From an uncultured Acidobacteriota bacterium (GTDB lineage Bacteria > Acidobacteriota > UBA6911), in contig CAWJKZ010000021.1 of NCBI GenBank assembly GCA_963843575.1, forward strand, positions 288,001 through 352,000: a stretch of DNA of 64,000 bases, given 5' to 3'. Both the position numbers and the translations under genes were made by a program. The stretch's first letter is position 1; every line of letters starts with the position of its first letter. Below the pieces are notes generated by a model. The model was not told the origin of the DNA. It was given only the letters and a program-made list of their open reading frames with translations, and did not search any database. Positions 1-64,000 of the stretch are shown here, one piece after another.

Positions 1-1596
1 TCCAGGGTCCTGTTTGAAAATGTCATCGCGAAATCCGGCATCAGGTGCGTCCTGCGAAACAGCATTTCGCCGGAGCGCTACTACTACGAGACGATGATCG
101 GGGGCGCGGCCGTATTCGATTTCAACAACGACGGCCTGCTCGACCTGTTTTTCCAGAACGGGGCGACCATCCCGGCGCTGGAGAAATCGGACCCCGGCTA
201 CTACAACCGTCTCTACCGCAACAACGGGGACGGCACCTTCACGGACGTCACCGAGGTCGCGGGCGTGGCGGGGCGCGGGTACTGCATGGGAGTCGCAACC
301 GGAGACTACGACAACGACGGCTTTGTCGATCTGTATGTGTGCGGCGTCAACTACAACCAGCTGCTCCGCAACAATGGCGACGGGACGTTTGCCGACATGA
401 CCGCCAAGGCCGGCGTGACCGGAATCCACCCCAGGTTCGGCAAGACGTGGGCGATCACCGCGGGTTGGTTCGACTACAACAATGACGGGCGTCTCGACCT
501 GTTCGTCAACAGTTATCTGACTTACAGCATCGCGAAAGCCCCCCACTGCAAGATCCAGGAACTCCCTGCCTACTGCTCGCCCAACAATTTCGACCCGCTG
601 CCCAATTTTCTCTACCGCAACAACGGCGACGGGACGTTCACGGACGTCTCCGGGGAATCCGGCATCGACGCGCTGCCGGGGAAGGGGATGGGGATGGCCT
701 TTGCGGACTACGACGTCGACGGGTTCGCCGACATTTTCGTCTCCAACGACACGTTCCCGAATTTCCTGCTGAAGAACAACGGCAACGGCACCTTCCGGGA
801 CATGGCCATGCTCGCCGGGGTGGCGTACAACGAAAACGGCAGAACCGTGGCCGGGATGGGCGCCGATTTCCGGGACCTCGACAACGACGGCAAACCCGAG
901 ATCTTCCACACCGCGATGTTTGCGGACACCTTCCCCCTGTATAAAAACCTTGGCGACCAGTTCGAGGACGCGACGAGGGCAGCCGGCATAACGATACCCA
1001 GCAGCTCCCTGACCGCGTGGGGCACCGGGATATTCGATTTCGACAACGACGGCTACAAGGACATCTTCGCAGCGTGCTCGGCCATCCTGGACAACGCCAT
1101 GGAAATCCAGCAGCGGCCGTTTCTTCTCCCGAACGCGCTGTTCCGCAACAACGGCAACTTCACCTTCACGAACGTCGCGCCGCAGGCGGGGCCCTCCTTC
1201 ACCGTGCCCGCGGCGCATCGCGGGGCGGCGTTCGGCGACTTCAACAACGACGGCAAGGTCGATGCTGCCGTAGTCGTCTTAAATGCCTTGCCCCAGCTTT
1301 TCCTCAATCGGTCGGAGAACGGCAATCACTGGCTCCTGGTCAGCCTGGTGGGGAGCAAGAGCAACCGGGACGGGCTGGGAGCGCGCGTGAAGATTACGAC
1401 GGCCAAAGGCGTCCAATACAATCAGGCCACGACCACGGTCGGGTATAATTCGGCCAGCGACAAGCGCGTCCATTTCGGGCTGGGAGATTCGGCGACCATA
1501 GAGAAGGTCGAGGTGACCTGGCCGGGCGGCCGCCGACAGGAACTCACCGGCGTGAAGGCGAACCAGATCCTGACGATCCGGGAACCTGCCCCTTGA
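1..1596 (+). CDS. CRTAC1-family FG-GAP repeat / ASPIC-UnbV domain protein, 5'-truncated by the window edge
   Basis: Repeated DxNNDGxxD and YRNNGDGTFTDV motifs; C-terminal GARV...HFGLG...V.WP.G (ASPIC/UnbV). The frame is open from base 1. Confidence 0.9.
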   Translation, partial: SRVLFENVIAKSGIRCVLRNSISPERYYYETMIGGAAVFDFNNDGLLDLFFQNGATIPALEKSDPGYYNRLYRNNGDGTFTDVTEVAGVAGRGYCMGVATGDYDNDGFVDLYVCGVNYNQLLRNNGDGTFADMTAKAGVTGIHPRFGKTWAITAGWFDYNNDGRLDLFVNSYLTYSIAKAPHCKIQELPAYCSPNNFDPLPNFLYRNNGDGTFTDVSGESGIDALPGKGMGMAFADYDVDGFADIFVSNDTFPNFLLKNNGNGTFRDMAMLAGVAYNENGRTVAGMGADFRDLDNDGKPEIFHTAMFADTFPLYKNLGDQFEDATRAAGITIPSSSLTAWGTGIFDFDNDGYKDIFAACSAILDNAMEIQQRPFLLPNALFRNNGNFTFTNVAPQAGPSFTVPAAHRGAAFGDFNNDGKVDAAVVVLNALPQLFLNRSENGNHWLLVSLVGSKSNRDGLGARVKITTAKGVQYNQATTTVGYNSASDKRVHFGLGDSATIEKVEVTWPGGRRQELTGVKANQILTIREPAP

Positions 1597-1624
1597 GCTT
1601 CCACGCCATGGGTTCTGCCGCTGA

Positions 1625-1830
1625 GGGCTCGCGAGCCAACAGATCATGCGGCAACCAAAGATGGGAGGTTGCTATTGACGGAGCCGTCAGCCCTCCGGGG
1701 CGCGGCGGCGGGCGGGCATCTGCGGCGTTGCCGCTCCTCGACGATGTCCCCACATCGCCTGCGTCGCGGCGCCTTGCATCGGCCCGCCAGGCGCTCGCGC
1801 CAAAATGTGCACTCATTCTTGCGCGAACCC
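1625..1830. mobile_element. MITE-like element, family A (206 bp)
   Basis: Imperfect terminal inverted repeats GGGCTCGCG / CGCGAACCC with TGA and TAA flanks. 1705-1830 recurs almost identically at 55745-55870. Confidence 0.65.
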
Positions 1831-1935
1831 TAACCTACATTGCAGACTTCCCGAAAAAAGGCAAGAAGGTGCGCGGTTACGGCGACTCTATCGGTAGCCT
1901 GTTGTCGGGAGTTCAAGGCGCCGCGCAGTATGGCG

Positions 1936-2889
1936 TCACGCTTTTTGGAATACTGTTTTCGCCAGAACGGCCTGCGTCAACCGCACACCCTTCAGATCGT
2001 CCTGCCAGAGCTGTTCTTCGCTGACGCCGGGCGGCAGCGGCAGCGGTACGGTCTGTCCCGGTGCAAACCGCGGCATGACCTTCATCGAGGGCCCGAAGGA
2101 GGATTCGATGCCCCAGTAGCCGCGGAAGCCTGCCTCTTTGCAGATGCTGAGGGCTCGCTCGAGCGCGAAGCCCGGATTGGATCCTTCCCGGGCCCAGACG
2201 GGATGCACCGAAATTCCCTTGGCAAAAGGCAACAACTGGCGCAGTCCCTGTTCGTAATCGACTTCCCGGCTTATGTTGATCAAATCGACGAGCACTCCGA
2301 AGGCCGGGTCGTTGACCTCTTTCATCAGAGAAGCCAGGATGCCGGGGTCTGAAGAGGCGCCTCCGTGGGTTTCGACCACGACCTCAACGTTGGCGGTGTG
2401 CGCGTATTCGAGAAGGTGACGGAAGCTTTCGGCGCCGCGTTTCACCAAGTCCGGGTCCTTCTTCCAGTCGGGAAGGCCACCGCGCATGTTCGCACGGATA
2501 TCGGTGCAGCCGAGGTAGTGGGCCGCATCGATCCAGCGGCGATGGGCCAGCGAGGCCTGCATCCGCTCGGCTCTGTCCACGGCGGACATATTGCCCTCGT
2601 CGTCAACCATGATGCGTACCAGCCGCACACCGTACTTCTCCGCGTTTTGCTTCAACTGCCGCAGGTAGACGAGGGTCGGGTTTTCAAAGAACAAACCCAC
2701 CAGTTCCAGCGCGCCGATGCCGAACTCCTCGCGCGTGATGCGCGGCAGGTCGAGATTCGCCCAGCGCCGAGAGAAAGCGTAGCTCTTGACGAGCGACCAG
2801 GCGGCGAGGGAAACCTCGCCTTGGGTGGGCACTGCCGCTACAACAGGCGCAACCGCCATACCGATCAGGAAATCTCTGCGGGACACCAT
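1936..2889 (-). CDS. Tat-exported sugar phosphate isomerase/epimerase (xylose-isomerase-like TIM barrel)
   Basis: SRRDFL twin-arginine signal; VVVETHGG, VLVDL and YWGIES metal-site-like motifs. Confidence 0.8.
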   Translation of the reverse strand: MVSRRDFLIGMAVAPVVAAVPTQGEVSLAAWSLVKSYAFSRRWANLDLPRITREEFGIGALELVGLFFENPTLVYLRQLKQNAEKYGVRLVRIMVDDEGNMSAVDRAERMQASLAHRRWIDAAHYLGCTDIRANMRGGLPDWKKDPDLVKRGAESFRHLLEYAHTANVEVVVETHGGASSDPGILASLMKEVNDPAFGVLVDLINISREVDYEQGLRQLLPFAKGISVHPVWAREGSNPGFALERALSICKEAGFRGYWGIESSFGPSMKVMPRFAPGQTVPLPLPPGVSEEQLWQDDLKGVRLTQAVLAKTVFQKA

Positions 2890-3183
2890 AGCTCTCTCAT
2901 ACCTCGCTGGGCTTCATCAAAGCCACGCACCTGCCGCGGTTCTCACAACGTGTGACGTTTCAGAGCACACCAGTTCCGGCACAGTCTCAGGTCTTATAGG
3001 ACATCCTATCCAGGGCGCGCAAGGGGAAAGCAGGTGGGGCGGGCCGTACGAGCTTGTCGCGCCCTGCACCGATCGTGCGGCTCGCGGCGAATTCACCAGA
3101 GCGGCTACTGCGTTTCCCCGGTGACGGTCGAACGGGCGCGGCCCCATGTGCTACGATGCATTCCTTCATTCGGGAGGGCCATC

Positions 3184-3852
3184 GTGAGACTGCGCAAAAG
3201 CTGGAGCGTGATTCTGTGGGGCACGGTGATCTTCGCGCTGGCCGGCTGCGCCTCGCACCGCATTGCGATAGCGGAAAAATTCGGGTACGCCAAGCGCGAG
3301 CAGCTGGTGAATCGGGTGCAGGACGCCCGCGACGGCCAGGTGGCCGCCAAGCAGCAGTTCGAGTCGGCGCTCAAGGAGTTTCTGGCAGTCACGAACGTCT
3401 CGAACCCGGAACTGGGCGATCTGGAGTCGCGGTACGACAGGTTGAACCGGGAGTATGAACGCAGCGAAAGCCGTGCCCGGGACGTTCACGACCGCATCAC
3501 CAGCGTGCAGCAGGTCGCCGATGCGCTTTTCAGGGAATGGCGCGATGAGCTCAAACAGTACTCGAACGATAACCTCCGCCGTCGCAGCGAGCAGCAGCTC
3601 GACGAAACCCGCGGTCAGTACGAGCGACTGATCGACGCCATGAAGGCGGCTGAGTCCAGCATGACGCCCGTCCTCGGCGCATTCAAAGACCAGGTGCTCT
3701 TTCTGAAGCACAACCTAAATGCGCGGGCGATTTCGTCTTTGCAGCAGAATGCCCGGCAGATTCAGACTGACGTCAGGAAACTGGTGCGCGAGATGGAGGC
3801 CTCGATCACGCGGGCGAACTCGTTCATTGAGCAGATGAAGGCAACCAAGTGA
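3184..3852 (+). CDS. DUF2959-family lipoprotein
   Basis: GTG start after a GGGAGG RBS; LAGC lipobox; EKFGYAKRE, LF.EW..EL and VLFLKHNLNARAI motifs. Confidence 0.8.
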   Translation: MRLRKSWSVILWGTVIFALAGCASHRIAIAEKFGYAKREQLVNRVQDARDGQVAAKQQFESALKEFLAVTNVSNPELGDLESRYDRLNREYERSESRARDVHDRITSVQQVADALFREWRDELKQYSNDNLRRRSEQQLDETRGQYERLIDAMKAAESSMTPVLGAFKDQVLFLKHNLNARAISSLQQNARQIQTDVRKLVREMEASITRANSFIEQMKATK

Positions 3853-3988
3853 TCGCGTGACGGAAATACTGCGACGGCACCCGTGTGCCCGGACAACGCC
3901 GCACACTCGTTTCCCGAGCTCACAACCTGGGCGGGGAAACGGATCGGTTTGCTTCCACGGACGGGCTGCGGGTATGACTGTGCGGCTT

Positions 3989-4156
3989 TCAGGGAGCCGC
4001 GACCCTGCGGCACAACACGGCTGATCGTTCGAGAACCCTGTCCTCAAGCGTCCTGATGGTGTCATCCCTTTTCGCAAGCTCTCGCGACTGCTGCACCGTG
4101 TAGAGTGTCAGTTCCTCAATCTTCTCCAGCAGCCGGGCCTGAAACTGGCCAAGGTT
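3989..4156 (-). pseudogene. Startless fragment paralogous to the C-terminus of the 4332-6446 protein
   Basis: The minus strand translates NLGQFQARLLEKIEELTLYTVQQSRELAKRDDTIRTLEDRV..., versus NLVQFQARLLEKIEELTLYAVQQGREHK...KDGEISTLESRV in the neighbour. Confidence 0.8.
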
Positions 4157-4331
4157 GCGGCACCGGACTCCGATCCAGTCTTGACTCCATGCCCCAACAG
4201 GACCACAATCCGGGCAAATAGTCCTGCAGTTGCTCCTGCCCCAGAAAGGGTGGGAAGGTGCAGGCGACTCGTCTCGGGATCAGCGAATCACCCTCGGTTC
4301 ATCAAGATGTTCACCTGGAAGGAGTATTCAC

Positions 4332-6446
4332 ATGACTGCCAGAGCATTGCTCCGCGGCCTTGGGCTGCTTGTTCTCACTGCGTCTGTCACGGTTGCCCAG
4401 GATACTGTCTCACCCGGGTGGGGTCAGAAGAGGATTATCACCTACAGCGGCACTCTCAGGGACGCTACAGGCACACCGCGTTTCGGGACCATCGGGATGA
4501 CGCTGTCACTCTATCCTGTGCAGGAAGGTGGAGAGCCGCTGTGGCGGGAGAGCCAAACCATCCAGACGGACGACCAGGGCCGCTACACGGTGCTTCTCGG
4601 TGAGACCGAACAGGATGGGTTGCCCTTGGAGGTATTCACCGACCGAAAAGCTCAATGGCTTGGGGTACAACCACAGGGTGAGGCAGAGCAACCACGCATT
4701 CTCCTTCTTTCTGTGCCTTATGCCCTGAAGGCAGCGGATGCGGACACGGTCGGGGGAAAGCCGCTGTCCTCCTTCGTGCTCTACGAGGACTTGGCGAAGG
4801 TGGAGGAGAAAGCGCGCTCTGCGGCGGTGATCGTCGCGCAGGCGTCGGGATCGGGCGCATCGGGCGGCGGAGCGCGCCAGGCTGTGGCAGGTTCTTCGGG
4901 CACGGCCCCGGCGGTCCCGGCGACGACCGGCTCGACCGGGCGGGTGCTGTCCAGCGAAGTGGGCACCAACACCTGGTTCGGGCTAAACGCCGGCGCTGCA
5001 ATCGGCGGGGGAGCCGTCAGCAACTCGCTGTTCGGGTATAACGCCGGGAACAAGACCACTGACGGAGACTACAACTCGTTTCTTGGTGCATACGCGGGTT
5101 TTCAGAATACGACGGGCGCCTACAACACCTTCGTTGGTATTTCCGCAGGCTACTCCAACACGACCGCCAGTGACAACACGATCGTCGGGGCACTGGCCGG
5201 ATACTCCAACACGTCGAGCTACAACTCGTTTTTCGGATCGAATGCAGGTTTCAACAACACGAATGGCGTGAACAATGCTTTCTTTGGCTATGGGGCAGGT
5301 AACGCCAACAGTGTAGGCGGCGGGAACAGTTTCTTCGGCCATCAGTCCGGCTACTCCAATACCGCGTCGAACAATAGTTTCTTCGGGTCAGGTGCCGGAT
5401 TTGCCAATACCACCGGCTCCAGCAACGCGTTCTTCGGGACCGCAGCGGGTTTTGCCAACACCGGCGGCAGCTACAACTCGGCTCTTGGAAGACGCGCCGG
5501 CGAGAAGACTACGTTGGGTCTGTACAACACATTTCTGGGGTACCTGTCCGGCATGAACAACACAACCGGGTGGGACAATCTGTTCGCAGGGTACTCCACG
5601 GGCAGCTCGAACACGACGGAAGACTACAACAGTTTCATCGGCGACTACTCCAACGGCGTTGCCGGGATCACCAACGCCACGGCAGTGGGGTACCGAGCCC
5701 AGGTGAACGCGAGCAACAGCCTGGTGCTGGGGAGCATCAACGGGATCAACGGGGCGACCGCGGACACGAATGTCGGCATCGGGACGACGACGCCCTCGCG
5801 GTTACTTGAGGTGAGGAAAGACCAGGCCGCGTCGACCTACCTGCAGGTGACGAACGCGAATGACACGATCGACGCCAGCCGGTCGAGGTTTTCGCTGGTG
5901 GCGGGGACCGTGACCCAGGAGATGCAGTCGATCGCGAAAGACGGCGGTTACTTCGGGACGACGAGCAATCACCCGTTCCGGATCTACACGAACAGGAACA
6001 CGCGGATGACGATTGATGCATCCGGGAATGTGGGCATCAACACGCTGACTCCCACCGAGCGGCTTCATGTTGTAGGGAATATTCGTTTCACCGGCACCAT
6101 CATCAATAGTGCCCCTGACGAGAATCTGCCAGACTACGTGTTTGAACCTGACTATCCCCTCATGACGGTTGAACAGTTAGCCGCATACGTGGCGAAGGAG
6201 AAGCACCTGCCCAACGTGCCCAGTGCTGCGGAGGTGAAGGAGAACGGCCTCAATCTGGTTCAGTTTCAGGCGAGACTACTCGAAAAGATCGAAGAACTCA
6301 CGCTCTATGCGGTCCAACAGGGCCGGGAGCACAAGACCGCCATGGCGCAGAAGGATGGAGAGATTTCGACGCTGGAGTCTAGGGTCGCAGTGCTGGAGCA
6401 ATTGGTTCAGCGGCTCACCCTACAGGGGTTAACGCCAGAATGGTAG
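4332..6446 (+). CDS. Secreted fibre/adhesin-like protein with NxxGxxNxFFG repeats and a C-terminal chaperone-like coiled-coil tail
   Basis: AAGGAG RBS; signal peptide; SVPYALKA motif; many ~14-aa N/G/F repeats; NVGIGTTTP; PDYVF...HLP.VPSA.E...LLEKIEELTLY tail. Confidence 0.75.
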   Translation: MTARALLRGLGLLVLTASVTVAQDTVSPGWGQKRIITYSGTLRDATGTPRFGTIGMTLSLYPVQEGGEPLWRESQTIQTDDQGRYTVLLGETEQDGLPLEVFTDRKAQWLGVQPQGEAEQPRILLLSVPYALKAADADTVGGKPLSSFVLYEDLAKVEEKARSAAVIVAQASGSGASGGGARQAVAGSSGTAPAVPATTGSTGRVLSSEVGTNTWFGLNAGAAIGGGAVSNSLFGYNAGNKTTDGDYNSFLGAYAGFQNTTGAYNTFVGISAGYSNTTASDNTIVGALAGYSNTSSYNSFFGSNAGFNNTNGVNNAFFGYGAGNANSVGGGNSFFGHQSGYSNTASNNSFFGSGAGFANTTGSSNAFFGTAAGFANTGGSYNSALGRRAGEKTTLGLYNTFLGYLSGMNNTTGWDNLFAGYSTGSSNTTEDYNSFIGDYSNGVAGITNATAVGYRAQVNASNSLVLGSINGINGATADTNVGIGTTTPSRLLEVRKDQAASTYLQVTNANDTIDASRSRFSLVAGTVTQEMQSIAKDGGYFGTTSNHPFRIYTNRNTRMTIDASGNVGINTLTPTERLHVVGNIRFTGTIINSAPDENLPDYVFEPDYPLMTVEQLAAYVAKEKHLPNVPSAAEVKENGLNLVQFQARLLEKIEELTLYAVQQGREHKTAMAQKDGEISTLESRVAVLEQLVQRLTLQGLTPEW

Positions 6447-6502
6447 AACCCAGCGACCTGAGTCTCAGCATCCGTTCCGGAAGGTGCGGGTGATTGTTGT
6501 TA

Positions 6503-6548
<46 letters not shown>

Positions 6549-7047
6549 AAGTACGATAGGCAATATCCTATCTCTGCTACTGAGTGATACGGGTCGCTAC
6601 AAACCTTGACTGGCGCGGGTTGTGGGCCATTCGTCCTTTTAGAATACTGCTACCGAGTACTACTGAAATTGTGGGTAGTTTCACTGAGACTACCCACAAA
6701 AGTCCCCACACCGCTACCCCCGGGGGGTCCCCCCCGACGAGGGTCCCGCCTTGTCCGACTGTTAAGTCGTATTAGCGCACATGCGCCGGCCTCGTTTTCG
6801 GGGTCCTCTTTTCGATACCAACCGGCACCCGAAATTTTCCCCGGGGCTTTCAAAACTCTTTTATCGGGACAGCCGACTGGTAGGAACATCTTCGCGTTGC
6901 CACGAACTTGCGTTAAAACGGCCGCCACGACGTAGTCCGCCCATTTTGTCAGCGCTGGTGGGAAAGGAGGCCATTTTCGCCGGAATAGATGGGTGCCAGC
7001 TTTTAAGGGCCAATCTGCGGGGACGCGCTGTACGCTGTCCGCCGTTG

Positions 7048-8349
7048 TTACGCGGGAAGCTCGATTTTGACGGCTAGGCCGGGGTTTGCATTTTCGGCGG
7101 AGACGCTGCCGTGGTGCAGGGTTATCGCGCGCCGCGCGATCGCAAGCCCCAGACCGACGCCGCCCGTAGCGCTGTCCCGCGCGGAGTCGACGCGGAAAAA
7201 CGGCTGAAATATCTTAGACAGCACTTCGTCCGGCACTCCCGGTCCGTGGTCCCGTATCCTGATCTCAGCCGAGCCCTGCGGCGACCGCACCAGCTTCACT
7301 TCCACGCAGGACCCCTCGGGCGTGTATCGTATCGCGTTGGTCAGGATATTCTCCACCGCGCTCCTCAGCAGTTCGGGCTGTCCCGCGACGGTCACGTCAC
7401 CGTCCGCATCGAACCGGACCGCGCACCTGCGCGCCTCCGCCTCGATGCGGCAGCTCTCAATCATTTCCTGCAGCAGCGCGCCCAGCCGCACTTCCTCCAG
7501 GCTGCGCGCCGCCGGATCCCCCTCGAGGCGCGTCATGTCGAGCAGCGCCGTCACCAGGTGCGTGAGGCGGTCGATCTCCTTCCGCAGCATCGCCACCGCC
7601 GCCTCGCGGTCCCCTGACGTACGCGCCAGCTCCGCCGCGAAACTCAGGCGCGCCAGCGGCGAACGCAGTTCGTGCGAAATATCCTGGAGCAGCCGCCGTT
7701 CCGACGTCAGAAGCGTCTCGATGCGCTCCGCCATCGTGTCAAAGGTCGCGCTCAGCGCGCCGATCTCGTCCCGCCTCCGCGACCGCACCCGCACCTGTAG
7801 TTCACCGCGCCCGAAGCGCTCCACCGCGCGCGAAAGCTCGCGCAGGGGCGACGCGATGCTCATGGCCAGAGCCCAGCAGAGGATCCCGACCGCCAGCAGG
7901 ATCAGCAGGTAATACAGAATGTCCCCTCTGAAATCCGCGGGCGGCGGAGGGGCGACGACTACCAGTCGGTAAGGCTTGTCGGGCGAGGCGCTGACGATCA
8001 CCATGTTGCCTTCATGGCGCTGCGGCTGGTCGAAGCGGTCGCCGGCCACGGCCAGAAGGGCCGAAAGGTCTTCGCCGTTGACCAAGTCCTTTCCCGCCGC
8101 GTCTGTCACGCGGTGCTCCCCAGGCAAGTATTGGTTCAGCTTTTCAAGCCGCCGCGCCAGCTGCGCCGCTCCGGCCGCTTCGTACGCCTCCACAGCGTCG
8201 CTGAGCGCCATTGCGTTCAAACGGCTGAACATCGCCCCGCGCCCGCCGGTGCGGAACGAGACGGAACGGGCGACGAACGTGAACGCGGCGAGGGAGAGTA
8301 GCAGGGTGCCGAAAGACCACAGCAGAATGCGGGCATAAACGGATCTCAT
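7048..8349 (-). CDS. HAMP-domain sensor histidine kinase (CpxA-like)
   Basis: Two TM segments, HAMP domain, DISHELRSPLARL H-box, NAIRY, DHGPGV and GLGLAI boxes. Confidence 0.93.
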   Translation of the reverse strand: MRSVYARILLWSFGTLLLSLAAFTFVARSVSFRTGGRGAMFSRLNAMALSDAVEAYEAAGAAQLARRLEKLNQYLPGEHRVTDAAGKDLVNGEDLSALLAVAGDRFDQPQRHEGNMVIVSASPDKPYRLVVVAPPPPADFRGDILYYLLILLAVGILCWALAMSIASPLRELSRAVERFGRGELQVRVRSRRRDEIGALSATFDTMAERIETLLTSERRLLQDISHELRSPLARLSFAAELARTSGDREAAVAMLRKEIDRLTHLVTALLDMTRLEGDPAARSLEEVRLGALLQEMIESCRIEAEARRCAVRFDADGDVTVAGQPELLRSAVENILTNAIRYTPEGSCVEVKLVRSPQGSAEIRIRDHGPGVPDEVLSKIFQPFFRVDSARDSATGGVGLGLAIARRAITLHHGSVSAENANPGLAVKIELPA

Positions 8350-9041
8350 GCGTTCTCCCCGCTCAGAGGCGCCATCAGGTATCCGACCCCGCGGATGGTG
8401 CGGATCGCGCCGCCCCCCTCCTCGAGTTTCTTGCGCAGGTGGCTGATGTGGACGTCGAGCGAACGTTCAAAGGGGCTGGAGCGCCTCTGGTACAGCACCG
8501 TCGACAGCTCGTCGCGCGACACAATCCGGCCGGCGGCCCGCACCAGCACTTCCAGGATGTCGAACTCGATCGACGTCAGCTCGACCGGCTCGCCGCCGCT
8601 CCACACCTCGCGGGTCTGCGGGTTCAGCCGGACGCCCGCGGCCTCCAGCACCTGTCCTGTCGGCGGCTCGGCTTTTCCCGCCCGGCGGAGAACGGCGCGG
8701 ATGCGCGCCAGCAGCTCCTCCGGCCCGAACGGCTTCGGCAGGTAGTCGTCCGCGCCTGCGTCGAGCCCCGCGACACGATCGCTCTGCGCCGTGCGCGCGG
8801 TCAGCATGATCACGGGAATCGCGCTCCGTTTCCGGATCTGCCGGAGCAGCTCGACGCCGTCGAGCGCCGGGAGCATCACGTCCAGCAGGATGAGATCGAA
8901 GCCCCCCTCGAGCGCCCGCGCGAGCCCGCGGCTCCCGTCGTGCACCGATTCCACGCGGATCCCATGCCTGGCGAAAAAGTCCGCCATCAGGGCGCACAGC
9001 TCGGCGTCGTCGTCAACGAGAAGGATGGATGTGTCGCTCAT
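8346..9041 (-). CDS. OmpR-family response regulator (CpxR-like)
   Basis: ILLVDDD, LLDVMLP, GADDYLPKPF, SLDVHISHLRKKL and TIRGVGY motifs; 4-bp overlap with the kinase. Confidence 0.93.
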   Translation of the reverse strand: MSDTSILLVDDDAELCALMADFFARHGIRVESVHDGSRGLARALEGGFDLILLDVMLPALDGVELLRQIRKRSAIPVIMLTARTAQSDRVAGLDAGADDYLPKPFGPEELLARIRAVLRRAGKAEPPTGQVLEAAGVRLNPQTREVWSGGEPVELTSIEFDILEVLVRAAGRIVSRDELSTVLYQRRSSPFERSLDVHISHLRKKLEEGGGAIRTIRGVGYLMAPLSGENA

Positions 9042-9144
9042 ATGAAAGAAGCTTGCCACGGAACGCGCGCACGGGAGGAGGATTTTACAAAACTTAGGAT
9101 ACATCCACACCCCCGCAAACGTTCTTTCCTTACAGGAGGGCAAC

Positions 9145-10278
9145 GTGAACCTTCTTACAGGTGTGCTATTGCTGATGCTGATGCCTCAGCCGCCCAGGCC
9201 GCTGATCGGCACGGTGGCCGCCATCCGGGTGGAGGCCGGCGAGATCGACATCAAACCTGATAGCGGCGAGCAGGTGAAGGTGTCATTCACCCCGGAGACC
9301 CTGTTTCAGAAAGTTGCCCCTGGCGAAAAGAACCTGCAGAACGCGGCGCCGATCAAGTCCGCCAAACTGACCACCGGAGACCGGGTTCTCGTAACCCTCG
9401 ATCCGCTGACACGCAACGCCCGGCGGGTCATCGTCATGTCTGGCAACGAAATCGCACGCCGCAACGAGGCCGACCGGCGCGACTGGATCGCCCGGGGAGT
9501 TTCCGGGACGGTGACGGCCAAAGAGCCCGGCAGGATTACGCTCAAGCTGCGCTCCATGGGCGGCGAGTCCTCCGCGACCGTGACGGTCGACCAGGGGGCC
9601 AGCTTCAAGAGCTACGCCCCCGACTCCGTGCTGTTCGCCGACGCGAAACCGAGCTCCCTGGCCGAGGTGAGCGTCGGCGACCAGCTCCGGGCGCGGGGTC
9701 AGAAGAGCGAAGACGGGCTCAGCGTGGCTGCCGACGAAATCGTTTTCGGAACGTTCGTCACCAGGGCCGGGACGATCGCCTCCGTCAACGCGGCCGCCGG
9801 CGAAGTCACCCTGAAGGAACTCGGCAGCGAGAAGCCGCTCCTGGTGAAGATTTCCTCACAGTCGCAGCTCCGCAGGATGCCCTCGTTCTCCGGTACGGGC
9901 GGCGGATTCCCCGGCGCAGGCGGCGGGGCGCCCGGCGGCGGGATGCCTGCAGGCGGCCCTCCGGGCGGCATGCCGGGCGGAGGCCCTCCGGACATCGCCC
10001 AGATGCTGGAACGCATGCCGGCGGCGAAAATTGAGGAGCTGAAGCCGGGCGAGACCGTCGTCATTTCCAGCACGAAAGGCGCCCGGAACGATCAGATCAC
10101 CGCCATAACCTTCCTGTCCAACGCCGACACGCTCCTGCGCATGGTTTCGGCCCGGTCGGGCAACCGCCAGGGCGGAAACGAGGATGGCGTGAGCATGAAC
10201 GGCGGCATGATGGGCGGCTCCGGCATGTCGGGCGCATCCGGCCTCGGGGGATTCGAGCTCCCCTCCATGATCCCATAG
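9145..10278 (+). CDS. Exported protein with repeated OB-fold/DUF5666-like units and a Gly/Pro/Met-rich linker
   Basis: AGGAGG RBS, hydrophobic N-terminus, three GTV.A...GD/E.V units. Confidence 0.65.
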   Translation: MNLLTGVLLLMLMPQPPRPLIGTVAAIRVEAGEIDIKPDSGEQVKVSFTPETLFQKVAPGEKNLQNAAPIKSAKLTTGDRVLVTLDPLTRNARRVIVMSGNEIARRNEADRRDWIARGVSGTVTAKEPGRITLKLRSMGGESSATVTVDQGASFKSYAPDSVLFADAKPSSLAEVSVGDQLRARGQKSEDGLSVAADEIVFGTFVTRAGTIASVNAAAGEVTLKELGSEKPLLVKISSQSQLRRMPSFSGTGGGFPGAGGGAPGGGMPAGGPPGGMPGGGPPDIAQMLERMPAAKIEELKPGETVVISSTKGARNDQITAITFLSNADTLLRMVSARSGNRQGGNEDGVSMNGGMMGGSGMSGASGLGGFELPSMIP

Positions 10279-10304
10279 TCAGACCGCTCGAACATCTGCA
10301 TTCC

Positions 10305-10329
10305 CTGACAGCTGACTGCTGACAGCTGA
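10305..10329. repeat. Heptamer tandem repeat (GCTGACW)
   Basis: CTGACAGCTGACTGCTGACAGCTGA in the intergenic gap. Confidence 0.6.
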
Positions 10330-10346
10330 AAACGCGAGGATAGGAA

Positions 10347-13313
10347 ATGAGAAGCGTGAAGCTTTGGATGGGGATTTGCTGTCTCCTGGCCTGCGCGGCC
10401 GCGTCGTACGCGCAGGATTCCACCCCGCCCGCGCTGCGCGGGACCGTCACGGACCCGTCCGGGGCCCGCATCCCGGGAGCGGTGGTTCAATGGAGCAGTC
10501 CCGGCGTGCAGCTCCAGGCCACTACCGATGCGCGCGGCCAGTATGCCTTCGCCACCCTGAAGCCCGGCAAATACTCGGTCTGGGCCGTCGCCGCCGGTTT
10601 CAAGTCCTCGGAAAAGACGGACGTGGAAATCGCGGCCGAGCCGGTCACGGTCGACTTCAAGCTCGACATCAGTGTGAAGGGCGAGGTCCTCAACGTCGAG
10701 GCCGAGGCGAAGCGCGTCAGCTCGGACCCCGAGTCCAACGGCAGCGCCCTCGTGCTCAAGGACAAGGAGCTGGAAGCCCTCTCCGACGATCCCGATGAAC
10801 TGGCCCAGCAGCTGCAGGCAATGGCCGGCCCCGGCTCGGGGCCGAACGGCGGCCAGATCGACATCGACGGCTTCAGCAACGGCCAGCTTCCGACCAAGTC
10901 CTCCATACGCGAGATCCGGATCAACACGAACCCGTACTCCCCCGAGTACGACCGTCCGGGATTCGGCCGGATCGAGATATTCACCAAGCCCGGCAGCGAC
11001 ACGATCCGCGGGCAGGCCTATTTCCAGTTCAACGACGAGTCCCTGAATTCGCGCAGCCCGCTTCTGGCGCAGTCCACGCGCCCGGCGTACCAGCAGAAGT
11101 CCTACGGCTTCTCGCTCAGCGGCCCGCTGAAGAAGGAGAGAGCGTCCTACGGATTCGATTTCGAACGCCGCAACGTCACGGAAAATGCGTTCATCCTCGC
11201 GACCACGCTCGACGACAATTTCAATTTCGTAAACGTCAACCAGGCCGTGCTGTCGCCTCAGGTGCGCACCAGCTTCGCGCCGCGGGTGGATTTCACCATC
11301 AACCCGCGCAACACCCTTGCGGTGCGCTACCAGAACGTCAAGTCCGACTTCATCAACGAGGGGGTCGGGAACTTCAACCTGGCCTCGCAGGCGTACGACG
11401 AGACCAGCGCCAACCACACCCTCCAGATCACGGAAACTGCGGTGCTGAGCCCGAAGGCCATCAACGAGACGCGGTTCCAGTTCGCCCGCTCCAGGATGAG
11501 CAACAGCGGCGACGTCACGGTTCCGGCCATCACGGTCCAGGGGGCGTTCAGCGGCGGCGGGGCACAGATCGGCGAGTCCGGAAGCAAGACCAGCAGGCTG
11601 GAATTGTCCAACATCTCGACGTACACGCACCGGACTCACACGCTGAAGTGGGGCGCGCGCGGGCGCCGGTCGTACGACGACGACACCTCCGAGAACAATT
11701 TCGGCGGCAGTTTCACGTTCTTCGGCGGCACTGGCCCGGAACTCGACGCCGCCTACAATCCCATCGCGGGGACCGCGATTCATCTGTCCGCCATCGAGCG
11801 CTACCGGCGCACGCTCCTGTTCCAGTCCATGGGCCTGTCCACCGCGGAAATCCGGCTGCTCGGCGGCGGTGCGTCGCAGTTCAGCATCCGGGCAGGCACC
11901 CGGACCATGTCGGTGTCTCAGTTTGACGTCGGCCTCTTCGGGAGCGACGACTGGCGGCTGCGGCCCAATTTCACCCTAAGCTACGGGCTGCGGTACGAAA
12001 CCCAAAACAACATTTCCGATCACGCCAACTGGTCGCCCCGGCTCGGCGTCGCCTGGGGCGTCGACGGCGGCCGGAACAAGACGGCCAAAACCGTGCTGCG
12101 CACCGGTTTCGGGACGTTCTTCGACCGCGTTTCGGATTCGGTGACGCTGCAGGCGCTGCGGTTCAACGGCATGAACCAGCTGTCGTACCTGATCCTGAAT
12201 CCGGACTTCTACCCGAACATCCCGGACCTGGCATCCCTGGAAACCGGCAAGCAGCCGCAGCAGCTGCAGCTGAAGGCAAGCGACATCCAGGCGCCGCGTT
12301 CCTACCAGGCGATGATCGGGATCGACCGTCAGGTCAACAAATCCTTCCGGCTGAGCTTCAATTACGTAAACAGCCGAGGCGTGCACCTGCTGCGGGCACG
12401 CAACCTCAACGCACCGATCGACGGAGTGTATCCGTACGGCGACGCGCAGGTCCGGATGTTGACCGAGACCACGGGCTTCAGCCGCACCAACCAGTTCATG
12501 ATCAGCCCTAATCTCAACTACAAGCAGATCTTCCTGTTCGGTTTCTACTCGCTTTCGTACGGAAAGTCCGACGCCGAGGGGCAGGCGGCCGATCCGTACA
12601 ACCTGCGGGCCGAGTGGGGGCCGTCCGGTTTCGCGGATGTCCGCCACCGTTTCGTGATCGGGACGAACGTCCCGCTCCCCATGAAGCTCAACGTGAGTCC
12701 GTTCATTACCGCCAACAGCGGCGCCCCATACAACATCACCACGGGACGCGACACCAATGGCGACGGTTTCACCAACGAGCGGCCGCAGCTCCTGGCCAAC
12801 GTGAGCGCGGCCAGTTGCACCGGAGGAAACATGTTCTTCGCGGACGGGTTCGGGTGCTTCAACCTCAGCCCGGCAAGCGGCACCGCGATCGAGCGGAATT
12901 ATGGGCGCGGCCCGGCCAATTTCATGGTGAACCTGAGATTCGGGCGGACCTGGTCGTTCGGGAGCAAGGGCGAGTCCGGCCCGGCCGACAGCGGCGGCCC
13001 GCCGCCGGGCGGGGGCGGGATGCGCGGCGGCGGCCCTCCGGGAGGCGGCCCCGGCGGTGGCGGACCACCTCCGGGCGGCGGCCCGGGCGGTCCCGGCGGG
13101 GTGTTCGGCGGCAGCAGCGGCAAGAAATACAACCTAACCCTGAACGTCATGGTGCGCAATCTGCTGAATCACCCGAACTTCGGCAGCCCGAGCGGCGACC
13201 TGTCTTCCCCGTACTTCGGTGTGTACCGCAGCCTGGCGGGTTTCGGCCCCATGGGTGGCGGCAACACCACCTACAACCGGAAGATCGACATCCAACTCCG
13301 CTTCACGTTCTGA
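10347..13313 (+). CDS. TonB-dependent-receptor-like outer-membrane barrel with an N-terminal carboxypeptidase-regulatory-like domain
   Basis: Signal peptide, GTVTDPSGA.IPGA domain, DDWRLRPNFTLSYGLRYE, SPRLG.AW, terminal LRFTF. Confidence 0.88.
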   Translation: MRSVKLWMGICCLLACAAASYAQDSTPPALRGTVTDPSGARIPGAVVQWSSPGVQLQATTDARGQYAFATLKPGKYSVWAVAAGFKSSEKTDVEIAAEPVTVDFKLDISVKGEVLNVEAEAKRVSSDPESNGSALVLKDKELEALSDDPDELAQQLQAMAGPGSGPNGGQIDIDGFSNGQLPTKSSIREIRINTNPYSPEYDRPGFGRIEIFTKPGSDTIRGQAYFQFNDESLNSRSPLLAQSTRPAYQQKSYGFSLSGPLKKERASYGFDFERRNVTENAFILATTLDDNFNFVNVNQAVLSPQVRTSFAPRVDFTINPRNTLAVRYQNVKSDFINEGVGNFNLASQAYDETSANHTLQITETAVLSPKAINETRFQFARSRMSNSGDVTVPAITVQGAFSGGGAQIGESGSKTSRLELSNISTYTHRTHTLKWGARGRRSYDDDTSENNFGGSFTFFGGTGPELDAAYNPIAGTAIHLSAIERYRRTLLFQSMGLSTAEIRLLGGGASQFSIRAGTRTMSVSQFDVGLFGSDDWRLRPNFTLSYGLRYETQNNISDHANWSPRLGVAWGVDGGRNKTAKTVLRTGFGTFFDRVSDSVTLQALRFNGMNQLSYLILNPDFYPNIPDLASLETGKQPQQLQLKASDIQAPRSYQAMIGIDRQVNKSFRLSFNYVNSRGVHLLRARNLNAPIDGVYPYGDAQVRMLTETTGFSRTNQFMISPNLNYKQIFLFGFYSLSYGKSDAEGQAADPYNLRAEWGPSGFADVRHRFVIGTNVPLPMKLNVSPFITANSGAPYNITTGRDTNGDGFTNERPQLLANVSAASCTGGNMFFADGFGCFNLSPASGTAIERNYGRGPANFMVNLRFGRTWSFGSKGESGPADSGGPPPGGGGMRGGGPPGGGPGGGGPPPGGGPGGPGGVFGGSSGKKYNLTLNVMVRNLLNHPNFGSPSGDLSSPYFGVYRSLAGFGPMGGGNTTYNRKIDIQLRFTF

Positions 13314-13369
13314 AAACCGTGGTCTACCGGGGTCAGGCCACGATAAGTTATTCAGTTATGTATAATCAG

Positions 13370-14010
13370 CTACCACCCGCATAGCGGGTGGTTTGAGGAA
13401 GGGCCCCCACTGGGGCCCTCCGGCTAACGAAAGGGGCTAAAGCCCCTTTTTCGGAGATGAAGGGGCTGAAGCCCCCCGCGCGGCAACGGTTCCTGCCGTT
13501 TCTCCTCTTCCTCCTGATTGCGGATGTACTCGCGAATCGTCTCCTCATCCAGTCCTACCGTACTCACACAGTACCCTCGCCCCAGAAGCGGTACCCGCTG
13601 AAGTTCCGCTCCTTGCCCAGGCACTCCCTATGGACCCGGATGGCCGACTTCCCTTTCAGGAACCCCACCGTGTTCGCCACGCGGTACTTCGGCGGAATAC
13701 TCAGGCACAGGTGCACGTGGTTCGCCAGCGCGTGCCCTTCCACCAACTAGACTCCTTCCTCCTCGCACAACTGCCTCAGAATCCCGCCGCTCGCCTTCCG
13801 CCGCGTACCGAAAATCACTCGCTTGCGGTATTTCGGAACAAACACTACGTGATATCTGCAGTACCATCTCACATGGGAGAGGCTTTGCCACTCTCTCATG
13901 ACGGTCTCCTTTCTCGTGAACCTGCCTGTTCACGTGATGGAGATCGTCTCGTATCGCACGCCGGGACGGCAGAGCCTTTTCGGGTCTCGCCGCCGCAGGC
14001 GGCGGCTTAC
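13370..14010 (-). mobile_element. IS200/IS605-family element (tnpA only)
   Basis: Subterminal hairpins ACCACCCGCATAGCGGGTGGT (~13372-13392) and GCCGCCGCAGGCGGCGGC (~13989-14006) flank a Y1 transposase. Confidence 0.85.
13424..13899 (-). pseudogene. tnpA: Disrupted IS200-type Y1 (HUH) transposase
   Basis: MREWQSLSH...YHVVFVPKYR, HVH motif, GFLKGKSAI, YIRNQE. In-frame TAG near 13748 and a frameshift near 13575. Confidence 0.88.
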
Positions 14011-14081
14011 CCAATCGAGTTACCGGGATAGGTACCGGCGCTACGCAGGGAAAAGGAAGGCCCCGGCGGGACACGATAGTG

Positions 14082-14861
14082 TCAGCCGCAGGAGGCGGCG
14101 GGCAGGGGTTCGTCCAGAACGAAGTCCTCACCGAGGTAGAGTTGGCGGACCTCGGGGGCCATGGCCAGGTCCCGTGAAGGGCCGTGCCTAAAGATCTTTC
14201 CCTCCGCGACGACATATACGTCATCCGTGATTCGCAGAGTTTCCCTCGCGTTGTGATCCGAGATCAGGGTACCGATCCCGCTCTCCTTCAGGCGTAGAAT
14301 GATCCGCTGGATGTCCGCGACGGCGATCGGATCGATGCCGGCGAACGGTTCATCGAGAATGAGCAGTTTCGGGGACAGCACGAGGGCGCGGGCGATCTCG
14401 GTGCGCCGCGTTTCTCCTCCTGACAAAGCGCTGGCCGGGGCCTGTGCGAGATGCAGGATGTTCAGGTTGCCCATCGCTTCGATCATCCGGCTGCGTCGCT
14501 CTCCGGCGGTCAGCCCGGCCGATTCGAGCACGGCGAGCAGGTTCTGCTCCACCGTCATTTTCCGGAATATCGAAGATTCTTGCGGAAGGTAGGCGATACC
14601 TGCCCGCGCCCGCTGATACATCGGAAGATCGGTAATATCGGCACCATTGAGAACCATCCGCCCGGCTGTAGGAGGAATGAGACCGATGATCATGTGCAGG
14701 ATCGTCGTCTTTCCCGCGCCGTTCGGTCCGAGCAGCCCCACTATCCTGTCCGACGAAAACTTCAGGTCCACCCCCCTGACCACCTTGCGGCTCCCGTACC
14801 GCTTTACCAGGCCGCGTGCGCTGACCTCGAGTTCGAACGGGACTGCGGCGGGTCGGGTCAT
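14082..14861 (-). CDS. lptB: LPS export ABC transporter ATP-binding protein
   Basis: GLLGPNGAGKTT, LPMYQRARAGIAYLPQESSIFRKMTV, LSGGE.RR.EIARAL, LDEPFAGIDP, DHNARETL, YLGEDF. Confidence 0.9.
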   Translation of the reverse strand: MTRPAAVPFELEVSARGLVKRYGSRKVVRGVDLKFSSDRIVGLLGPNGAGKTTILHMIIGLIPPTAGRMVLNGADITDLPMYQRARAGIAYLPQESSIFRKMTVEQNLLAVLESAGLTAGERRSRMIEAMGNLNILHLAQAPASALSGGETRRTEIARALVLSPKLLILDEPFAGIDPIAVADIQRIILRLKESGIGTLISDHNARETLRITDDVYVVAEGKIFRHGPSRDLAMAPEVRQLYLGEDFVLDEPLPAASCG

Positions 14862-15000
14862 CGGGCGCCCGTCGCGCCGAAGTAACTGAAGTCCTATGCT
14901 CCACATCCGTCCAACCGTTTCCAGCAATCCCGCTCTCCGTCGGGGAAGAATCTCCTCACCAGTTAGATACGGACGCGGGACCGTGTGATTACCGGCAATC

Positions 15001-15015
15001 GTAAAGATTTGCAAA
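15001..15015. promoter_or_regulatory. Candidate CpxR-type box
   Basis: GTAAA-GATTT-GCAAA is a 9/10 match to the E. coli CpxR consensus GTAAA-N5-GTAAA and lies 140 bp upstream of lptB. Confidence 0.4.
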
Positions 15016-15399
15016 AATCCCTGCTGCACGGCCTCTCGCCTGGAACAAATGTCGTCGGCGCCGTATCAACAGGTGGCTGGAGAAGGGAGAAGCACAGAGC
15101 CACGGTCCAACGCGGTCGCCGGGAACGTCCGCTCCGCGGCTCAGAAGATCGGGAGGACTTGCCAGCCGCCTCCAGACGCACCAGTGGCGGTCCAGGAGTT
15201 GCACAGCTGCAAACGGGATCAGGACGGCCGCCATGCTGAAACTGCAGATCAACCAGCTGGGGAATTGCAGAATCGGTTTGTCCTCCCCTCCCCGCAAAAA
15301 GGAAGGAGGACTCGGCGCACGCGGAGCCTGACAAGCAGAAGTGCTCCGCGTGCCGCCGGTTGACGTACTTTACCTATCATCAGCGAGGATCGAGGACGG

Positions 15400-16296
15400 G
15401 TGGTCGACGGAGACGATGTACTTAGCTCCATTCTCGACAGCATCCACGTGCGGGCCGTCACGGCACAGAGAAGTACCTTCACCGCGCCGCAGGTTCTCGA
15501 CCGTGAGCCGGATGCGGCGACCCTCTACGTGGTTCTCCGCGGCAGCTGCAATCTCCAGGTGGAAGGACAGGCTGCGTCGCACTCTCTTCAGAGCGGCGAT
15601 CTCGCCCTGCTCCCGCTGAAGACGCACCACACACTCTCGATCGAACCGGAATGCCGCGAGGGACGCGAGACTGAGGGTATCCTGCTCCGGGTCACCTTCA
15701 TCTGGGAAGAAGGTGAGAGCGACCCGATCTCGTCGATGATACCGCCCGTCGTCGTGTGCCCGGCAGGTGCCGGCCCCCTGTCGGACTGGCTGCTCCTGAC
15801 GCTCTCTCTTATCGACCGTGAAACCACGGAGCCTCGCCAGGGGATGCAGATCATGCTCAGCCACCTGGCCCGGATCATCTTCGTCCACGCGATCCGAAGC
15901 TGCCTGCCCGTAACAAAGAGGTCGGGCAACACGCTGCTGGACATGATTGCGGACCCGCAGATCGGCCCGGCGCTGGCCCTCATCCACACGCGTCCGGAAG
16001 AGCCCTGGTCGGTAACGTCGCTGGCCAGAACGAGCGCTATGTCCAGATCCGCCTTCGCCTCGAGGTTCGTCGAGGTCACGGGGCAGCCTCCGATGCAATA
16101 CGTGCTGGTACAGCGGATGCGGAAGGCCTGCGCGTTGCTGCGGGAAACGAAGCTGAGCGTGAAGGCGATTTCGGATCAGGCGGGTTACAGCTCGGAGGCC
16201 GCTTTCAGTCACGCCTTTAAAAAGTGGGTAGGGATCTCACCTGTAGGATACCGGGCGTCCAACTGCTCCGAGAAGAGCCAGGGACGCCCGGCATAG
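15400..16296 (+). CDS. AraC-family transcriptional regulator (cupin plus HTH, RclR-like)
   Basis: DPQIGPALALIH..P..PWSV..LA....MSRSAFA.RF and GYSSEAAFSHAFKK motifs. Confidence 0.9.
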   Translation: MVDGDDVLSSILDSIHVRAVTAQRSTFTAPQVLDREPDAATLYVVLRGSCNLQVEGQAASHSLQSGDLALLPLKTHHTLSIEPECREGRETEGILLRVTFIWEEGESDPISSMIPPVVVCPAGAGPLSDWLLLTLSLIDRETTEPRQGMQIMLSHLARIIFVHAIRSCLPVTKRSGNTLLDMIADPQIGPALALIHTRPEEPWSVTSLARTSAMSRSAFASRFVEVTGQPPMQYVLVQRMRKACALLRETKLSVKAISDQAGYSSEAAFSHAFKKWVGISPVGYRASNCSEKSQGRPA

Positions 16297-16300
16297 CGGA

Positions 16301-16843
16301 TCAAGCCTGTGTGTTGATGCCGTTCGTTGTGGCCAGGCTGCTGAGTACATTCAGCGAGGAGTCTTCAGACTGCTGCTTCTGCCTCGAGGCCTCCAGCTCA
16401 CTCTCGAACTTCTGCACGTCAAAACCGTTGGCCGCAAGCAGCGATTCGATTTTGGACATGAATTCGTCCTTGCCGCCGGCTCCGCCCGGCCCGACGGGTC
16501 CCTGCCCGCCTCCCTGAGGAGGGGGAGGTGGCGCCTGACCCTGCATTTTGGACTTGTCGACGCCGTTTTGGGCCATCGTCGTGTCGATCGCGGACTTGAT
16601 CGCCTGCATGATTTCGTCGGCACTGCTCGACTTGTCCAGCTTCGCCAGCGCAGTTGAAATCGCCGCATCGATCTTTTCCTTGAGCTTATCGACCCCGTTC
16701 TCATTGCTGCTCGTCTCCGAGACTTCACTGTCCGAACCGACCGACAGCGCAGAGGTGGACGTCTGTGTCTTGCTCGCCACCAGCTCCAATAGAGAGGTGT
16801 ACGAGCTTGACTCCAGCCAATTAATGCTTCCCAAACTAGACAT
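16301..16843 (-). CDS. Hypothetical Ser-rich helical protein with a PPPPP/Gly linker
   Basis: ATG after a GGAG RBS; 180-aa ORF with coherent composition; no family recognised. Confidence 0.6.
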   Translation of the reverse strand: MSSLGSINWLESSSYTSLLELVASKTQTSTSALSVGSDSEVSETSSNENGVDKLKEKIDAAISTALAKLDKSSSADEIMQAIKSAIDTTMAQNGVDKSKMQGQAPPPPPQGGGQGPVGPGGAGGKDEFMSKIESLLAANGFDVQKFESELEASRQKQQSEDSSLNVLSSLATTNGINTQA

Positions 16844-17009
16844 ATGCACTCCGATGATTGGGTGAGGTGCTCGGCCTGCCGGCGAATTAACGGCCGGCAG
16901 CCTGTCTCCATATCGGAGAGATGTCTTGCGAACAAAATGCGAGGAACTCCAATTGCTTTGCGCAGGCGTATCTGTCGTGCGATGTGATGGCTGCGCCCGA
17001 CGCGCGGCC

Positions 17010-17107
17010 TTGAGTGCGGTGCCTCGGCTCGGCCCGCAACATGTCACCGATCCTGCCCGGCGCCGAGGCGCCGCGTTTACTGCGGCGGCCAGCCGCCGCA
17101 CTCCAAA
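17010..17107. repeat. REP-like palindromic element
   Basis: GAGTGCGG...CCGCACTC ends with internal GC hairpins; the same architecture occurs at 36116-36225. Confidence 0.65.
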
Positions 17108-17128
17108 GCGCACACGACAGATCGAGAG

Positions 17129-20100
17129 CTAGTCGGGGATGACCATCGGCGGAAGCGCCGCCATGTAGCTGTAACCGTCGTCGTGCATCAGGCCGAAGGC
17201 GTGGAGGGAGCGGTCCGACCGGATCCGGATGTACCCGTCGAGGCGGGCCGGGAGGCCGGGGAAGAACCCGGTCAGGTACTCGGCTGTCCGGGTGCCCGGC
17301 GCCAGCGTCCGGGTCACCGACCGGTCCAGCGTGCCGTCGGGATTCCAGAGCTCGACGGTGTAGCTGGCGGTGTCGGCGTTGACATTCAGCAGTGCGATCG
17401 CTGTTTTGTAGCCGCTCGAATTTGCCGCCGAAGGAATAACGAACTCCCGGAGCGGTTCGCCGGAGAGCTGGAAGCTTGTCAGGAATGTGCTGGCCGTGCC
17501 GGTATCGAGCAGCCGTTCGTTGGTGAACGAGATCGTGCCCCCGAAATGGTCCACGCTGCTTTCGACTTCGAGCCAACCCGTAGCGATCAGCGCCGAAGTC
17601 ACACCGAATATCGCGGCGAGGTCCAGCTTCAGCTGCTCCCCTGGTGCGAGGTACTGGACATAGGGGAGCCCGATGACCGTCCCATCGGGTTCGTGCGGTG
17701 TGATCGTGAAATCGGCCCCTTCGCCATTGGCATTGATCAGGTTCAGGATTGTCACAAAGCCAGGAGCGATGGCGAACTGAGGTGAATACAGGTGCTTTAT
17801 GCCCCACCGTTGCAAATCGATGCCGTTCAGCGCCGCGAGCGCTCCCTTCGGACCGTAAAACTCGGTCATGAGGAGGCCGCCCGTCGAGGACATCCGGTAA
17901 TAACCGCTTTCCGAGGACTCCGCCTGCAGTAGAGTCGCGGTGTGGGAGCTGCGCACGTCAGTCAGTTCCTCGGTTTCGGTGAAGGTTCCGTAATCCGGGT
18001 CGTACACTTCGGCCGTATCCAGGCCATCCTCCTCGTCCTCGTCGAAGCCACCCGCGATCAGCACCTTTCCGTCTTTGAGAAGCGTGGCCGTGTGGCTGGT
18101 GCGGGGAGAGTTCATCGTGCCGGCCGCCTCGAAGGCATTCGTGTCAGGATTGAAGCTCTCGACGGAATCGAGGGAGACGGAACCGTTCGTACCGCCGGTG
18201 ATCAGGACGCGGCCGCTCTCGAGGAGCGTCGCCGTGTGCGACGCGCGCGCATCGATCAGGTTTCCGACAGTGGTGAATGTCCCCTTCATCGGGTCATAGA
18301 GCTCCGCCGACGCCAGGTATTCCCCGTTGTAGCCGCCCACAATCAGGACCTTTCCGTTTTTCAGACGTGTTGCCGTGTGGAGGGACCGGGCGACGTTCAT
18401 TGGACCCGTGAGATTGAAGTTGTCGCGGGACGGGTCGTAAAGTTCCGCGCTATTCGTCACGGTGCTGCCGTCAGTCCCGCCGGCCAGCAGGACTTTGCCA
18501 TTTACTAGCAGGGTCGCAGTGTGCGAATCCCGCCCGGCAGTCATCGGGCCCGAAGTAAGGGTGAACACGTCATTGTCGGGATCGAATATCTCGGCAGTGT
18601 CGTTGATACCATCCGAGCTTTGACCTCCCGCGATCAGCACGCGGCCGTTTGATAGCAGGGTCGCGGTGTGGCGCACCCGTTCGACGTTGAGAGAACCCGG
18701 GGTAGTCGTGAAGAGTTCACTGTCCCCCTCTTTGTCGTCGGGATCATAGGTCTCCGCGCTCGCGAGGATGTCGTTCGCGTCCTTTCCGCCGGCGATCAGT
18801 ACCCTGCCGTCCAGCAGGGAAGTCGCCGTATGCCCTTCTCTCCTCGCATTCGTGGTGTCGGACGCTGCGGAAAACGAGTTCGAACTCGGTGAGAAGATCT
18901 CCGCGGAATCAAGCGTCGCGGACGACCGGCGCCCGCCCACGATAAGCACGTTCCCCGACGCCGATCCGGTCGTCGCCGCCGAAACCGTTTCGGACGCGCG
19001 ATTGGTCGGATAGGAGACAGTGTCGTCGGCAGTCTTTATCGAGACGCCCTGCATCGCTTTGCGAGACGAGTCATAAGCCAGCTGGTTGTAGGCGGGGTTT
19101 ACAAAGTTCAGTTCGGCGGTATAGTCCTTTTCATCCTTGTCGCCATCGCCGTCAAGGTCCTTGCCGTCCCGCGAGACTTCGGGAGCAATCCACTCGTAGA
19201 GCGGCTTCCGGAAGAGCGGAAACCCGTCCATTTCGTCCATGGCGTACCCGAGCCAGGTCGCCCTGACGCGGCCGGTCGAGATGTAGCCGACCACCTTCGG
19301 TTCGTCCGTGTTGACGGCCAGCCAGCCGGTCTTCTCGGTGTAAGGATCGAGTCCGAAAATCTGGTCGACCGTCGATGCGTACTGCCCGCGTGCCGGTATC
19401 GTAATTTCTACCGGGTCCGTGATGTCGTCGCCCTCCAGCTCCGATCCGTAGTTATCGTAGGCATAGATCTTAACTGCAGCTGGCTGGTCAGAGAGGTTGA
19501 TCAGGGTGAGACCCGTGAACCGGTCCGTGGAGCTTATGTACTTCGTTCCGGCGATCCGATTCGTGCTCCTTAATAGCTCGATCTCGCCGGCGACAAAATC
19601 GAGAACGGCGAGCACCTGTCCATTCGGAGCCAGCGCCACCGTGGAGGGCTGATCGACGGCGTAGTTCGGATCGTCACCGACCAGCACTTTGCCGCAGACC
19701 GCGAAGCTCGTCAGACTCTGCTGGTAGGCGCTGTCGTCGTCCGAAGACGCGTAGTACGCGTACGACGAGTCCGGGGAGAATGCGACGTTGGCGGATCCCA
19801 CGGTGTTGGTCCCTGCCGTCGGCGCCTCGAAAGCAGCTCCGGGATCGTAGGTCGGAACGATCGTCAGGGTAGCCTCGTTGTGAATGACCCAGTTCAGCCC
19901 GTTGGGGGCCAAGGCGGTAAAACCGGGCTGTGTTCCTGCGCCACGCACGTCGAGGACTTCGCCTGTCGCCGCCTTGAAGACCATGAATTTGCCGGCAGCT
20001 GAACTGTCGCTGCCGTCCCGGGAAGCGACGATGGCCACTTCGCCATCCTTCGATAGCACGACGCTATTGAAGATCGAGAACGTCGCATAGGAGGTGTTGT

Positions 20101-21829
20101 CGGTCCCGCTGGCCTTCTCCACCTCGTCGCGCACTTTGATGGTGTACTTCTTTGAAAGGCTGCCGGCGTCGATGCACACCATCTCGTTCGCATTCGTATC
20201 CAGGAGGAAAAGAAGTGCGCCGTCAGGAGATGTGGTGATCTGAGCCGGGGCCAGGAACCCGGTCACCCGCGCCAGTTCCTTCCCGGAATCCACGGAGAAT
20301 TTGATCAGCTCACCAGATCCGGTCGAAGAGATGTAGCCCACGGATCCGTCCGGAGAGAGCGTCAACCAGCTGCCGAATCCGAACGTCGCCCCCGTGAAAC
20401 TCCAGGTCGCCTTTACCCGGTAGGTTTCCATGTCGACGACGAAAATGCGGTTTTCCAGCGCCGAAACAATGGCCAGCGTCCTGCCGTCCTTCAGCAGCGT
20501 CATCAGGGCGGGCTTGCCCCCCGTGACGATCCGCTGCAAGGTTGCGCCGGTCTCGGCCGAAAACACCAACACGGCGCCGGAGCCTGTGTAGGGCACAAAC
20601 CCCCGCCGCGAATCGGCTGAGAACAAGATGTTGGGGGAAACGTTGTCCGTCTGGTCCAGGTTGAGATCGAATTCGAGCGGAAGCGCGTTCTGGCCTCCGG
20701 AGAAGAACAACGTGCCGTTACCGAAAACCGTGATCGCATGCCCGATCCGGGCAGAGGTCATGCTTTGGCCCGGTGAAAACGTAGCGGTCGTGGGATCGTA
20801 GATTTCGGTGGTCGCGAGCGCACCGTTGCCGCTGTTACCGCCGGTCACTAGAATACGGCCGTCGGGGAGCGCTACCGCCACGTGCATGTACCGTGCCGTG
20901 CTCATCGACGCGGTCGCGGAGAATTCCCTCGTATTGGGGTCCCATACCTCGGCAGTGCTGAGGAAACCATCCTCGCTGCGCCCCCCCGCGATAAGCACTT
21001 TGCCGCTCGGCAGAAGGGTTGAAGTGTGTCCGAGCCGTTCGATTGTCATGTCGTTGGCGGTCGAGGTAAACGTGCTGTCGTCCTCGTCGTCCGTACGGTC
21101 GCTGTCCGGCTCGAAGGTTTCGGCCAGATCCAGGACCGAGCTGACGTCGCGGCCGCCGGTAATCAGGACCTTACCGTCCTGTAGCAGCGTTGCCGCATGG
21201 TCCTGGCGCCCGACGGCGAGCGATCCGTCGGTGGCGGTGAACTTCCCGGAGACAGGGTCGTAGATTTCAGCGGTGGCCGAATAGTTCGTCCCGTCGTAGC
21301 CCCCGGCGATGAACACGGTGCCGTCCTTCAGCAAAGTCGCGGTGTGCCCGGTCCGGTAGGCGGTCATGTTCGAAGAGGTCTTCTTGAACTCTCCCGTGCC
21401 GGGGTCATAAACCTCGGCGGTGTCGAGCGGTTCCCCGTTTGTCCCGCCGGCAATCAGCACTTTGCCATTGGAGAGCAGCGTGGCCGTGTGCGACCGGCGC
21501 TGCTCGTTCATTTCGCCGGTAGCCGTGAAAGTATTGGACGCGGGATCGTAAAGTTCGGCGGTGTCGAGGTAACTTCCGTTGAAGCCGCCCGCGATGAGCA
21601 CCTTCCCATTCGGCAGAAGCGTTGCCGTATGCCGTTCGCGGCCTTCGGTCATCGTTCCCAGAAACTTGAACGTGCCGGCAGCGGGCGAATAGAGCTCCGC
21701 CGTGGTTCCGGCGATCTCGCGGTTCGGGGCGACGCGGGCGAAGAATCTCTGTTGTGCAAAACCCGTGACATATAAAAGAAGGACGATTACACAAACAATA
21801 AGGACTCTGAGTGCGTTCCTGCTAGACAC
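17129..21829 (-). CDS. Large secreted protein: two 7-blade Kelch propellers, a YVTN/YncE-like propeller and beta-sandwich repeats
   Basis: GTG start after GGGAGG; signal peptide; about 14 R..HTATLL.NGKVLIAGG...AE.YDP repeats in two blocks; SPDG-type blades in between. Confidence 0.88.
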   Translation of the reverse strand: MSSRNALRVLIVCVIVLLLYVTGFAQQRFFARVAPNREIAGTTAELYSPAAGTFKFLGTMTEGRERHTATLLPNGKVLIAGGFNGSYLDTAELYDPASNTFTATGEMNEQRRSHTATLLSNGKVLIAGGTNGEPLDTAEVYDPGTGEFKKTSSNMTAYRTGHTATLLKDGTVFIAGGYDGTNYSATAEIYDPVSGKFTATDGSLAVGRQDHAATLLQDGKVLITGGRDVSSVLDLAETFEPDSDRTDDEDDSTFTSTANDMTIERLGHTSTLLPSGKVLIAGGRSEDGFLSTAEVWDPNTREFSATASMSTARYMHVAVALPDGRILVTGGNSGNGALATTEIYDPTTATFSPGQSMTSARIGHAITVFGNGTLFFSGGQNALPLEFDLNLDQTDNVSPNILFSADSRRGFVPYTGSGAVLVFSAETGATLQRIVTGGKPALMTLLKDGRTLAIVSALENRIFVVDMETYRVKATWSFTGATFGFGSWLTLSPDGSVGYISSTGSGELIKFSVDSGKELARVTGFLAPAQITTSPDGALLFLLDTNANEMVCIDAGSLSKKYTIKVRDEVEKASGTDNTSYATFSIFNSVVLSKDGEVAIVASRDGSDSSAAGKFMVFKAATGEVLDVRGAGTQPGFTALAPNGLNWVIHNEATLTIVPTYDPGAAFEAPTAGTNTVGSANVAFSPDSSYAYYASSDDDSAYQQSLTSFAVCGKVLVGDDPNYAVDQPSTVALAPNGQVLAVLDFVAGEIELLRSTNRIAGTKYISSTDRFTGLTLINLSDQPAAVKIYAYDNYGSELEGDDITDPVEITIPARGQYASTVDQIFGLDPYTEKTGWLAVNTDEPKVVGYISTGRVRATWLGYAMDEMDGFPLFRKPLYEWIAPEVSRDGKDLDGDGDKDEKDYTAELNFVNPAYNQLAYDSSRKAMQGVSIKTADDTVSYPTNRASETVSAATTGSASGNVLIVGGRRSSATLDSAEIFSPSSNSFSAASDTTNARREGHTATSLLDGRVLIAGGKDANDILASAETYDPDDKEGDSELFTTTPGSLNVERVRHTATLLSNGRVLIAGGQSSDGINDTAEIFDPDNDVFTLTSGPMTAGRDSHTATLLVNGKVLLAGGTDGSTVTNSAELYDPSRDNFNLTGPMNVARSLHTATRLKNGKVLIVGGYNGEYLASAELYDPMKGTFTTVGNLIDARASHTATLLESGRVLITGGTNGSVSLDSVESFNPDTNAFEAAGTMNSPRTSHTATLLKDGKVLIAGGFDEDEEDGLDTAEVYDPDYGTFTETEELTDVRSSHTATLLQAESSESGYYRMSSTGGLLMTEFYGPKGALAALNGIDLQRWGIKHLYSPQFAIAPGFVTILNLINANGEGADFTITPHEPDGTVIGLPYVQYLAPGEQLKLDLAAIFGVTSALIATGWLEVESSVDHFGGTISFTNERLLDTGTASTFLTSFQLSGEPLREFVIPSAANSSGYKTAIALLNVNADTASYTVELWNPDGTLDRSVTRTLAPGTRTAEYLTGFFPGLPARLDGYIRIRSDRSLHAFGLMHDDGYSYMAALPPMVIPD

Positions 21830-21887
21830 ACATCCCTCCCACAACTGTCAGTCGAAAACACAACCGGACTCTTCAGAACAGCTTGAA

Positions 21888-21943
21888 TACGAGCGCCGGC
21901 GCGTTTGTTACAGGCACGCGTAACAAACGCACCGGCGCGCGTA
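21888..21943. promoter_or_regulatory. Divergent pair of ECF-type promoters GTAACA-N14-CGTA
   Basis: Minus copy 21911-21888 points to the Kelch gene; plus copy 21920-21943 points to bamA. Confidence 0.75.
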
Positions 21944-21967
21944 GTTAGGGGCGTTTCTGGAGGATCT

Positions 21968-24540
21968 ATGCAATTGCTCTTGCTGTGCATGCTGCTGGTG
22001 CCAATGCCGCCGCTCCAGGCCCGACCTGACGACGTTCTGGTCGAGCGCGTGGACGTCCGGGGGAACCGCCGCATCCCGGAGGACACGATTCGTTTTTACA
22101 TCCAGTCCAGGCCGGGCGAACGGTACGACGAAGGGAGGCTGGAGCTCGACCTGCGCGCCCTGTACAAATCAAACTTCTTCGAATATATCGAGATCGACGA
22201 GAAAGACGGCGACACAGGAAAGGTCGTTACCTTCATCCTCCGGGAAAAACCTCTCATCCGGTCGATCCAGTATGCGGGGGCCAAGTCCTTTACGGAATCC
22301 AACATCCTCGAGCACTTCAAGGATAAGAAGGTCGGATTGACCGTCGACAGCCAGTACGATCCGGCCAAGATCCGCACGGCCGAGAGGTCGCTGCGGGACC
22401 TCATGCAGTTGAACGGAAAGCCGCTGGGCACAGTCCGGACCGAGGTAACCAGCGTTCCCCCGTCCGGCGTGCGCGTCCGTTTCGTCCTGGACGAAGGGCC
22501 GAAGGTGCGCATCGGAGCGATCCGGTTTACCGGAAACACGAAGATGAGCGACGGGGCTTTGAAGGACGCGCTGAAGCTGACGAAAGAGCGCAGCCTGATG
22601 AGCCTGTTCAAGGGCACCGACAAGTTCCACGCCGGGAAGCTCGAGGCGGACGTCGAGATGAACCTGAAGGCCTTCTACAAGGAAAACGGCTACATGCAGG
22701 TCCAGGTCGGGCAGCCGATGACCCGCATCTGCGAAGGCCCCCGCGGATTCATCCCCATGCTCCGCAAAACCCGCCTGCAGTACCTGATCGAGCTTCCCGA
22801 TCGACGCCGGCGACCAGTACCGGCTCGGGGACCTGACCCTCAGGGACTGCGGCGCCTTGAAGTGCGAGCCGCTGACGACTCTTTTCGGACTGCACAAGGG
22901 GGACGTGGTCAATTTCAAGCGCATCAAGGACACGCTGGAAGAAATCAAGAAAATCTACGGCGGCATCGGCTACATCAACTGGTCCTATATCCCGGAGCAG
23001 GAATTCGATCAGGCAAGCAAGACGATGAACCTCACGTTCACGTTCCAGCCTGACAAGATGTTCTACGTGCACCGGATCAACTTCAGCGGCAACACGAAGA
23101 CGCGCGACCGCGTCATGCGCCGCGAGTTCCTGCTCGAGGAGGGGAAACTCTTCAGCAGCCGTTTGCTGGACATTTCCGTTTTGCGGCTGAACCAGCTCGG
23201 GTTTTTCGACAAGATCGAGGAGAAAGACTACGATCTCAAGACGAACGACAAGGATGCGACGGTCGACATCAACCTCAAGGTGAAGGAGAAGAGTCAGCAG
23301 TCCATCGGACTGACGGGCGGCGTCAGCGGAATCTCGGGCAGTTTCCTCGGGGTGAACTACGGCACCAACAACTTCCTGGGCAGGGGAGAAAGCCTGGAAG
23401 TCAGCGTCACAGGCGGAACACGCTCGGCCGGATCTCATGCTTTCGTACAGCATACCCTACTTTCTGAACACCAGGTGGACGATGGGTATTTCCGCCTACA
23501 AGATGCGGTACCGGTACGACACCTACACGATGTACGGTATGACCAGTTACTCGACCGGACATCCCGTGTCCCTGTTCACCCAGCACACGACGGGCGCAAC
23601 CTTGAACGTGGGGCGCCCGCTCGGCAACACCTTCTGGCGCCTGGGAGCGAGCTACACGTACCAGAGCATCGGGATCGGGGGAATTGCATCGGGGTATGAA
23701 TCCTTCGCCCTGGGACAGCTCGGTGGGGAGCACTCCGAACGGCGACACCCAGAAGGCACTAAGCGGGATCATCCGGAGCGAAATAACGCCGAGCCTTTCG
23801 TTCAACACGACGAACAGCTACTTTATGCCGACCCGCGGCAAGAAGTCTGAACATCGCGATGGGAGTCGCCGGCGGAATCCTCTCGGGCGACTACAAGATC
23901 CTGCGCCCCTCGGTCGAATACCGCCACTTCGTCCCGGACCGCTGGATCAGCCACCGTCGAAATACGCTTGGATTCAGGCTGTTGGGTCAATATATCCGCT
24001 CCTACGGCGGCTCGACGATCCCGTTCTATGAACGGTTTTTTGTAGGCGGGGAGACGACGCTGCGCGGTTTCGACCTTCGTTCCATCAGCCCTATCGCGAT
24101 CTCCTCTACATACAAAAACGATCTGTTCAACAACACGTCGATCGACCCGGTCACCGGCTTGCTCAAAATCGACAAGAGCATTATCTCGATCGGAGGCGAT
24201 TCGCTCGGGCATGGGCAGTGCGGAGTACCGGATGCCGATTGCCGGTCCGCTGTCGATGTCGCTGTTCGCGACGTAGGGGTGAACCGTGTCTCGCACGTCA
24301 AAGGGATCGGGAAGTTCGGGGACAACGACGGTCGATCTCGTCGGCGCGACCAACACCGTGCTGCGCAGTTCGACGGGGATCGAATTTCAGTTCGTGCTTC
24401 CGATGGTGAACGCGCCGTTCCGCCTGATCTTCGCGGTGAACCCGAACAGGTGGGACGGAGACATCGCGCTCGGCACGAACGTACTGCATGCGCACGAACC
24501 GAGCCACGACATCAAGTTCACAATCGGCCGCACATTCTGA
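21968..24540 (+). CDS. bamA: BamA/Omp85 outer-membrane assembly factor paralogue, broken by about 7 frameshifts (pseudogene or assembly errors)
   Basis: Five POTRA-like units (GNRRIPEDTIR; GNTKTRDRVMRRE), NNFLGRGE, ERFFVGG..LRGF and terminal FTIGRTF, spread over successive frames. Confidence 0.88.
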
Positions 24541-24542
24541 GC

Positions 24543-24585
24543 CACGGATTCACACGGATCCGCGTGGAATCCGTGTGAATCCGTG
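24543..24585. terminator. Inverted repeat between convergent genes (possible bidirectional terminator)
   Basis: CACGGATTCACACGGAT...ATCCGTGTGAATCCGTG; no U-tract. Confidence 0.5.
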
Positions 24586-24591
24586 TCCCGG

Positions 24592-27500
24592 CTAGAATTC
24601 GAAGCGGAGGCCGGCCTGGAGGTTTCGGGGAGTGCCCTGAATCGTGGAAATCTGGCCGAAGCTTGCCGGTGTCACAAGGTTTGTCTCGGGCAATCCGAAA
24701 TTCGTGTGATTCATGACGTTGTAGGCTTCGGCTCGAAGCGCGAGGTGGCTCGTTTCGCCGAGGCGGATACGCTTTGTGAGGGCCAGGTCGATGTTGAAGT
24801 ACCTGGGCCCGAGAAACGAATTCCTCCCGGAGCTTCCGATCGAGCCTGCCTCGGGGAACGTGAACTCAGCCATCGAATCGGCGGAGAAGTAGTACACTCC
24901 ATCCGAGGTCCTGTAGATCTTCCCCTTGGCGCCGCTGCCGTCGTAGTCCGCATAGGTTGTCGTGTCCGCCCCGGCGGTGCGCCGACCAGAACTGATCGAG
25001 AACGGTTTGCCCGCCTCGTAGACCAGCAGAACACCCGCATCCCAGCCACCAAAGAGGGCGTCCATCCACTTGGGGCCTGAGCTCAGGAGCCAGCGGTTCT
25101 TCCCGAAAGGCAGCGAGTAGACGGCGCTCACATTGAAGGCGTGGGGCCTGTGGAAGTCACTGCGCGCCTTGTTCAGCCCCACGTCGAAGTTGTCGATCGG
25201 GTTCGAGAAACCGTTCCCCTCGGCTGAGGTGTTGTCCATCGACTTGCTCCAGATGTAGTGCGCATCCAGCAGCAGTCCCTCGCGTCGGTGGCGCAGGTTC
25301 ACCTGCAGGGAGTCGTACCAGGACCGGCCGGCGTTCGTGCCGTAGATCAACTGGTTGAACTGCGGGAAGTTCCGGAGATAGAAACTCGACATAGGCCGGC
25401 GCCTCGATAGCGGCTGTAGTAGTTCTTGTCTACGGTGTCGGCGGCCGTGCCGGCCTGTCCCTGGTCGATGATGCTTCCGCCGATCGCATTAATGGCCGCA
25501 TTGGCCGAACCGAACATCTTGACCAGGGTGTTGGTCGAGCTGACCGGCGTGCCAATCGCTCGAAACGACTGCAACTCGCGAAAGGCTTTCAGGAAATCCT
25601 CCTCGATCCTGGGCTGGTTCAGATCGACGTTCATGTAGAGCTTGATTCCCCTGCGTTCCGACGTAGCCGGCTTCGAGAACGGTGTCACTCCGGATCTGGC
25701 GTTGGAGGGTGAGGGCAAATTGATGGACATAGCCGGTGCGCAGCTTCGGATTCAGCACGGCGACCGACTCGGAGCGCGTCACCGACGGCGTCATGTCCGG
25801 CGAAGATCTGGGCGACAGGCTCGGGATTCCGTCGCTCAACCGCACATCCTTTCCCCCGGTGTTCGGATAGGAGGTTACGGTCTGGGAGAATCCCGTCGTG
25901 TAAGCGTCGACGGTATTATTGACTGCCCCTGACAGGTGTTCGTAGTAAAGCCCGTAGCCTCCGCGCAGTACGGTCCGTCCGCTGTTCTTCGGGTTCCAGG
26001 CAAAACCGAACCTCGGGGCGAAGTTGTTGACGTCCCGGGCATACCAGTGCTTCGTCGTCTCGATCTTGAAGTTGGAGATCTGGGAGACAGCGTCGATGCT
26101 GGACGCCTGATCGAGGGTCGCCTGCAGACCGCTGCGCTCGGTGGGCATCGCGCCAAGCTCGTATCTCAGCCCGAGGACGACGGACAGATTCGTGCGAACC
26201 CGCCAGTCGTCCTGAAGGAATGCGCTGTAGGCCCTGCCGTTGTAGGTCCGTTCTCGTTTCGTCCCGGCATCTTTGAATTCCTCGAGATCGCTGTAGAACG
26301 TCTGGGTAACTTTGTCCATACGTCCGAGGAGATCATTGTAAAGACCCTCGAACCGCTGCCTGTCGGCCGAGCTGATCACGGCGGTCCCCACCGGACCGAT
26401 ATTGCCGGTAGGAGTGTTTCCGTTGTCCCGCGCGAACGTCACGTTCGGCCAGGTCCCTTCGTCGGTCGACGAGTTCAGGGTCGTCCACGCGAACTCCACA
26501 CCCGACCGGAAATAGTGGCGGCCCCGCTGTGTCGCGGCGAAGTCGTTTGCCTGGATGACCCGGTTGTCTCTTGCCTTTGCGAATGCCGGGCTCAGCGGAT
26601 CAGTCCAGCTGTTGGACAGGAGCATGGCGCTGTTCTGCCGCCCCGGACGCAGGGAATCGAGCCAGCTTCTCCGTACGCCGAGGCGCAGTGAATTGGTCCA
26701 TTGCGACGAAAAAGTCCAATCCGAACCGACCGCATGCGAGTAGCTGCGCCCATCGTCGGTTCCGCCCTTTTCCCCCGGATACCGAGACTCGTTTCCGTTG
26801 AGCCAGTCTACGGAGGAGTTCTTATCCCAGTTCATCCGGTAGAAGAGCTGGTGCTTCTTCGTAAGAGCGTGATCGATCCGCACCGTCGCCTGATGGTCAT
26901 AGCTGTTTACCGGACTGTTGAATTGATAGCCTGAGGTGTTCAGATCGTCGCCGATGTCGTCGTTGTTGGGTTCCGGCAGTTTCGCCAGGAGCGTCGCAAC
27001 CTGGGAGTTGATCCCGAGCCTGCGCCTGTCGTTCTTGGCAATGTTGTAGCTCTGCAGATTGCCCGTGTTCGGCGTGTACCACCTGAATATTCCGGTCTTC
27101 GCTTCGGAAGTAAGGACCAGCCGGTTGCGGATCACATCCTGTTTGGTCTTCCTTCCCTGGTAATTGATGAAGAAGAATGACTTGTCGGGAATCACGGCTC
27201 CGCCAAGCGAGACGCCGAACAGGTGCTGGTTGAAAGCAGGCTGGTCGACATCGTCCGCGTTGTTGAAGAAGTTGTTCGCGTTGAACGACTTGTTCCGGAA
27301 ATATTCAAACGCGTTGCCCGACCAGCGGTTGGCCCCGGAGCGGGTGACCATCTCAACATGCGCGCCGGTGCCGGGGCCGGAGATGGGGCTTGACACGCCG
27401 TTCACAACCTGAAACGACGCGATCGAGTCCGCATTGAGGGGAATCGCGGAGAGCCCAAAAGCCGGGGTGAGCGGATCGTTTGCGTCGAGTCCGTCGATCC

Positions 27501-28059
27501 GGAGGTTCGAAGTCGCTTCGCGCGTACCATTCACGCGCGAGTGGCTCTCGTCGCCGGCCTCGACCTGAACGCCGGGCACATATGCGGCCAAGCTGGTGGG
27601 GCGTCGCTCAATCTGTGGCAACGCGACCATTTCCTGAGAATCCATACGCCCGCCCATCACAGGCTGCGGGTCGGTCAGGATCGGCCTCACCGTTGTTGCG
27701 ATGGACGCGCCCGGGTTGCCCGGTTCCAGATGGAACCGCTGGAACGAGGTCGTCCCGGCCTCTACCACTACGCCGCTGCGCACTTCCGACCGGAAGTTCG
27801 GGGCTTGCACCGTTATCGTGTATTCACCGGGCGCAAGCGTCGCAAAAAGGAAGACTCCGCCTTTGTCTCCCGTGATCTCGACGGGTTTCTTCATATCCTC
27901 CCGGGCCGCCAGGATGTGGCAATCGGGAATTCCCTCACCCGACGGGTCGAGGACCGCACCCTCCAGGCGTCCGACCGAATGCTGACAATAAACCGGCAAT
28001 GAGAGCAGGGCGATGACCAGGAATGAAATCGCGGCAGCAGACAATAGTCTTGAAAGCAT
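24592..28059 (-). CDS. Oar-like TonB-dependent receptor with a carboxypeptidase-regulatory-like domain; frameshifts near 25650 and 25395
   Basis: AGGAGGA RBS, signal peptide, EYFRN..NANNFF, QDDWRV, NNFAPRFGFAW, terminal PR.LQAGLRFEF. Confidence 0.88.
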
Positions 28060-28094
28060 GAAAGCTCCTCCTGTTGATACCTGTGCGTTCTGAG

Positions 28095-28193
28095 TACGCA
28101 GGAGCAGGGGGGTGTTACGGACCGTGAACAAAAACTTCCAATCCCGCCGGCAGGCTGTACCACCTGTCTGTAACATCCGCCGCCAATTTCGTA
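28095..28193. promoter_or_regulatory. Second divergent pair of ECF-type promoters GTAACA-N14-CGTA
   Basis: Minus copy 28118-28095 points to the TonB-like gene; plus copy 28170-28193 lies just before the sigma factor ATG. Confidence 0.75.
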
Positions 28194-28205
28194 CCAATAT
28201 CCGGA

Positions 28206-28805
28206 ATGGATCAGGAGGATGTGACTCTCATCGAGAGGACTCTGCTGGGCGACGAGTCTGGTTTCGCCGAACTGGTGAACCGCTACGAGGCGGCTGTCTG
28301 GAAGACCGTCTACCGGACGCTGGGGCACTGTGCAGATACCGAAGATGCCGTCCAGGAGATCTTCCTTCGTATATTCAAGGCCCTCGCCACGTTCGACCGC
28401 GCTCTCCCCTTCGGCCCCTGGATCGTGCGGATTGCCACCAACTACTGCATTGATCAGTTGCGACGCCGGCAGAGACAGCGGTGCGACTTTCTGCTGGACC
28501 TTTCCGACGCGGAACAGGAACGGGCGCTGGCGGATTTCTCCCGGAACGGCGATTTTCAAGCTCTTCTGGGCAAGGCTCCCGAGACGTACGAGAAGGTCGC
28601 CGAGGCGTTCCTGAACAATCTGGACCCCAAGTACAAAACGGCCTTTGTCCTGAGAGAACTCGAAAAACACAGTTACACGGAAATCGCCGAAGTTCTGGGT
28701 ACGACCCAGGTCACAGCACGTGTGCGGGTTTCCAGGGCGCGAGCTAAAATCCGGCGGAAATTCGAGGGATATCTCTCCGGAGAAGAGTTGGACAGTCAGT
28801 CATGA
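28206..28805 (+). CDS. ECF RNA polymerase sigma factor
   Basis: Region 2 (EDAVQEIFLR, W..RIATNYCID) and region 4 (SYTEIAEVLG....RVRVSRAR) only. Confidence 0.93.
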   Translation: MDQEDVTLIERTLLGDESGFAELVNRYEAAVWKTVYRTLGHCADTEDAVQEIFLRIFKALATFDRALPFGPWIVRIATNYCIDQLRRRQRQRCDFLLDLSDAEQERALADFSRNGDFQALLGKAPETYEKVAEAFLNNLDPKYKTAFVLRELEKHSYTEIAEVLGTTQVTARVRVSRARAKIRRKFEGYLSGEELDSQS

Positions 28806-29242
28806 ACATGTGCAAGTTGCTGGATTCGTATCGGGATGGCGAACTCGCGCCGCGGCAGCGCTCCGAGTTCGAGCTTCACCTGCGATCGTGTCCGCGGTGT
28901 CGGCTCGCGCAGTCGCTCCTCAACAACATCGTCAGTTCCATCAGGGCCGGCGAGCCGGTGCTACCCTGCGGGCTGGCGGAACGCATCGCCAGCCGCGCTT
29001 TCCAGCAAAAATCGACCTGGGAAAGTTACATCATTTCGTGGCTGCGGCCCAAACCGGTATGGGCGGCGGTGGCGCTGTCGGTGCTGATCCTGTCGGGAGT
29101 GCTCGCCTGGCCAGGCAGGACGGAATCAAACGAGATGTACAGTCTCTATGAAAGTCTCTGGAGGAAAAGCACGGAAGGATATTTCCTCCAGACCGAGGAC
29201 GAGTTCATGCGCTGGGTACAGTACGACGGGAGACTGCAATGA
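28802..29242 (+). CDS. Zinc-binding (zf-HC2) membrane anti-sigma factor
   Basis: C...Y.DGEL......FELHLRSCPRC motif and one TM helix; ATGA overlap with the sigma gene. Confidence 0.88.
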   Translation: MNMCKLLDSYRDGELAPRQRSEFELHLRSCPRCRLAQSLLNNIVSSIRAGEPVLPCGLAERIASRAFQQKSTWESYIISWLRPKPVWAAVALSVLILSGVLAWPGRTESNEMYSLYESLWRKSTEGYFLQTEDEFMRWVQYDGRLQ

Positions 29243-29643
29243 ACGAGCGGTTGCGTGCGTTGACAGTGCTGGCGGCAGTTTTTATTCTCGGGTGCCTCGT
29301 CGGCGGCGGACTTTTTTGTGCGTTGTCGTCCAGATTCCTTGCTCGAGAACCCGGCCCGTTCTTCGGGCCACCGCCTCCGCAGAACTGGACGGCGGCGCTG
29401 AAACTCGCGCCCGATCAGGGGGTGAAATTCCGGGAAGTTATGAAGGAGTCGCGGCTGAAAATCGACGTGGTGATGCAGGGAAACGCACCGAGAATGGAGG
29501 CGATCCGGGCCGAGATGAATCAGAAGTTAAGCGCGATCCTGAATGACGACCAGAAAAAGGAGTTCCAGGCACTGGTGCGCAGATTCGAAGAACGCATCCC
29601 CCCTTGGAAAAAGGACCACCCCAGCAATCCCCCGCCCTTTTAG
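29239..29643 (+). CDS. Spy/CpxP-like periplasmic helical protein
   Basis: N-terminal TM, then LKLAPDQ and ILNDDQ (LTXXQ-like) motifs; ATGA overlap. Confidence 0.7.
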   Translation: MNERLRALTVLAAVFILGCLVGGGLFCALSSRFLAREPGPFFGPPPPQNWTAALKLAPDQGVKFREVMKESRLKIDVVMQGNAPRMEAIRAEMNQKLSAILNDDQKKEFQALVRRFEERIPPWKKDHPSNPPPF

Positions 29644-29963
29644 GAAAGAAGACCGCCGTCCGTGGAGAGTGATGCAGGCGCAAAAGCCAATTCTCCACGT
29701 TCATCAAGGCCCCCCTTCCCGACAGCAAATCTCTGTGATGTTGAGTCTCGCCGTGCTGTCTGCATTGACATCCTGGACTTTGGGTCACGAGTTGCCGTTA
29801 CCGGGCAATCCGGGTAATGGCCTTATCAGGCCCGCAGCCAAGGGTAGGCCAGGATGGAGGATTGGGCACGGATTCGTAGAGGATTGGGGTGGTCCGGTGC
29901 GGTTTCCGTTGAATCCGATCCGCGAGGGGTGACAGAGTGCAGAGTTCATGCTTGGTTCATCGG

Positions 29964-31258
29964 TTAGCTCGTCATGGACACAGGCGGCAGGCAACCGGCC
30001 TCATAATTGCCGAGAGATCTTTCGGGTCTCCTTTGGGGGCAGACCGCGCAGTAAGTCCGCCGGTTCAGGTCGAGGCGTGCCTTGCGTGCGGCATTGCGCC
30101 CTTGGTCCAGCTCGCGCGGCACATGATCGTCCCTGCCGTAGTACATTTCATCGGGAGTCTGGCCACGGAATGCGGAGTGGGGGAGCCGCACATTGTGCTC
30201 ATCAACGTAGAACGCCACGAGACGCCGGAGCGTGGAGAGGCTGTCGAGCGAGTTCAGATAGAGCCACTGATGCTTCAGCGTCCGCCACCAAGCCTCGATC
30301 ATTGAGTTGGAGAACCTGAGCTCGGTCAGGGCGATGACGCGGCGCAGCACTCCGGATTGGATGAGCTCGTCGACATTTCGGTTGACGTTTTCCACGCCGG
30401 CGTCCGCCACGACTGTCGGAGGCGCATCTGAGCAGGCGCCGCCCTGTCCCGCTTCGAGAAGGACGGAGATCGTGCTGGCAGGATCGAACTTGTCCGCCAG
30501 CCGCCAGGCCAGAATGCGACGGGAGAAGTTGTCGATGACGGCGTGCAGGAAAGCCTTGCTGCCGTCGAGCAGCCTGATGACGGTCGTATCAATGTGCCAT
30601 ACCTGGTTTGGCTGAGTTGTTCGGAGACCGACCTTGGGCTTGGCAGGATGAACACGTAGGCGGGGACGACGCCAACCGAAGCGGTGGATGAGTGTGTACC
30701 AGGTCGAAGGGGAAGCGAAGACCTTTCCGAGCCGTTGCGCGAGGATGGCGAGGGTTCCGGTTGGAACATGGCGGTACTACTCGGACCTGACCATCTCTCG
30801 AAGTCCGGGGACAGGAGGATCGGTCGTCGAGGCGACAGGCTTTCCGCGAGCTTGTCCACGAATGGTAGCGAGCCGGAGAGAGGCGCAAGAAACGCAGCAC
30901 GGCCCGAAGAGGCAGAAACTGACGAGCAAGGTCGATGGATCGCAGCAGTGAAGCCTTGGCTTTTCCCCCCGGCACGCGCTCGTTGGCCAGGCTGAATCCG
31001 GAGATGCGCAGCAAGACGACGAGGTTACGAAGCAGAGCGAGGAGTTTCCGGATACGCCGTCGGAGCATGAGAACCTCGTGCTGGAGTTCCTGCTCCTTCA
31101 TCGAGAGGACATCGAGGGTGGGGAGATTCGTGAAGCCAGCCCATCACGGTAGACGCGGGTATCCCCAGATCTATGGCAAGGGACGGATCTCGGGAAGTGC
31201 GGACGAGCTCTTTGAGACGGTGGTCATAGGAACGCTGGGGTCGGAGTTTGACACTCAT
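29964..31258 (-). pseudogene. Fragmented DDE (rve integrase-core) transposase
   Basis: HTH-like N-terminal piece; WHIDTT...IDNFSR; DAGVEN; NSMIEAWWRTLK; HN..LPHSAF.GQTPDE. The pieces lie in several frames. Confidence 0.82.
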
Positions 31259-31442
31259 GCCCCGATCATGGATAGCCGCGGGAAAAGTTCAACCCTGTCA
31301 AGGGGCAACCGAAGCTGATCAGGCAGGTAGTGCGACAGTACGAGTCGTACGAGTAGAACGTTGTTAGAACGTTTGCCCGAAAAAGCCTCTTCAGAGACAG
31401 TGAATTGAACTGGAAAAGTGTTTTTTGATGAGGCTTTTGAAC

Positions 31443-31517
<75 letters not shown>

Positions 31518-31567
31518 GCAATGGTACGAAACGCAGGCAGCTAACATACAGGCAGTGGGGCGAGTTG

Positions 31568-32056
31568 TCAATCGCCCGGCGCGCGTTTCGGCCGCGAAAT
31601 CGCAGCGGGGCGCGCGCCCGTCGCCCGGACATAGTCCGCCTGGGACAGCACGATCTGCACGCCACGCACACCTGCCGACACCGAAATCGTCCCGAACGCC
31701 TCGGCGCTCAGGTCAAGGTACACCGGGTACTCTTTCCTGCAGGCCAGGGCGGTCACGCCACCCCGGACGTATCCCGTCAACGGCTGAACCTGTTTGAGCG
31801 GCACCGTCTCGACCTTCCGGTCACCCGAGACGTGGGCGAGCGCCTTCAGGTCGAGCTCCGCGTCCCCCGGAACCACCGCCAGGCACACGCCGAACCGGTC
31901 CCCGCGGACTACCAGGGTTTTAAAGACCTGCGCCGGCGGGAACCCGATTTTGCGCGCGACGTCCTCGGCGGTGAATTCGTCACCCTCGATCGCGTATTCC
32001 CGCAGCTCATAGGCAATCCCGAGCCCATCCAGCAGCCGGGCCGCGTTCGTCTTCAT
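31568..32056 (-). CDS. ybaK: Cys-tRNA(Pro) deacylase
   Basis: KTNAARLL, QVFKTLV, LTGYVRGG and SAG.RG.Q motifs. Confidence 0.92.
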   Translation of the reverse strand: MKTNAARLLDGLGIAYELREYAIEGDEFTAEDVARKIGFPPAQVFKTLVVRGDRFGVCLAVVPGDAELDLKALAHVSGDRKVETVPLKQVQPLTGYVRGGVTALACRKEYPVYLDLSAEAFGTISVSAGVRGVQIVLSQADYVRATGARPAAISRPKRAPGD

Positions 32057-32148
32057 GGGCCCATCATAGCCGATCGCCGCCGGCCTTGCGCAATTGCTCT
32101 TTTGGGGCGACGATAGCGGGACAGTCCCGTCTCGGGGAGGCAAGAGCG

Positions 32149-34224
32149 ATGCGACACCTGAAGGTCACCGTTGCGCTGATCTGTGCCGGCATTCTGACCG
32201 GCGTTTCCGACGCCCGGACCCACTTCACGCTGCAGCAGGTACTCAACGCGCCGTTTACCAGCGACCTGACCGCGTCGCCGGACGGCAGGAAACTGGCGTG
32301 GTTTGTTTTTCAGGAGGGGCGGCGCAACGTGTGGGGGGCCGAGGGCCCGCGCTACGTGCCGCGTCGGCTGACGGCCTTCGGCGACGACGATGGGCAGGAG
32401 TTGTCGGAACTGTGCTGGAGTCCGGACAGCTCCACGCTGGTGTTCGTCCGCGGCCAGGGGCCGAACAGTTCCGGCGAAACGCCCAACCCTGCGCACGACC
32501 CGGCCGGCACCGAGAGGGCGCTCTGGGCCGTCCCCTTCGCGGGAGGGACGGCGCGCAAGCTCGGCTCCGGAGACTCGCTCGCCGTCTCGTCCACGGGCCA
32601 GGTCGCTTTCGTGTCGGAGGGCGCAATCCTGACGGCGTCTCTTGCGGGGGCGGCGGAGCCGAAACCGCTGTTTCGCGTGCGCGGGCGCAGCAGCAGCCCC
32701 GCCTGGTCTCCCGACGGCAGGACCCTCGCCTTCGTGAGCGAACGGGACGACCACAGTTACGTCGTGCTGTTTCGGACCGAGAGCCGGACCATTGCCTTCG
32801 TCGAGCCCGGTTTCGACCGCGACCACACGCCGCGCTGGTCGCCCGAAGGCGATCGAGTCGCGTTCGTGCGCCAGCCGGGCCGGGGCGGGGAACCCCCGCA
32901 ACCGGGTTCGGACGTACCCGAGCCCTGGTCGATCGTCGTCGCCGACGCGAACACACTGCGGGGCGGGACCGTTTGGCAGAGCGGGGCGGCCCCGGAGGCG
33001 TCCATCCCCAGCCGGGACGGCTGCGAGACCCTGCGCTGGGGAGCGGGGGGAAGGCTCGTTTTCCCGTCGGAACAGGACGGGTGGATGCGCCTCTACTCGC
33101 TTCCGGTGTCTGGTGGCACGCCGGTCCCGCTTACGGCGGGCGAGTCGGAGATCGAACAGTGGGTCCTGTCGCCGGACCGTTCTGAAGTCGTCTACATGTC
33201 GAACGCTGGCGACACCGACCGGCGCCACCTCTGGCGCGTCCCGGTCTCCGGCGGCGCGCCCGCCGCGCTGACCGGCGGCGACTCCATCGAGTGGAGTCCC
33301 GCGGCGCTTGGCGACGGCAAGGTGGCCTTCCTGCGCTCCGACGCGCACCTGCCGGGAACACCGCATATCCTGGCGACCGGCGGCTCCCGGCCGCAACCCA
33401 TTGCGCCCGGCCTTCTGCCGAAGGACTTTCCTGCCGACGCCCTTGTCATCGCTCAAGCGATCAACCTGAAGGCTGCGGATGGCACTGCCGTGCACGGCCA
33501 GCTGTTCCTGCCGCCCGGGGGGACCGCAACCGGAAAGCTACCGGCCGCGGTGTTCGTTCACGGCGGCCCCATGCGGCAGATGCTGCTGGGGTGGCACTAC
33601 ATGTTTTACTACCACAACTGTTATGCAATGAATCAGTACCTGGCGGACCGAGGTTATGTCGTGCTCAGCGTCAACTACCGCAGCGGCATAGGCTACGGAC
33701 GCGCGTTCCGAGAAGCCCCTGGACGCGGACCCCGGGGCGCGTCCGAATACCAGGACGTCGTGGCGGCCGCCCACTACCTGCGCGGCCGCGACGACGTGAA
33801 CCCGGCGAGGATCGTTCTGTGGGGCGGATCGTACGGAGGCTACCTCACCGCGCTCGGGCTGGCGCGCAACTCCGACCTGTTCGCGGCCGGCGTGGACCTG
33901 CACGGCGTGCACGACTGGTCCACGCGCGCCTTCCGAACCTGGGCGGGGACGGAATCGCCCGAGGTCGTCAAAAAAGCGCGCGAAGCCTCGCCGGTCGCTT
34001 CAGTCGATAAGTGGACCTCTCCCGTCCTGCTGATCCACGGCGACGACGACCGCAACGTGGACTTCAGCCAGACCGTTGACCTTGTTCAGAGGCTCCGGGC
34101 GCGCAAGGTCGACTTCGAACAGGTTGTGTTCCCCGACGAGGTGCACGACTTCCTGCTGCACCGCAACTGGCTGGACGCCTTCGCGGCCGCGGCGGAGTTC
34201 TTAGACCGGCGCCTGAAAAAATGA
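32149..34224 (+). CDS. S9 prolyl oligopeptidase-family peptidase with a PD40 propeller
   Basis: WSPDG repeats, VHGGP, GGSYGG nucleophile, HGDDDRNV, DEVH. Confidence 0.92.
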   Translation: MRHLKVTVALICAGILTGVSDARTHFTLQQVLNAPFTSDLTASPDGRKLAWFVFQEGRRNVWGAEGPRYVPRRLTAFGDDDGQELSELCWSPDSSTLVFVRGQGPNSSGETPNPAHDPAGTERALWAVPFAGGTARKLGSGDSLAVSSTGQVAFVSEGAILTASLAGAAEPKPLFRVRGRSSSPAWSPDGRTLAFVSERDDHSYVVLFRTESRTIAFVEPGFDRDHTPRWSPEGDRVAFVRQPGRGGEPPQPGSDVPEPWSIVVADANTLRGGTVWQSGAAPEASIPSRDGCETLRWGAGGRLVFPSEQDGWMRLYSLPVSGGTPVPLTAGESEIEQWVLSPDRSEVVYMSNAGDTDRRHLWRVPVSGGAPAALTGGDSIEWSPAALGDGKVAFLRSDAHLPGTPHILATGGSRPQPIAPGLLPKDFPADALVIAQAINLKAADGTAVHGQLFLPPGGTATGKLPAAVFVHGGPMRQMLLGWHYMFYYHNCYAMNQYLADRGYVVLSVNYRSGIGYGRAFREAPGRGPRGASEYQDVVAAAHYLRGRDDVNPARIVLWGGSYGGYLTALGLARNSDLFAAGVDLHGVHDWSTRAFRTWAGTESPEVVKKAREASPVASVDKWTSPVLLIHGDDDRNVDFSQTVDLVQRLRARKVDFEQVVFPDEVHDFLLHRNWLDAFAAAAEFLDRRLKK

Positions 34225-34230
34225 GCGATG

Positions 34231-34301
34231 TGGGCCGCGGCGGCTCGCCGCGGCCCCCGGGCGGCAGGATTTTGAGGGCCGCGTCGAGCCGGCGCGGCCC
34301 A
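34231..34301. repeat. REP-like inverted hairpin pair between convergent genes
   Basis: TGGGCCGCGGCGGCTCGCCGCGGCCC ... GGGCCGCGTCGAGCCGGCGCGGCCCA. Confidence 0.6.
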
Positions 34302-34312
34302 CTGCCGCCGGC

Positions 34313-35554
34313 CTACAGCACCTCGGTGCCGCGCCCCTGCTGGATCAGCGAGATGTAAGTTTCCAGCTCCCTGTTTGTGGCAGGTTCCGTCAGGTCGATC
34401 GTGCGCCGGCGCTCGGCCGCCATGTACGCCGCCGAAATCAGCCGAGTGATCTCAACGCCGTAACTCCAGGGCAGGAACCCGTTGCGGCCGGACCGGAAGG
34501 CACGGATCGCGTCCTCCATCTCGTCCGGGTATCCGTACAGGTCCGTCTCGTTGTACTGGACCGCGAGCAGCCCGCGGGTCGCGGTCGATTTTTCCAATGC
34601 GACCTCGGCGTTGGCGACGGCGTTTGCGGCCGAGTCCCCGATGAAGATGCTCAGGGGAGAGATCAGGGTGTTGAGTTCAAAGGCGTACCCCGGGCCCGTG
34701 CCGTCCATGAACAACCGCAGCCCCTGTTTCTCGAACATCCAGGAGTTCGTGAACTGCGATTTGACTTTTTGCCCGGTTTCGGGATTTCGATAGGTGATCA
34801 GGCCGGTGGCGAAGTCCTCCGCTGGATGTTTGGCGTAGTCGACCCCCATGTCCTTGAGCAGTTTCTCGCGCCAGTAGGGCTGGCCCCACTTGAGCAGGGC
34901 CACCTCGGCGGTCACGGTCTGCGGCTCCAGGAACGTGAGCCCCTTGCCCTCCGGAGTCAGCAGATACCAGCCCACCGCGATGCTGTGGCAGCCCATGTCG
35001 CTCATGACGCCCCCTCCCTGGCGCCGTGGGTCCCAGAACCACCCTTCGTGAGGCCCGCCGTGCTCTTCCGAACTGCGGGTCAGGGACATCGGCCCCATCG
35101 TCCTCTGCACGGGGGCGAGTTGCGCCATCTGGGCGCGCACCGGTTTCATGAACAGCTGGTTCTCAAAATACGCGGTCCGCAGATTGGCGCTGTCGGCAAG
35201 CTCCGCCAGACGGCGCGCCTCCGCGACGGTGCGGCCGAGCGGCTTTTCGCAGATGACCCCTTTGAGTTCGGCGCCCGACCGGACCGCGGCCGCGATCTCC
35301 TCGACGATGGCGATGCGCGTGTAGTTGGGGGCGAAAATCGCAAGCGCGTCGACCTGTTGCGCCAGTTCGCCGACGGTGTCGTAGACGACCGGTTGACCCA
35401 GGCCGTAATCGCTCACCAGGGCGCACAGCGATTCCGCGCCGCGCAACGCCGTAACGCCACTCACTTCTATGCCGCGCACCTGTTTCATGGCGGCCACCTG
35501 AAAACGCGCGATAAATCCTGCTCCTATGATTCCCAGCCTGAATGGTGCAGCCAT
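34313..35554 (-). CDS. Gfo/Idh/MocA-family oxidoreductase
   Basis: GIIGAGFIA Rossmann motif, CEKP, GGG...DMGCH. Confidence 0.9.
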   Translation of the reverse strand: MAAPFRLGIIGAGFIARFQVAAMKQVRGIEVSGVTALRGAESLCALVSDYGLGQPVVYDTVGELAQQVDALAIFAPNYTRIAIVEEIAAAVRSGAELKGVICEKPLGRTVAEARRLAELADSANLRTAYFENQLFMKPVRAQMAQLAPVQRTMGPMSLTRSSEEHGGPHEGWFWDPRRQGGGVMSDMGCHSIAVGWYLLTPEGKGLTFLEPQTVTAEVALLKWGQPYWREKLLKDMGVDYAKHPAEDFATGLITYRNPETGQKVKSQFTNSWMFEKQGLRLFMDGTGPGYAFELNTLISPLSIFIGDSAANAVANAEVALEKSTATRGLLAVQYNETDLYGYPDEMEDAIRAFRSGRNGFLPWSYGVEITRLISAAYMAAERRRTIDLTEPATNRELETYISLIQQGRGTEVL

Positions 35555-35674
35555 ATCTTCCTCCCGAAGATCGTTTCCGAAGCGAAACGGGGTGAAGCTA
35601 TCAGAGGCACGCGGCGGCCGTCAATGGAGAGGGGCCTGGGCCGGTGGTATATTTCGCAAGAGGGGGTTCGCGGG

Positions 35675-36073
35675 ATGCGATTCGCCGTTTTAATCTGGAT
35701 GCTGCTTGCGGTTGCCGAGCAGGACGCCGCGCTCCAGGGACGTCTGGTGGTGGAGCCGGGGAAGTCGCCGGTCTTAGAAAGCGGCGGCAAGCCTGTCCCG
35801 CTGACAAGCGTGCGCCGCTCCGTCCGCGAGACGCTGCAGGACAGCAGGATTTCAGGCAAGGAACTGCGGGTGATCGGCCGCTCGAAGCCGGACGGGTCGT
35901 TCGAAGTCGACGAGTTCTACGTCGTGCGCCCCGACGGGGCCCTATACCGGCTGGTTTACTTTTGCGACGTGTGCAACATCACCAGATTCGGCCCAGGGAA
36001 GTGCGAGTGCTGCCAGCAGCCGACCATCCCCACCGAAATACCCCTCACCGACCCGCGGGTGCGGAAATACTGA
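35675..36073 (+). CDS. Small exported protein with a Cys-rich metal-binding tail
   Basis: Hydrophobic N-terminus; YFCDVCNITRFGPGKCECCQQP. Confidence 0.7.
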   Translation: MRFAVLIWMLLAVAEQDAALQGRLVVEPGKSPVLESGGKPVPLTSVRRSVRETLQDSRISGKELRVIGRSKPDGSFEVDEFYVVRPDGALYRLVYFCDVCNITRFGPGKCECCQQPTIPTEIPLTDPRVRKY

Positions 36074-36091
36074 ACGATTGTCCGGGCTGAA

Positions 36092-36271
36092 GAGGCTGTC
36101 CAACGGTTGATTGTGAAGTGCGGCGGCTCGACGCCGCTTTGGTGGCGGCGCCTCGGCATCACCAAAGGCCGAGGTCGCCGGGTCGCATCTCGCAACTCGG
36201 CTTGGCGCCGAGGCGCCGCACTCCAGATTACTTCAGTTCGTCCGGATTGAACGTCAACGTTGGACAGCCTC
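36092..36271. mobile_element. MITE-like element, family C (GAGGCTGTCCAACG ends), enclosing a REP
   Basis: 14-bp perfect terminal inverted repeats; TGAA direct repeats at 36088-36091 and 36272-36275. Confidence 0.75.
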
Positions 36272-36307
36272 TGAAGGCCGGAACCACCTGAGTCACTTGA
36301 GGTCCGC

Positions 36308-38836
36308 TCAGTTGTCGCGCAGGATTTCGAGCGGGCGGTGTTTGAGGACGCCGCGGCTGGCGAGCCAGCCCGTGACCATGGCGAGGGCCGCGGTGCCGGC
36401 CATGCCCGCCAGCAGGGGCGCCCAGCGGAACTCGAACTCCGTGTCGAGCAGCTTGCCGAGCAGGTAGTAGGCGGCGGCGGAAGCCAGCAGCGCGCCGATC
36501 AGGCCGGCCACCGTCCCCACGATCAGGAATTCGGCTGCGTGAATCCGCGCCACCTGCGACCGTGTTGCGCCCAGCGCCTTGAGCAGCACTGCCTCCCGGA
36601 TCCTCTGGTAACGCGTCGACGCGACGCTGGAAGCAAGGATGATCACCCCGGCCACGATGGCGAACAGCGCCACAAACCGTATGACGGCGGCGATCTTGTC
36701 GAGAATACCCTGCACCCTCGACAGGATCTGCCCGACATCGATTGAGGTGACGGCGGGGAAGCGTGAGAACAGGGCGTTCTGCACCGCGACCACCGCCGCA
36801 GGACGCACCCGCAGTGCGCCGACGTACGAGGCGGGCAGCCCCTCCAGGGACCCGGGCGAGAAGATGAATTGATTGCTCGTGCCAGGCCGGGCGAACTCCG
36901 CATCCCGGATGTTGGCCACGGTGCCGCGGATGGTCTGGCCGCTCGACTCGAACTCGAGGGTGCTGCCGACGCGGATCCTGAGGTGGTTTGCCGCGTATTG
37001 GCCGACGGAGATCAGCGGGGTGCCGAAGGGGGCGCGCCACCACTTTCCCTCGACGATGCGGGTGTCCGGCGGCTGGTCCTCCGCCCACGTCAGCACGAAC
37101 TCGATGCGGAAGTAGCGACGGTCGGGCGGATCCAGGGCGAGCTCGTCGGCCGTGCTGCCGTTGAGCCGCTGCAGGCGCGCCGGGATCGCGGGGATCGGCT
37201 CGCCGGGGTCCACCACCCCGGGCTGGGTTCGGACGAAGCTCCACAGCGGCGCGCGGTCGCGCTCGGTTATCCCCAGGATGAAGAAATTCGGGAAGTTGGC
37301 CGGTGCGCTCCTCACGATCTGGGAGAGCAGGGAAGTCTGGATCAGGTAGATCGTCAATACGAAGGCGACCCCGATGCCGAGCGAGACCAGGATGGCGCCC
37401 ACATGACTGCCCGGCCGGTAGAGGTTCCTCAGCCCGTGGCGCAAGACGAGCGAGCGGGGGCGGGGCACGCGCCTGAGAAGCACCATCAGGAGCTTGGCCG
37501 CGAGCGCCAGGACGACGACGGCGGCGGCCAGCCCGCCTATGAAGACAAAGCCGCGCACCCACGAACCGGCGAGCCAGCTCGCCAGCGTCCCGACCCCAGC
37601 CAGAAGCGCAATCGACGAGACGAGCGGCGCGGGATCGTGCCACAGCCGGCGAAGCGTGGAATAGTGCGTCTCGGGCATCTCCCTGAGGAAAACGCGCGCG
37701 GGGCGGATCTTGCGCAACGCCAGCAGCGGCGGCAGCAGAAACAGCAGGGTGGTGGCCACCCCGATCAGGAAGGCCTGCGCCGCGACGCTGGGCGCGAGCT
37801 CCAGCCTCGTGGGCAGGTCCACCAGGCCCTGGAGCAGCGGCGGGAAGAGCCGCTGGATGACGTAGCCCAGCCCCACCCCCAGCAGACTCCCCGCGATGCC
37901 GAGCGCAAGGCCCTGGATAAGGTAGATCCGGATGATCTGCCGGGAGCGGCCGCCGAGCGATTTCAGTATCGCGATCGTGTCGAGCTTCTGCTGCAGGTAG
38001 GTGTGAACGCTCGTCGCCACCCCGAGGCCGCCCACGAGCAGCGACATCAGCCCGACAAGGCTCAGGAAATTCCCCATGCGCTCGAGCCCCTGCGACACGG
38101 ACGGATTGGGGGAGCGGTAGTCCGAGATCCGGGCGCGCCGCTCCAGCGCCGTGCGCAGGGTGGCCCGGGCCCCCTCGAGCCCAATGTCGGGGGTGAGCCG
38201 GAACAGGAAGGTCTCCGACGCGCGGCTGCCGAACTGGATGAGGTGGCTGCGCTCGAGGCCGCCGCGCGTGATCAGGATGCGCGGGCCGAGTTCCACCCCT
38301 GACGCGATGCGGTCCGGCTCGCCCGTCAGCACGGCGGCGAGACGAAAACGGCCGTCCCCGATCTGGATCGTGCTGCCGAGCGAAGCGCCTGTCCGGACGA
38401 GCAGTTCCCTGGTAGCGATCGCGGCGTCGTCGGTCAGGACGGCGGACAGCGCCGCCGGCGGTTCAAGTTCGACGGTGCCGTAGAAAGGGTACATGAGGGG
38501 ATCGATCGCCCTGACGGTCGAGAGCACAGGCTGAGCCGCGCCCGCGAGGGAGGCCATCGAGAGCGTCTCGGTGATGCGCGTCATCGCGGCGCCGCGCTGC
38601 TCGAGCTCCCTCAGGGTCCGCAGCTCCGCGTCGTTCGGGGCCGAGTTCATCCGTACCGCGAGATCGGCGGCGATCAGTTCGCGCGCCGACCGCGCCATGG
38701 AGCTGTCGAGCGCCCGGCTGAAGCCCTTTATGCCGCTGACGGCGCCGACTCCCAGCGCGATGGCCAGCACCATGAAACCGAAACGCCGGAGCGCGGGCCG
38801 GATTTCGCGCCAGGCCATGCGGAGCTCAAACCCCAT
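36308..38836 (-). CDS. FtsX/MacB-type ABC permease (YbbP-like)
   Basis: Two FtsX repeats (IAILKSLG, EAVLLKALGA); sits next to the ATPase and tesA. Confidence 0.9.
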   Translation of the reverse strand: MGFELRMAWREIRPALRRFGFMVLAIALGVGAVSGIKGFSRALDSSMARSARELIAADLAVRMNSAPNDAELRTLRELEQRGAAMTRITETLSMASLAGAAQPVLSTVRAIDPLMYPFYGTVELEPPAALSAVLTDDAAIATRELLVRTGASLGSTIQIGDGRFRLAAVLTGEPDRIASGVELGPRILITRGGLERSHLIQFGSRASETFLFRLTPDIGLEGARATLRTALERRARISDYRSPNPSVSQGLERMGNFLSLVGLMSLLVGGLGVATSVHTYLQQKLDTIAILKSLGGRSRQIIRIYLIQGLALGIAGSLLGVGLGYVIQRLFPPLLQGLVDLPTRLELAPSVAAQAFLIGVATTLLFLLPPLLALRKIRPARVFLREMPETHYSTLRRLWHDPAPLVSSIALLAGVGTLASWLAGSWVRGFVFIGGLAAAVVVLALAAKLLMVLLRRVPRPRSLVLRHGLRNLYRPGSHVGAILVSLGIGVAFVLTIYLIQTSLLSQIVRSAPANFPNFFILGITERDRAPLWSFVRTQPGVVDPGEPIPAIPARLQRLNGSTADELALDPPDRRYFRIEFVLTWAEDQPPDTRIVEGKWWRAPFGTPLISVGQYAANHLRIRVGSTLEFESSGQTIRGTVANIRDAEFARPGTSNQFIFSPGSLEGLPASYVGALRVRPAAVVAVQNALFSRFPAVTSIDVGQILSRVQGILDKIAAVIRFVALFAIVAGVIILASSVASTRYQRIREAVLLKALGATRSQVARIHAAEFLIVGTVAGLIGALLASAAAYYLLGKLLDTEFEFRWAPLLAGMAGTAALAMVTGWLASRGVLKHRPLEILRDN

Positions 38837-39545
38837 GTTGTCCCACCGTGCCGCCCGGGGCCGGCGTCGCCGCCGGGAGAACCTCGTCCATGATCTGCCC
38901 GTCGCGCAGCCGCACGATCCGGTCGGTGAGCCGGCTCAGCGCGGGATCGTGGGTCACAATCACCAGCGTCGTTCCCTGCTGCCGGTTCAGGCTGAGCAGC
39001 AGGTCCAGAACGACAGCTCCGGTCGCGCTGTCCAGGTTCCCCGTCGGCTCGTCCGCCAACAGGATCGACGGGTTGCCGGCGAAGGCACGCGCCAGGGCGA
39101 CCCGCTGCTGCTCGCCGCCAGAGAGCTGTGCGGGATAGTGCGAGCGCCTCTCCGCCAGGCCGACGGCGTCCAGCAGGGCGCCGGCGCGCTCCCTGGCCCC
39201 ACGGGCTTCGCCTCGCAACTCCATCGGCAGCATCACGTTCTCTTCGGCCGTGAGCGTCGGGATCAGGTTGTAGGATTGGAACACGAAGCCGATCTTGCGG
39301 CCCCGCAGCAGGGCCAGCTGGTCCTCGCTCATGGCCGAGATCTCCTCGCCGTCGAGCTTGATCGATCCACCCGTCGGTGCATCCAGGCCGGCGAGCAGGC
39401 CGAGCAGCGTGCTCTTGCCGCTGCCGGACGGTCCCTCGATGGCGACCACTTCCTTCGCGCGCACCGTTAGATCTATGCCCCGCAGGATCTGCACCTCGTG
39501 CGCACCCGAAACAAGAGTCTTGGAGAGATTCCTGACCTCGATCAT
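38826..39545 (-). CDS. ABC transporter ATP-binding protein (YbbA/LolD-like)
   Basis: GPSGSGKST, LSGGEQQRVALARA, ADEPTGNLD. Confidence 0.93.
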   Translation of the reverse strand: MIEVRNLSKTLVSGAHEVQILRGIDLTVRAKEVVAIEGPSGSGKSTLLGLLAGLDAPTGGSIKLDGEEISAMSEDQLALLRGRKIGFVFQSYNLIPTLTAEENVMLPMELRGEARGARERAGALLDAVGLAERRSHYPAQLSGGEQQRVALARAFAGNPSILLADEPTGNLDSATGAVVLDLLLSLNRQQGTTLVIVTHDPALSRLTDRIVRLRDGQIMDEVLPAATPAPGGTVGQHGV

Positions 39546-39604
39546 CCGATGTTCTCCAGGGTGAATCTGTAATAATAGCACCAGTCAATCGGGTCCTGGC
39601 TTCA

Positions 39605-40029
39605 GAGGCTGTCCAACGATCGCGCATTGGCCACATAAACTTCGTGCCCCAGCCCCTTCAGCAGTTCATCTGTCCAGGGCGAATGCGTCCCAACCTCGAG
39701 CGCCACCCGCGACCTCGGTATGAATCTGAAGTACGCCTCAAACTCCCCTGTCGTCGTCTCCAGTTGCCCCGCTGCCGCTATCTCGCCCCTGTCGTCCAGA
39801 ATGCAGTAATGCGTCTGCCGATCACCCAGGTCCAATCCGATGTAGTACCCAGCCCCCTCCTTCCCGTTCCCCGAGTCCCCCAGCTTCTGCAACAATCGTG
39901 CTACCGCCGGTCGCATCAACTTCAATGCCCTCTCGGACTGCTGCTTGCTGTCGTTCCTCTTAACGCTTCCCTTTGTTCCCTGAACCTTGATAGTCTTCTC
40001 ATCTCCACAATCAACCGTTGGACAGCCTC
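39605..40029 (-). mobile_element. Family C element enclosing a truncated IS110 transposase N-terminus
   Basis: Same GAGGCTGTCCAACG inverted ends. The interior encodes IGLDLG...VALEVG...HEVYVANAR (DEDD domain), cut off at the repeat. Confidence 0.8.
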
Positions 40030-40098
40030 TGAAGGCCGGACCCACTAGGTCTTGACCGGTCTGCAGTACTGTACCTAAAGTTGGAGCCGGGGGACGAC

Positions 40099-40821
40099 GT
40101 GCGGAAAAGAAGATGTGGGGCTGCGTGGTGGGCGGCGGCGGTGCTGGTCGCCGCGGCGTGGTGGGCGGCGGCGGGGTGCGGCACCGGCACGACGGAGCCG
40201 GCGGAGCAACCCCGGAAGGAAACGGCAGCCGGCGGGCAGGCCCGGCCGAAACCTGATGCGGACGATCGCCCGCTCATCGTCGCGCTGGGGGATAGCCTGA
40301 CCGCCGGCCTTGGGGTGGACCCGTCCGGCAGCTACCCCTCGAGGCTTCAGGCCAAACTGGACGCGGCAGGCTACCGGTATCGCGTGGTGAACGCCGGGGT
40401 CAGCGGCGACACCTCGGCTCAGGGAGTGAACCGGCTCGGGGCCGTGCGTGCGCTCAAGCCGAGGATCGTCGTCGTGGCACTGGGCGCCAACGACGGCCTG
40501 CGCGGCATCCCGGTGGCGAGCACGCGCCAGAACCTGGACGAGATTATCTCCACCCTTAAACAGGACGGCGCCAGTGTGCTGCTCGCCGGAATCGAGCTGC
40601 CGCCGAACTACGGGCCACAGTATACCGGCGCCTTCCGCCAGATGTATGCGGCGCTCGCCAGGCAGTACCGCGTCGCCTTTCTGCCGTTTCTGCTGGAGGG
40701 TGTGGGCGGCCACGCGGAGTTGAACCAGTCCGACGGCGTCCACCCGACCGCTCAAGGGTACGAGATCGTCGCCGAAAACGTCTGGAAGGTCCTCAGACCC
40801 ATGCTGGGCCGCCCGTCCTGA
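40099..40821 (+). CDS. tesA: GDSL arylesterase / acyl-CoA thioesterase I
   Basis: GDSLTAG, NAGVSGDT, LGANDGLRG, PPNYG and DGVHP motifs; divergent from the YbbA/YbbP-like pair. Confidence 0.9.
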   Translation: MRKRRCGAAWWAAAVLVAAAWWAAAGCGTGTTEPAEQPRKETAAGGQARPKPDADDRPLIVALGDSLTAGLGVDPSGSYPSRLQAKLDAAGYRYRVVNAGVSGDTSAQGVNRLGAVRALKPRIVVVALGANDGLRGIPVASTRQNLDEIISTLKQDGASVLLAGIELPPNYGPQYTGAFRQMYAALARQYRVAFLPFLLEGVGGHAELNQSDGVHPTAQGYEIVAENVWKVLRPMLGRPS

Positions 40822-40867
40822 ACGGGTTGGCTAACACCCCGCCGCTTTGCCTGCCGGCGCGGCGTGT

Positions 40868-41555
40868 TCAGCTCAGCTTCTTCGGGCTGACTTTGTTCAG
40901 TTCGTTCAGCAGGATCTGAACGTCTTTCGGCGGGTTCTCGGTCGGTTTGAGGAGAAGGTCGCGCGGCGCCGTCTCTTTGCCGTAAAGGACGAAGTTCGCG
41001 TCGTTGTCCGGACGAATCGCCTCCCCCTTGAGCGTGAGGCCGCCAAACAGGCCGCGGCTGCGCGAGTACGCCAGGATTTTCGCCGTCAGCCAGGCGTCGG
41101 TCTGCGCTGCCGCCGTCCGCCCGACGGGCCCTGCGGCCACCGACGCATCCCCGCCCAGGGTGAACTTGCTGTCCAGCAGGCTGTCGAGGCCCGTTGATGT
41201 TCATGACGACCAGGACGAGATCTACCGCCTGCGCACCGATCTGCAGTCCGAAACTCCCGCCGCCGAGCAGCAGCATGGACGGAGCGCTCCAGGGGCCCTC
41301 ACCAAGGTTGGTCCTGCACGTGATCAGGCCCTTGCCGTAGTTGCCGCCGATCATGAAACCGCCTTTTTTCATCGACGGGATCACGGCGACACAGATGCAC
41401 CTGTCCAGCAGGTCCTGCGGAATCCCGCTTTCGCGGATCCCCATGATCTCCCGCAGCACGACCGCCGACTTGACCACCCGGTCGCCCACCTCGCTGCCCA
41501 GCGCCGTCGAACACAACAGACTGCCTGCCACCGCCAGAAGCCACAGCCGCTTCAT
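40868..41555 (-). CDS. Lipid-binding SYLF/YSC84-domain protein; frameshift near 41190
   Basis: VIPS.KKGGF.IGG.YGKG, GGGSFGLQIG, then AAGPVGR and YSRSRGLFGG in the next frame. Confidence 0.85.
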
Positions 41556-41953
41556 AAACGCCCCTCCCCGAAACCGGTTCCGTCCAATTGTCCGTGAGAA
41601 TGTCAAGAGTACCACACTCATAGATGTCATAGCCCCCGGGTTGGTCTTAACATCTGCCCCAAAAATCGCTTCCAAGACCTGCGAGTTGTCCGGGTAGGAC
41701 AGGAATTTCCGGGCAGGGGATCATCGCGCGAGAGTTGAGAACATCGAGGCTTAGAGGTTGGCAACACCAAAGGCTCACCTTCAAGACTGGAAGAACTCAA
41801 AGAATCTCGAACAGATTAACGAAGCTGGATTTCATAATCGTAAATGTGCTAAAAATTCAGCCGCAGCGGCTTCGTTCGGGTGGCGGGGCTCTGCCGTGCT
41901 CGGGTAAGGCGTCTCTGCCTGTCTGCGGCTGTAAGTCTGGGGGAGGGTGTTGG

Positions 41954-42970
41954 ATGAGGACGATCAGCAAGGCCAAATCGTATCTGCGCGAATTCCGCTT
42001 CCTGGCCAGGGGGCTGCTGTCGACGGATCACCCTGTACTCGCGCACGTGATCCCGATGCGGCGCTGCAACCTCACCTGCGGCTACTGCAACGAGTACGAC
42101 CGGGTTTCCCCGCCGGTGCCGCTCGAGACCATGTACCGGCGTCTGGACAAGCTGGCTCGGCTCGGCACTGCAGCCGTGATCATTAGCGGCGGCGAGCCGC
42201 TGCTGCACCCGGAGCTGGACCGGATCATTGCGCGGGTCCGACACCACGGGATGCTGGCGGCCCTGATTTCGAACTGCTACCTCCTGACGCACGACCGCAT
42301 CCGGGACCTGAACCGTGCCGGGCTCGAGTACCTGCAGGTCAGCATCGACAACGTCACCCCGGACGAGGTGTCCAAAAAGAGCCTCAAGCTGCTCGACCAG
42401 AAACTCGGCTGGCTCTCGGAGCTCGCCGAGTTCAAGGTGAACGTGAACTCCGTCATCGGCGGCGGCATACGCACCCCCGAGGACGCGCTGACGATAGGGG
42501 CCCGGGCCGTGGAGCTGGGCTTCAGCGCGTCGCTCGGGATCATCCACGACCAGTCGGGCACCCTCAAGCCGCTGACAGGGGTGGAGCGCGAGATTTACAT
42601 CAAGATGAAGAAGTTCGGCAAGCGGGGCTACACGCGCCTCAACTACTTCCAGGATCGCCTGGTCGACGGCAAGCCGAACGGCTGGCGGTGCCGGGCAGGG
42701 GCGCGCTACCTATACGTCTGCGAGGACGGCCTCGTGCACTACTGCTCGCAGCAGAGGGGTTATCCGGGGATCCCGCTGGAGAAATACACCGTCGAGGACA
42801 TCCGGCGCGAGTATCGGACGAAAAAGGCGTGCGCCGACTACTGCACCATCGCGTGCGTGCACCAGGTGGCCACCTTCGATTTCTGGCGGGATCCGCAGAA
42901 TGTCGCCATCAAGGGCACCGTGCGCGAGGAGGCCGTGCACGCCATTCAAATGCTCTGCCAGATCGAGTAG
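41954..42970 (+). CDS. Radical SAM protein with a C-terminal Cys-rich (SPASM/twitch-like) domain
   Basis: [20 protein letters not shown]...DG.VHYC and C..CT..C motifs. Confidence 0.9.
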
Positions 42971-43064
42971 GGAAGTCGGAGGGCGATTGATCTTCGGGGT
43001 TCTTCGATGCCTTTACAGCCTTCGAGGGGAAGAATCCCGGGCCCGTCGCCCGTTCGCGCGCAGC

Positions 43065-43928
43065 TCACCGGCGCGGGGCGTTGTTGCGGATGGTGACCAG
43101 GACCGACTCGAGTGATTCTTTCGGGGTGGAGCGGATGTAGCCGCTGACCCCGGGGATGAACTTCACCAGGGTGGGGATGTCGCGGCTGAGGCTGGCCGAC
43201 TCGCATTCGACGATCACGCCTTCGGCTGTCTGCTCGAACCTCCACCAGCTCACGAGCCGCCACAGGAAACCCCGGTCGTTGCCGGGGGGCCTCTCGCGTT
43301 CCTGGGGCGTTCCGGCTTTCTCCACCTCGGCGATCCGGGTCGCGACGCTGCGGCTCGATACCCTGGAGGGGCTGTGCCGCGTGTAGAGACACTCCTGCTC
43401 GCTGTTGTAGTAGGCGGTGACGAGCGCCTTTGTCCGCCTCAGCCTGAAGAAGAACTTGAAGGCGTCGCCCTGCCGGGACAGGAGCTTCGACTTCTCGACG
43501 TCGGAGAATTTCCCCGCGTGGTGCTCGTAGTCCTGGAGGAACACAAGAAGTTCGGGCAACTTCGCGTTCGGGATCAGGATCGCGCCCCACCAGTGGTGTA
43601 TTTCGCCGTCTGGCACTTCGAATTTCTGTCCGGCGGGCACGACGGACGGTGCGGGCATGCGTCGCACGACGACGCCGCCCTTGGCGAGTTCCCGGCGAAG
43701 CTCGTCTTTCTCTTTCGGGGCGAGGAAGTCCTCGATGAGAAAGCGGCCGGGGTCTGCCAGTTCGCGTTCGACCTTCTTGTCCGCCCAGCCGTAATAGCGG
43801 TTCCAAGCCTGCTCGGTGGCGGGTGTGAGTACGGCGGCGAGGGCGTCGTATTGGGAAGCCGGCACGGCGACCGCGAGCGACAGGAAGAGGCACAGGGTCA
43901 GCGCGTGGTGTCGGTGTGGTCGCGTCAT
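43065..43928 (-). CDS. Exported hypothetical protein
   Basis: Signal peptide; 287-aa ORF coupled to the upstream gene by a 4-bp overlap. Confidence 0.7.
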   Translation of the reverse strand: MTRPHRHHALTLCLFLSLAVAVPASQYDALAAVLTPATEQAWNRYYGWADKKVERELADPGRFLIEDFLAPKEKDELRRELAKGGVVVRRMPAPSVVPAGQKFEVPDGEIHHWWGAILIPNAKLPELLVFLQDYEHHAGKFSDVEKSKLLSRQGDAFKFFFRLRRTKALVTAYYNSEQECLYTRHSPSRVSSRSVATRIAEVEKAGTPQERERPPGNDRGFLWRLVSWWRFEQTAEGVIVECESASLSRDIPTLVKFIPGVSGYIRSTPKESLESVLVTIRNNAPRR

Positions 43929-44413
43929 TCTTCGGGCCGCTTGCGGGCTTTCCCGGCGCGTTCCCTGCGCTCGCAGAAATCCTTCAATTCAAGCAGGACG
44001 GTGTTCCATCCCTCGTCGAGGATGGAGCGCACCTCGGCATCGGCCGTGGCGGACCGGTCCTCGTCCCGCATGATCACCTCGGTGTCGCGCTGCCGGGTCG
44101 TCCGGATGGCATAGGTGATCCTGTGGTGGGCGTTGTCGGGATCCGGGCCGCAGCCGTCGTCGACCCAGAGCAGCTCAACGGCGAGGTTCGGCTCGATGCG
44201 GGTGTAGACGGCCCGGCCGCGCTGGCCGGTTTTCCCCTGCCTCCAGTAGGCCGACAGCTCCCCGCCGACGCGCGGGTCGGAACTGGCGCGGTCGCAGAAC
44301 CACCGGACGAGGTCGTGCGCGTCGGTCAGCGCCTGGTACACGATCGCCGGCTTAGCCTTGATGAGCACGTGCTTCTCGATCCTGCTGTGAGCGGGCTGGG
44401 ATTCCGGGGTCAT
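43925..44413 (-). CDS. SRPBCC/AHSA1-domain protein
   Basis: I.A.P..VYQALTD...L.RWF, DPRVGG and GW...L.ELK motifs. Confidence 0.82.
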   Translation of the reverse strand: MTPESQPAHSRIEKHVLIKAKPAIVYQALTDAHDLVRWFCDRASSDPRVGGELSAYWRQGKTGQRGRAVYTRIEPNLAVELLWVDDGCGPDPDNAHHRITYAIRTTRQRDTEVIMRDEDRSATADAEVRSILDEGWNTVLLELKDFCERRERAGKARKRPEE

Positions 44414-44451
44414 CAGGGTCTAACGATACCACAGATACAGGCTTTTTCGCC

Positions 44452-46233
44452 TCAGCGCAGGTCCGGCATCAGTTTACGGATAAGCGCAGCCTGGGGCGAT
44501 TCGGGGTCGAGGCGGAGCGACTCTCGGAAGTGCTCCACGGCTGCGTTCCGGTTCCCGCCCTGCAGGTGGTAGCGGGCCAGTTGGTAGTGGGCGCGGCTGC
44601 TGTTGGGGTCCAGCTCCAGCACGCGCCAGATGCATTCCAGGAAGCGGACCTGCTCGCCGGATTCCTGGTAGACGGTCGCCAGGTTCAGGAGCAGGGCGGC
44701 GTTGTCCTGGGGAAAGAGGCGCCGGGCGGTTTCTCCGGCCTCGATGGCTTCCGGGTACCGGCGCAGATTCATGAGCGGCACCATGAGGTTGGCCGCGGCA
44801 GCGCCGTAATCGGGTCGGATCTCGAGCGCCCGCCTGTACTCCCGGATGGCCCCCTCGGAATCTCCCGCCCGCACCAGGGCGTCCCCGAACCAGAGCCGCA
44901 CCTTCACGTTTTCGGGGGCCGACGCCGCGGCGGAACCGAAGAGGGACAAGTCGCTCTTCCAATCCGGCAGGTGGACGGAAGTCAAGGCCGAGAGGACCAC
45001 CGCCGGGAAGAGCACGGCGGCAAATGCCCCTTTCGTTAACGGATCGGCTCGTTCGCCGGTCCCCGGCGGGAAGCGGGCGCAGACCCGCCCGGCGAGGGCT
45101 GCGATGCCCAGGCAGAATGCGACCGAAGGGAAGTAAAGCGTCCTTTCCGCGAAGATGGTCCCGATCGGGAAGAGCACGTTCGCCGTGGGCGCCACCGCCG
45201 TTATGTACCACGCCGACGCAAACGCCAGCTGGCGCGCCGTCCGGCCGCGCACGAACCACAGCAGGACGGCACCGGCCGTCAACGCGACGGCGGTGAGAAA
45301 CAGCGGGTCGTGCCAGGAGACCCTCAGAGGCAGCGTGTGGTAGGAGTAGTCCGGGAGTAGCCGGTAGGGCGCCAGCTGCAGGAGCACGGCGTAGGCCTGG
45401 TTGGCGGCCGCGCTCACGATGCGCACGAACGTGGTCTGGTGGGCCAGCGGGTTCTCGACGAACAGCGGTCTGGAGACGAACGAGTGGTCTGCGCCCCCGA
45501 GGACGGCGACCCGCAACGCGAGCGACCCTGCCCCGGATGCTGCCAGCGCCCACAGCCGGGCGTCCCACGCAAGCCTCCAGATCCTCGCGGCCGGGCCATC
45601 GGCCGTCGGGCGGGCCCACTCCCACACCAGCAGTATCGCGGGGAGCACAATGACGTGTTCCTTTGAGGAGACCGCAAGGGCGAACAGGATCATGAGCTGG
45701 GGTATGTTCCGGGAGGGGGAAAGCCCGTCCGAGTGCCGCATCCAGACCAGCATGACCGCCAGGGCGAAGCCGCAGGACAGCAATTCGGCGCGCCCGACCA
45801 CGCCGGCGACCGGCTCAATGTGGATGGGGTGGGCAGCGAACAGCAGTCCCGCCAGCGCGGCGGTCCAGCGCGACCGCAACACGTGCAGCGCAACCCTGTA
45901 AACGAGAAGCGACACGGCCGCGTGCAGGATCACGTTGACCAGGTGGAACCCGGCGGGGCCACCCCCGTGCACGAGCCGCTCCAGGGCGAACGACAGCACG
46001 GTGACGGGGCGATACATGCCGTGGGTGGCCCCAGGCCAGTAGGAGGAGGCCAGCAGGCTCTTCCACCCCGCCCACGTCTGAACCGCAGGGTTGCGCGCCA
46101 CGATCACCCAGTCGTCGAACGTGAACTCGAACCAGACCGACCGCAAGTACACCAGGATCGAGAGCAGGAGGATGCTCCAGAGGACGAGCCCTTCCGGGCG
46201 GGGCGGGGCGGCACTCTGGGTCCGGCGACGCAT
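44452..46233 (-). CDS. TMTC-like GT-C protein glycosyltransferase with C-terminal TPRs
   Basis: FTFDD, YRP, H.VN..LH, FAAHPIH.E.V....GRAE, SKE and AER.LY.PS motifs, followed by TPR repeats. Confidence 0.85.
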   Translation of the reverse strand: MRRRTQSAAPPRPEGLVLWSILLLSILVYLRSVWFEFTFDDWVIVARNPAVQTWAGWKSLLASSYWPGATHGMYRPVTVLSFALERLVHGGGPAGFHLVNVILHAAVSLLVYRVALHVLRSRWTAALAGLLFAAHPIHIEPVAGVVGRAELLSCGFALAVMLVWMRHSDGLSPSRNIPQLMILFALAVSSKEHVIVLPAILLVWEWARPTADGPAARIWRLAWDARLWALAASGAGSLALRVAVLGGADHSFVSRPLFVENPLAHQTTFVRIVSAAANQAYAVLLQLAPYRLLPDYSYHTLPLRVSWHDPLFLTAVALTAGAVLLWFVRGRTARQLAFASAWYITAVAPTANVLFPIGTIFAERTLYFPSVAFCLGIAALAGRVCARFPPGTGERADPLTKGAFAAVLFPAVVLSALTSVHLPDWKSDLSLFGSAAASAPENVKVRLWFGDALVRAGDSEGAIREYRRALEIRPDYGAAAANLMVPLMNLRRYPEAIEAGETARRLFPQDNAALLLNLATVYQESGEQVRFLECIWRVLELDPNSSRAHYQLARYHLQGGNRNAAVEHFRESLRLDPESPQAALIRKLMPDLR

Positions 46234-46268
46234 CGGTCTTTCCTTTCCGTCGGTGCCGCGCAGCATAG

Positions 46269-46390
46269 CGGAAGCCGGAAGCCGGAAGCAAGAAAGACGG
46301 AAGCCAAACTTCGGAAGGCGGAAGGCGACGCTTCCACGACAGGGCAATCCGGTGAGGACCTGACCGCCTCGGCTTCCGGCTTCCTGCTTC
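46269..46390. repeat. Heptamer tandem repeats (CGGAAGC) with an inverted counterpart
   Basis: CGGAAGCCGGAAGCCGGAAGC ... GCTTCCGGCTTCCTGCTTC. Confidence 0.7.
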
Positions 46391-46456
46391 AGTATTCTTG
46401 CTTTATCCGTTTTCTAATGCCATTCTGGCCATGCTCTGCAAACTCTAACGAGGCTG

Positions 46457-49220
46457 ATGATGCGCGGACGAATTCCGATCTTGGTGTTTCTGCTGGCGCT
46501 GTTCCTGCTGGTCGGTGGCCTGACATTTGCCGTCGATCTGTACTTCGACTGGCTCTGGTTTGTGGAGCTGGGGAAGAGCGTGATATTTACGACGACGCTC
46601 TATGCGAAGAGCTTGGTCGGCGCGTGCGCGCTGGCCGTCACGTTCGCTTTCCTTTATCTGAACCTCTGGCACGCCAACCGTGGGCCCGGCCTGATCCAGA
46701 TCGGGATACCGACGCCGGCCGGGCAGATCACTGCCTACACGCTTCCGCCCGAGACGATCCGGAAGGGGGCGGGGCTGCTGTCGCTGGTGGTGGCCCTGTT
46801 CATGGCGGTGAGGGAGGCCGAAAGCTGGGAGCTCTTCTGGCGCTGGTTGCACCGCGTGCCGTTCGGAAACGCCGACCCGGTGTTTGGCCGCGACCTCTCG
46901 TTCTATTTCTTCACGCTGCCTGTGCTGGCCGAGTTCGTCCGTTTCGGCATGCTCCTGGTGTTCCTGGCGGGGGTCGGTGCCCTCGTCTTGTACCACTTCA
47001 AGGGGATCCTGGCGTCGGGCGGCATCCGGAGTTTCGGCCGGCGCGGGCGGGTGGCGGTGCATGTCTCGGTGCTGGCGGCGCTGTTTTTCCTGCTGCTTGC
47101 CTTTGACGCCTACCTGGACCGCTTCCAGATCCTCTATGCCAACCACGGGCCCATGTTCGGCGCGACCTATGCGGACCTGCACGCGCGGCTCCCGATGCTG
47201 TCGGTCCTGGCGTTGGCCGCGCTGGCGGGTGCGGCGCTCTGGGTCTACAACGCCCTCAGCCCGAACAACCGTGGTGCGATCGCGGCCGTGGTCCTCTACG
47301 TGCTGGTCCTGGTGGCCGGCAACGTTTATCCCTCGCTGCTCCAGAAATTCATCGTTTCGCCCAACGAGCTGAGCAGGGAGGGGCCGCAGATCCAGCACAA
47401 CATCCGGGCAACGCTGCAGGCCTACGGGCTCGACAAGATCGAAGAGCGGGACTTGTCGGGCGACAAGGCGCTTTCCCCTCAGGATATCCAGGCCAACGCC
47501 GCCACCATCCGGAGCATACGTTTGTGGGATCACGAACCGCTGCTGGACGCCTTCAGCCAGATCCAGGAAATTCGGCTCTATTACGATTTCGCTTCCGTCG
47601 ACAACGACAGGTACGTCGTCGATGGCGAACCGCAGCAGATGATGCTTTCCGCGCGTGAGCTCAATTCGACGAGCCTGCCCGAGCGCAACTGGATCAACGA
47701 GCACCTCAGTTACACCCACGGCTACGGGCTGACCCTCGGCCCCGTCAACCGCGTCACTACCGAAGGGCTCCCGGTCCTCCTGGTGCAGGACATCCCCCCG
47801 AAAGCGCAGCTCCCGCAGCTGACGGTCAACCGGCCGGAGATCTACTACGGCGAGCTGACCCGCGGGTATGCCGTCGTGGACACGGGGCAGAAAGAGTTCG
47901 ACTACCCGGCCGGGGACGAGAACGTCTACACTTCCTACCAGGGCAAGGGCGGAGTCGCCGTCAACTCCCTGGCGCGCAGGCTGCTGTTTGCCGTCTACTT
48001 CAAAGATCCGAACATCCTGCTGTCGCCGCTGCTGAAGCCGACGAGCCGGTTTCTCTTCTTCCGCGACCTCAAGACGAGGCTGGGCCGCGTGGCCCCGTTC
48101 CTCATGCTGGACCAGGACCCCTACCTGGTCATCTCCGAAGGTAAGCTGTACTGGGTCCAGGACGCCTACACGCAGTCGGACCGGTACCCGTACTCGACGC
48201 CGACGCCCGGCATAGGAAATTACATCCGTAACTCGGTGAAAATCGTCCTGGACGCCTACGAGGGGAGCGTCGACCTGTACGTCGCCGACCCGAACGACCC
48301 GCTCCTCAAGGTCTACCAGGGGATCTTCCCCGGCGTGTTCCGGCCGATGGCGGAGATCCCCCCGGACTTGCGCGCGCACCTGCGTTACCCGGAAGACATC
48401 TTCCGGGTCCAGACCTACATATACTCCGTGTACCACATGTCGAGCTCGCAGGTGTTCTACAACAAGGAGGATCTCTGGGAAATCCCGGTGATCGGTTCGG
48501 GCGGCTCCGAAAAGGCGATGTCCCCGTACTACACGATCATGCGGCTGCCGCGGGAGAATGCCGAGGAGTTCATCCTGATGCTGCCGTTTACGCCGGGACG
48601 CAAGGACAACCTGTCGGCGTGGATGGTCGCGCGCAGCGACGGGGACAAGTACGGCCAGCTTGTGGTCTACAGGTTCCCCAAGCAGAAGCTGGTCTACGGG
48701 CCGAAGCAGATCGTGGCGCGCATCAACCAGGACGCGGAAATCTCGCGGCAGGTCTCGCTCTGGGACCAGCGCGGTTCGCAGGTGATACAGGGCACGCTGC
48801 TGGTCATCCCGATCGAGGAGGCGCTCCTGTATGTCCGGCCCCTGTACCTGCGCTCCGAGAGCGGCAAGATCCCGGAACTGAAGCGGGTGATCGTGGCCTA
48901 CGAAAACAAGATCGCGATGGAGGAAACGCTCGAACGCGCAATCGGGCGGATATTCAACGCCGGGACGGGCGGTGCCACGCCCGGGTCGGAAACCGCTGCA
49001 GCCGGCGGTGACGACGGCTCCGGGGGCGGCGCCTTCCCAGCCGGCTGCGGGTGCCGCCGGACTGGCGCGCCAGGCCGGCGAGGCCTACGACCGGGCGGTG
49101 CAGGCGCAGCGCCAGGGAGACTGGGCGCGGTATGGCGAGGAACTCCGCAACCTCGGCGCCATCCTCGAAGAGTTGCAGCGCAGCGGCGCGCAGCCGAAGC
49201 CGGAAAAACCAAACAGGTAA
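46457..49220 (+). CDS. UPF0182-family membrane protein; frameshift near 49000-49040
   Basis: DPVFGRDLSFYFF.LP, IRLWD, YTHGYG, NYIRNSVK; the canonical GDWARYGEEL tail is in the 48972-49220 frame. Confidence 0.9.
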
Positions 49221-49231
49221 AGAGGAAGCTC

Positions 49232-49739
49232 ATGGCGGGCTCGCAGTCCTTCGACATCACTTCAGGGTGTGACCTCCAGGAGGTCGACAACGCCGTCAAC
49301 CAGGCGCGCAAGGAGTTCATCCAGCGGTACGACTTCAAGGGCGCCAAGGTCTCGATCGACTATGACCGCACGGGCAAGAAGATCGTGCTGCACGGTCCGG
49401 ACGAGTTCAAACTCAAGGCCATGTGGGAGGTGCTCCAGGAAAAGCTGGTCCGCCGGAAGGTCCCGGTGCGGAACCTGAAGCTCGGCAAGGTTCTGCCGGC
49501 CGCCTCCGGCAACGTCTCGCAGGAAGTCACTCTGCAGCAGGGCATCCCGATCGATGACGGCGCGGGCGATCGTGAAGTTCATCAAGGAGCGCAAAGTCCG
49601 GCGCGTGCAGGCCGAGATCCAGGCCGACCAGGTGCGCGTCTCCTCCCCATCGCGGGACGACCTGCAGACGGTCATGCGGCAGCTGCGGGAGCAGGACTTC
49701 GGTCTCGAGCTGAATTTCGGGAACTACCGCACCCTCTGA
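49232..49739 (+). CDS. yajQ: YajQ-family nucleotide-binding protein; frameshift near 49553
   Basis: SFDITS..DLQEVDNAVNQA..E...RYDFKG, then VQAEIQ.DQVRVS..SRDDLQ...F.NYR in the next frame. Confidence 0.9.
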
Positions 49740-49746
49740 ACTGGGT

Positions 49747-49843
49747 CGGGGCTTCAGCCCGGACGCCGTTAAACCCGTCCCAGTCGTTCCGCGCGTGACC
49801 GCCCAAGCCACCGCAAAGAGCGTCCGGGCTGAAGCCCGGACGC
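49747..49843. repeat. REP-like inverted pair
   Basis: GGGCTTCAGCCCGGACGC ... GCGTCCGGGCTGAAGCCC between convergent genes. Confidence 0.7.
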
Positions 49844-49877
49844 GGAGCGTGTCGGGTGGACCCACGACGCCGCAGAC

Positions 49878-50924
49878 CTATCGGAGCGATTCCATGATCT
49901 CCTCGAGGGCGGCGCGCGAGGGGCGCACGCGGTCGGCGGTCAGCGAGGAGAGCGCTTCGTCGTGCATGTTCAGAAGCGCGGTGAAGTCGGGCTTGTCCGG
50001 GTCGACGTAGAGCAGCCCGGTCAGGAACTCTCCTTTCGAGTTGGCTTCGCGGATCAGTCGGAGCGCCCCGGGTTTGCTCCGCGCATCGTAGTCACGCTCC
50101 AGTTTCCGCAGGGTGATCCGGGAGCCGTCGTGCATCTGGACCACCTGGGTGGTGCCGGGCTCGTATTCGACGGCGATCTGTTCGTAATAGGGGACGAACC
50201 CGACCTCGTGCAGGAGTTCTTCGCTCTCCTTGGCGTGCTTGTAGCTCTTGGTGGAACCCTCGTGGTTGTTGAAGGTGACGCACGGGGAGATGACGTCGAG
50301 GAAGGTGGTGCCCCGGTGCGCGAGCGCGCCCTCGAGCAGCGGCACCAGCTGCTTCGGGTCGCCCGCGAAGGAGCGGGCGACGTAGCCGCAACCCAGCTCG
50401 ATCGCCAGGACGCAGCAGTCGATCGCGGGCAATTCGTTCAGGACGCCCGTCTTGAGGCTCGAGCCGAGGTCCGCCGTCGCGGAGAACTGCCCCTTGGTGA
50501 GGCCGTAGACGCCGTTGTTTTCCATGATGTAGATCATGGGCACGTTGCGGCGCAGCAGGTGCACGAACTGGCCCATTCCGATGGAAGCCGTGTCGCCGTC
50601 GCCGCTCACACCGATGGCGACGAGGTGGCGGTTGGCCAGCAGGGCCCCGGTGCCGATGGCGGGCATGCGCCCGTGGACGGCGTTGAAGCCGTGCGCACGG
50701 TTCAGGAAGTAAGCCGGGGTCTTCGACGAGCAGCCGATGCCCGACAGCTTGACGACCCGGTGCGGCTCAATCCCATATTCGAAGAATGCCTTGATGATCT
50801 GGCTGGTGATGGCGTCGTGGCCGCACCCGGCGCAGAGCGTGGAGTCTTTGCCCTTATAGTCCTGCAGCACCAGACCGAGTCGGTTGGTTCCCTTGGGGCG
50901 CGGGGGTTGTACGGCGGTGGACAT
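49878..50924 (-). CDS. korB: 2-oxoacid:ferredoxin oxidoreductase beta subunit
   Basis: CAGCG, SGIGCSSK, HGR, GDGD...NNGVYGLTKGQ, SPCVTFN. Confidence 0.93.
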   Translation of the reverse strand: MSTAVQPPRPKGTNRLGLVLQDYKGKDSTLCAGCGHDAITSQIIKAFFEYGIEPHRVVKLSGIGCSSKTPAYFLNRAHGFNAVHGRMPAIGTGALLANRHLVAIGVSGDGDTASIGMGQFVHLLRRNVPMIYIMENNGVYGLTKGQFSATADLGSSLKTGVLNELPAIDCCVLAIELGCGYVARSFAGDPKQLVPLLEGALAHRGTTFLDVISPCVTFNNHEGSTKSYKHAKESEELLHEVGFVPYYEQIAVEYEPGTTQVVQMHDGSRITLRKLERDYDARSKPGALRLIREANSKGEFLTGLLYVDPDKPDFTALLNMHDEALSSLTADRVRPSRAALEEIMESLR

Positions 50925-50926
50925 TT

Positions 50927-52777
50927 TTACTCCTTTTCCTGTTCGTGCGCCACGATCGAATTCGTGATCGACCGGGCATCGATCGGGATGCCGTTGAAGT
51001 GAAGGACGGAGCGGAGCTTAACCGCGGCCCCGGGGCAGTCCAGGGCGAGAATGGAAGCCATCTGGGCATCCCGGTTCTGTTCGACGACGTAGGTGCGCTT
51101 GTGGCGGGCGAGGAACTCGCCTACGGCCGGCGACAGGGGGAGCGCACGGACGCGCAGGTAGTCCGTCTCGATTCCCTGCTCGGTCCGCAGCTGGTCCCGG
51201 CACTCCCCGATGGCGTGGTGGGTGGTGCCGTAGGCGATGATGCCGACTTCGGCCGTTCCATCCCCTTCGATCAGCGGTGCGGGCGCGGCGTGGCGGGCGC
51301 CGTCCATCTTGCGCGCCAGGCGGTTCATCAGGTTGACATAGTCGTCGGTCCGCTCAGTGTATTCGGCCTGCTCGTTGTGCCCGCTCCCGCGCGTGAAGTA
51401 GGCGGCCGCCGGGTGGTCTGCCCCGGGGAGCGTGCGGTACGGGACACCGTCGCCGTCCACGTCCAGGTAGCGCGAGAAGCTGCCCAACCGGTCGAGGTCC
51501 TCCGTCGACAGCACCTTGCCCCGGTCGATAGGGATGTTATCCGGGTACTCGAACGGGTCTGACATCCAGTTGTTCATCCCGAGGTCGAGGTCGCTCAGGC
51601 AGAAGACGACGGTCTGGAATTTCTCGGCAAGGTTGAAGGCCTCCTGGGCGAACTGGAAGCATTCCTCCACGGTGGCGGGGAGGAGCAGGATGTGTTTCGT
51701 GTCGCCGTGGCTGAGGTAATAGGTCGAGAGGACGTCGCCCTGGCTCGTTCGGGTCGGAAGGCCGGTCGACGGGCCCACGCGCTGGATATCCCAAATGACG
51801 GCCGGGATCTCGGCGAAGTAGGCCAGCCCGACGAACTCGGACATCAGCGAGATGCCCGGGCCCGAGGTCGAGGTCATCGCGCGCGCCCCGGCCCAGCCCG
51901 CCCCGACGACCATGCCCACGGCGGCGAGCTCGTCTTCGGCCTGGACGATCGCAAACGTGGCTTTGCCGGTTTTCGGGTCGATCCGGTACTGTTTCATGTA
52001 GTCGATCATCTGTTCGACGAGCGACGTCGACGGGGTGATCGGGTACCACGTCACCACGGTGCAGCCGCCAAACATGGCGCCGAGCGCCGCGGCCGCATTC
52101 CCGTCCACGATGATCTTGCCCGTGGTCTGGTCCATGCGCTCGACGCGGTACCGGTCGGTTTTGACGAGATTGGCCCTGGCGTACTCCACGCCGACCCGCA
52201 CCGCCTGCACATTGATCTCGGCGGCCTTGGCCTTCGCTTTGAACTGCTTCCTGATCGCTCTTTCGACTTCGTCGACGTCGATGGACAACAACTGCGCCAT
52301 CACCCCGACATAGATCATGTTGGCCAGCAGCTTGCGGAGCCGCGCATCGGTCGTGACCTGGCCCGCCAGCTTGCCGAAGGGGACCTCGTAAAGGCTGATG
52401 TCGTCGCGGATCCCCTTGAGCCGCAGGCCCTCGTCGGCCAGCAGCGCGCCCCCCGGCTGGACGGTCATGGCATCCTCGCGGGCGGTTTGCGGGTTCATGG
52501 CAACCACGACATCGATCTCCGCCTTGCGCGCGATGTATCCGTGCCGGCTGGCCCGGATCGTGAACCAGGTGGGGAGCCCCGCGATGTTTGAGGGGAACAG
52601 GTTCTTCCCGCTGACCGGGATCCCCATCTGGAATATCGAACGCATCAGGACCATATTGGCCGACTGGCTGCCGGACCCGTTGACGGTGGCGACCTGGATG
52701 CTGAAGTCGTTGACGATGGGGGCCCGCGCGGCCGCGTCTTCGGTTTCCACGGTCGCGGCTGTGTTTGAATTATCCAA
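50927..52777 (-). CDS. korA: 2-oxoacid:ferredoxin oxidoreductase alpha subunit
   Basis: YPITP, QAEDELAA, TSTSGPG, QRVGPSTGLPT and VVEQN motifs; probable TTG start after GGAG. Confidence 0.92.
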   Translation of the reverse strand: MDNSNTAATVETEDAAARAPIVNDFSIQVATVNGSGSQSANMVLMRSIFQMGIPVSGKNLFPSNIAGLPTWFTIRASRHGYIARKAEIDVVVAMNPQTAREDAMTVQPGGALLADEGLRLKGIRDDISLYEVPFGKLAGQVTTDARLRKLLANMIYVGVMAQLLSIDVDEVERAIRKQFKAKAKAAEINVQAVRVGVEYARANLVKTDRYRVERMDQTTGKIIVDGNAAAALGAMFGGCTVVTWYPITPSTSLVEQMIDYMKQYRIDPKTGKATFAIVQAEDELAAVGMVVGAGWAGARAMTSTSGPGISLMSEFVGLAYFAEIPAVIWDIQRVGPSTGLPTRTSQGDVLSTYYLSHGDTKHILLLPATVEECFQFAQEAFNLAEKFQTVVFCLSDLDLGMNNWMSDPFEYPDNIPIDRGKVLSTEDLDRLGSFSRYLDVDGDGVPYRTLPGADHPAAAYFTRGSGHNEQAEYTERTDDYVNLMNRLARKMDGARHAAPAPLIEGDGTAEVGIIAYGTTHHAIGECRDQLRTEQGIETDYLRVRALPLSPAVGEFLARHKRTYVVEQNRDAQMASILALDCPGAAVKLRSVLHFNGIPIDARSITNSIVAHEQEKE

Positions 52778-53015
52778 GGTGTTTACGTCTCCAGTGAATG
52801 ATGCGACGACAAACGAGATCACGACCATCCCGAGAGGCGAAATTCTACCACCGATCCCGGACCGATTTTTAGGTGCAATTTGCCGGTTGGGGCCTCGCGC
52901 TTCCCTCGCTCGGAGGAAAGCGCGGCAGTCACCCGGTTGAGGCTCGGCGGTGCGGGGGTGGGCCTCCCCCTCGCTCGGGTCGGCAACGATGATAGAATAC
53001 GGCGCGGGGGGCGAC

Positions 53016-53762
53016 GTGATCGAGGTCCAGGGTCTTACCAAGGTCTATGGTTCGCTCGGCGCGGTGACGGACCTCTCGTTCGGCGTCGAGCCGGGGGAGG
53101 TGCTGGGCCTGGTCGGACCGAATGGCGCCGGCAAGACCAGCACGCTGCGGTGCATCGTCGGGATCGTCCCCCCGACGCGCGGCAACGTTCGGATTTTCGG
53201 CCACTCCATGACCGACGACCCGGTCGCTGCGAAGCGGCAGATCTCGTTCATGCCCGACGAGCCCCGGCTGTTTGACTACCTGACGGTTTTCGAGCACCTG
53301 CAGTTCACGGCGCGCATCTACCGCGTCGACGATTTCGAAAACAGGGCTGGGACGCTCCTGGAGGAGCTCGAGCTGGCCGACAGGCGCGACGCCCTTCCCG
53401 CAGAGCTGTCGCGGGGCATGAAGCAGAAGCTGGTCATCGCCTGCGGACTGCTTCACGCGCCGAAGGCGATGCTCTTCGACGAGCCGCTTACCGGGCTCGA
53501 TCCGCTCGGTATACGGCGTATGAAGTCGACCATCCTGAGGCGTGCGCGGGAGGGGGCGTCCGTCATCATCAGCTCGCATCTACTGCATCTGGTCGAGGAA
53601 TTGTGCGACCGGGTGCTCATCCTCAAGGCCGGGCGCAAGATCATTCACGGCTCCCTGGACAACATCATGCGCAGCCTCCCGGAACTGCGGGGCGACGAGA
53701 ATCTAGAGGAGATCTTCCTGCGGGTGACCGGGGACACGGGGCACGAGGCGGTGCCGCAGTGA
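53016..53762 (+). CDS. ABC transporter ATP-binding protein
   Basis: GPNGAGKTS, LSRGMKQK, FDEPLTGLDP, SSH. Confidence 0.92.
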   Translation: MIEVQGLTKVYGSLGAVTDLSFGVEPGEVLGLVGPNGAGKTSTLRCIVGIVPPTRGNVRIFGHSMTDDPVAAKRQISFMPDEPRLFDYLTVFEHLQFTARIYRVDDFENRAGTLLEELELADRRDALPAELSRGMKQKLVIACGLLHAPKAMLFDEPLTGLDPLGIRRMKSTILRRAREGASVIISSHLLHLVEELCDRVLILKAGRKIIHGSLDNIMRSLPELRGDENLEEIFLRVTGDTGHEAVPQ

Positions 53763-55501
53763 TCCGCGCCTTCTTGTTCTACCTCTACCGCACCTCCAGG
53801 AACCGGCTCGTCGTGCGGCTGAAGCGGTTGCGGCGGCCGAAGTACCTGCTGTCGGGGCTGGCCGGGCTAGCGTACGTCTACGTGGCGTTTCTGCGGCAGT
53901 TCCTGTCTGGGGCGCGCGCCCAGCCGCCTCCTCAGCTCACGCTGGACCCGAACCTGCTCGGACCCGCCGAAATCCTCGTCGCCCTCGTCCTGCTGGCTCT
54001 CGTGTTGGCGCCCTGGCTCTCCTTCGGGCGCCCCAACGCCCTCCTGTTCACGGAGGCGGAGATTCAGTTCCTGTTTCCCGCCCCCATTTCCCGTCGCGCG
54101 CTGCTGCGTTATCGCATCGCGCGCGGGCAGGTGGCGATCCTGTTCGGCGTGCTGGTCTCGATCTTGGTTTTCGCTCGGCCGCGCCTGGTGCCGCACCGGC
54201 TGTTTCTGTTTGTCACGGTCTGGGTGGTGTATTCGTTCCTCGGCCTGTACCGGATGGGGACGTCGCTCGCGAAGACCAGCCTGCTGGAGCACGGCGCGGC
54301 CGGGTTCCGGCGTCAGCTGTGGGTGGTCGCGTCGCTTCTGGCGCTCTTCGGGGCCGTCGTGGTGTGGTTGAGGTGGTTTGTGCCGGCGCCCCTGGAGATG
54401 GCGCACTCGACCCCGGCCGAGGTGCTGGCCTGGCTGCGACAGGCCGCGGAGAGCGGGCCGGCCTTCTACCTGCTGCTCCCGTTTCGCACCCTCGTCCACC
54501 CGGCCCTCGCCGCGGGAGTGGGCGAATTCCTGCTGCGCCTGGTCCCCGCGCTCGGCGTCCTGGTGCTCACCTACGCCTGGGTGCTGAACAGCCACGCCCG
54601 GTTCGAGGAGGCCGCGGTAGCCCGCGCCCAGACCGTTGCGCGTCGGATCGAGGCAGCTCGGTCCGGGGTCGTGCCGAGACGTTCGTCCAGGACCCCGTTC
54701 GTGCCATTCCGGCTGAGACCTGACGGGCCCGCGCACTCCGCCTTCCTCTGGAAAAATCTCATCTCGGTCGGGCGCGTGAACCCGTGGCGGCTGATCCTCG
54801 TGCTGTCGGCAGTGGCACTGGCGATCGGTTTTTCATCGATGAGCCGCCGGAGCCTCCTGATGATTGCGGGAGGAATGGCCTCGGGGATTGCCGCCTTCCT
54901 GACTGTGCTGGGGCCGGTGATCTTGCGCAACGACCTGAGAATGGACCTGCTGCACCTGGACGCGATCAAGACGTACCCGATCCCGGGATGGCGAGTAGTC
55001 CTGGGCGAGGTGCTGGCGCCGGCGGCACTTCTCGGCGCCGCCGAGTGGTGCCTGGTGCTGGTCGCCGCGGCGACCCTGACGGGACTGGGACAAGTAACGT
55101 GGGGGCCGTCGCAGAGGTTCTCGCTGTGCCTCGGGGCGATGACACTGCTCCCGTGTCTGAGCCTGATGGCGCTCCTGGTGCAGAACGCCGCCGCGCTGGT
55201 CGTCCCAGGCTGGGTGCAGCTCGGGCGCACGCAACAGCGCGGCATCGAGGCCATGGGTCAGCGCCTGATCACGATGGTTGCGACGATCGTGGCGCTCGCG
55301 GTCGCCGGTCTACCCGCGGGAGCCGTGTTTGCCGCCGCATACTTCCCGGGATCGTGGCTTCTGGGCTATGCCGCCATCCCCTTGGCTGCTCTTTTCGCGG
55401 GCGCGGCGCTCCTGATCGAGGCCACCGCCGTCATCGCCTGGCTCGGCCGCCTTTTCGACAATCTTGACCCGTCGGAGGAACTCTCCGAAGGCAGTCCGTG
55501 A
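53759..55501 (+). CDS. Putative ABC exporter permease
   Basis: Multi-TM ORF with FTEAEIQFLFPAP; GTGA overlap with the ATPase. Confidence 0.82.
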   Translation: MIRAFLFYLYRTSRNRLVVRLKRLRRPKYLLSGLAGLAYVYVAFLRQFLSGARAQPPPQLTLDPNLLGPAEILVALVLLALVLAPWLSFGRPNALLFTEAEIQFLFPAPISRRALLRYRIARGQVAILFGVLVSILVFARPRLVPHRLFLFVTVWVVYSFLGLYRMGTSLAKTSLLEHGAAGFRRQLWVVASLLALFGAVVVWLRWFVPAPLEMAHSTPAEVLAWLRQAAESGPAFYLLLPFRTLVHPALAAGVGEFLLRLVPALGVLVLTYAWVLNSHARFEEAAVARAQTVARRIEAARSGVVPRRSSRTPFVPFRLRPDGPAHSAFLWKNLISVGRVNPWRLILVLSAVALAIGFSSMSRRSLLMIAGGMASGIAAFLTVLGPVILRNDLRMDLLHLDAIKTYPIPGWRVVLGEVLAPAALLGAAEWCLVLVAAATLTGLGQVTWGPSQRFSLCLGAMTLLPCLSLMALLVQNAAALVVPGWVQLGRTQQRGIEAMGQRLITMVATIVALAVAGLPAGAVFAAAYFPGSWLLGYAAIPLAALFAGAALLIEATAVIAWLGRLFDNLDPSEELSEGSP

Positions 55502-55533
55502 CGAACCCAAAAACTCGCCACGAAGGACACTGA

Positions 55534-55740
55534 GTACACAGTCTCATAAGTACGCTGATGTATTTCTCAGGACGCAGAACAACACGGGTAATAGACGACA
55601 AAAAGCAAAACAGAACGCAGATTGCGCGGATCCAACGGATTCACGCGGATCGGCCGCGTCCTGTCGCCAGGTCGATCCGTGGGGATCCGCGCGCATCCGC
55701 GTCCTGAAAAATACGTCAGCGTATTTGTGAACATCAGTAC
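55534..55740. mobile_element. MITE-like element, family B (207 bp)
   Basis: About 40-bp imperfect terminal inverted repeats beginning GTAC; TGA/TAA flanks; second copy at 57426-57634. Confidence 0.8.
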
Positions 55741-55744
55741 TAAG

Positions 55745-55870
55745 GTGGCGGGCGGGCATCTGCGGCGTTGCCGCTCCTCGACGATGTCACCACAGCGCCT
55801 GCGTCGCGGCGCCTGGCATCTGCCCGCCCGGCGCTCGCGCCAAAGTGCGAACTTATTCTCGCGCGAACCC
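55745..55870. repeat. Partial copy of MITE family A
   Basis: Near-identical to 1705-1830 and ends GCGCGAACCC-TAA. Confidence 0.85.
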
Positions 55871-55977
55871 TAAGGACGGAGTCCGAGCCCGCCAGTGCGA
55901 ATCCTCCGCAGTAGAAGGATGCTACCTGCCGAATTTCGGGATTTCCGCGTCCCTCCGTGCCTGGTTCTTGGGATCGG

Positions 55978-56736
55978 TTAAGGTGCGGGGGCAAACTCCG
56001 CGACGACCGGGGCGTGGTCGCTGGTGCCGAATTGTGCGAGCACGGTACAGGCGCAGGCGCGCTCGGCCAACCCGCGGCTGGCGAGCACGTAGTCGAGGCG
56101 CCACCCGATGTTTCGCTGGCGCAGGTTACGCCACGGAGCCCACCATGTGAAGAGGTTCTCGTTCCCGGGATCGAGCGCCCGGCCGACATCGACGAGGCCC
56201 TTCGAGAGGATCCGCTCGAACAGTTCGCGCTCCTCGGGAAGTTGCCCGATGACCCCGGGTTTCCGCTCCTTCGGGTGGACGTCCATCTCGGTGCGGGCGA
56301 TGTTGATGTCTCCGCACAAGATCAGGTCCAGCCCGGCGTTGTGCGTCTCCTCGACGTAGCGTTCCATTGCTTCGAGGAAACGGATTTTGGCCGCGAAGTC
56401 CTTTCCCCCGTTCGGCACGTATACGGAACCGAGCACGAGCCTGCCGATCCGGGCGGTGACGATGCGCGTTTCGTGGTCGAACGACGGGTGCGCGAAGTCA
56501 GGCCGGTCGCCTCCCGAGACGTCCTTGCGGATGTGCAGCCCTACCCCGGAATAGGCACGCTCGCCGTGCCAGTAGCACCAGTAGTCCGGCATCTCGCACA
56601 ATGCGGCCGGCACCTGGGATACAGCTGCCTTGATCTCCTGCAGGCACAACACGTCCGGCCGGTCGCGCCCCACCCACTCGGCGAACTGGCTTTCGCGCGC
56701 CCGAATGCCGTTGACGTTCCATGTCGCGATTTTCAT
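55978..56736 (-). CDS. xth: Exodeoxyribonuclease III
   Basis: MKIATWNVNGIRAR, LCLQEIK, YVPNG, CGD.NIA, GWRLDY, SDHAPV. Confidence 0.95.
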   Translation of the reverse strand: MKIATWNVNGIRARESQFAEWVGRDRPDVLCLQEIKAAVSQVPAALCEMPDYWCYWHGERAYSGVGLHIRKDVSGGDRPDFAHPSFDHETRIVTARIGRLVLGSVYVPNGGKDFAAKIRFLEAMERYVEETHNAGLDLILCGDINIARTEMDVHPKERKPGVIGQLPEERELFERILSKGLVDVGRALDPGNENLFTWWAPWRNLRQRNIGWRLDYVLASRGLAERACACTVLAQFGTSDHAPVVAEFAPAP

Positions 56737-56928
56737 TAGCCTGCTCCCTTCGTGAAACAAACCAGTTTAGCACTCTGCGCCACGCACCCGCTTGACCCAG
56801 GTCGGTTGCAGGCCAACCTGGCCAGGGCAATTCCCTACACTTTTTCCCCGATCTGCGCCACCCCAGCTGAAACGCGACATCAACCAACTCATAAGCATCA
56901 TATTATCAATAATATACGCCTGCATGGC

Positions 56929-56944
56929 TGGAACATTGTTTGCT
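56929..56944 (+). promoter_or_regulatory. Candidate sigma-54 (-24/-12) promoter
   Basis: TGGAACATTGTTTGCT has GG-N10-GC spacing, follows an AT-rich tract and lies ~100 bp upstream of the 57047 ORF. Confidence 0.55.
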
Positions 56945-57046
56945 TTAACAATATGAAGTTCAAGAAATGGCAAGGAGGCCGGGCGTGTGCGTTGCCTGCA
57001 TTGAAGTCTCGATCCGGAGACCGCCCGGCTGAAGGAGAAGTTAGTA

Positions 57047-57421
57047 ATGCAGACAAGAGAAATCCCGCGAGATGAATGGGGTTCCTTTCTCAACGGGTTT
57101 AGCCGGCGGCACGAGCGCTGGCGGATCACCGTGGACGTGCTATCGCCGGACCTGGGTGCTCAGACAGAGGTAAAGCAGGTGCCGCTGCTGGGTATCAGTG
57201 CCGCAGCGAAATGCGGGGAGAACAAGATATCCATCATGACGGCAAACGGCCCGGGAGCCCACACCACTCACTTCATCGAAGAACCGCGCCGGCTCTGGCT
57301 GGAACAATCCGAGGAGGGTGCCGACCGCTCGATCGAAATCGAATCCGCCAACGGCATAAAAACGATCGTGCGTTTCCGCGACACGGTCGAGTCCCCAATC
57401 CCGGCCTGGTCGCCGCGGTAG
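57047..57421 (+). CDS. DUF5335-like small protein
   Basis: AGGAG RBS; TREIPR.EW..F...FSR.H....V.V...DLG.Q.E....PL.GIS pattern. Confidence 0.75.
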   Translation: MQTREIPRDEWGSFLNGFSRRHERWRITVDVLSPDLGAQTEVKQVPLLGISAAAKCGENKISIMTANGPGAHTTHFIEEPRRLWLEQSEEGADRSIEIESANGIKTIVRFRDTVESPIPAWSPR

Positions 57422-57425
57422 CTTA

Positions 57426-57634
57426 GTACACAGTCTCATAATTACGCTGACGCATTTTTCAGGACGCAGAACAACACCGGGCGATGAAAGACAAAAAGCC
57501 AAAACAGAACGCAGATTCCGCGGGGGCTACCTTGGGCACGCAGGACTTTCCGGGCCCCACCGGAGGTCGATCCGTGGGGATCCGCGCGCATCCGCGTCCT
57601 GAAAATACGTTGGCGTATTTGTGATCATCAGTAC
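57426..57634. mobile_element. MITE-like element, family B (209 bp)
   Basis: Same ends as 55534-55740; perfect TTA direct repeats at 57423-57425 and 57635-57637. Confidence 0.82.
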
Positions 57635-58600
57635 TTAGTGGGAAGCGAGATCCCGCACTTTCTCGAGACGCAGTCTGATCGACGCGGCGAGCCGGGAGCC
57701 CGGGTGCAGGCGCAGGAACTCCTCCATCTCAGCCGCGGCCGCGGAAAAGTCGCCGCGCCGCCCGTATATTTCCATCAGATGCAGCTGGGGATAGCTGTAG
57801 TGCGCGGGATCCAGGGTCTTCGCCTTTTTCAGGTGCCGGAGCGCCATTTGTTCGTCGTGCCCGTAAAGGTAGCTCAACCCGAGCTGGGCTTCGGCCATCG
57901 GATCGGCCGGGTTCTGCTCCACGGCCCGGAGGTTGACTTCCAGCGACTCGCTGAATTTCCTTTCGGAGAGCAGGACGTTCCCGAGGTTGACGAGCGGCGA
58001 ATACAGGTCGGGCTGCTGTCTCAGCGCTTCCCGGAAACAGGCCTCGGCCTGAGGGTAGTTCTGTCGGTGGAGCGCGATCGCCCCGAGGTCGTTCCAAGCA
58101 GCGGCGAACCGCGGGGCGAGTTTCAGGGCTTTCTTCAGGCACTCGACTGCCCCTTTCACGTCGCTCTTGCCCAGCAGCAGCCTCGATTTGGCGTGCTCGT
58201 CGCGCGCGCGTTGGGGCAGCGTCAATTCTCCGAGCGAGATACTTTGCGACCGTGAGGAACGCGCGTTCAGGCGGAGTTCGATCCTCACTGCGTTGGCCGT
58301 GTCGGCAAAGGGGGGGCCGATCTCCAGGGTCTTCCGCAGCAGGGGCGCTCCGGGAACGGCGGCTACGAGGGTGTAGACCCCGGGGCTGAGCCCGCCAAAT
58401 CTGAAGTCGCCGTCCTCGGCGGCCACGGTCTCCTGGGACAGCGGCGCGGCGGCCGAACTCAGGACAATCACGGGCTTGGGATTATTAAATGCCTTCCCGT
58501 CGGGCTGGAGGACCCGGCCCAGGAGGTGATAGGAGCCGGGTTCGTCGGCCACGGCAAGGTGGCAGGCAATGAAAATCAGCCACGGCAGACATCGGTACAT
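57635..58600 (-). CDS. Exported carboxypeptidase-regulatory-like domain plus TPR protein
   Basis: Signal peptide, DG.FRF..L.PG.YTL, then TPR repeats. Confidence 0.8.
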   Translation of the reverse strand: MYRCLPWLIFIACHLAVADEPGSYHLLGRVLQPDGKAFNNPKPVIVLSSAAAPLSQETVAAEDGDFRFGGLSPGVYTLVAAVPGAPLLRKTLEIGPPFADTANAVRIELRLNARSSRSQSISLGELTLPQRARDEHAKSRLLLGKSDVKGAVECLKKALKLAPRFAAAWNDLGAIALHRQNYPQAEACFREALRQQPDLYSPLVNLGNVLLSERKFSESLEVNLRAVEQNPADPMAEAQLGLSYLYGHDEQMALRHLKKAKTLDPAHYSYPQLHLMEIYGRRGDFSAAAAEMEEFLRLHPGSRLAASIRLRLEKVRDLASH

Positions 58601-58723
58601 AAGCGCCCGCCCGGCGGCGCTTGCTGGCGGCGAAGCGCCGCGGTTATTATGATTTGTGCTCGGCGAATTTGGCCTATTATAGGGTGCGGCAGTCTCGAAA
58701 AGCACGACAAATGAGGGGAAAAT

Positions 58724-59755
58724 ATGATCGGGGCCGCGATGTGGGTGTGCTGCTGGGCCCTTGTTCTGGGGTGCAACTCGATGAGCGGGAATCCCTCCGC
58801 CAATGTGGTTCCGATCGTCGTCGCCCACCGCGGGGCCTCAGGGTATGCCCCTGAGCACACGCGGGCGGCATACAGGCTCGCGATCCGGATGCGGGCGGAC
58901 TTCGTCGAACAGGACCTGCAGATGACAAGCGACGGCGTGCTGATCTGTTCGCACGACGCCGAACTCAGCCGGACTACCGACATTACAAGCCGTTTCCCGG
59001 AGCGGGCGACCTCGCGCGACCCGGAGCGCTCGGGTGCGGCCCGGCGCGGCTGGTATGCGGTCGACTTCACCCTCGCCGAACTGAAGACCCTCGATGCGGG
59101 CTCCTGGTACAACAGGGCGAACCCCTTTTCAGCGCGGCCCGAGTACGGCGGGCAGCGCATCCAGACGCTCGACGAGGCGATCGAGGAGGTGCAGGGGCAT
59201 GCCGGGCTTTACATCGAGACCAAGCACGTGGATTTCTACCTCGGGCTGGGCCACGACATGGTCGCCAAGCTCGCCCAGACCCTCGCGGCCCACGGGCTGG
59301 ATGGATCCGACGCGTCGGGCACCCCCGTTCTCATCCAGTCGTTCACGAAATCGAGCTTGCGCCGCATGGCGCAACTCGCCCCGCGGTACCGGCGCGTTCA
59401 GCTGTTGCCGATGGAGGATGTCGGCCGGGAGGATACGCGCCGTATCACCCCTGAACTCGCCGCCGAAATCGCGGCCTACGCCTACGGTGCCGGACCCGAC
59501 AAGGCGATGCTGGGCCGGCGGTCCGACGTGGAGGCGCTGCACGGGGCCGGTCTGAAGATTCACCCTTACACTTTCCGTGGCAGCACGACGGCGGTGGTCC
59601 GCAAGCCCCTGGATCAGGTCGAGGAAAACGGCGCGACGGTGCGCCGGAACCTCGTCGACGAGATCCGGCGCTACGTAGATATGGGGATCGACGGCGGATT
59701 TTGCGACTACCCCGATGTTTGGAGGGAAGCGGTGCGCCTCGGCCAGCCGGATTGA
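58724..59755 (+). CDS. Glycerophosphodiester phosphodiesterase
   Basis: AHRGASGYAPEHT, EQDLQMTSDG...HD, IETK, IQSF, HPYT. Confidence 0.92.
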   Translation: MIGAAMWVCCWALVLGCNSMSGNPSANVVPIVVAHRGASGYAPEHTRAAYRLAIRMRADFVEQDLQMTSDGVLICSHDAELSRTTDITSRFPERATSRDPERSGAARRGWYAVDFTLAELKTLDAGSWYNRANPFSARPEYGGQRIQTLDEAIEEVQGHAGLYIETKHVDFYLGLGHDMVAKLAQTLAAHGLDGSDASGTPVLIQSFTKSSLRRMAQLAPRYRRVQLLPMEDVGREDTRRITPELAAEIAAYAYGAGPDKAMLGRRSDVEALHGAGLKIHPYTFRGSTTAVVRKPLDQVEENGATVRRNLVDEIRRYVDMGIDGGFCDYPDVWREAVRLGQPD

Positions 59756-59830
59756 GCTGCGGGTCCTTCCGCCGGCGATGTCTCTGCCGGATCGGTACTG
59801 ATTTTGCATCCAACAAAGGAGAAGAAGAGA

Positions 59831-60769
59831 ATGCCTCGGACTTCGCTCGCGTTCGTTGCCGCAATTGCGTCCCTGGTCCTGCTGTCGTGGGGTACCCAGG
59901 CTGCGCAGCCTGAAATCGTGGGGCGCTGGGACCTGACGGTCGGGACGGCCCCCCACACCTATCCCTCCTGGTTTGAGATCACGTCCAAGGACGGCCGGCT
60001 TGCCGGCCGTTTCGTCGGCAAGGTCGGGAGTGCCCGTCCCATCAAGCAGCTCGAGTTTGCCGGAGGCACCCTGAGGTTCTCGTTGCCCCCGCAGTACGAA
60101 ACGCTCAAGAAGGACATCTCGTTCAGCGGGACGTTATCGGGCGGCCGGTTGAAGGGGACCACCGACGGCGAGGGCGGCGTCCTGCCGTGGGTGGGGGTGA
60201 GGGCGCCGGCGCTGCCGAAGCCGAAGAACATAAAGTGGGGCGCCCCCGTGGCCCTGTTCAACGGGAAGGACATGGCAGGATGGAAGCTGAAGGACCCGTC
60301 GCTCCCGAATGGCTGGAAAGTGGTCGACGGCATCGTGATGAACACGATGCCCTCCAGCGACATCGTCAGCGAGAAGCAGTTCACGGACTTCAAACTTCAC
60401 CTGGAGTTCAACGTGGCCCCCAAGAGCAACAGCGGGATCTACCTGCGGGGGCGTTACGAGGTCCAGGTGCAGGACGACATCGGGAAGCCGCCGGAAAGTC
60501 ACCTCGTCGGCGGACTCTACGGGTTCATCGATCCTACCGAGAACGCGGCAAAGAAGGCCGGAGAGTGGCAGGCCTACGACATTACCCTCCTCGGACGCTG
60601 GGTGACGGTGACGCTCAACGGCAAAACGGTCATCGACGACAAGGAGATTCCGGGGATCACCGGCGGCGCGCTCCACAGCCGCGAGGGTGAACCCGGACCG
60701 CTCATGCTGCAGGGGGACCACGGCGCGGTGTCCTACCGCAACGTCGTGCTTACGCCGCTCCAGAAATAA
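59831..60769 (+). CDS. DUF1080 (3-keto-disaccharide hydrolase-like) exported protein
   Basis: LFNGKD..GW, DF.LHLEF, NSGIYLRGRYEVQ, GEWQ, LQGDHG.V.YRN. Confidence 0.88.
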   Translation: MPRTSLAFVAAIASLVLLSWGTQAAQPEIVGRWDLTVGTAPHTYPSWFEITSKDGRLAGRFVGKVGSARPIKQLEFAGGTLRFSLPPQYETLKKDISFSGTLSGGRLKGTTDGEGGVLPWVGVRAPALPKPKNIKWGAPVALFNGKDMAGWKLKDPSLPNGWKVVDGIVMNTMPSSDIVSEKQFTDFKLHLEFNVAPKSNSGIYLRGRYEVQVQDDIGKPPESHLVGGLYGFIDPTENAAKKAGEWQAYDITLLGRWVTVTLNGKTVIDDKEIPGITGGALHSREGEPGPLMLQGDHGAVSYRNVVLTPLQK

Positions 60770-60946
60770 TGACAGAATCCCGTAGGGGCGGCACTCCTTC
60801 GAGGTGAGTTTTGCGGCTGATCTCCAGGACTCGAAGGATTCGCGGCAGCGCCTATCGGGTCACTGGAACTCGTCTTGCCGGCTGAATACGAATGTCGTAT
60901 GCTCAAATGCAGCGCTCGGCAACCATCGCAAACATCGGGGAATACT

Positions 60947-61408
60947 ATGCGATCCGAAAGGTACTTCGTGTGGTCGATTCTGATAGCGAGTCTGCTGTTC
61001 ACCCTGGGGTGCCCGAAAGAACCCGCCCGTGTCAACATGGTCTTGGCCGCCGCCCCCAACGTCAACACCGACCCGGGGGGGCAGCCCCTGTCGGTGGTGG
61101 TGCGCATCTACCAGCTGAAGGACAAGGGACGGCTGGAGACCGCGGACTACAACGCCATGTGGAAGTCGGACCGGGAGACGCTCTCCGATGATTTTCTCGA
61201 CCGCCAGGAGCGGGTCGTGCAGCCCGGAACCCAGGAGATGATCGAGGTCAGGGCCAATCCGCTGGCCGCCTATCTCGGGGTAGTCGCCCTCTTCCGGAAT
61301 CCTTCCGGCGACAGTTGGCGCAGGGTCGTTCCGATCAAGGGCAAAAATCAGAAGGTCACCTTCAGCCTGCGCGAGCAGAGTATCGAGCTGAGCTCTTCGG
61401 GAAAATAG
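60947..61408 (+). CDS. tssJ: Type VI secretion lipoprotein
   Basis: LGC lipobox, N.D..G.PLSVVVRIYQLK, YLGVVALFR...WR. Confidence 0.9.
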   Translation: MRSERYFVWSILIASLLFTLGCPKEPARVNMVLAAAPNVNTDPGGQPLSVVVRIYQLKDKGRLETADYNAMWKSDRETLSDDFLDRQERVVQPGTQEMIEVRANPLAAYLGVVALFRNPSGDSWRRVVPIKGKNQKVTFSLREQSIELSSSGK

Positions 61409-61419
61409 GGACGGCAACG

Positions 61420-62772
61420 ATGACGCGCCTGGAAAAAGTGCTCTGGAGTGAGGGGTTGTTTCTTACCCCGCAGCATTTTCAGCAGTGGGACCGCTACTAC
61501 GAGGAGTTCGTCAGCTTCCGGCTGCGCTCGCTGACGACATTCGCCTGGGGGGTCGAGGAGCTGGAGTTCAACGGGGAGGCGCTCCAGAACGGGGTGGTCG
61601 AACTGCTCCGCTGCCGGGCGGTGTTGCCCGACGGCATGCCGCTCAACATCCCCGAGACGGACCCCGCCCCCCCGAGCCGTAACTTCACGGCTGACTTTCA
61701 GCCGTCCAGCGAACGGCTGAGCGTCCATCTTGCCGTCCCCGCGCTGCGCGCGGGCGGGGCGAACCTGGGCGTCAACGGAGGCGGGCCCGCAGATTCGATG
61801 ACGCGCTTCCGCATGACGTCGGCCTCGGTGACGGACGAGAACACCGGCGAAAACCCGCAGCCGGTCTCGCTGGCCACGAAGAACCTCCGGCTCCTGCTGG
61901 GCGAGGATGTCTCGGGGCACGGGTCGCTGAAGGTGGCCGAGCTGCGCCGCACCCCGGAGGGGAAGGTTGTGCTGGACGATTTCTTCATCCCGCCGGCCAC
62001 CGCCCTGACGGCCTCGAAGTACCTGCTCGACATCGTGCGCCGCTTTTACGAGGTGCTGACGGCCAAGAGCGTGACCCTCTCGGACCAGCGGCGCCAGAAG
62101 GGCCCGGGGATGGCGGACTTCACCACTTCGGACGTCGCTAACTTCTGGCTGCTGCACACCGTCAACTCCTACCTGCCGGTCATGATGCACCTGCACCACG
62201 TCCAGAAGTTCCATCCGGAGCAGCTGTATCTCGCGATGGCGCGCCTCGCGGCGGAGCTGACGACCTTCGTCACGGACGCGAGCCCGGGCGACCTCCCGAA
62301 GTACTTCCACAGCGATCTCACCCGCACCTTCACGGAGCTCGACCGGCGGCTGCGCGTCCTGCTGGAGACGGTGATCCCGACCCGCTGCGTCCCCATACCG
62401 TTGGAGCGCACGAAGGAATCGCTCTATGTCGGGCGCATCCTGGACGACCGGCTGCTGACCCAGGCCGAGTTTTTCCTCGGGGTGTACGCGCGGATCCCCG
62501 AGACGCAGATCATCGAGCGCGTGCCGCGCAAGACCAAGATCGCTTCGCTCGACACGATCAACTATCTCCTCGGGCAGGCGCTGCCGGGCGTGTTGCTCCG
62601 CCCTGTCCCTATCGCCCCGGGGCCGATCCCGGCCCGCATGGGCTTCAAATACTTCCGCCTCGAGAAGCTCGGCACCTATTGGGACACCATCGCGGCCTCG
62701 CGCAGCGTCTGCATCTATTTCCCGGCCGAGTTTCCAGATCTCAAGCTGGAACTGTATGCCGTGAAGGATTGA
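61420..62772 (+). CDS. tssK: Type VI secretion baseplate subunit
   Basis: VLWSEGLFLTPQHFQQ, HPEQLY, ALPGV.L and YFRL motifs. Confidence 0.93.
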   Translation: MTRLEKVLWSEGLFLTPQHFQQWDRYYEEFVSFRLRSLTTFAWGVEELEFNGEALQNGVVELLRCRAVLPDGMPLNIPETDPAPPSRNFTADFQPSSERLSVHLAVPALRAGGANLGVNGGGPADSMTRFRMTSASVTDENTGENPQPVSLATKNLRLLLGEDVSGHGSLKVAELRRTPEGKVVLDDFFIPPATALTASKYLLDIVRRFYEVLTAKSVTLSDQRRQKGPGMADFTTSDVANFWLLHTVNSYLPVMMHLHHVQKFHPEQLYLAMARLAAELTTFVTDASPGDLPKYFHSDLTRTFTELDRRLRVLLETVIPTRCVPIPLERTKESLYVGRILDDRLLTQAEFFLGVYARIPETQIIERVPRKTKIASLDTINYLLGQALPGVLLRPVPIAPGPIPARMGFKYFRLEKLGTYWDTIAASRSVCIYFPAEFPDLKLELYAVKD

Positions 62773-62781
62773 GGTGCCGAC

Positions 62782-63501
62782 ATGCCTTCGTCACGGGACG
62801 ATTTCGACAGCACGGATTTCGGCGCGGGGTCGGCCGGTTCAAAGAAGACCCTGGTGGATCTCTGCCGCGACGCTTTCCTCCTCATCTTTCACATCCGGGG
62901 GGGCAACGACCCCGGGCACCCCGACGACTTGCGGAAGAGCATCGCCGCGCTGCTCCGGACGTTCGACGCCCAGGCGGCCAAATCGGGGTACAGCGAGGAG
63001 GATGCCAAGGCGAGTCGCTACGCCCTGTGCGCGCTCATCGACGAGACGATGCTCAACTCGAGGTGGTCGTTCAAGGACCAGTGGGCTGCGCGGCCGCTGC
63101 AGCTCGAGTATTTCGGGGAACAGCTGGCAGGGGAACGCTTCTTCGACCTGTTGGAGCGCGTCCGGCAGAAGGGGCGGAGGAAGGCCGATCTGCTCGAGGT
63201 CTTTTGCGTGGTGCTGATCCTCGGTTTCCAGGGCAAGTACAAGATGCGAGCCGGGGACGAGCTCGCGACCGTCACGCACGAGGTGGTGCAGGAGGTGCAG
63301 CAGTTCCGCGGCGGAGCCCCGGAACTGTCGCCGCATTGGCAGGTGCCCGAGGAGCATGTCGAAAAGCCCCCGCAGACAGTCCCGATGTGGGCGTGGGTTA
63401 CCGGCATCGCGGCCGTGGCGCTGGTCATCGTGGTTTACGTGGTGCTGAAGCTCTGGCTGGGTTCGGCAGCCTCCGACGCCGTCGGTCGGATGGTCCTGTG
63501 A
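62782..63501 (+). CDS. tssL: Type VI secretion DotU-family membrane protein
   Basis: YALCALIDE, W..RPLQ..YF....AGERFF, LGFQGKY, C-terminal TM. Confidence 0.93.
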   Translation: MPSSRDDFDSTDFGAGSAGSKKTLVDLCRDAFLLIFHIRGGNDPGHPDDLRKSIAALLRTFDAQAAKSGYSEEDAKASRYALCALIDETMLNSRWSFKDQWAARPLQLEYFGEQLAGERFFDLLERVRQKGRRKADLLEVFCVVLILGFQGKYKMRAGDELATVTHEVVQEVQQFRGGAPELSPHWQVPEEHVEKPPQTVPMWAWVTGIAAVALVIVVYVVLKLWLGSAASDAVGRMVL

Positions 63502-63553
63502 GTTTCTGTCTCCGGGTCTTACCAACGCAATCTCTTTTAGCAACCGGCGAGCC

Positions 63554-64000
63554 ATGAACATATCGGCGTCAGGCCTGGCAACAAAAGTGGGGATCCCGGT
63601 CGCTCTGGCTGCGGCGGCGGTGTGGGCCGTCAACTCCTACGTCAGCCCGGACGCGGCCAAGAAGCTTCTTGCCATCATCCTGATTTTCGCGGCGGCGCTG
63701 CTGGTCGTGTGGCTCCTGGTGTGGCTGATCCGGGCCCTGGTGGTGTCGATGTCCGGGGCACGGTCGCGGGCCAGGGCCGCGCGCGAAGCGGCCCCGGCCG
63801 AAGGGGCAACCCCGCAGGAGCGGGCCGCCCTGGACGCGCTGCAGGGGAATATCGACGTCGCGTTGCGGGTCGTGCGCGAGTCCAAAATGGCTCGGGGCCG
63901 CAAAGGCGACGAGGCGCTGTACGCCTTCCCCTGGGTGGTCCTCTTCGGCCCGCCGGAATCGGGCAAGAGCACCCTCCTGCGTGACTCGGGCGTGGAGTTC
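63554..64000 (+). CDS. tssM: Type VI secretion IcmF-family protein, 3'-truncated by the window edge
   Basis: Own translation (not in the ORF track): two TM helices, then LYAFPWVVLFGPPESGKSTLLRDSG (Walker A). Confidence 0.9.
   Translation, partial: MNISASGLATKVGIPVALAAAAVWAVNSYVSPDAAKKLLAIILIFAAALLVVWLLVWLIRALVVSMSGARSRARAAREAAPAEGATPQERAALDALQGNIDVALRVVRESKMARGRKGDEALYAFPWVVLFGPPESGKSTLLRDSGVEF

Follow-up and report, generated by a model that had tools for sequence, protein, structure and literature searches.

There are very many ECF sigma factors and, to our knowledge, most ECF groups have no known targets. SigW-type promoters of Bacillus subtilis follow the consensus TGAAAC-N16-CGTA. Signalling of the FecIRA type and of the Bacteroides PUL type combines an ECF sigma factor and an anti-sigma factor with a TonB-dependent barrel. 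In Enterobacteria, the sigmaE targets include bamA, the Cpx system has CpxP feedback, and BaeSR controls spy. The Klebsiella BaeSR envelope-stress system, according to PMC13059784, switches on a BamA paralog, bamK. Metal binding by the periplasmic sensor CnrX is ascribed in PMC6851896 to His42, His46, Glu63 and His119. Finally, the ECF281 context is given in PMC7826278 as a zinc-finger anti-sigma factor at position +1 and a PF13801 'heavy-metal resistance' protein at +2; it is because of the PF13801 protein at +2 that ECF281, ECF290 and ECF291 were suggested to have a connection with heavy-metal stress (Casas-Pastor et al., 2021, PMC7826278). A literature search on ECF281 returned, among the matches listed, the classification paper itself (also as a preprint).

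The window analysed here is a stretch of 64,000 nucleotides from the genome of an uncultured Acidobacteriota bacterium. A first-pass annotation of this DNA had proposed a self-contained envelope regulon of an ECF sigma factor, of a kind not recognized as a described system. This novelty is to be divided: the layout of sigma factor, zinc-finger anti-sigma factor and putative PF13801-type protein corresponds to the published ECF281 context, as far as it is set out in PMC7826278, while the target set is undescribed in the literature searched. By gene context alone, the sigma factor is a candidate member of ECF281. We consider it likely that the four motif copies in the window are cognate promoters of the adjacent sigma factor and belong to an envelope regulon of five units, with the mechanism proposed below. 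Sites, placement, conservation and gene families are established by sequence and comparison; the regulon as such is a prediction from the sequences of two error-prone metagenome assemblies. The features concerned are as follows.

17129..21844, minus strand: giant secreted Kelch/beta-propeller protein, ~1566-1571 aa (Pfam Kelch_1, 1.4e-89, and related families)
21888..21911, minus strand: predicted ECF promoter of the Kelch gene; exact motif, left arm of an inverted repeat
21920..21943, plus strand: predicted ECF promoter of the BamA paralog; exact motif, right arm of the inverted repeat
21968..24545, plus strand: BamA paralog, five POTRA stretches and an Omp85 barrel (Pfam on fragments)
24592..28059, minus strand: outer-membrane barrel, TonB-dependent-receptor-like (CarboxypepD_reg, weak Plug, OMP_b-brl_4)
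28095..28118, minus strand: predicted ECF promoter of the barrel gene; exact motif
28170..28193, plus strand: predicted autoregulatory ECF promoter of the sigma operon; ends 12 nt before ATG 28206
28206..28805, plus strand: ECF sigma factor, 199 aa (Pfam Sigma70_r2 and Sigma70_r4_2)
28802..29242, plus strand: single-pass zinc-finger (ZAS-type) anti-sigma factor, 146 aa (Pfam zf-HC2)
29239..29643, plus strand: membrane-anchored Spy/CpxP-like protein, 134 aa (two LTXXQ-type motifs)
G000:C7:10537-10560 (same genome, contig C7): fifth exact motif, before the Spy/CpxP-like gene G000:C7:10598-11053

Occurrence, placement and conservation of the motif

The motif GTAACA-N14-CGTA had been reported at 21888-21911 (-), 21920-21943 (+), 28095-28118 (-) and 28170-28193 (+); all four are exact matches, and an exact scan of the 64 kb window found none beyond them. 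Dinucleotide-preserving shuffles gave a mean of 0.01 matches, with 0 of 100 reaching four. The genome-wide scan proposed with the first-pass annotation covered 6,684,759 bases (6.68 Mb) in 27 contigs on both strands and yielded eight exact matches, half of them within this one 6.3 kb locus. Since we estimate from base composition that ~5 matches would arise by chance in the whole genome, the locus is a strong cluster. Of the other matches, one lies on contig C7, and three are inside long ORFs and look like chance. A scan allowing one mismatch and spacers of 13-15 found 17 sites with a gene behind them vs 14 for the reversed-pattern control; therefore no further targets are claimed.

The four copies are intergenic and point into gene starts, as had been noted, with 12-58 nt between CGTA and the start codon and a Shine-Dalgarno-like run at every start. 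The distance is 24 nt to ATG 21968 of the Omp85 gene, 35 nt to ATG 28059 of the barrel gene and 12 nt to the ATG of the sigma gene; for the Kelch gene it is 58 nt to GTG 21829, which follows GGGAGG, or 43 nt to TTG 21844, these being its likely starts. GTG 28221, with its AGGAGG run, was rejected as the start of the sigma gene, as orthologs align from ATG 28206. The AAC -35 and CGT -10 words upstream of the sigma factor's own operon are the sequence signature of putative autoregulation. In neither intergenic region did a simple sigma-70 scan find a consensus sigma-70 promoter. AAC and CGT are 15 nt apart, 1-2 nt less than in promoters of the SigW or RpoE type. The -35 boxes of the Kelch and BamA-paralog promoters are 8 bp apart, and these two sites (pair 1) form a 24+24 nt inverted repeat, a feature missed in the first-pass annotation, the arms of which match at 22 of 24 positions. 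Except within pair 1, the sites have only the 10 specified bases in common, so no single repeat gave rise to them.

Conservation was followed in related genomes, as the earlier proposal of a synteny search had suggested. The congener G001, with a sigma factor 87% identical, keeps the four window sites and the gene set, and all five exact matches in its genome (5/5) lie before orthologs of the five units. At pair 2 (the barrel and sigma promoters), the sites are kept in G001 while the DNA between the two -35 boxes has diverged, and the barrel promoter retains the motif although 7 of its 14 spacer bases have changed; the spacers of pair 1 are conserved between the two species far better than that of the barrel promoter. 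Of 20 sigma loci, including the window's own, 14 (one of these, L018, from the unpublished G034) have G[AT]AACA-N14-CGTA ending 12-17 nt upstream of where the aligned sigma genes start, and the same set of loci contains just two further matches elsewhere, one of which is the operon promoter of G009. This genome, from a third genus, shows a related arrangement: the exact motif precedes both the Kelch gene and the barrel gene, and GAAACA-N14-CGTA precedes an adjoining permuted operon of anti-sigma factor, Spy-like protein and sigma factor. The barrel ortholog is preceded by the exact motif in G011 and G112 as well. In genus g2 the motif is absent from 10 of 10 barrel/Kelch pairs examined, another conserved element being present instead, and four g2 genomes carry the exact motif at the sigma gene but not at the pair; the link from sigma factor to barrel/Kelch pair thus belongs to particular lineages rather than to the sigma clade as a whole. 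The reversed-pattern control gave 0-17 matches per relative genome. The earlier view of the motif as the promoter of the adjacent ECF sigma factor, taken as a prediction, is supported by conservation in G001, G009 and 14/20 sigma loci.

The regulon is not self-contained, as had been thought, since the fifth exact site lies on another contig, before a gene of the Spy/CpxP family, and the ortholog of that gene in G001 carries the site too. The site is followed by a ribosome-binding site and an ATG, and a signal peptide can be read from the sequence behind them. The C7 protein passes Pfam LTXXQ (62.1 bits vs cut-off 24.3) and Metal_resist (PF13801; 61.9 bits vs 29.2, E 8.6e-17) and matches solved structures of CpxP (E 6.1e-11) and Spy.

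Gene products at the locus

The gene names of the first-pass annotation hold by Pfam (Kelch; POTRA and Omp85; CarboxypepD_reg and OMP_b-brl_4; Sigma70_r2/r4_2; zf-HC2; weak LTXXQ), with a qualification for bamA given below. The sigma factor has regions 2 and 4 only (Sigma70_r2 62.9 bits, Sigma70_r4_2 55.3 bits) and passes the NCBIfam sigma70-ECF model TIGR02937 (102.1 bits vs cut-off 42.9); its best named NCBIfam model is SigW, at 113 bits under a cut-off of 209, and it fails the RpoE equivalog model TIGR02939 (86.4 bits vs cut-off 236). The sigma stop and the start of the anti-sigma gene overlap, and the product of the latter has a zf-HC2 domain (35.3 bits vs cut-off 22.2), with C4, H26, C30 and C33 invariant in 14 orthologs, and a short periplasmic tail of ~40 aa. 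The start of the third gene overlaps the anti-sigma stop. The anchored Spy-like protein that it encodes reaches 18.1 bits with Pfam LTXXQ, below the cut-off of 24.3, and has no PF13801 match; among solved structures, a profile of 14 orthologs finds Spy (3oeo, E 7.4e-08) but not CnrX. CpxP, Spy and ZraP form one superfamily, and the Spy match falls there. In the alignment of 14 proteins L54, Q60, R72, L101 and Q105 are invariant, and no His, Cys or Met is invariant in the periplasmic part. The three genes occur together, in overlapping or adjacent frames, at 14 further loci. Complex prediction for anti-sigma residues 78-146 with Spy-like residues 1-125, from 14-row alignments, gave a score of 0.00 against a mark of 0.32 and is neutral on binding.

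The name bamA stands at the level of family, as the intact 854-aa ortholog in G001 passes the NCBIfam BamA model TIGR03303 (472.9 bits vs cut-off 297); the gene is not the housekeeping copy but a genus-restricted paralog, and is frame-broken here, as is the barrel gene, neither break having been noted in the first-pass annotation. Its fragments in the window match 3+2 POTRA stretches and Omp85 in Pfam. The frames were placed by tblastn, and relative to the G001 ortholog six single-base insertions and one single-base deletion split the gene over several frames. Projected on the G001 frame, it shows ~89% amino acid identity throughout and no in-frame stop, with a synonymous:nonsynonymous pattern resembling that of the Kelch gene; because the coding signal is otherwise intact, the seven indels are probably sequence errors. 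The housekeeping bamA is found at G000:C26:11836-14472 in a bamA-skp-lpx context (neighbours named by eye from ORF translations), and the window paralog is 67-68% identical to it. Among 51 genomes of the family, the paralog is present in this genus only. In a FastTree phylogeny of 22 BamA sequences with low backbone support, it forms a long branch inside the family beside G014 (local support 0.948) and is not sister to the housekeeping copy of its own genome.

The Kelch ORF is intact and 86-87% identical to its G001 ortholog. The protein begins with a signal peptide and carries two Kelch propellers, at residues ~60-380 and ~960-1340; its middle part is a propeller region of the YncE/PD40 kind, and its C-terminal part consists of two beta-sandwiches. 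The latter are generic in the predicted fold of the C-terminal 231 aa (pLDDT 89.6), the best single-domain matches of which are the TM1070 and ASRT beta-sandwiches. In NCBIfam the protein has sub-threshold matches only, one of them to GlxA, a radical copper oxidase (125 bits vs cut-off 800). A contig search with two narrow peptide patterns taken from the Kelch alignment found the G001 locus only. The ORF at 16301-17113 (-), beside the 3' end of the Kelch gene, was rejected as a regulon member: Pfam gives it no hit, and tblastn finds no match to it at 22 Kelch loci.

The barrel passes OMP_b-brl_4 (321 bits; 2.2e-95 for the N part and 1.2e-67 for the C part) and matches CarboxypepD_reg (2.2e-14), whereas Plug (23.3 bits vs cut-off 23.9) and TonB_dep_Rec_b-barrel (17 bits vs 27) stay below threshold. 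Its frame is broken between ~25392 and 25489 in this assembly by at least one frameshift; the G001 ortholog is broken too, at a different place. If the frame breaks in the BamA paralog and the barrel were real, two of the five units would be pseudogenes in this strain. The divergent barrel/Kelch pair is family-wide (16 of 20 loci).

A second module, L030, is present in the same genome and comprises sigma2 (51% identical), anti-sigma2, Spy-like2, barrel2 (an intact 1178-aa ORF) and Kelch2, with GTTACA-, GTCACA- and GTCACG-N14-CGTA at the corresponding places. In the whole genome GTTACA-N14-CGTA occurs once and GTCACA-N14-CGTA twice, and in G001, too, sigma2 has retained the GTTACA site in front of it.

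Proposed mechanism and alternative readings

We propose that the sigma factor drives five units: its own operon (autoregulation), the CarboxypepD_reg/TonB-receptor-like outer-membrane barrel, the genus-restricted BamA paralog, the giant secreted Kelch/propeller protein and the unlinked soluble Spy/CpxP-like periplasmic protein. At rest, the anti-sigma factor would hold the sigma factor at the inner membrane; a periplasmic signal, which the anchored Spy-like protein would read together with the short tail of the anti-sigma factor, would release it. By analogy with CpxP and Spy, we infer the sensing role of the anchored protein and take unfolded or unassembled envelope protein as the most likely signal. 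Free sigma factor would raise the barrel/Kelch pair and, through the BamA paralog and the soluble Spy-like protein respectively, would add capacity for insertion and for chaperoning; the inhibitor pair of the sigma factor would rise as well, giving feedback. The divergent barrel/Kelch pair would be the older unit, between the genes of which the BamA paralog may have been placed in this genus, its promoter being an inverted copy of the Kelch promoter. Overall, the predicted regulon looks like a compact envelope-assembly response.

With the same promoters and sigma factor, the triad could instead sense metal in the periplasm in the manner of CnrYXH: the anchored PF13801-like protein would bind a metal ion and pass the signal on to the anti-sigma factor, and the barrel, Kelch and Spy/ZraP-like proteins would serve metal handling rather than protein-folding homeostasis. 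The suggested relation of ECF281 to heavy-metal stress through the PF13801 protein at +2 (as put forward in PMC7826278), the Metal_resist match of the C7 target and the sub-threshold GlxA match of the Kelch protein are in keeping with this, but the CnrX ligands named in PMC6851896 are without counterpart, the periplasmic part of the 14 anchored proteins offers no invariant His, Cys or Met, their profile finds Spy rather than CnrX among solved structures, the anti-sigma factor is of the zinc-finger and not of the CnrY type, and the regulon has a BamA paralog but no efflux pump. A CnrX-type sensor was rejected on the missing ligands and the zf-HC2 anti-sigma factor, and metal sensing in general seems to us rather unlikely.

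The 56-nt inverted repeat at 21888-21943 might, in turn, be mainly an operator for a dimeric or additional regulator, in which case the role of the sigma factor at the Kelch gene and bamA would be overstated. Its arms are identical at 22/24 positions here and at 21/24 in G001, spacers included, a spacer contains the palindrome GCGCCGGCGC, and the pair 1 spacers are the better conserved ones. Yet each arm alone has the exact -35/-10 words and spacing of sites with unrelated spacers (pair 2, C7 and the sigma promoters of orthologs), in G009 the promoters of the Kelch and barrel genes, which lie 122 bp apart, have the same words with unrelated spacers, and inverted duplication of one promoter accounts for the similarity of the arms without a second factor; we regard a mainly operator function as improbable. 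That the motif copies are chance occurrences or a dispersed repeat of no regulatory meaning is hardly credible. Three of the eight genome matches do fall inside long ORFs, and the reversed pattern does occur in relatives at the frequency given above; however, the shuffles never reach four matches, orientation and distance to the start codon are consistent at all five sites, orthologous sites are kept in G001, G009 and 14/20 sigma loci while the flanks diverge, and outside pair 1 the sites share the 10 specified bases only. Both the chance and the dispersed-repeat readings were rejected, being contradicted by the shuffles and by conservation in G001 and at the sigma loci.

An extension of the preferred envelope-regulon reading, speculative and in our opinion of low probability, is that the triad senses outer-membrane assembly load and drives a dedicated line in which the BamA paralog is specialised to insert the large CarboxypepD_reg barrel and the barrel holds or exports the ~1570-residue Kelch protein at the surface, the duplicated module being kept separate by a single changed base in its -35 box. 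If true, Acidobacteriota would have a new surface system that consists of a barrel and its cargo and is equipped with an insertase and a chaperone of its own.

A predicted regulon of five conserved promoters is thus legible from sequence for a sigma factor of ECF281-like context in an uncultured soil-type acidobacterium, a lineage without genetics. Its target set connects a candidate Spy-like anchored sensor with a stress-type BamA paralog, with a soluble protein of the Spy/CpxP kind and with the pair of barrel and giant propeller, and it offers a way of approaching what the abundant CarboxypepD_reg barrels of Acidobacteriota do. Moreover, the paralogous sets of sigma factor and promoters (GTAACA vs GT[C/T]ACA) could serve as orthogonal parts.

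Comparison with known systems

As in the ECF281 context of PMC7826278, the sigma gene is followed by that of a zinc-finger anti-sigma factor (+1), and the Spy-like protein at +2 is a putative counterpart of the PF13801 protein; in addition, five conserved target promoters are predicted here, and no gene for metal resistance is among the targets. CnrYXH of Cupriavidus metallidurans (ECF20/ECF291), as described in PMC6851896, likewise comprises an ECF sigma factor, a small single-pass anti-sigma factor and an anchored periplasmic sensor of the helical CpxP/Spy/CnrX kind, to which the Spy-like protein also belongs, and has, as is predicted here, an autoregulated operon with a second target promoter nearby. 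Unlike CnrYXH, the locus described here has a zf-HC2 anti-sigma factor instead of a CnrY-type one, a different gene order, no conservation of the CnrX ligands, and predicted targets resembling envelope-biogenesis genes rather than an efflux pump.

With SigW the predicted promoters share the AAC word at -35 and the CGTA word at -10, and orthologs here include the GAAACA variant; the spacing, however, is one base shorter, the anti-sigma factor is not RsiW-like, and the host is diderm. As in FecIRA- and PUL-type signalling, a sigma/anti-sigma pair adjoins a TonB-receptor-like barrel with a partner surface protein, control of which is predicted here. A FecIRA-type system was rejected, as Pfam finds no FecR-type anti-sigma factor and no STN domain on the barrel; the sensor candidate is instead an inner-membrane Spy-like protein.

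In the envelope-stress responses of Enterobacteria, a regulator sensing the periplasm likewise raises the capacity for outer-membrane protein insertion along with a protein of the Spy/CpxP family, as is predicted here; in both cases a CpxP/Spy-family member of the regulon may feed back on the sensor, and a BamA paralog, stress-inducible there and predicted to be inducible here, stands beside the housekeeping copy. The locus differs in using an ECF sigma factor, a zinc-finger anti-sigma factor and an anchored Spy-like protein rather than RseA/RseB or a two-component system, and in a very small regulon that includes the barrel/Kelch pair. It may offer a testable counterpart, built on other regulatory components, of the enterobacterial BaeSR-bamK and Cpx-CpxP logic.

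Genes and predicted promoter sites of the locus

The genes of the locus, whose earlier naming was confirmed by Pfam, are as follows.

17129-21844, minus strand: Kelch-repeat protein, 1571 aa
from 21968, plus strand: Omp85 protein with POTRA repeats (the bamA paralog)
28059 down to 24592, minus strand: barrel (CarboxypepD_reg, weak Plug, OMP_b-brl_4)
28206-28805, plus strand: ECF sigma
28802-29242, plus strand: zf-HC2 anti-sigma
29239-29643, plus strand: small protein with a weak LTXXQ match (Spy-like)

As a rule, ECF sigmas autoregulate and use AAC/CGT promoters. The first-pass annotation had proposed a self-contained ECF-sigma envelope regulon from four copies of GTAACA-N14-CGTA (-35 GTAACA, -10 CGTA) in two back-to-back pairs, Kelch/bamA and barrel/sigma; their coordinates and strands were exact, and the window holds these four matches, while 0.01 are expected from 100 dinucleotide-preserving shuffles, none of which reached four. 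From CGTA to the gene start there are 58 or 43 nt for Kelch, 24 for Omp85, 35 for the barrel and 12 for sigma. A simple sigma-70 scan found no consensus sigma-70 promoter in either intergenic region.

In 14 further loci the sigma, anti-sigma and Spy-like genes likewise stand together, their reading frames overlapping or adjacent. In the anti-sigma, C4, H26, C30 and C33 are invariant; the protein crosses the membrane once, and its periplasmic tail is about 40 residues long. The Spy-like protein is anchored at its N-terminus and carries two LTXXQ-type motifs, and its profile matched Spy among solved structures (E 7.4e-08).

Several further features of the window were recorded. The last 231 residues of the Kelch protein (17129-17824, minus strand) are predicted to form two beta-sandwiches (pLDDT 89.6), the best single-domain fold matches of the model being TM1070 (1nc7) and the Anabaena sensory rhodopsin transducer (2ii7); by eye, residues ~760-860 form a third similar segment. 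Four kb past the Kelch gene lies a second CarboxypepD_reg and OMP_b-brl_4 barrel without the motif (10347-13313, plus strand), and between the two are an ABC ATPase (14082-15029, minus strand) and an AraC/cupin regulator (15400-16296, plus strand). Directly 3' of the sigma operon, adjoining a tRNA-Asn gene, are IS-type transposase fragments (rve_3, in several frames; 29964-31101 and 31443-31517, minus strand). An ORF of 1113 aa (46457-49798, plus strand) matches UPF0182 (918 bits) and then DUF520; it could be a fused gene, or two genes that are read through as one in the assembly.

Conservation of the sites and extent of the proposed regulon

The window is C21:288001-352000 of the source assembly (G000; 6.68 Mb, 27 contigs). 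Counting both strands, this assembly has eight exact motif matches, four at the locus; about five chance matches per genome are expected by our own estimate from base composition. Three of the four outside matches fall within long ORFs; the remaining one, on contig C7, has a ribosome-binding site, an ATG and an encoded signal peptide downstream. This fifth site lies upstream of a 151-aa periplasmic protein of the Spy/CpxP family (LTXXQ 9.2e-17, Metal_resist 8.6e-17; solved-structure match CpxP 6.1e-11); site and gene together occupy C7:10537-11053, outside the window. A one-mismatch scan of the genome gave 17 candidate sites versus 14 for the reversed-pattern control, no excess, and the regulon claim is therefore limited to five units.

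In the congener G001, whose sigma is 87% identical, all four sites occur at orthologous places, while the DNA between the -35 boxes of the barrel/sigma pair has diverged, as has half of the barrel-promoter spacer (7 of 14 bases). Exact matches in that genome number five, namely the four orthologous sites and one more; the ortholog of the C7 protein, also of 151 aa, keeps its site at C16:40403-40426 (minus strand). A search of 41 relatives gave 20 loci, each represented by its best sigma match. In 14 of them (one of these, L018 from G034, is flagged unpublished) a copy of G[AT]AACA-N14-CGTA lies 12-17 nt ahead of the aligned sigma start, and the 20 loci together (about 68 kb) hold two matches elsewhere. 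One of the two is the operon promoter of G009, a relative from another genus with the gene order anti-sigma, Spy-like, sigma; there, back-to-back exact motifs also stand upstream of Kelch and barrel genes adjoining the operon. In G011 and G112, likewise from other genera, an exact copy precedes the barrel. The short distance from CGTA to the sigma start (28193-28206 in the window; ortholog loci L002-L020) means that the leader of the sigma mRNA would be almost absent.

All the evidence is sequence from two error-prone metagenome assemblies. At this level the sites, their placement and conservation, and the gene families are demonstrated, and the comparison gives good support to the likely role of the sites as promoters of the adjacent sigma.

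The barrel/Kelch pair itself is widespread: the Kelch mid-region was matched in 123 of 137 class genomes and in 48 of 50 other family genomes, and the Kelch gene is divergent from and adjacent to a homologous barrel in 16 of 20 fetched family loci (in one of the other four, the contig breaks off within the locus). No BamA homolog was found near the pair in any of these 20. In genus g2, the motif is absent from all ten barrel/Kelch intergenic regions; eight of them (L086, L088-L090, L095-L098) share ATGCGC-N8-TTACA-N13-TTTGTCGATAG where the ECF motif would be, at roughly 100-150 nt from the start of the barrel gene. Four g2 genomes carry the exact motif at the sigma gene and none at the barrel/Kelch pair. 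The predicted link from sigma to this pair is therefore lineage-specific.

The BamA paralog and the second module

The source genome has an intact second BamA (C26:11836-14472), 67-68% identical to the window copy and followed, by our own reading of ORF translations, by skp-like and lpx-like genes; among 51 family genomes, a second close copy was found only in this one and G001. The G001 locus copy scores above the cut-off of the BamA equivalog model of NCBIfam. A FastTree phylogeny of 22 BamA sequences, with low backbone support, places the locus copy inside the family at the end of a long branch, and the housekeeping copy is not its sister. Together, the Kelch and bamA promoters (21888-21943) make an inverted repeat of 24+24 nt, the arms being identical at 22 of 24 positions in the source genome and 21 of 24 in G001. 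This is consistent with the Kelch promoter having been duplicated in inverted orientation as the paralog was inserted between the barrel and Kelch genes. Unlike other motif spacers, those of this pair are kept between the arms and between the two genomes, and contain the palindrome GCGCCGGCGC; this could reflect either a recent duplication in inverted orientation or an additional binding site.

In the window, the Omp85 coding sequence is broken into several frames, and that of the barrel into two or more. Relative to the intact 854-aa ortholog of G001, the bamA paralog carries a single extra base at six places and lacks one base at a seventh; several of these indels lie in short homopolymer stretches. 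When the gene is translated in the G001 frame, protein identity is about 89% over the full length, there are no in-frame stops, and the synonymous-to-nonsynonymous ratio of codon changes resembles that of the intact Kelch gene. Frame breaks also occur in the G001 barrel, at another position than in the window, near the G001 sigma start, and once in a second Kelch gene of the source genome (Kelch2, below). As the coding pattern is otherwise kept and both assemblies have breaks elsewhere, the indels are probably assembly errors, although their distribution is uneven (seven in 2.6 kb of bamA versus none in 4.7 kb of the Kelch gene).

A second module, outside the window (L030, C17:238000-257900), comprises sigma2 (51% identical to the window sigma), anti-sigma2, Spy-like2, an intact barrel2 of 1178 aa and a divergent Kelch2; no Omp85 gene was found in it. 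Its sites are:

GTTACA-N14-CGTA, upstream of sigma2
GTCACA-N14-CGTA, upstream of barrel2
GTCACG-N14-CGTA, upstream of Kelch2

In the source genome, the first form has a single match and the second has two. G001 retains the GTTACA site upstream of its sigma2; neither a barrel nor a Kelch gene was found in the 20 kb fetched there. The region-4 helix of sigma2 differs from that of the window sigma (RGRVCRAR versus RVRVSRAR), which may explain the changed -35 element.

Proposed mechanism and known systems

We propose that sigma would be sequestered by the anti-sigma, and that a periplasmic signal would be read by the anchored Spy-like protein together with the anti-sigma tail. By analogy with CpxP and Spy, the signal would most likely be unassembled envelope protein; the freed sigma would then raise the barrel/Kelch pair, the BamA paralog, the soluble Spy-like protein and its own inhibitor pair.

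A metal-sensing system is an unlikely alternative to sensing of envelope protein. CnrYXH has the same three-part logic; however, its metal ligands, as given in PMC6851896, have no conserved counterparts in Spy-like proteins of the window type, and the Spy-like profile had no CnrX match among solved structures. The best named model for the window sigma is SigW, with a score under the model cut-off. In gene layout the sigma operon resembles group ECF281, described in PMC7826278 as sigma, zinc-finger anti-sigma at +1 and a PF13801-type protein at +2, and tentatively tied there to heavy-metal stress by its authors; a limited literature search found no mention of ECF281 outside this classification paper.

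A limited literature search found no description of an ECF regulon combining a barrel, an Omp85 paralog, Kelch and Spy-like proteins. Published work describes TGTAACA-type -35 boxes for other ECFs, e.g., S. meliloti RpoE7 (PMC6180224), and stress control of a BamA paralog, bamK of Klebsiella, by BaeSR (PMC13059784). The window system appears to join a sigma of ECF281 context to a conserved regulon that can be read from sequence and whose centre is outer-membrane assembly.
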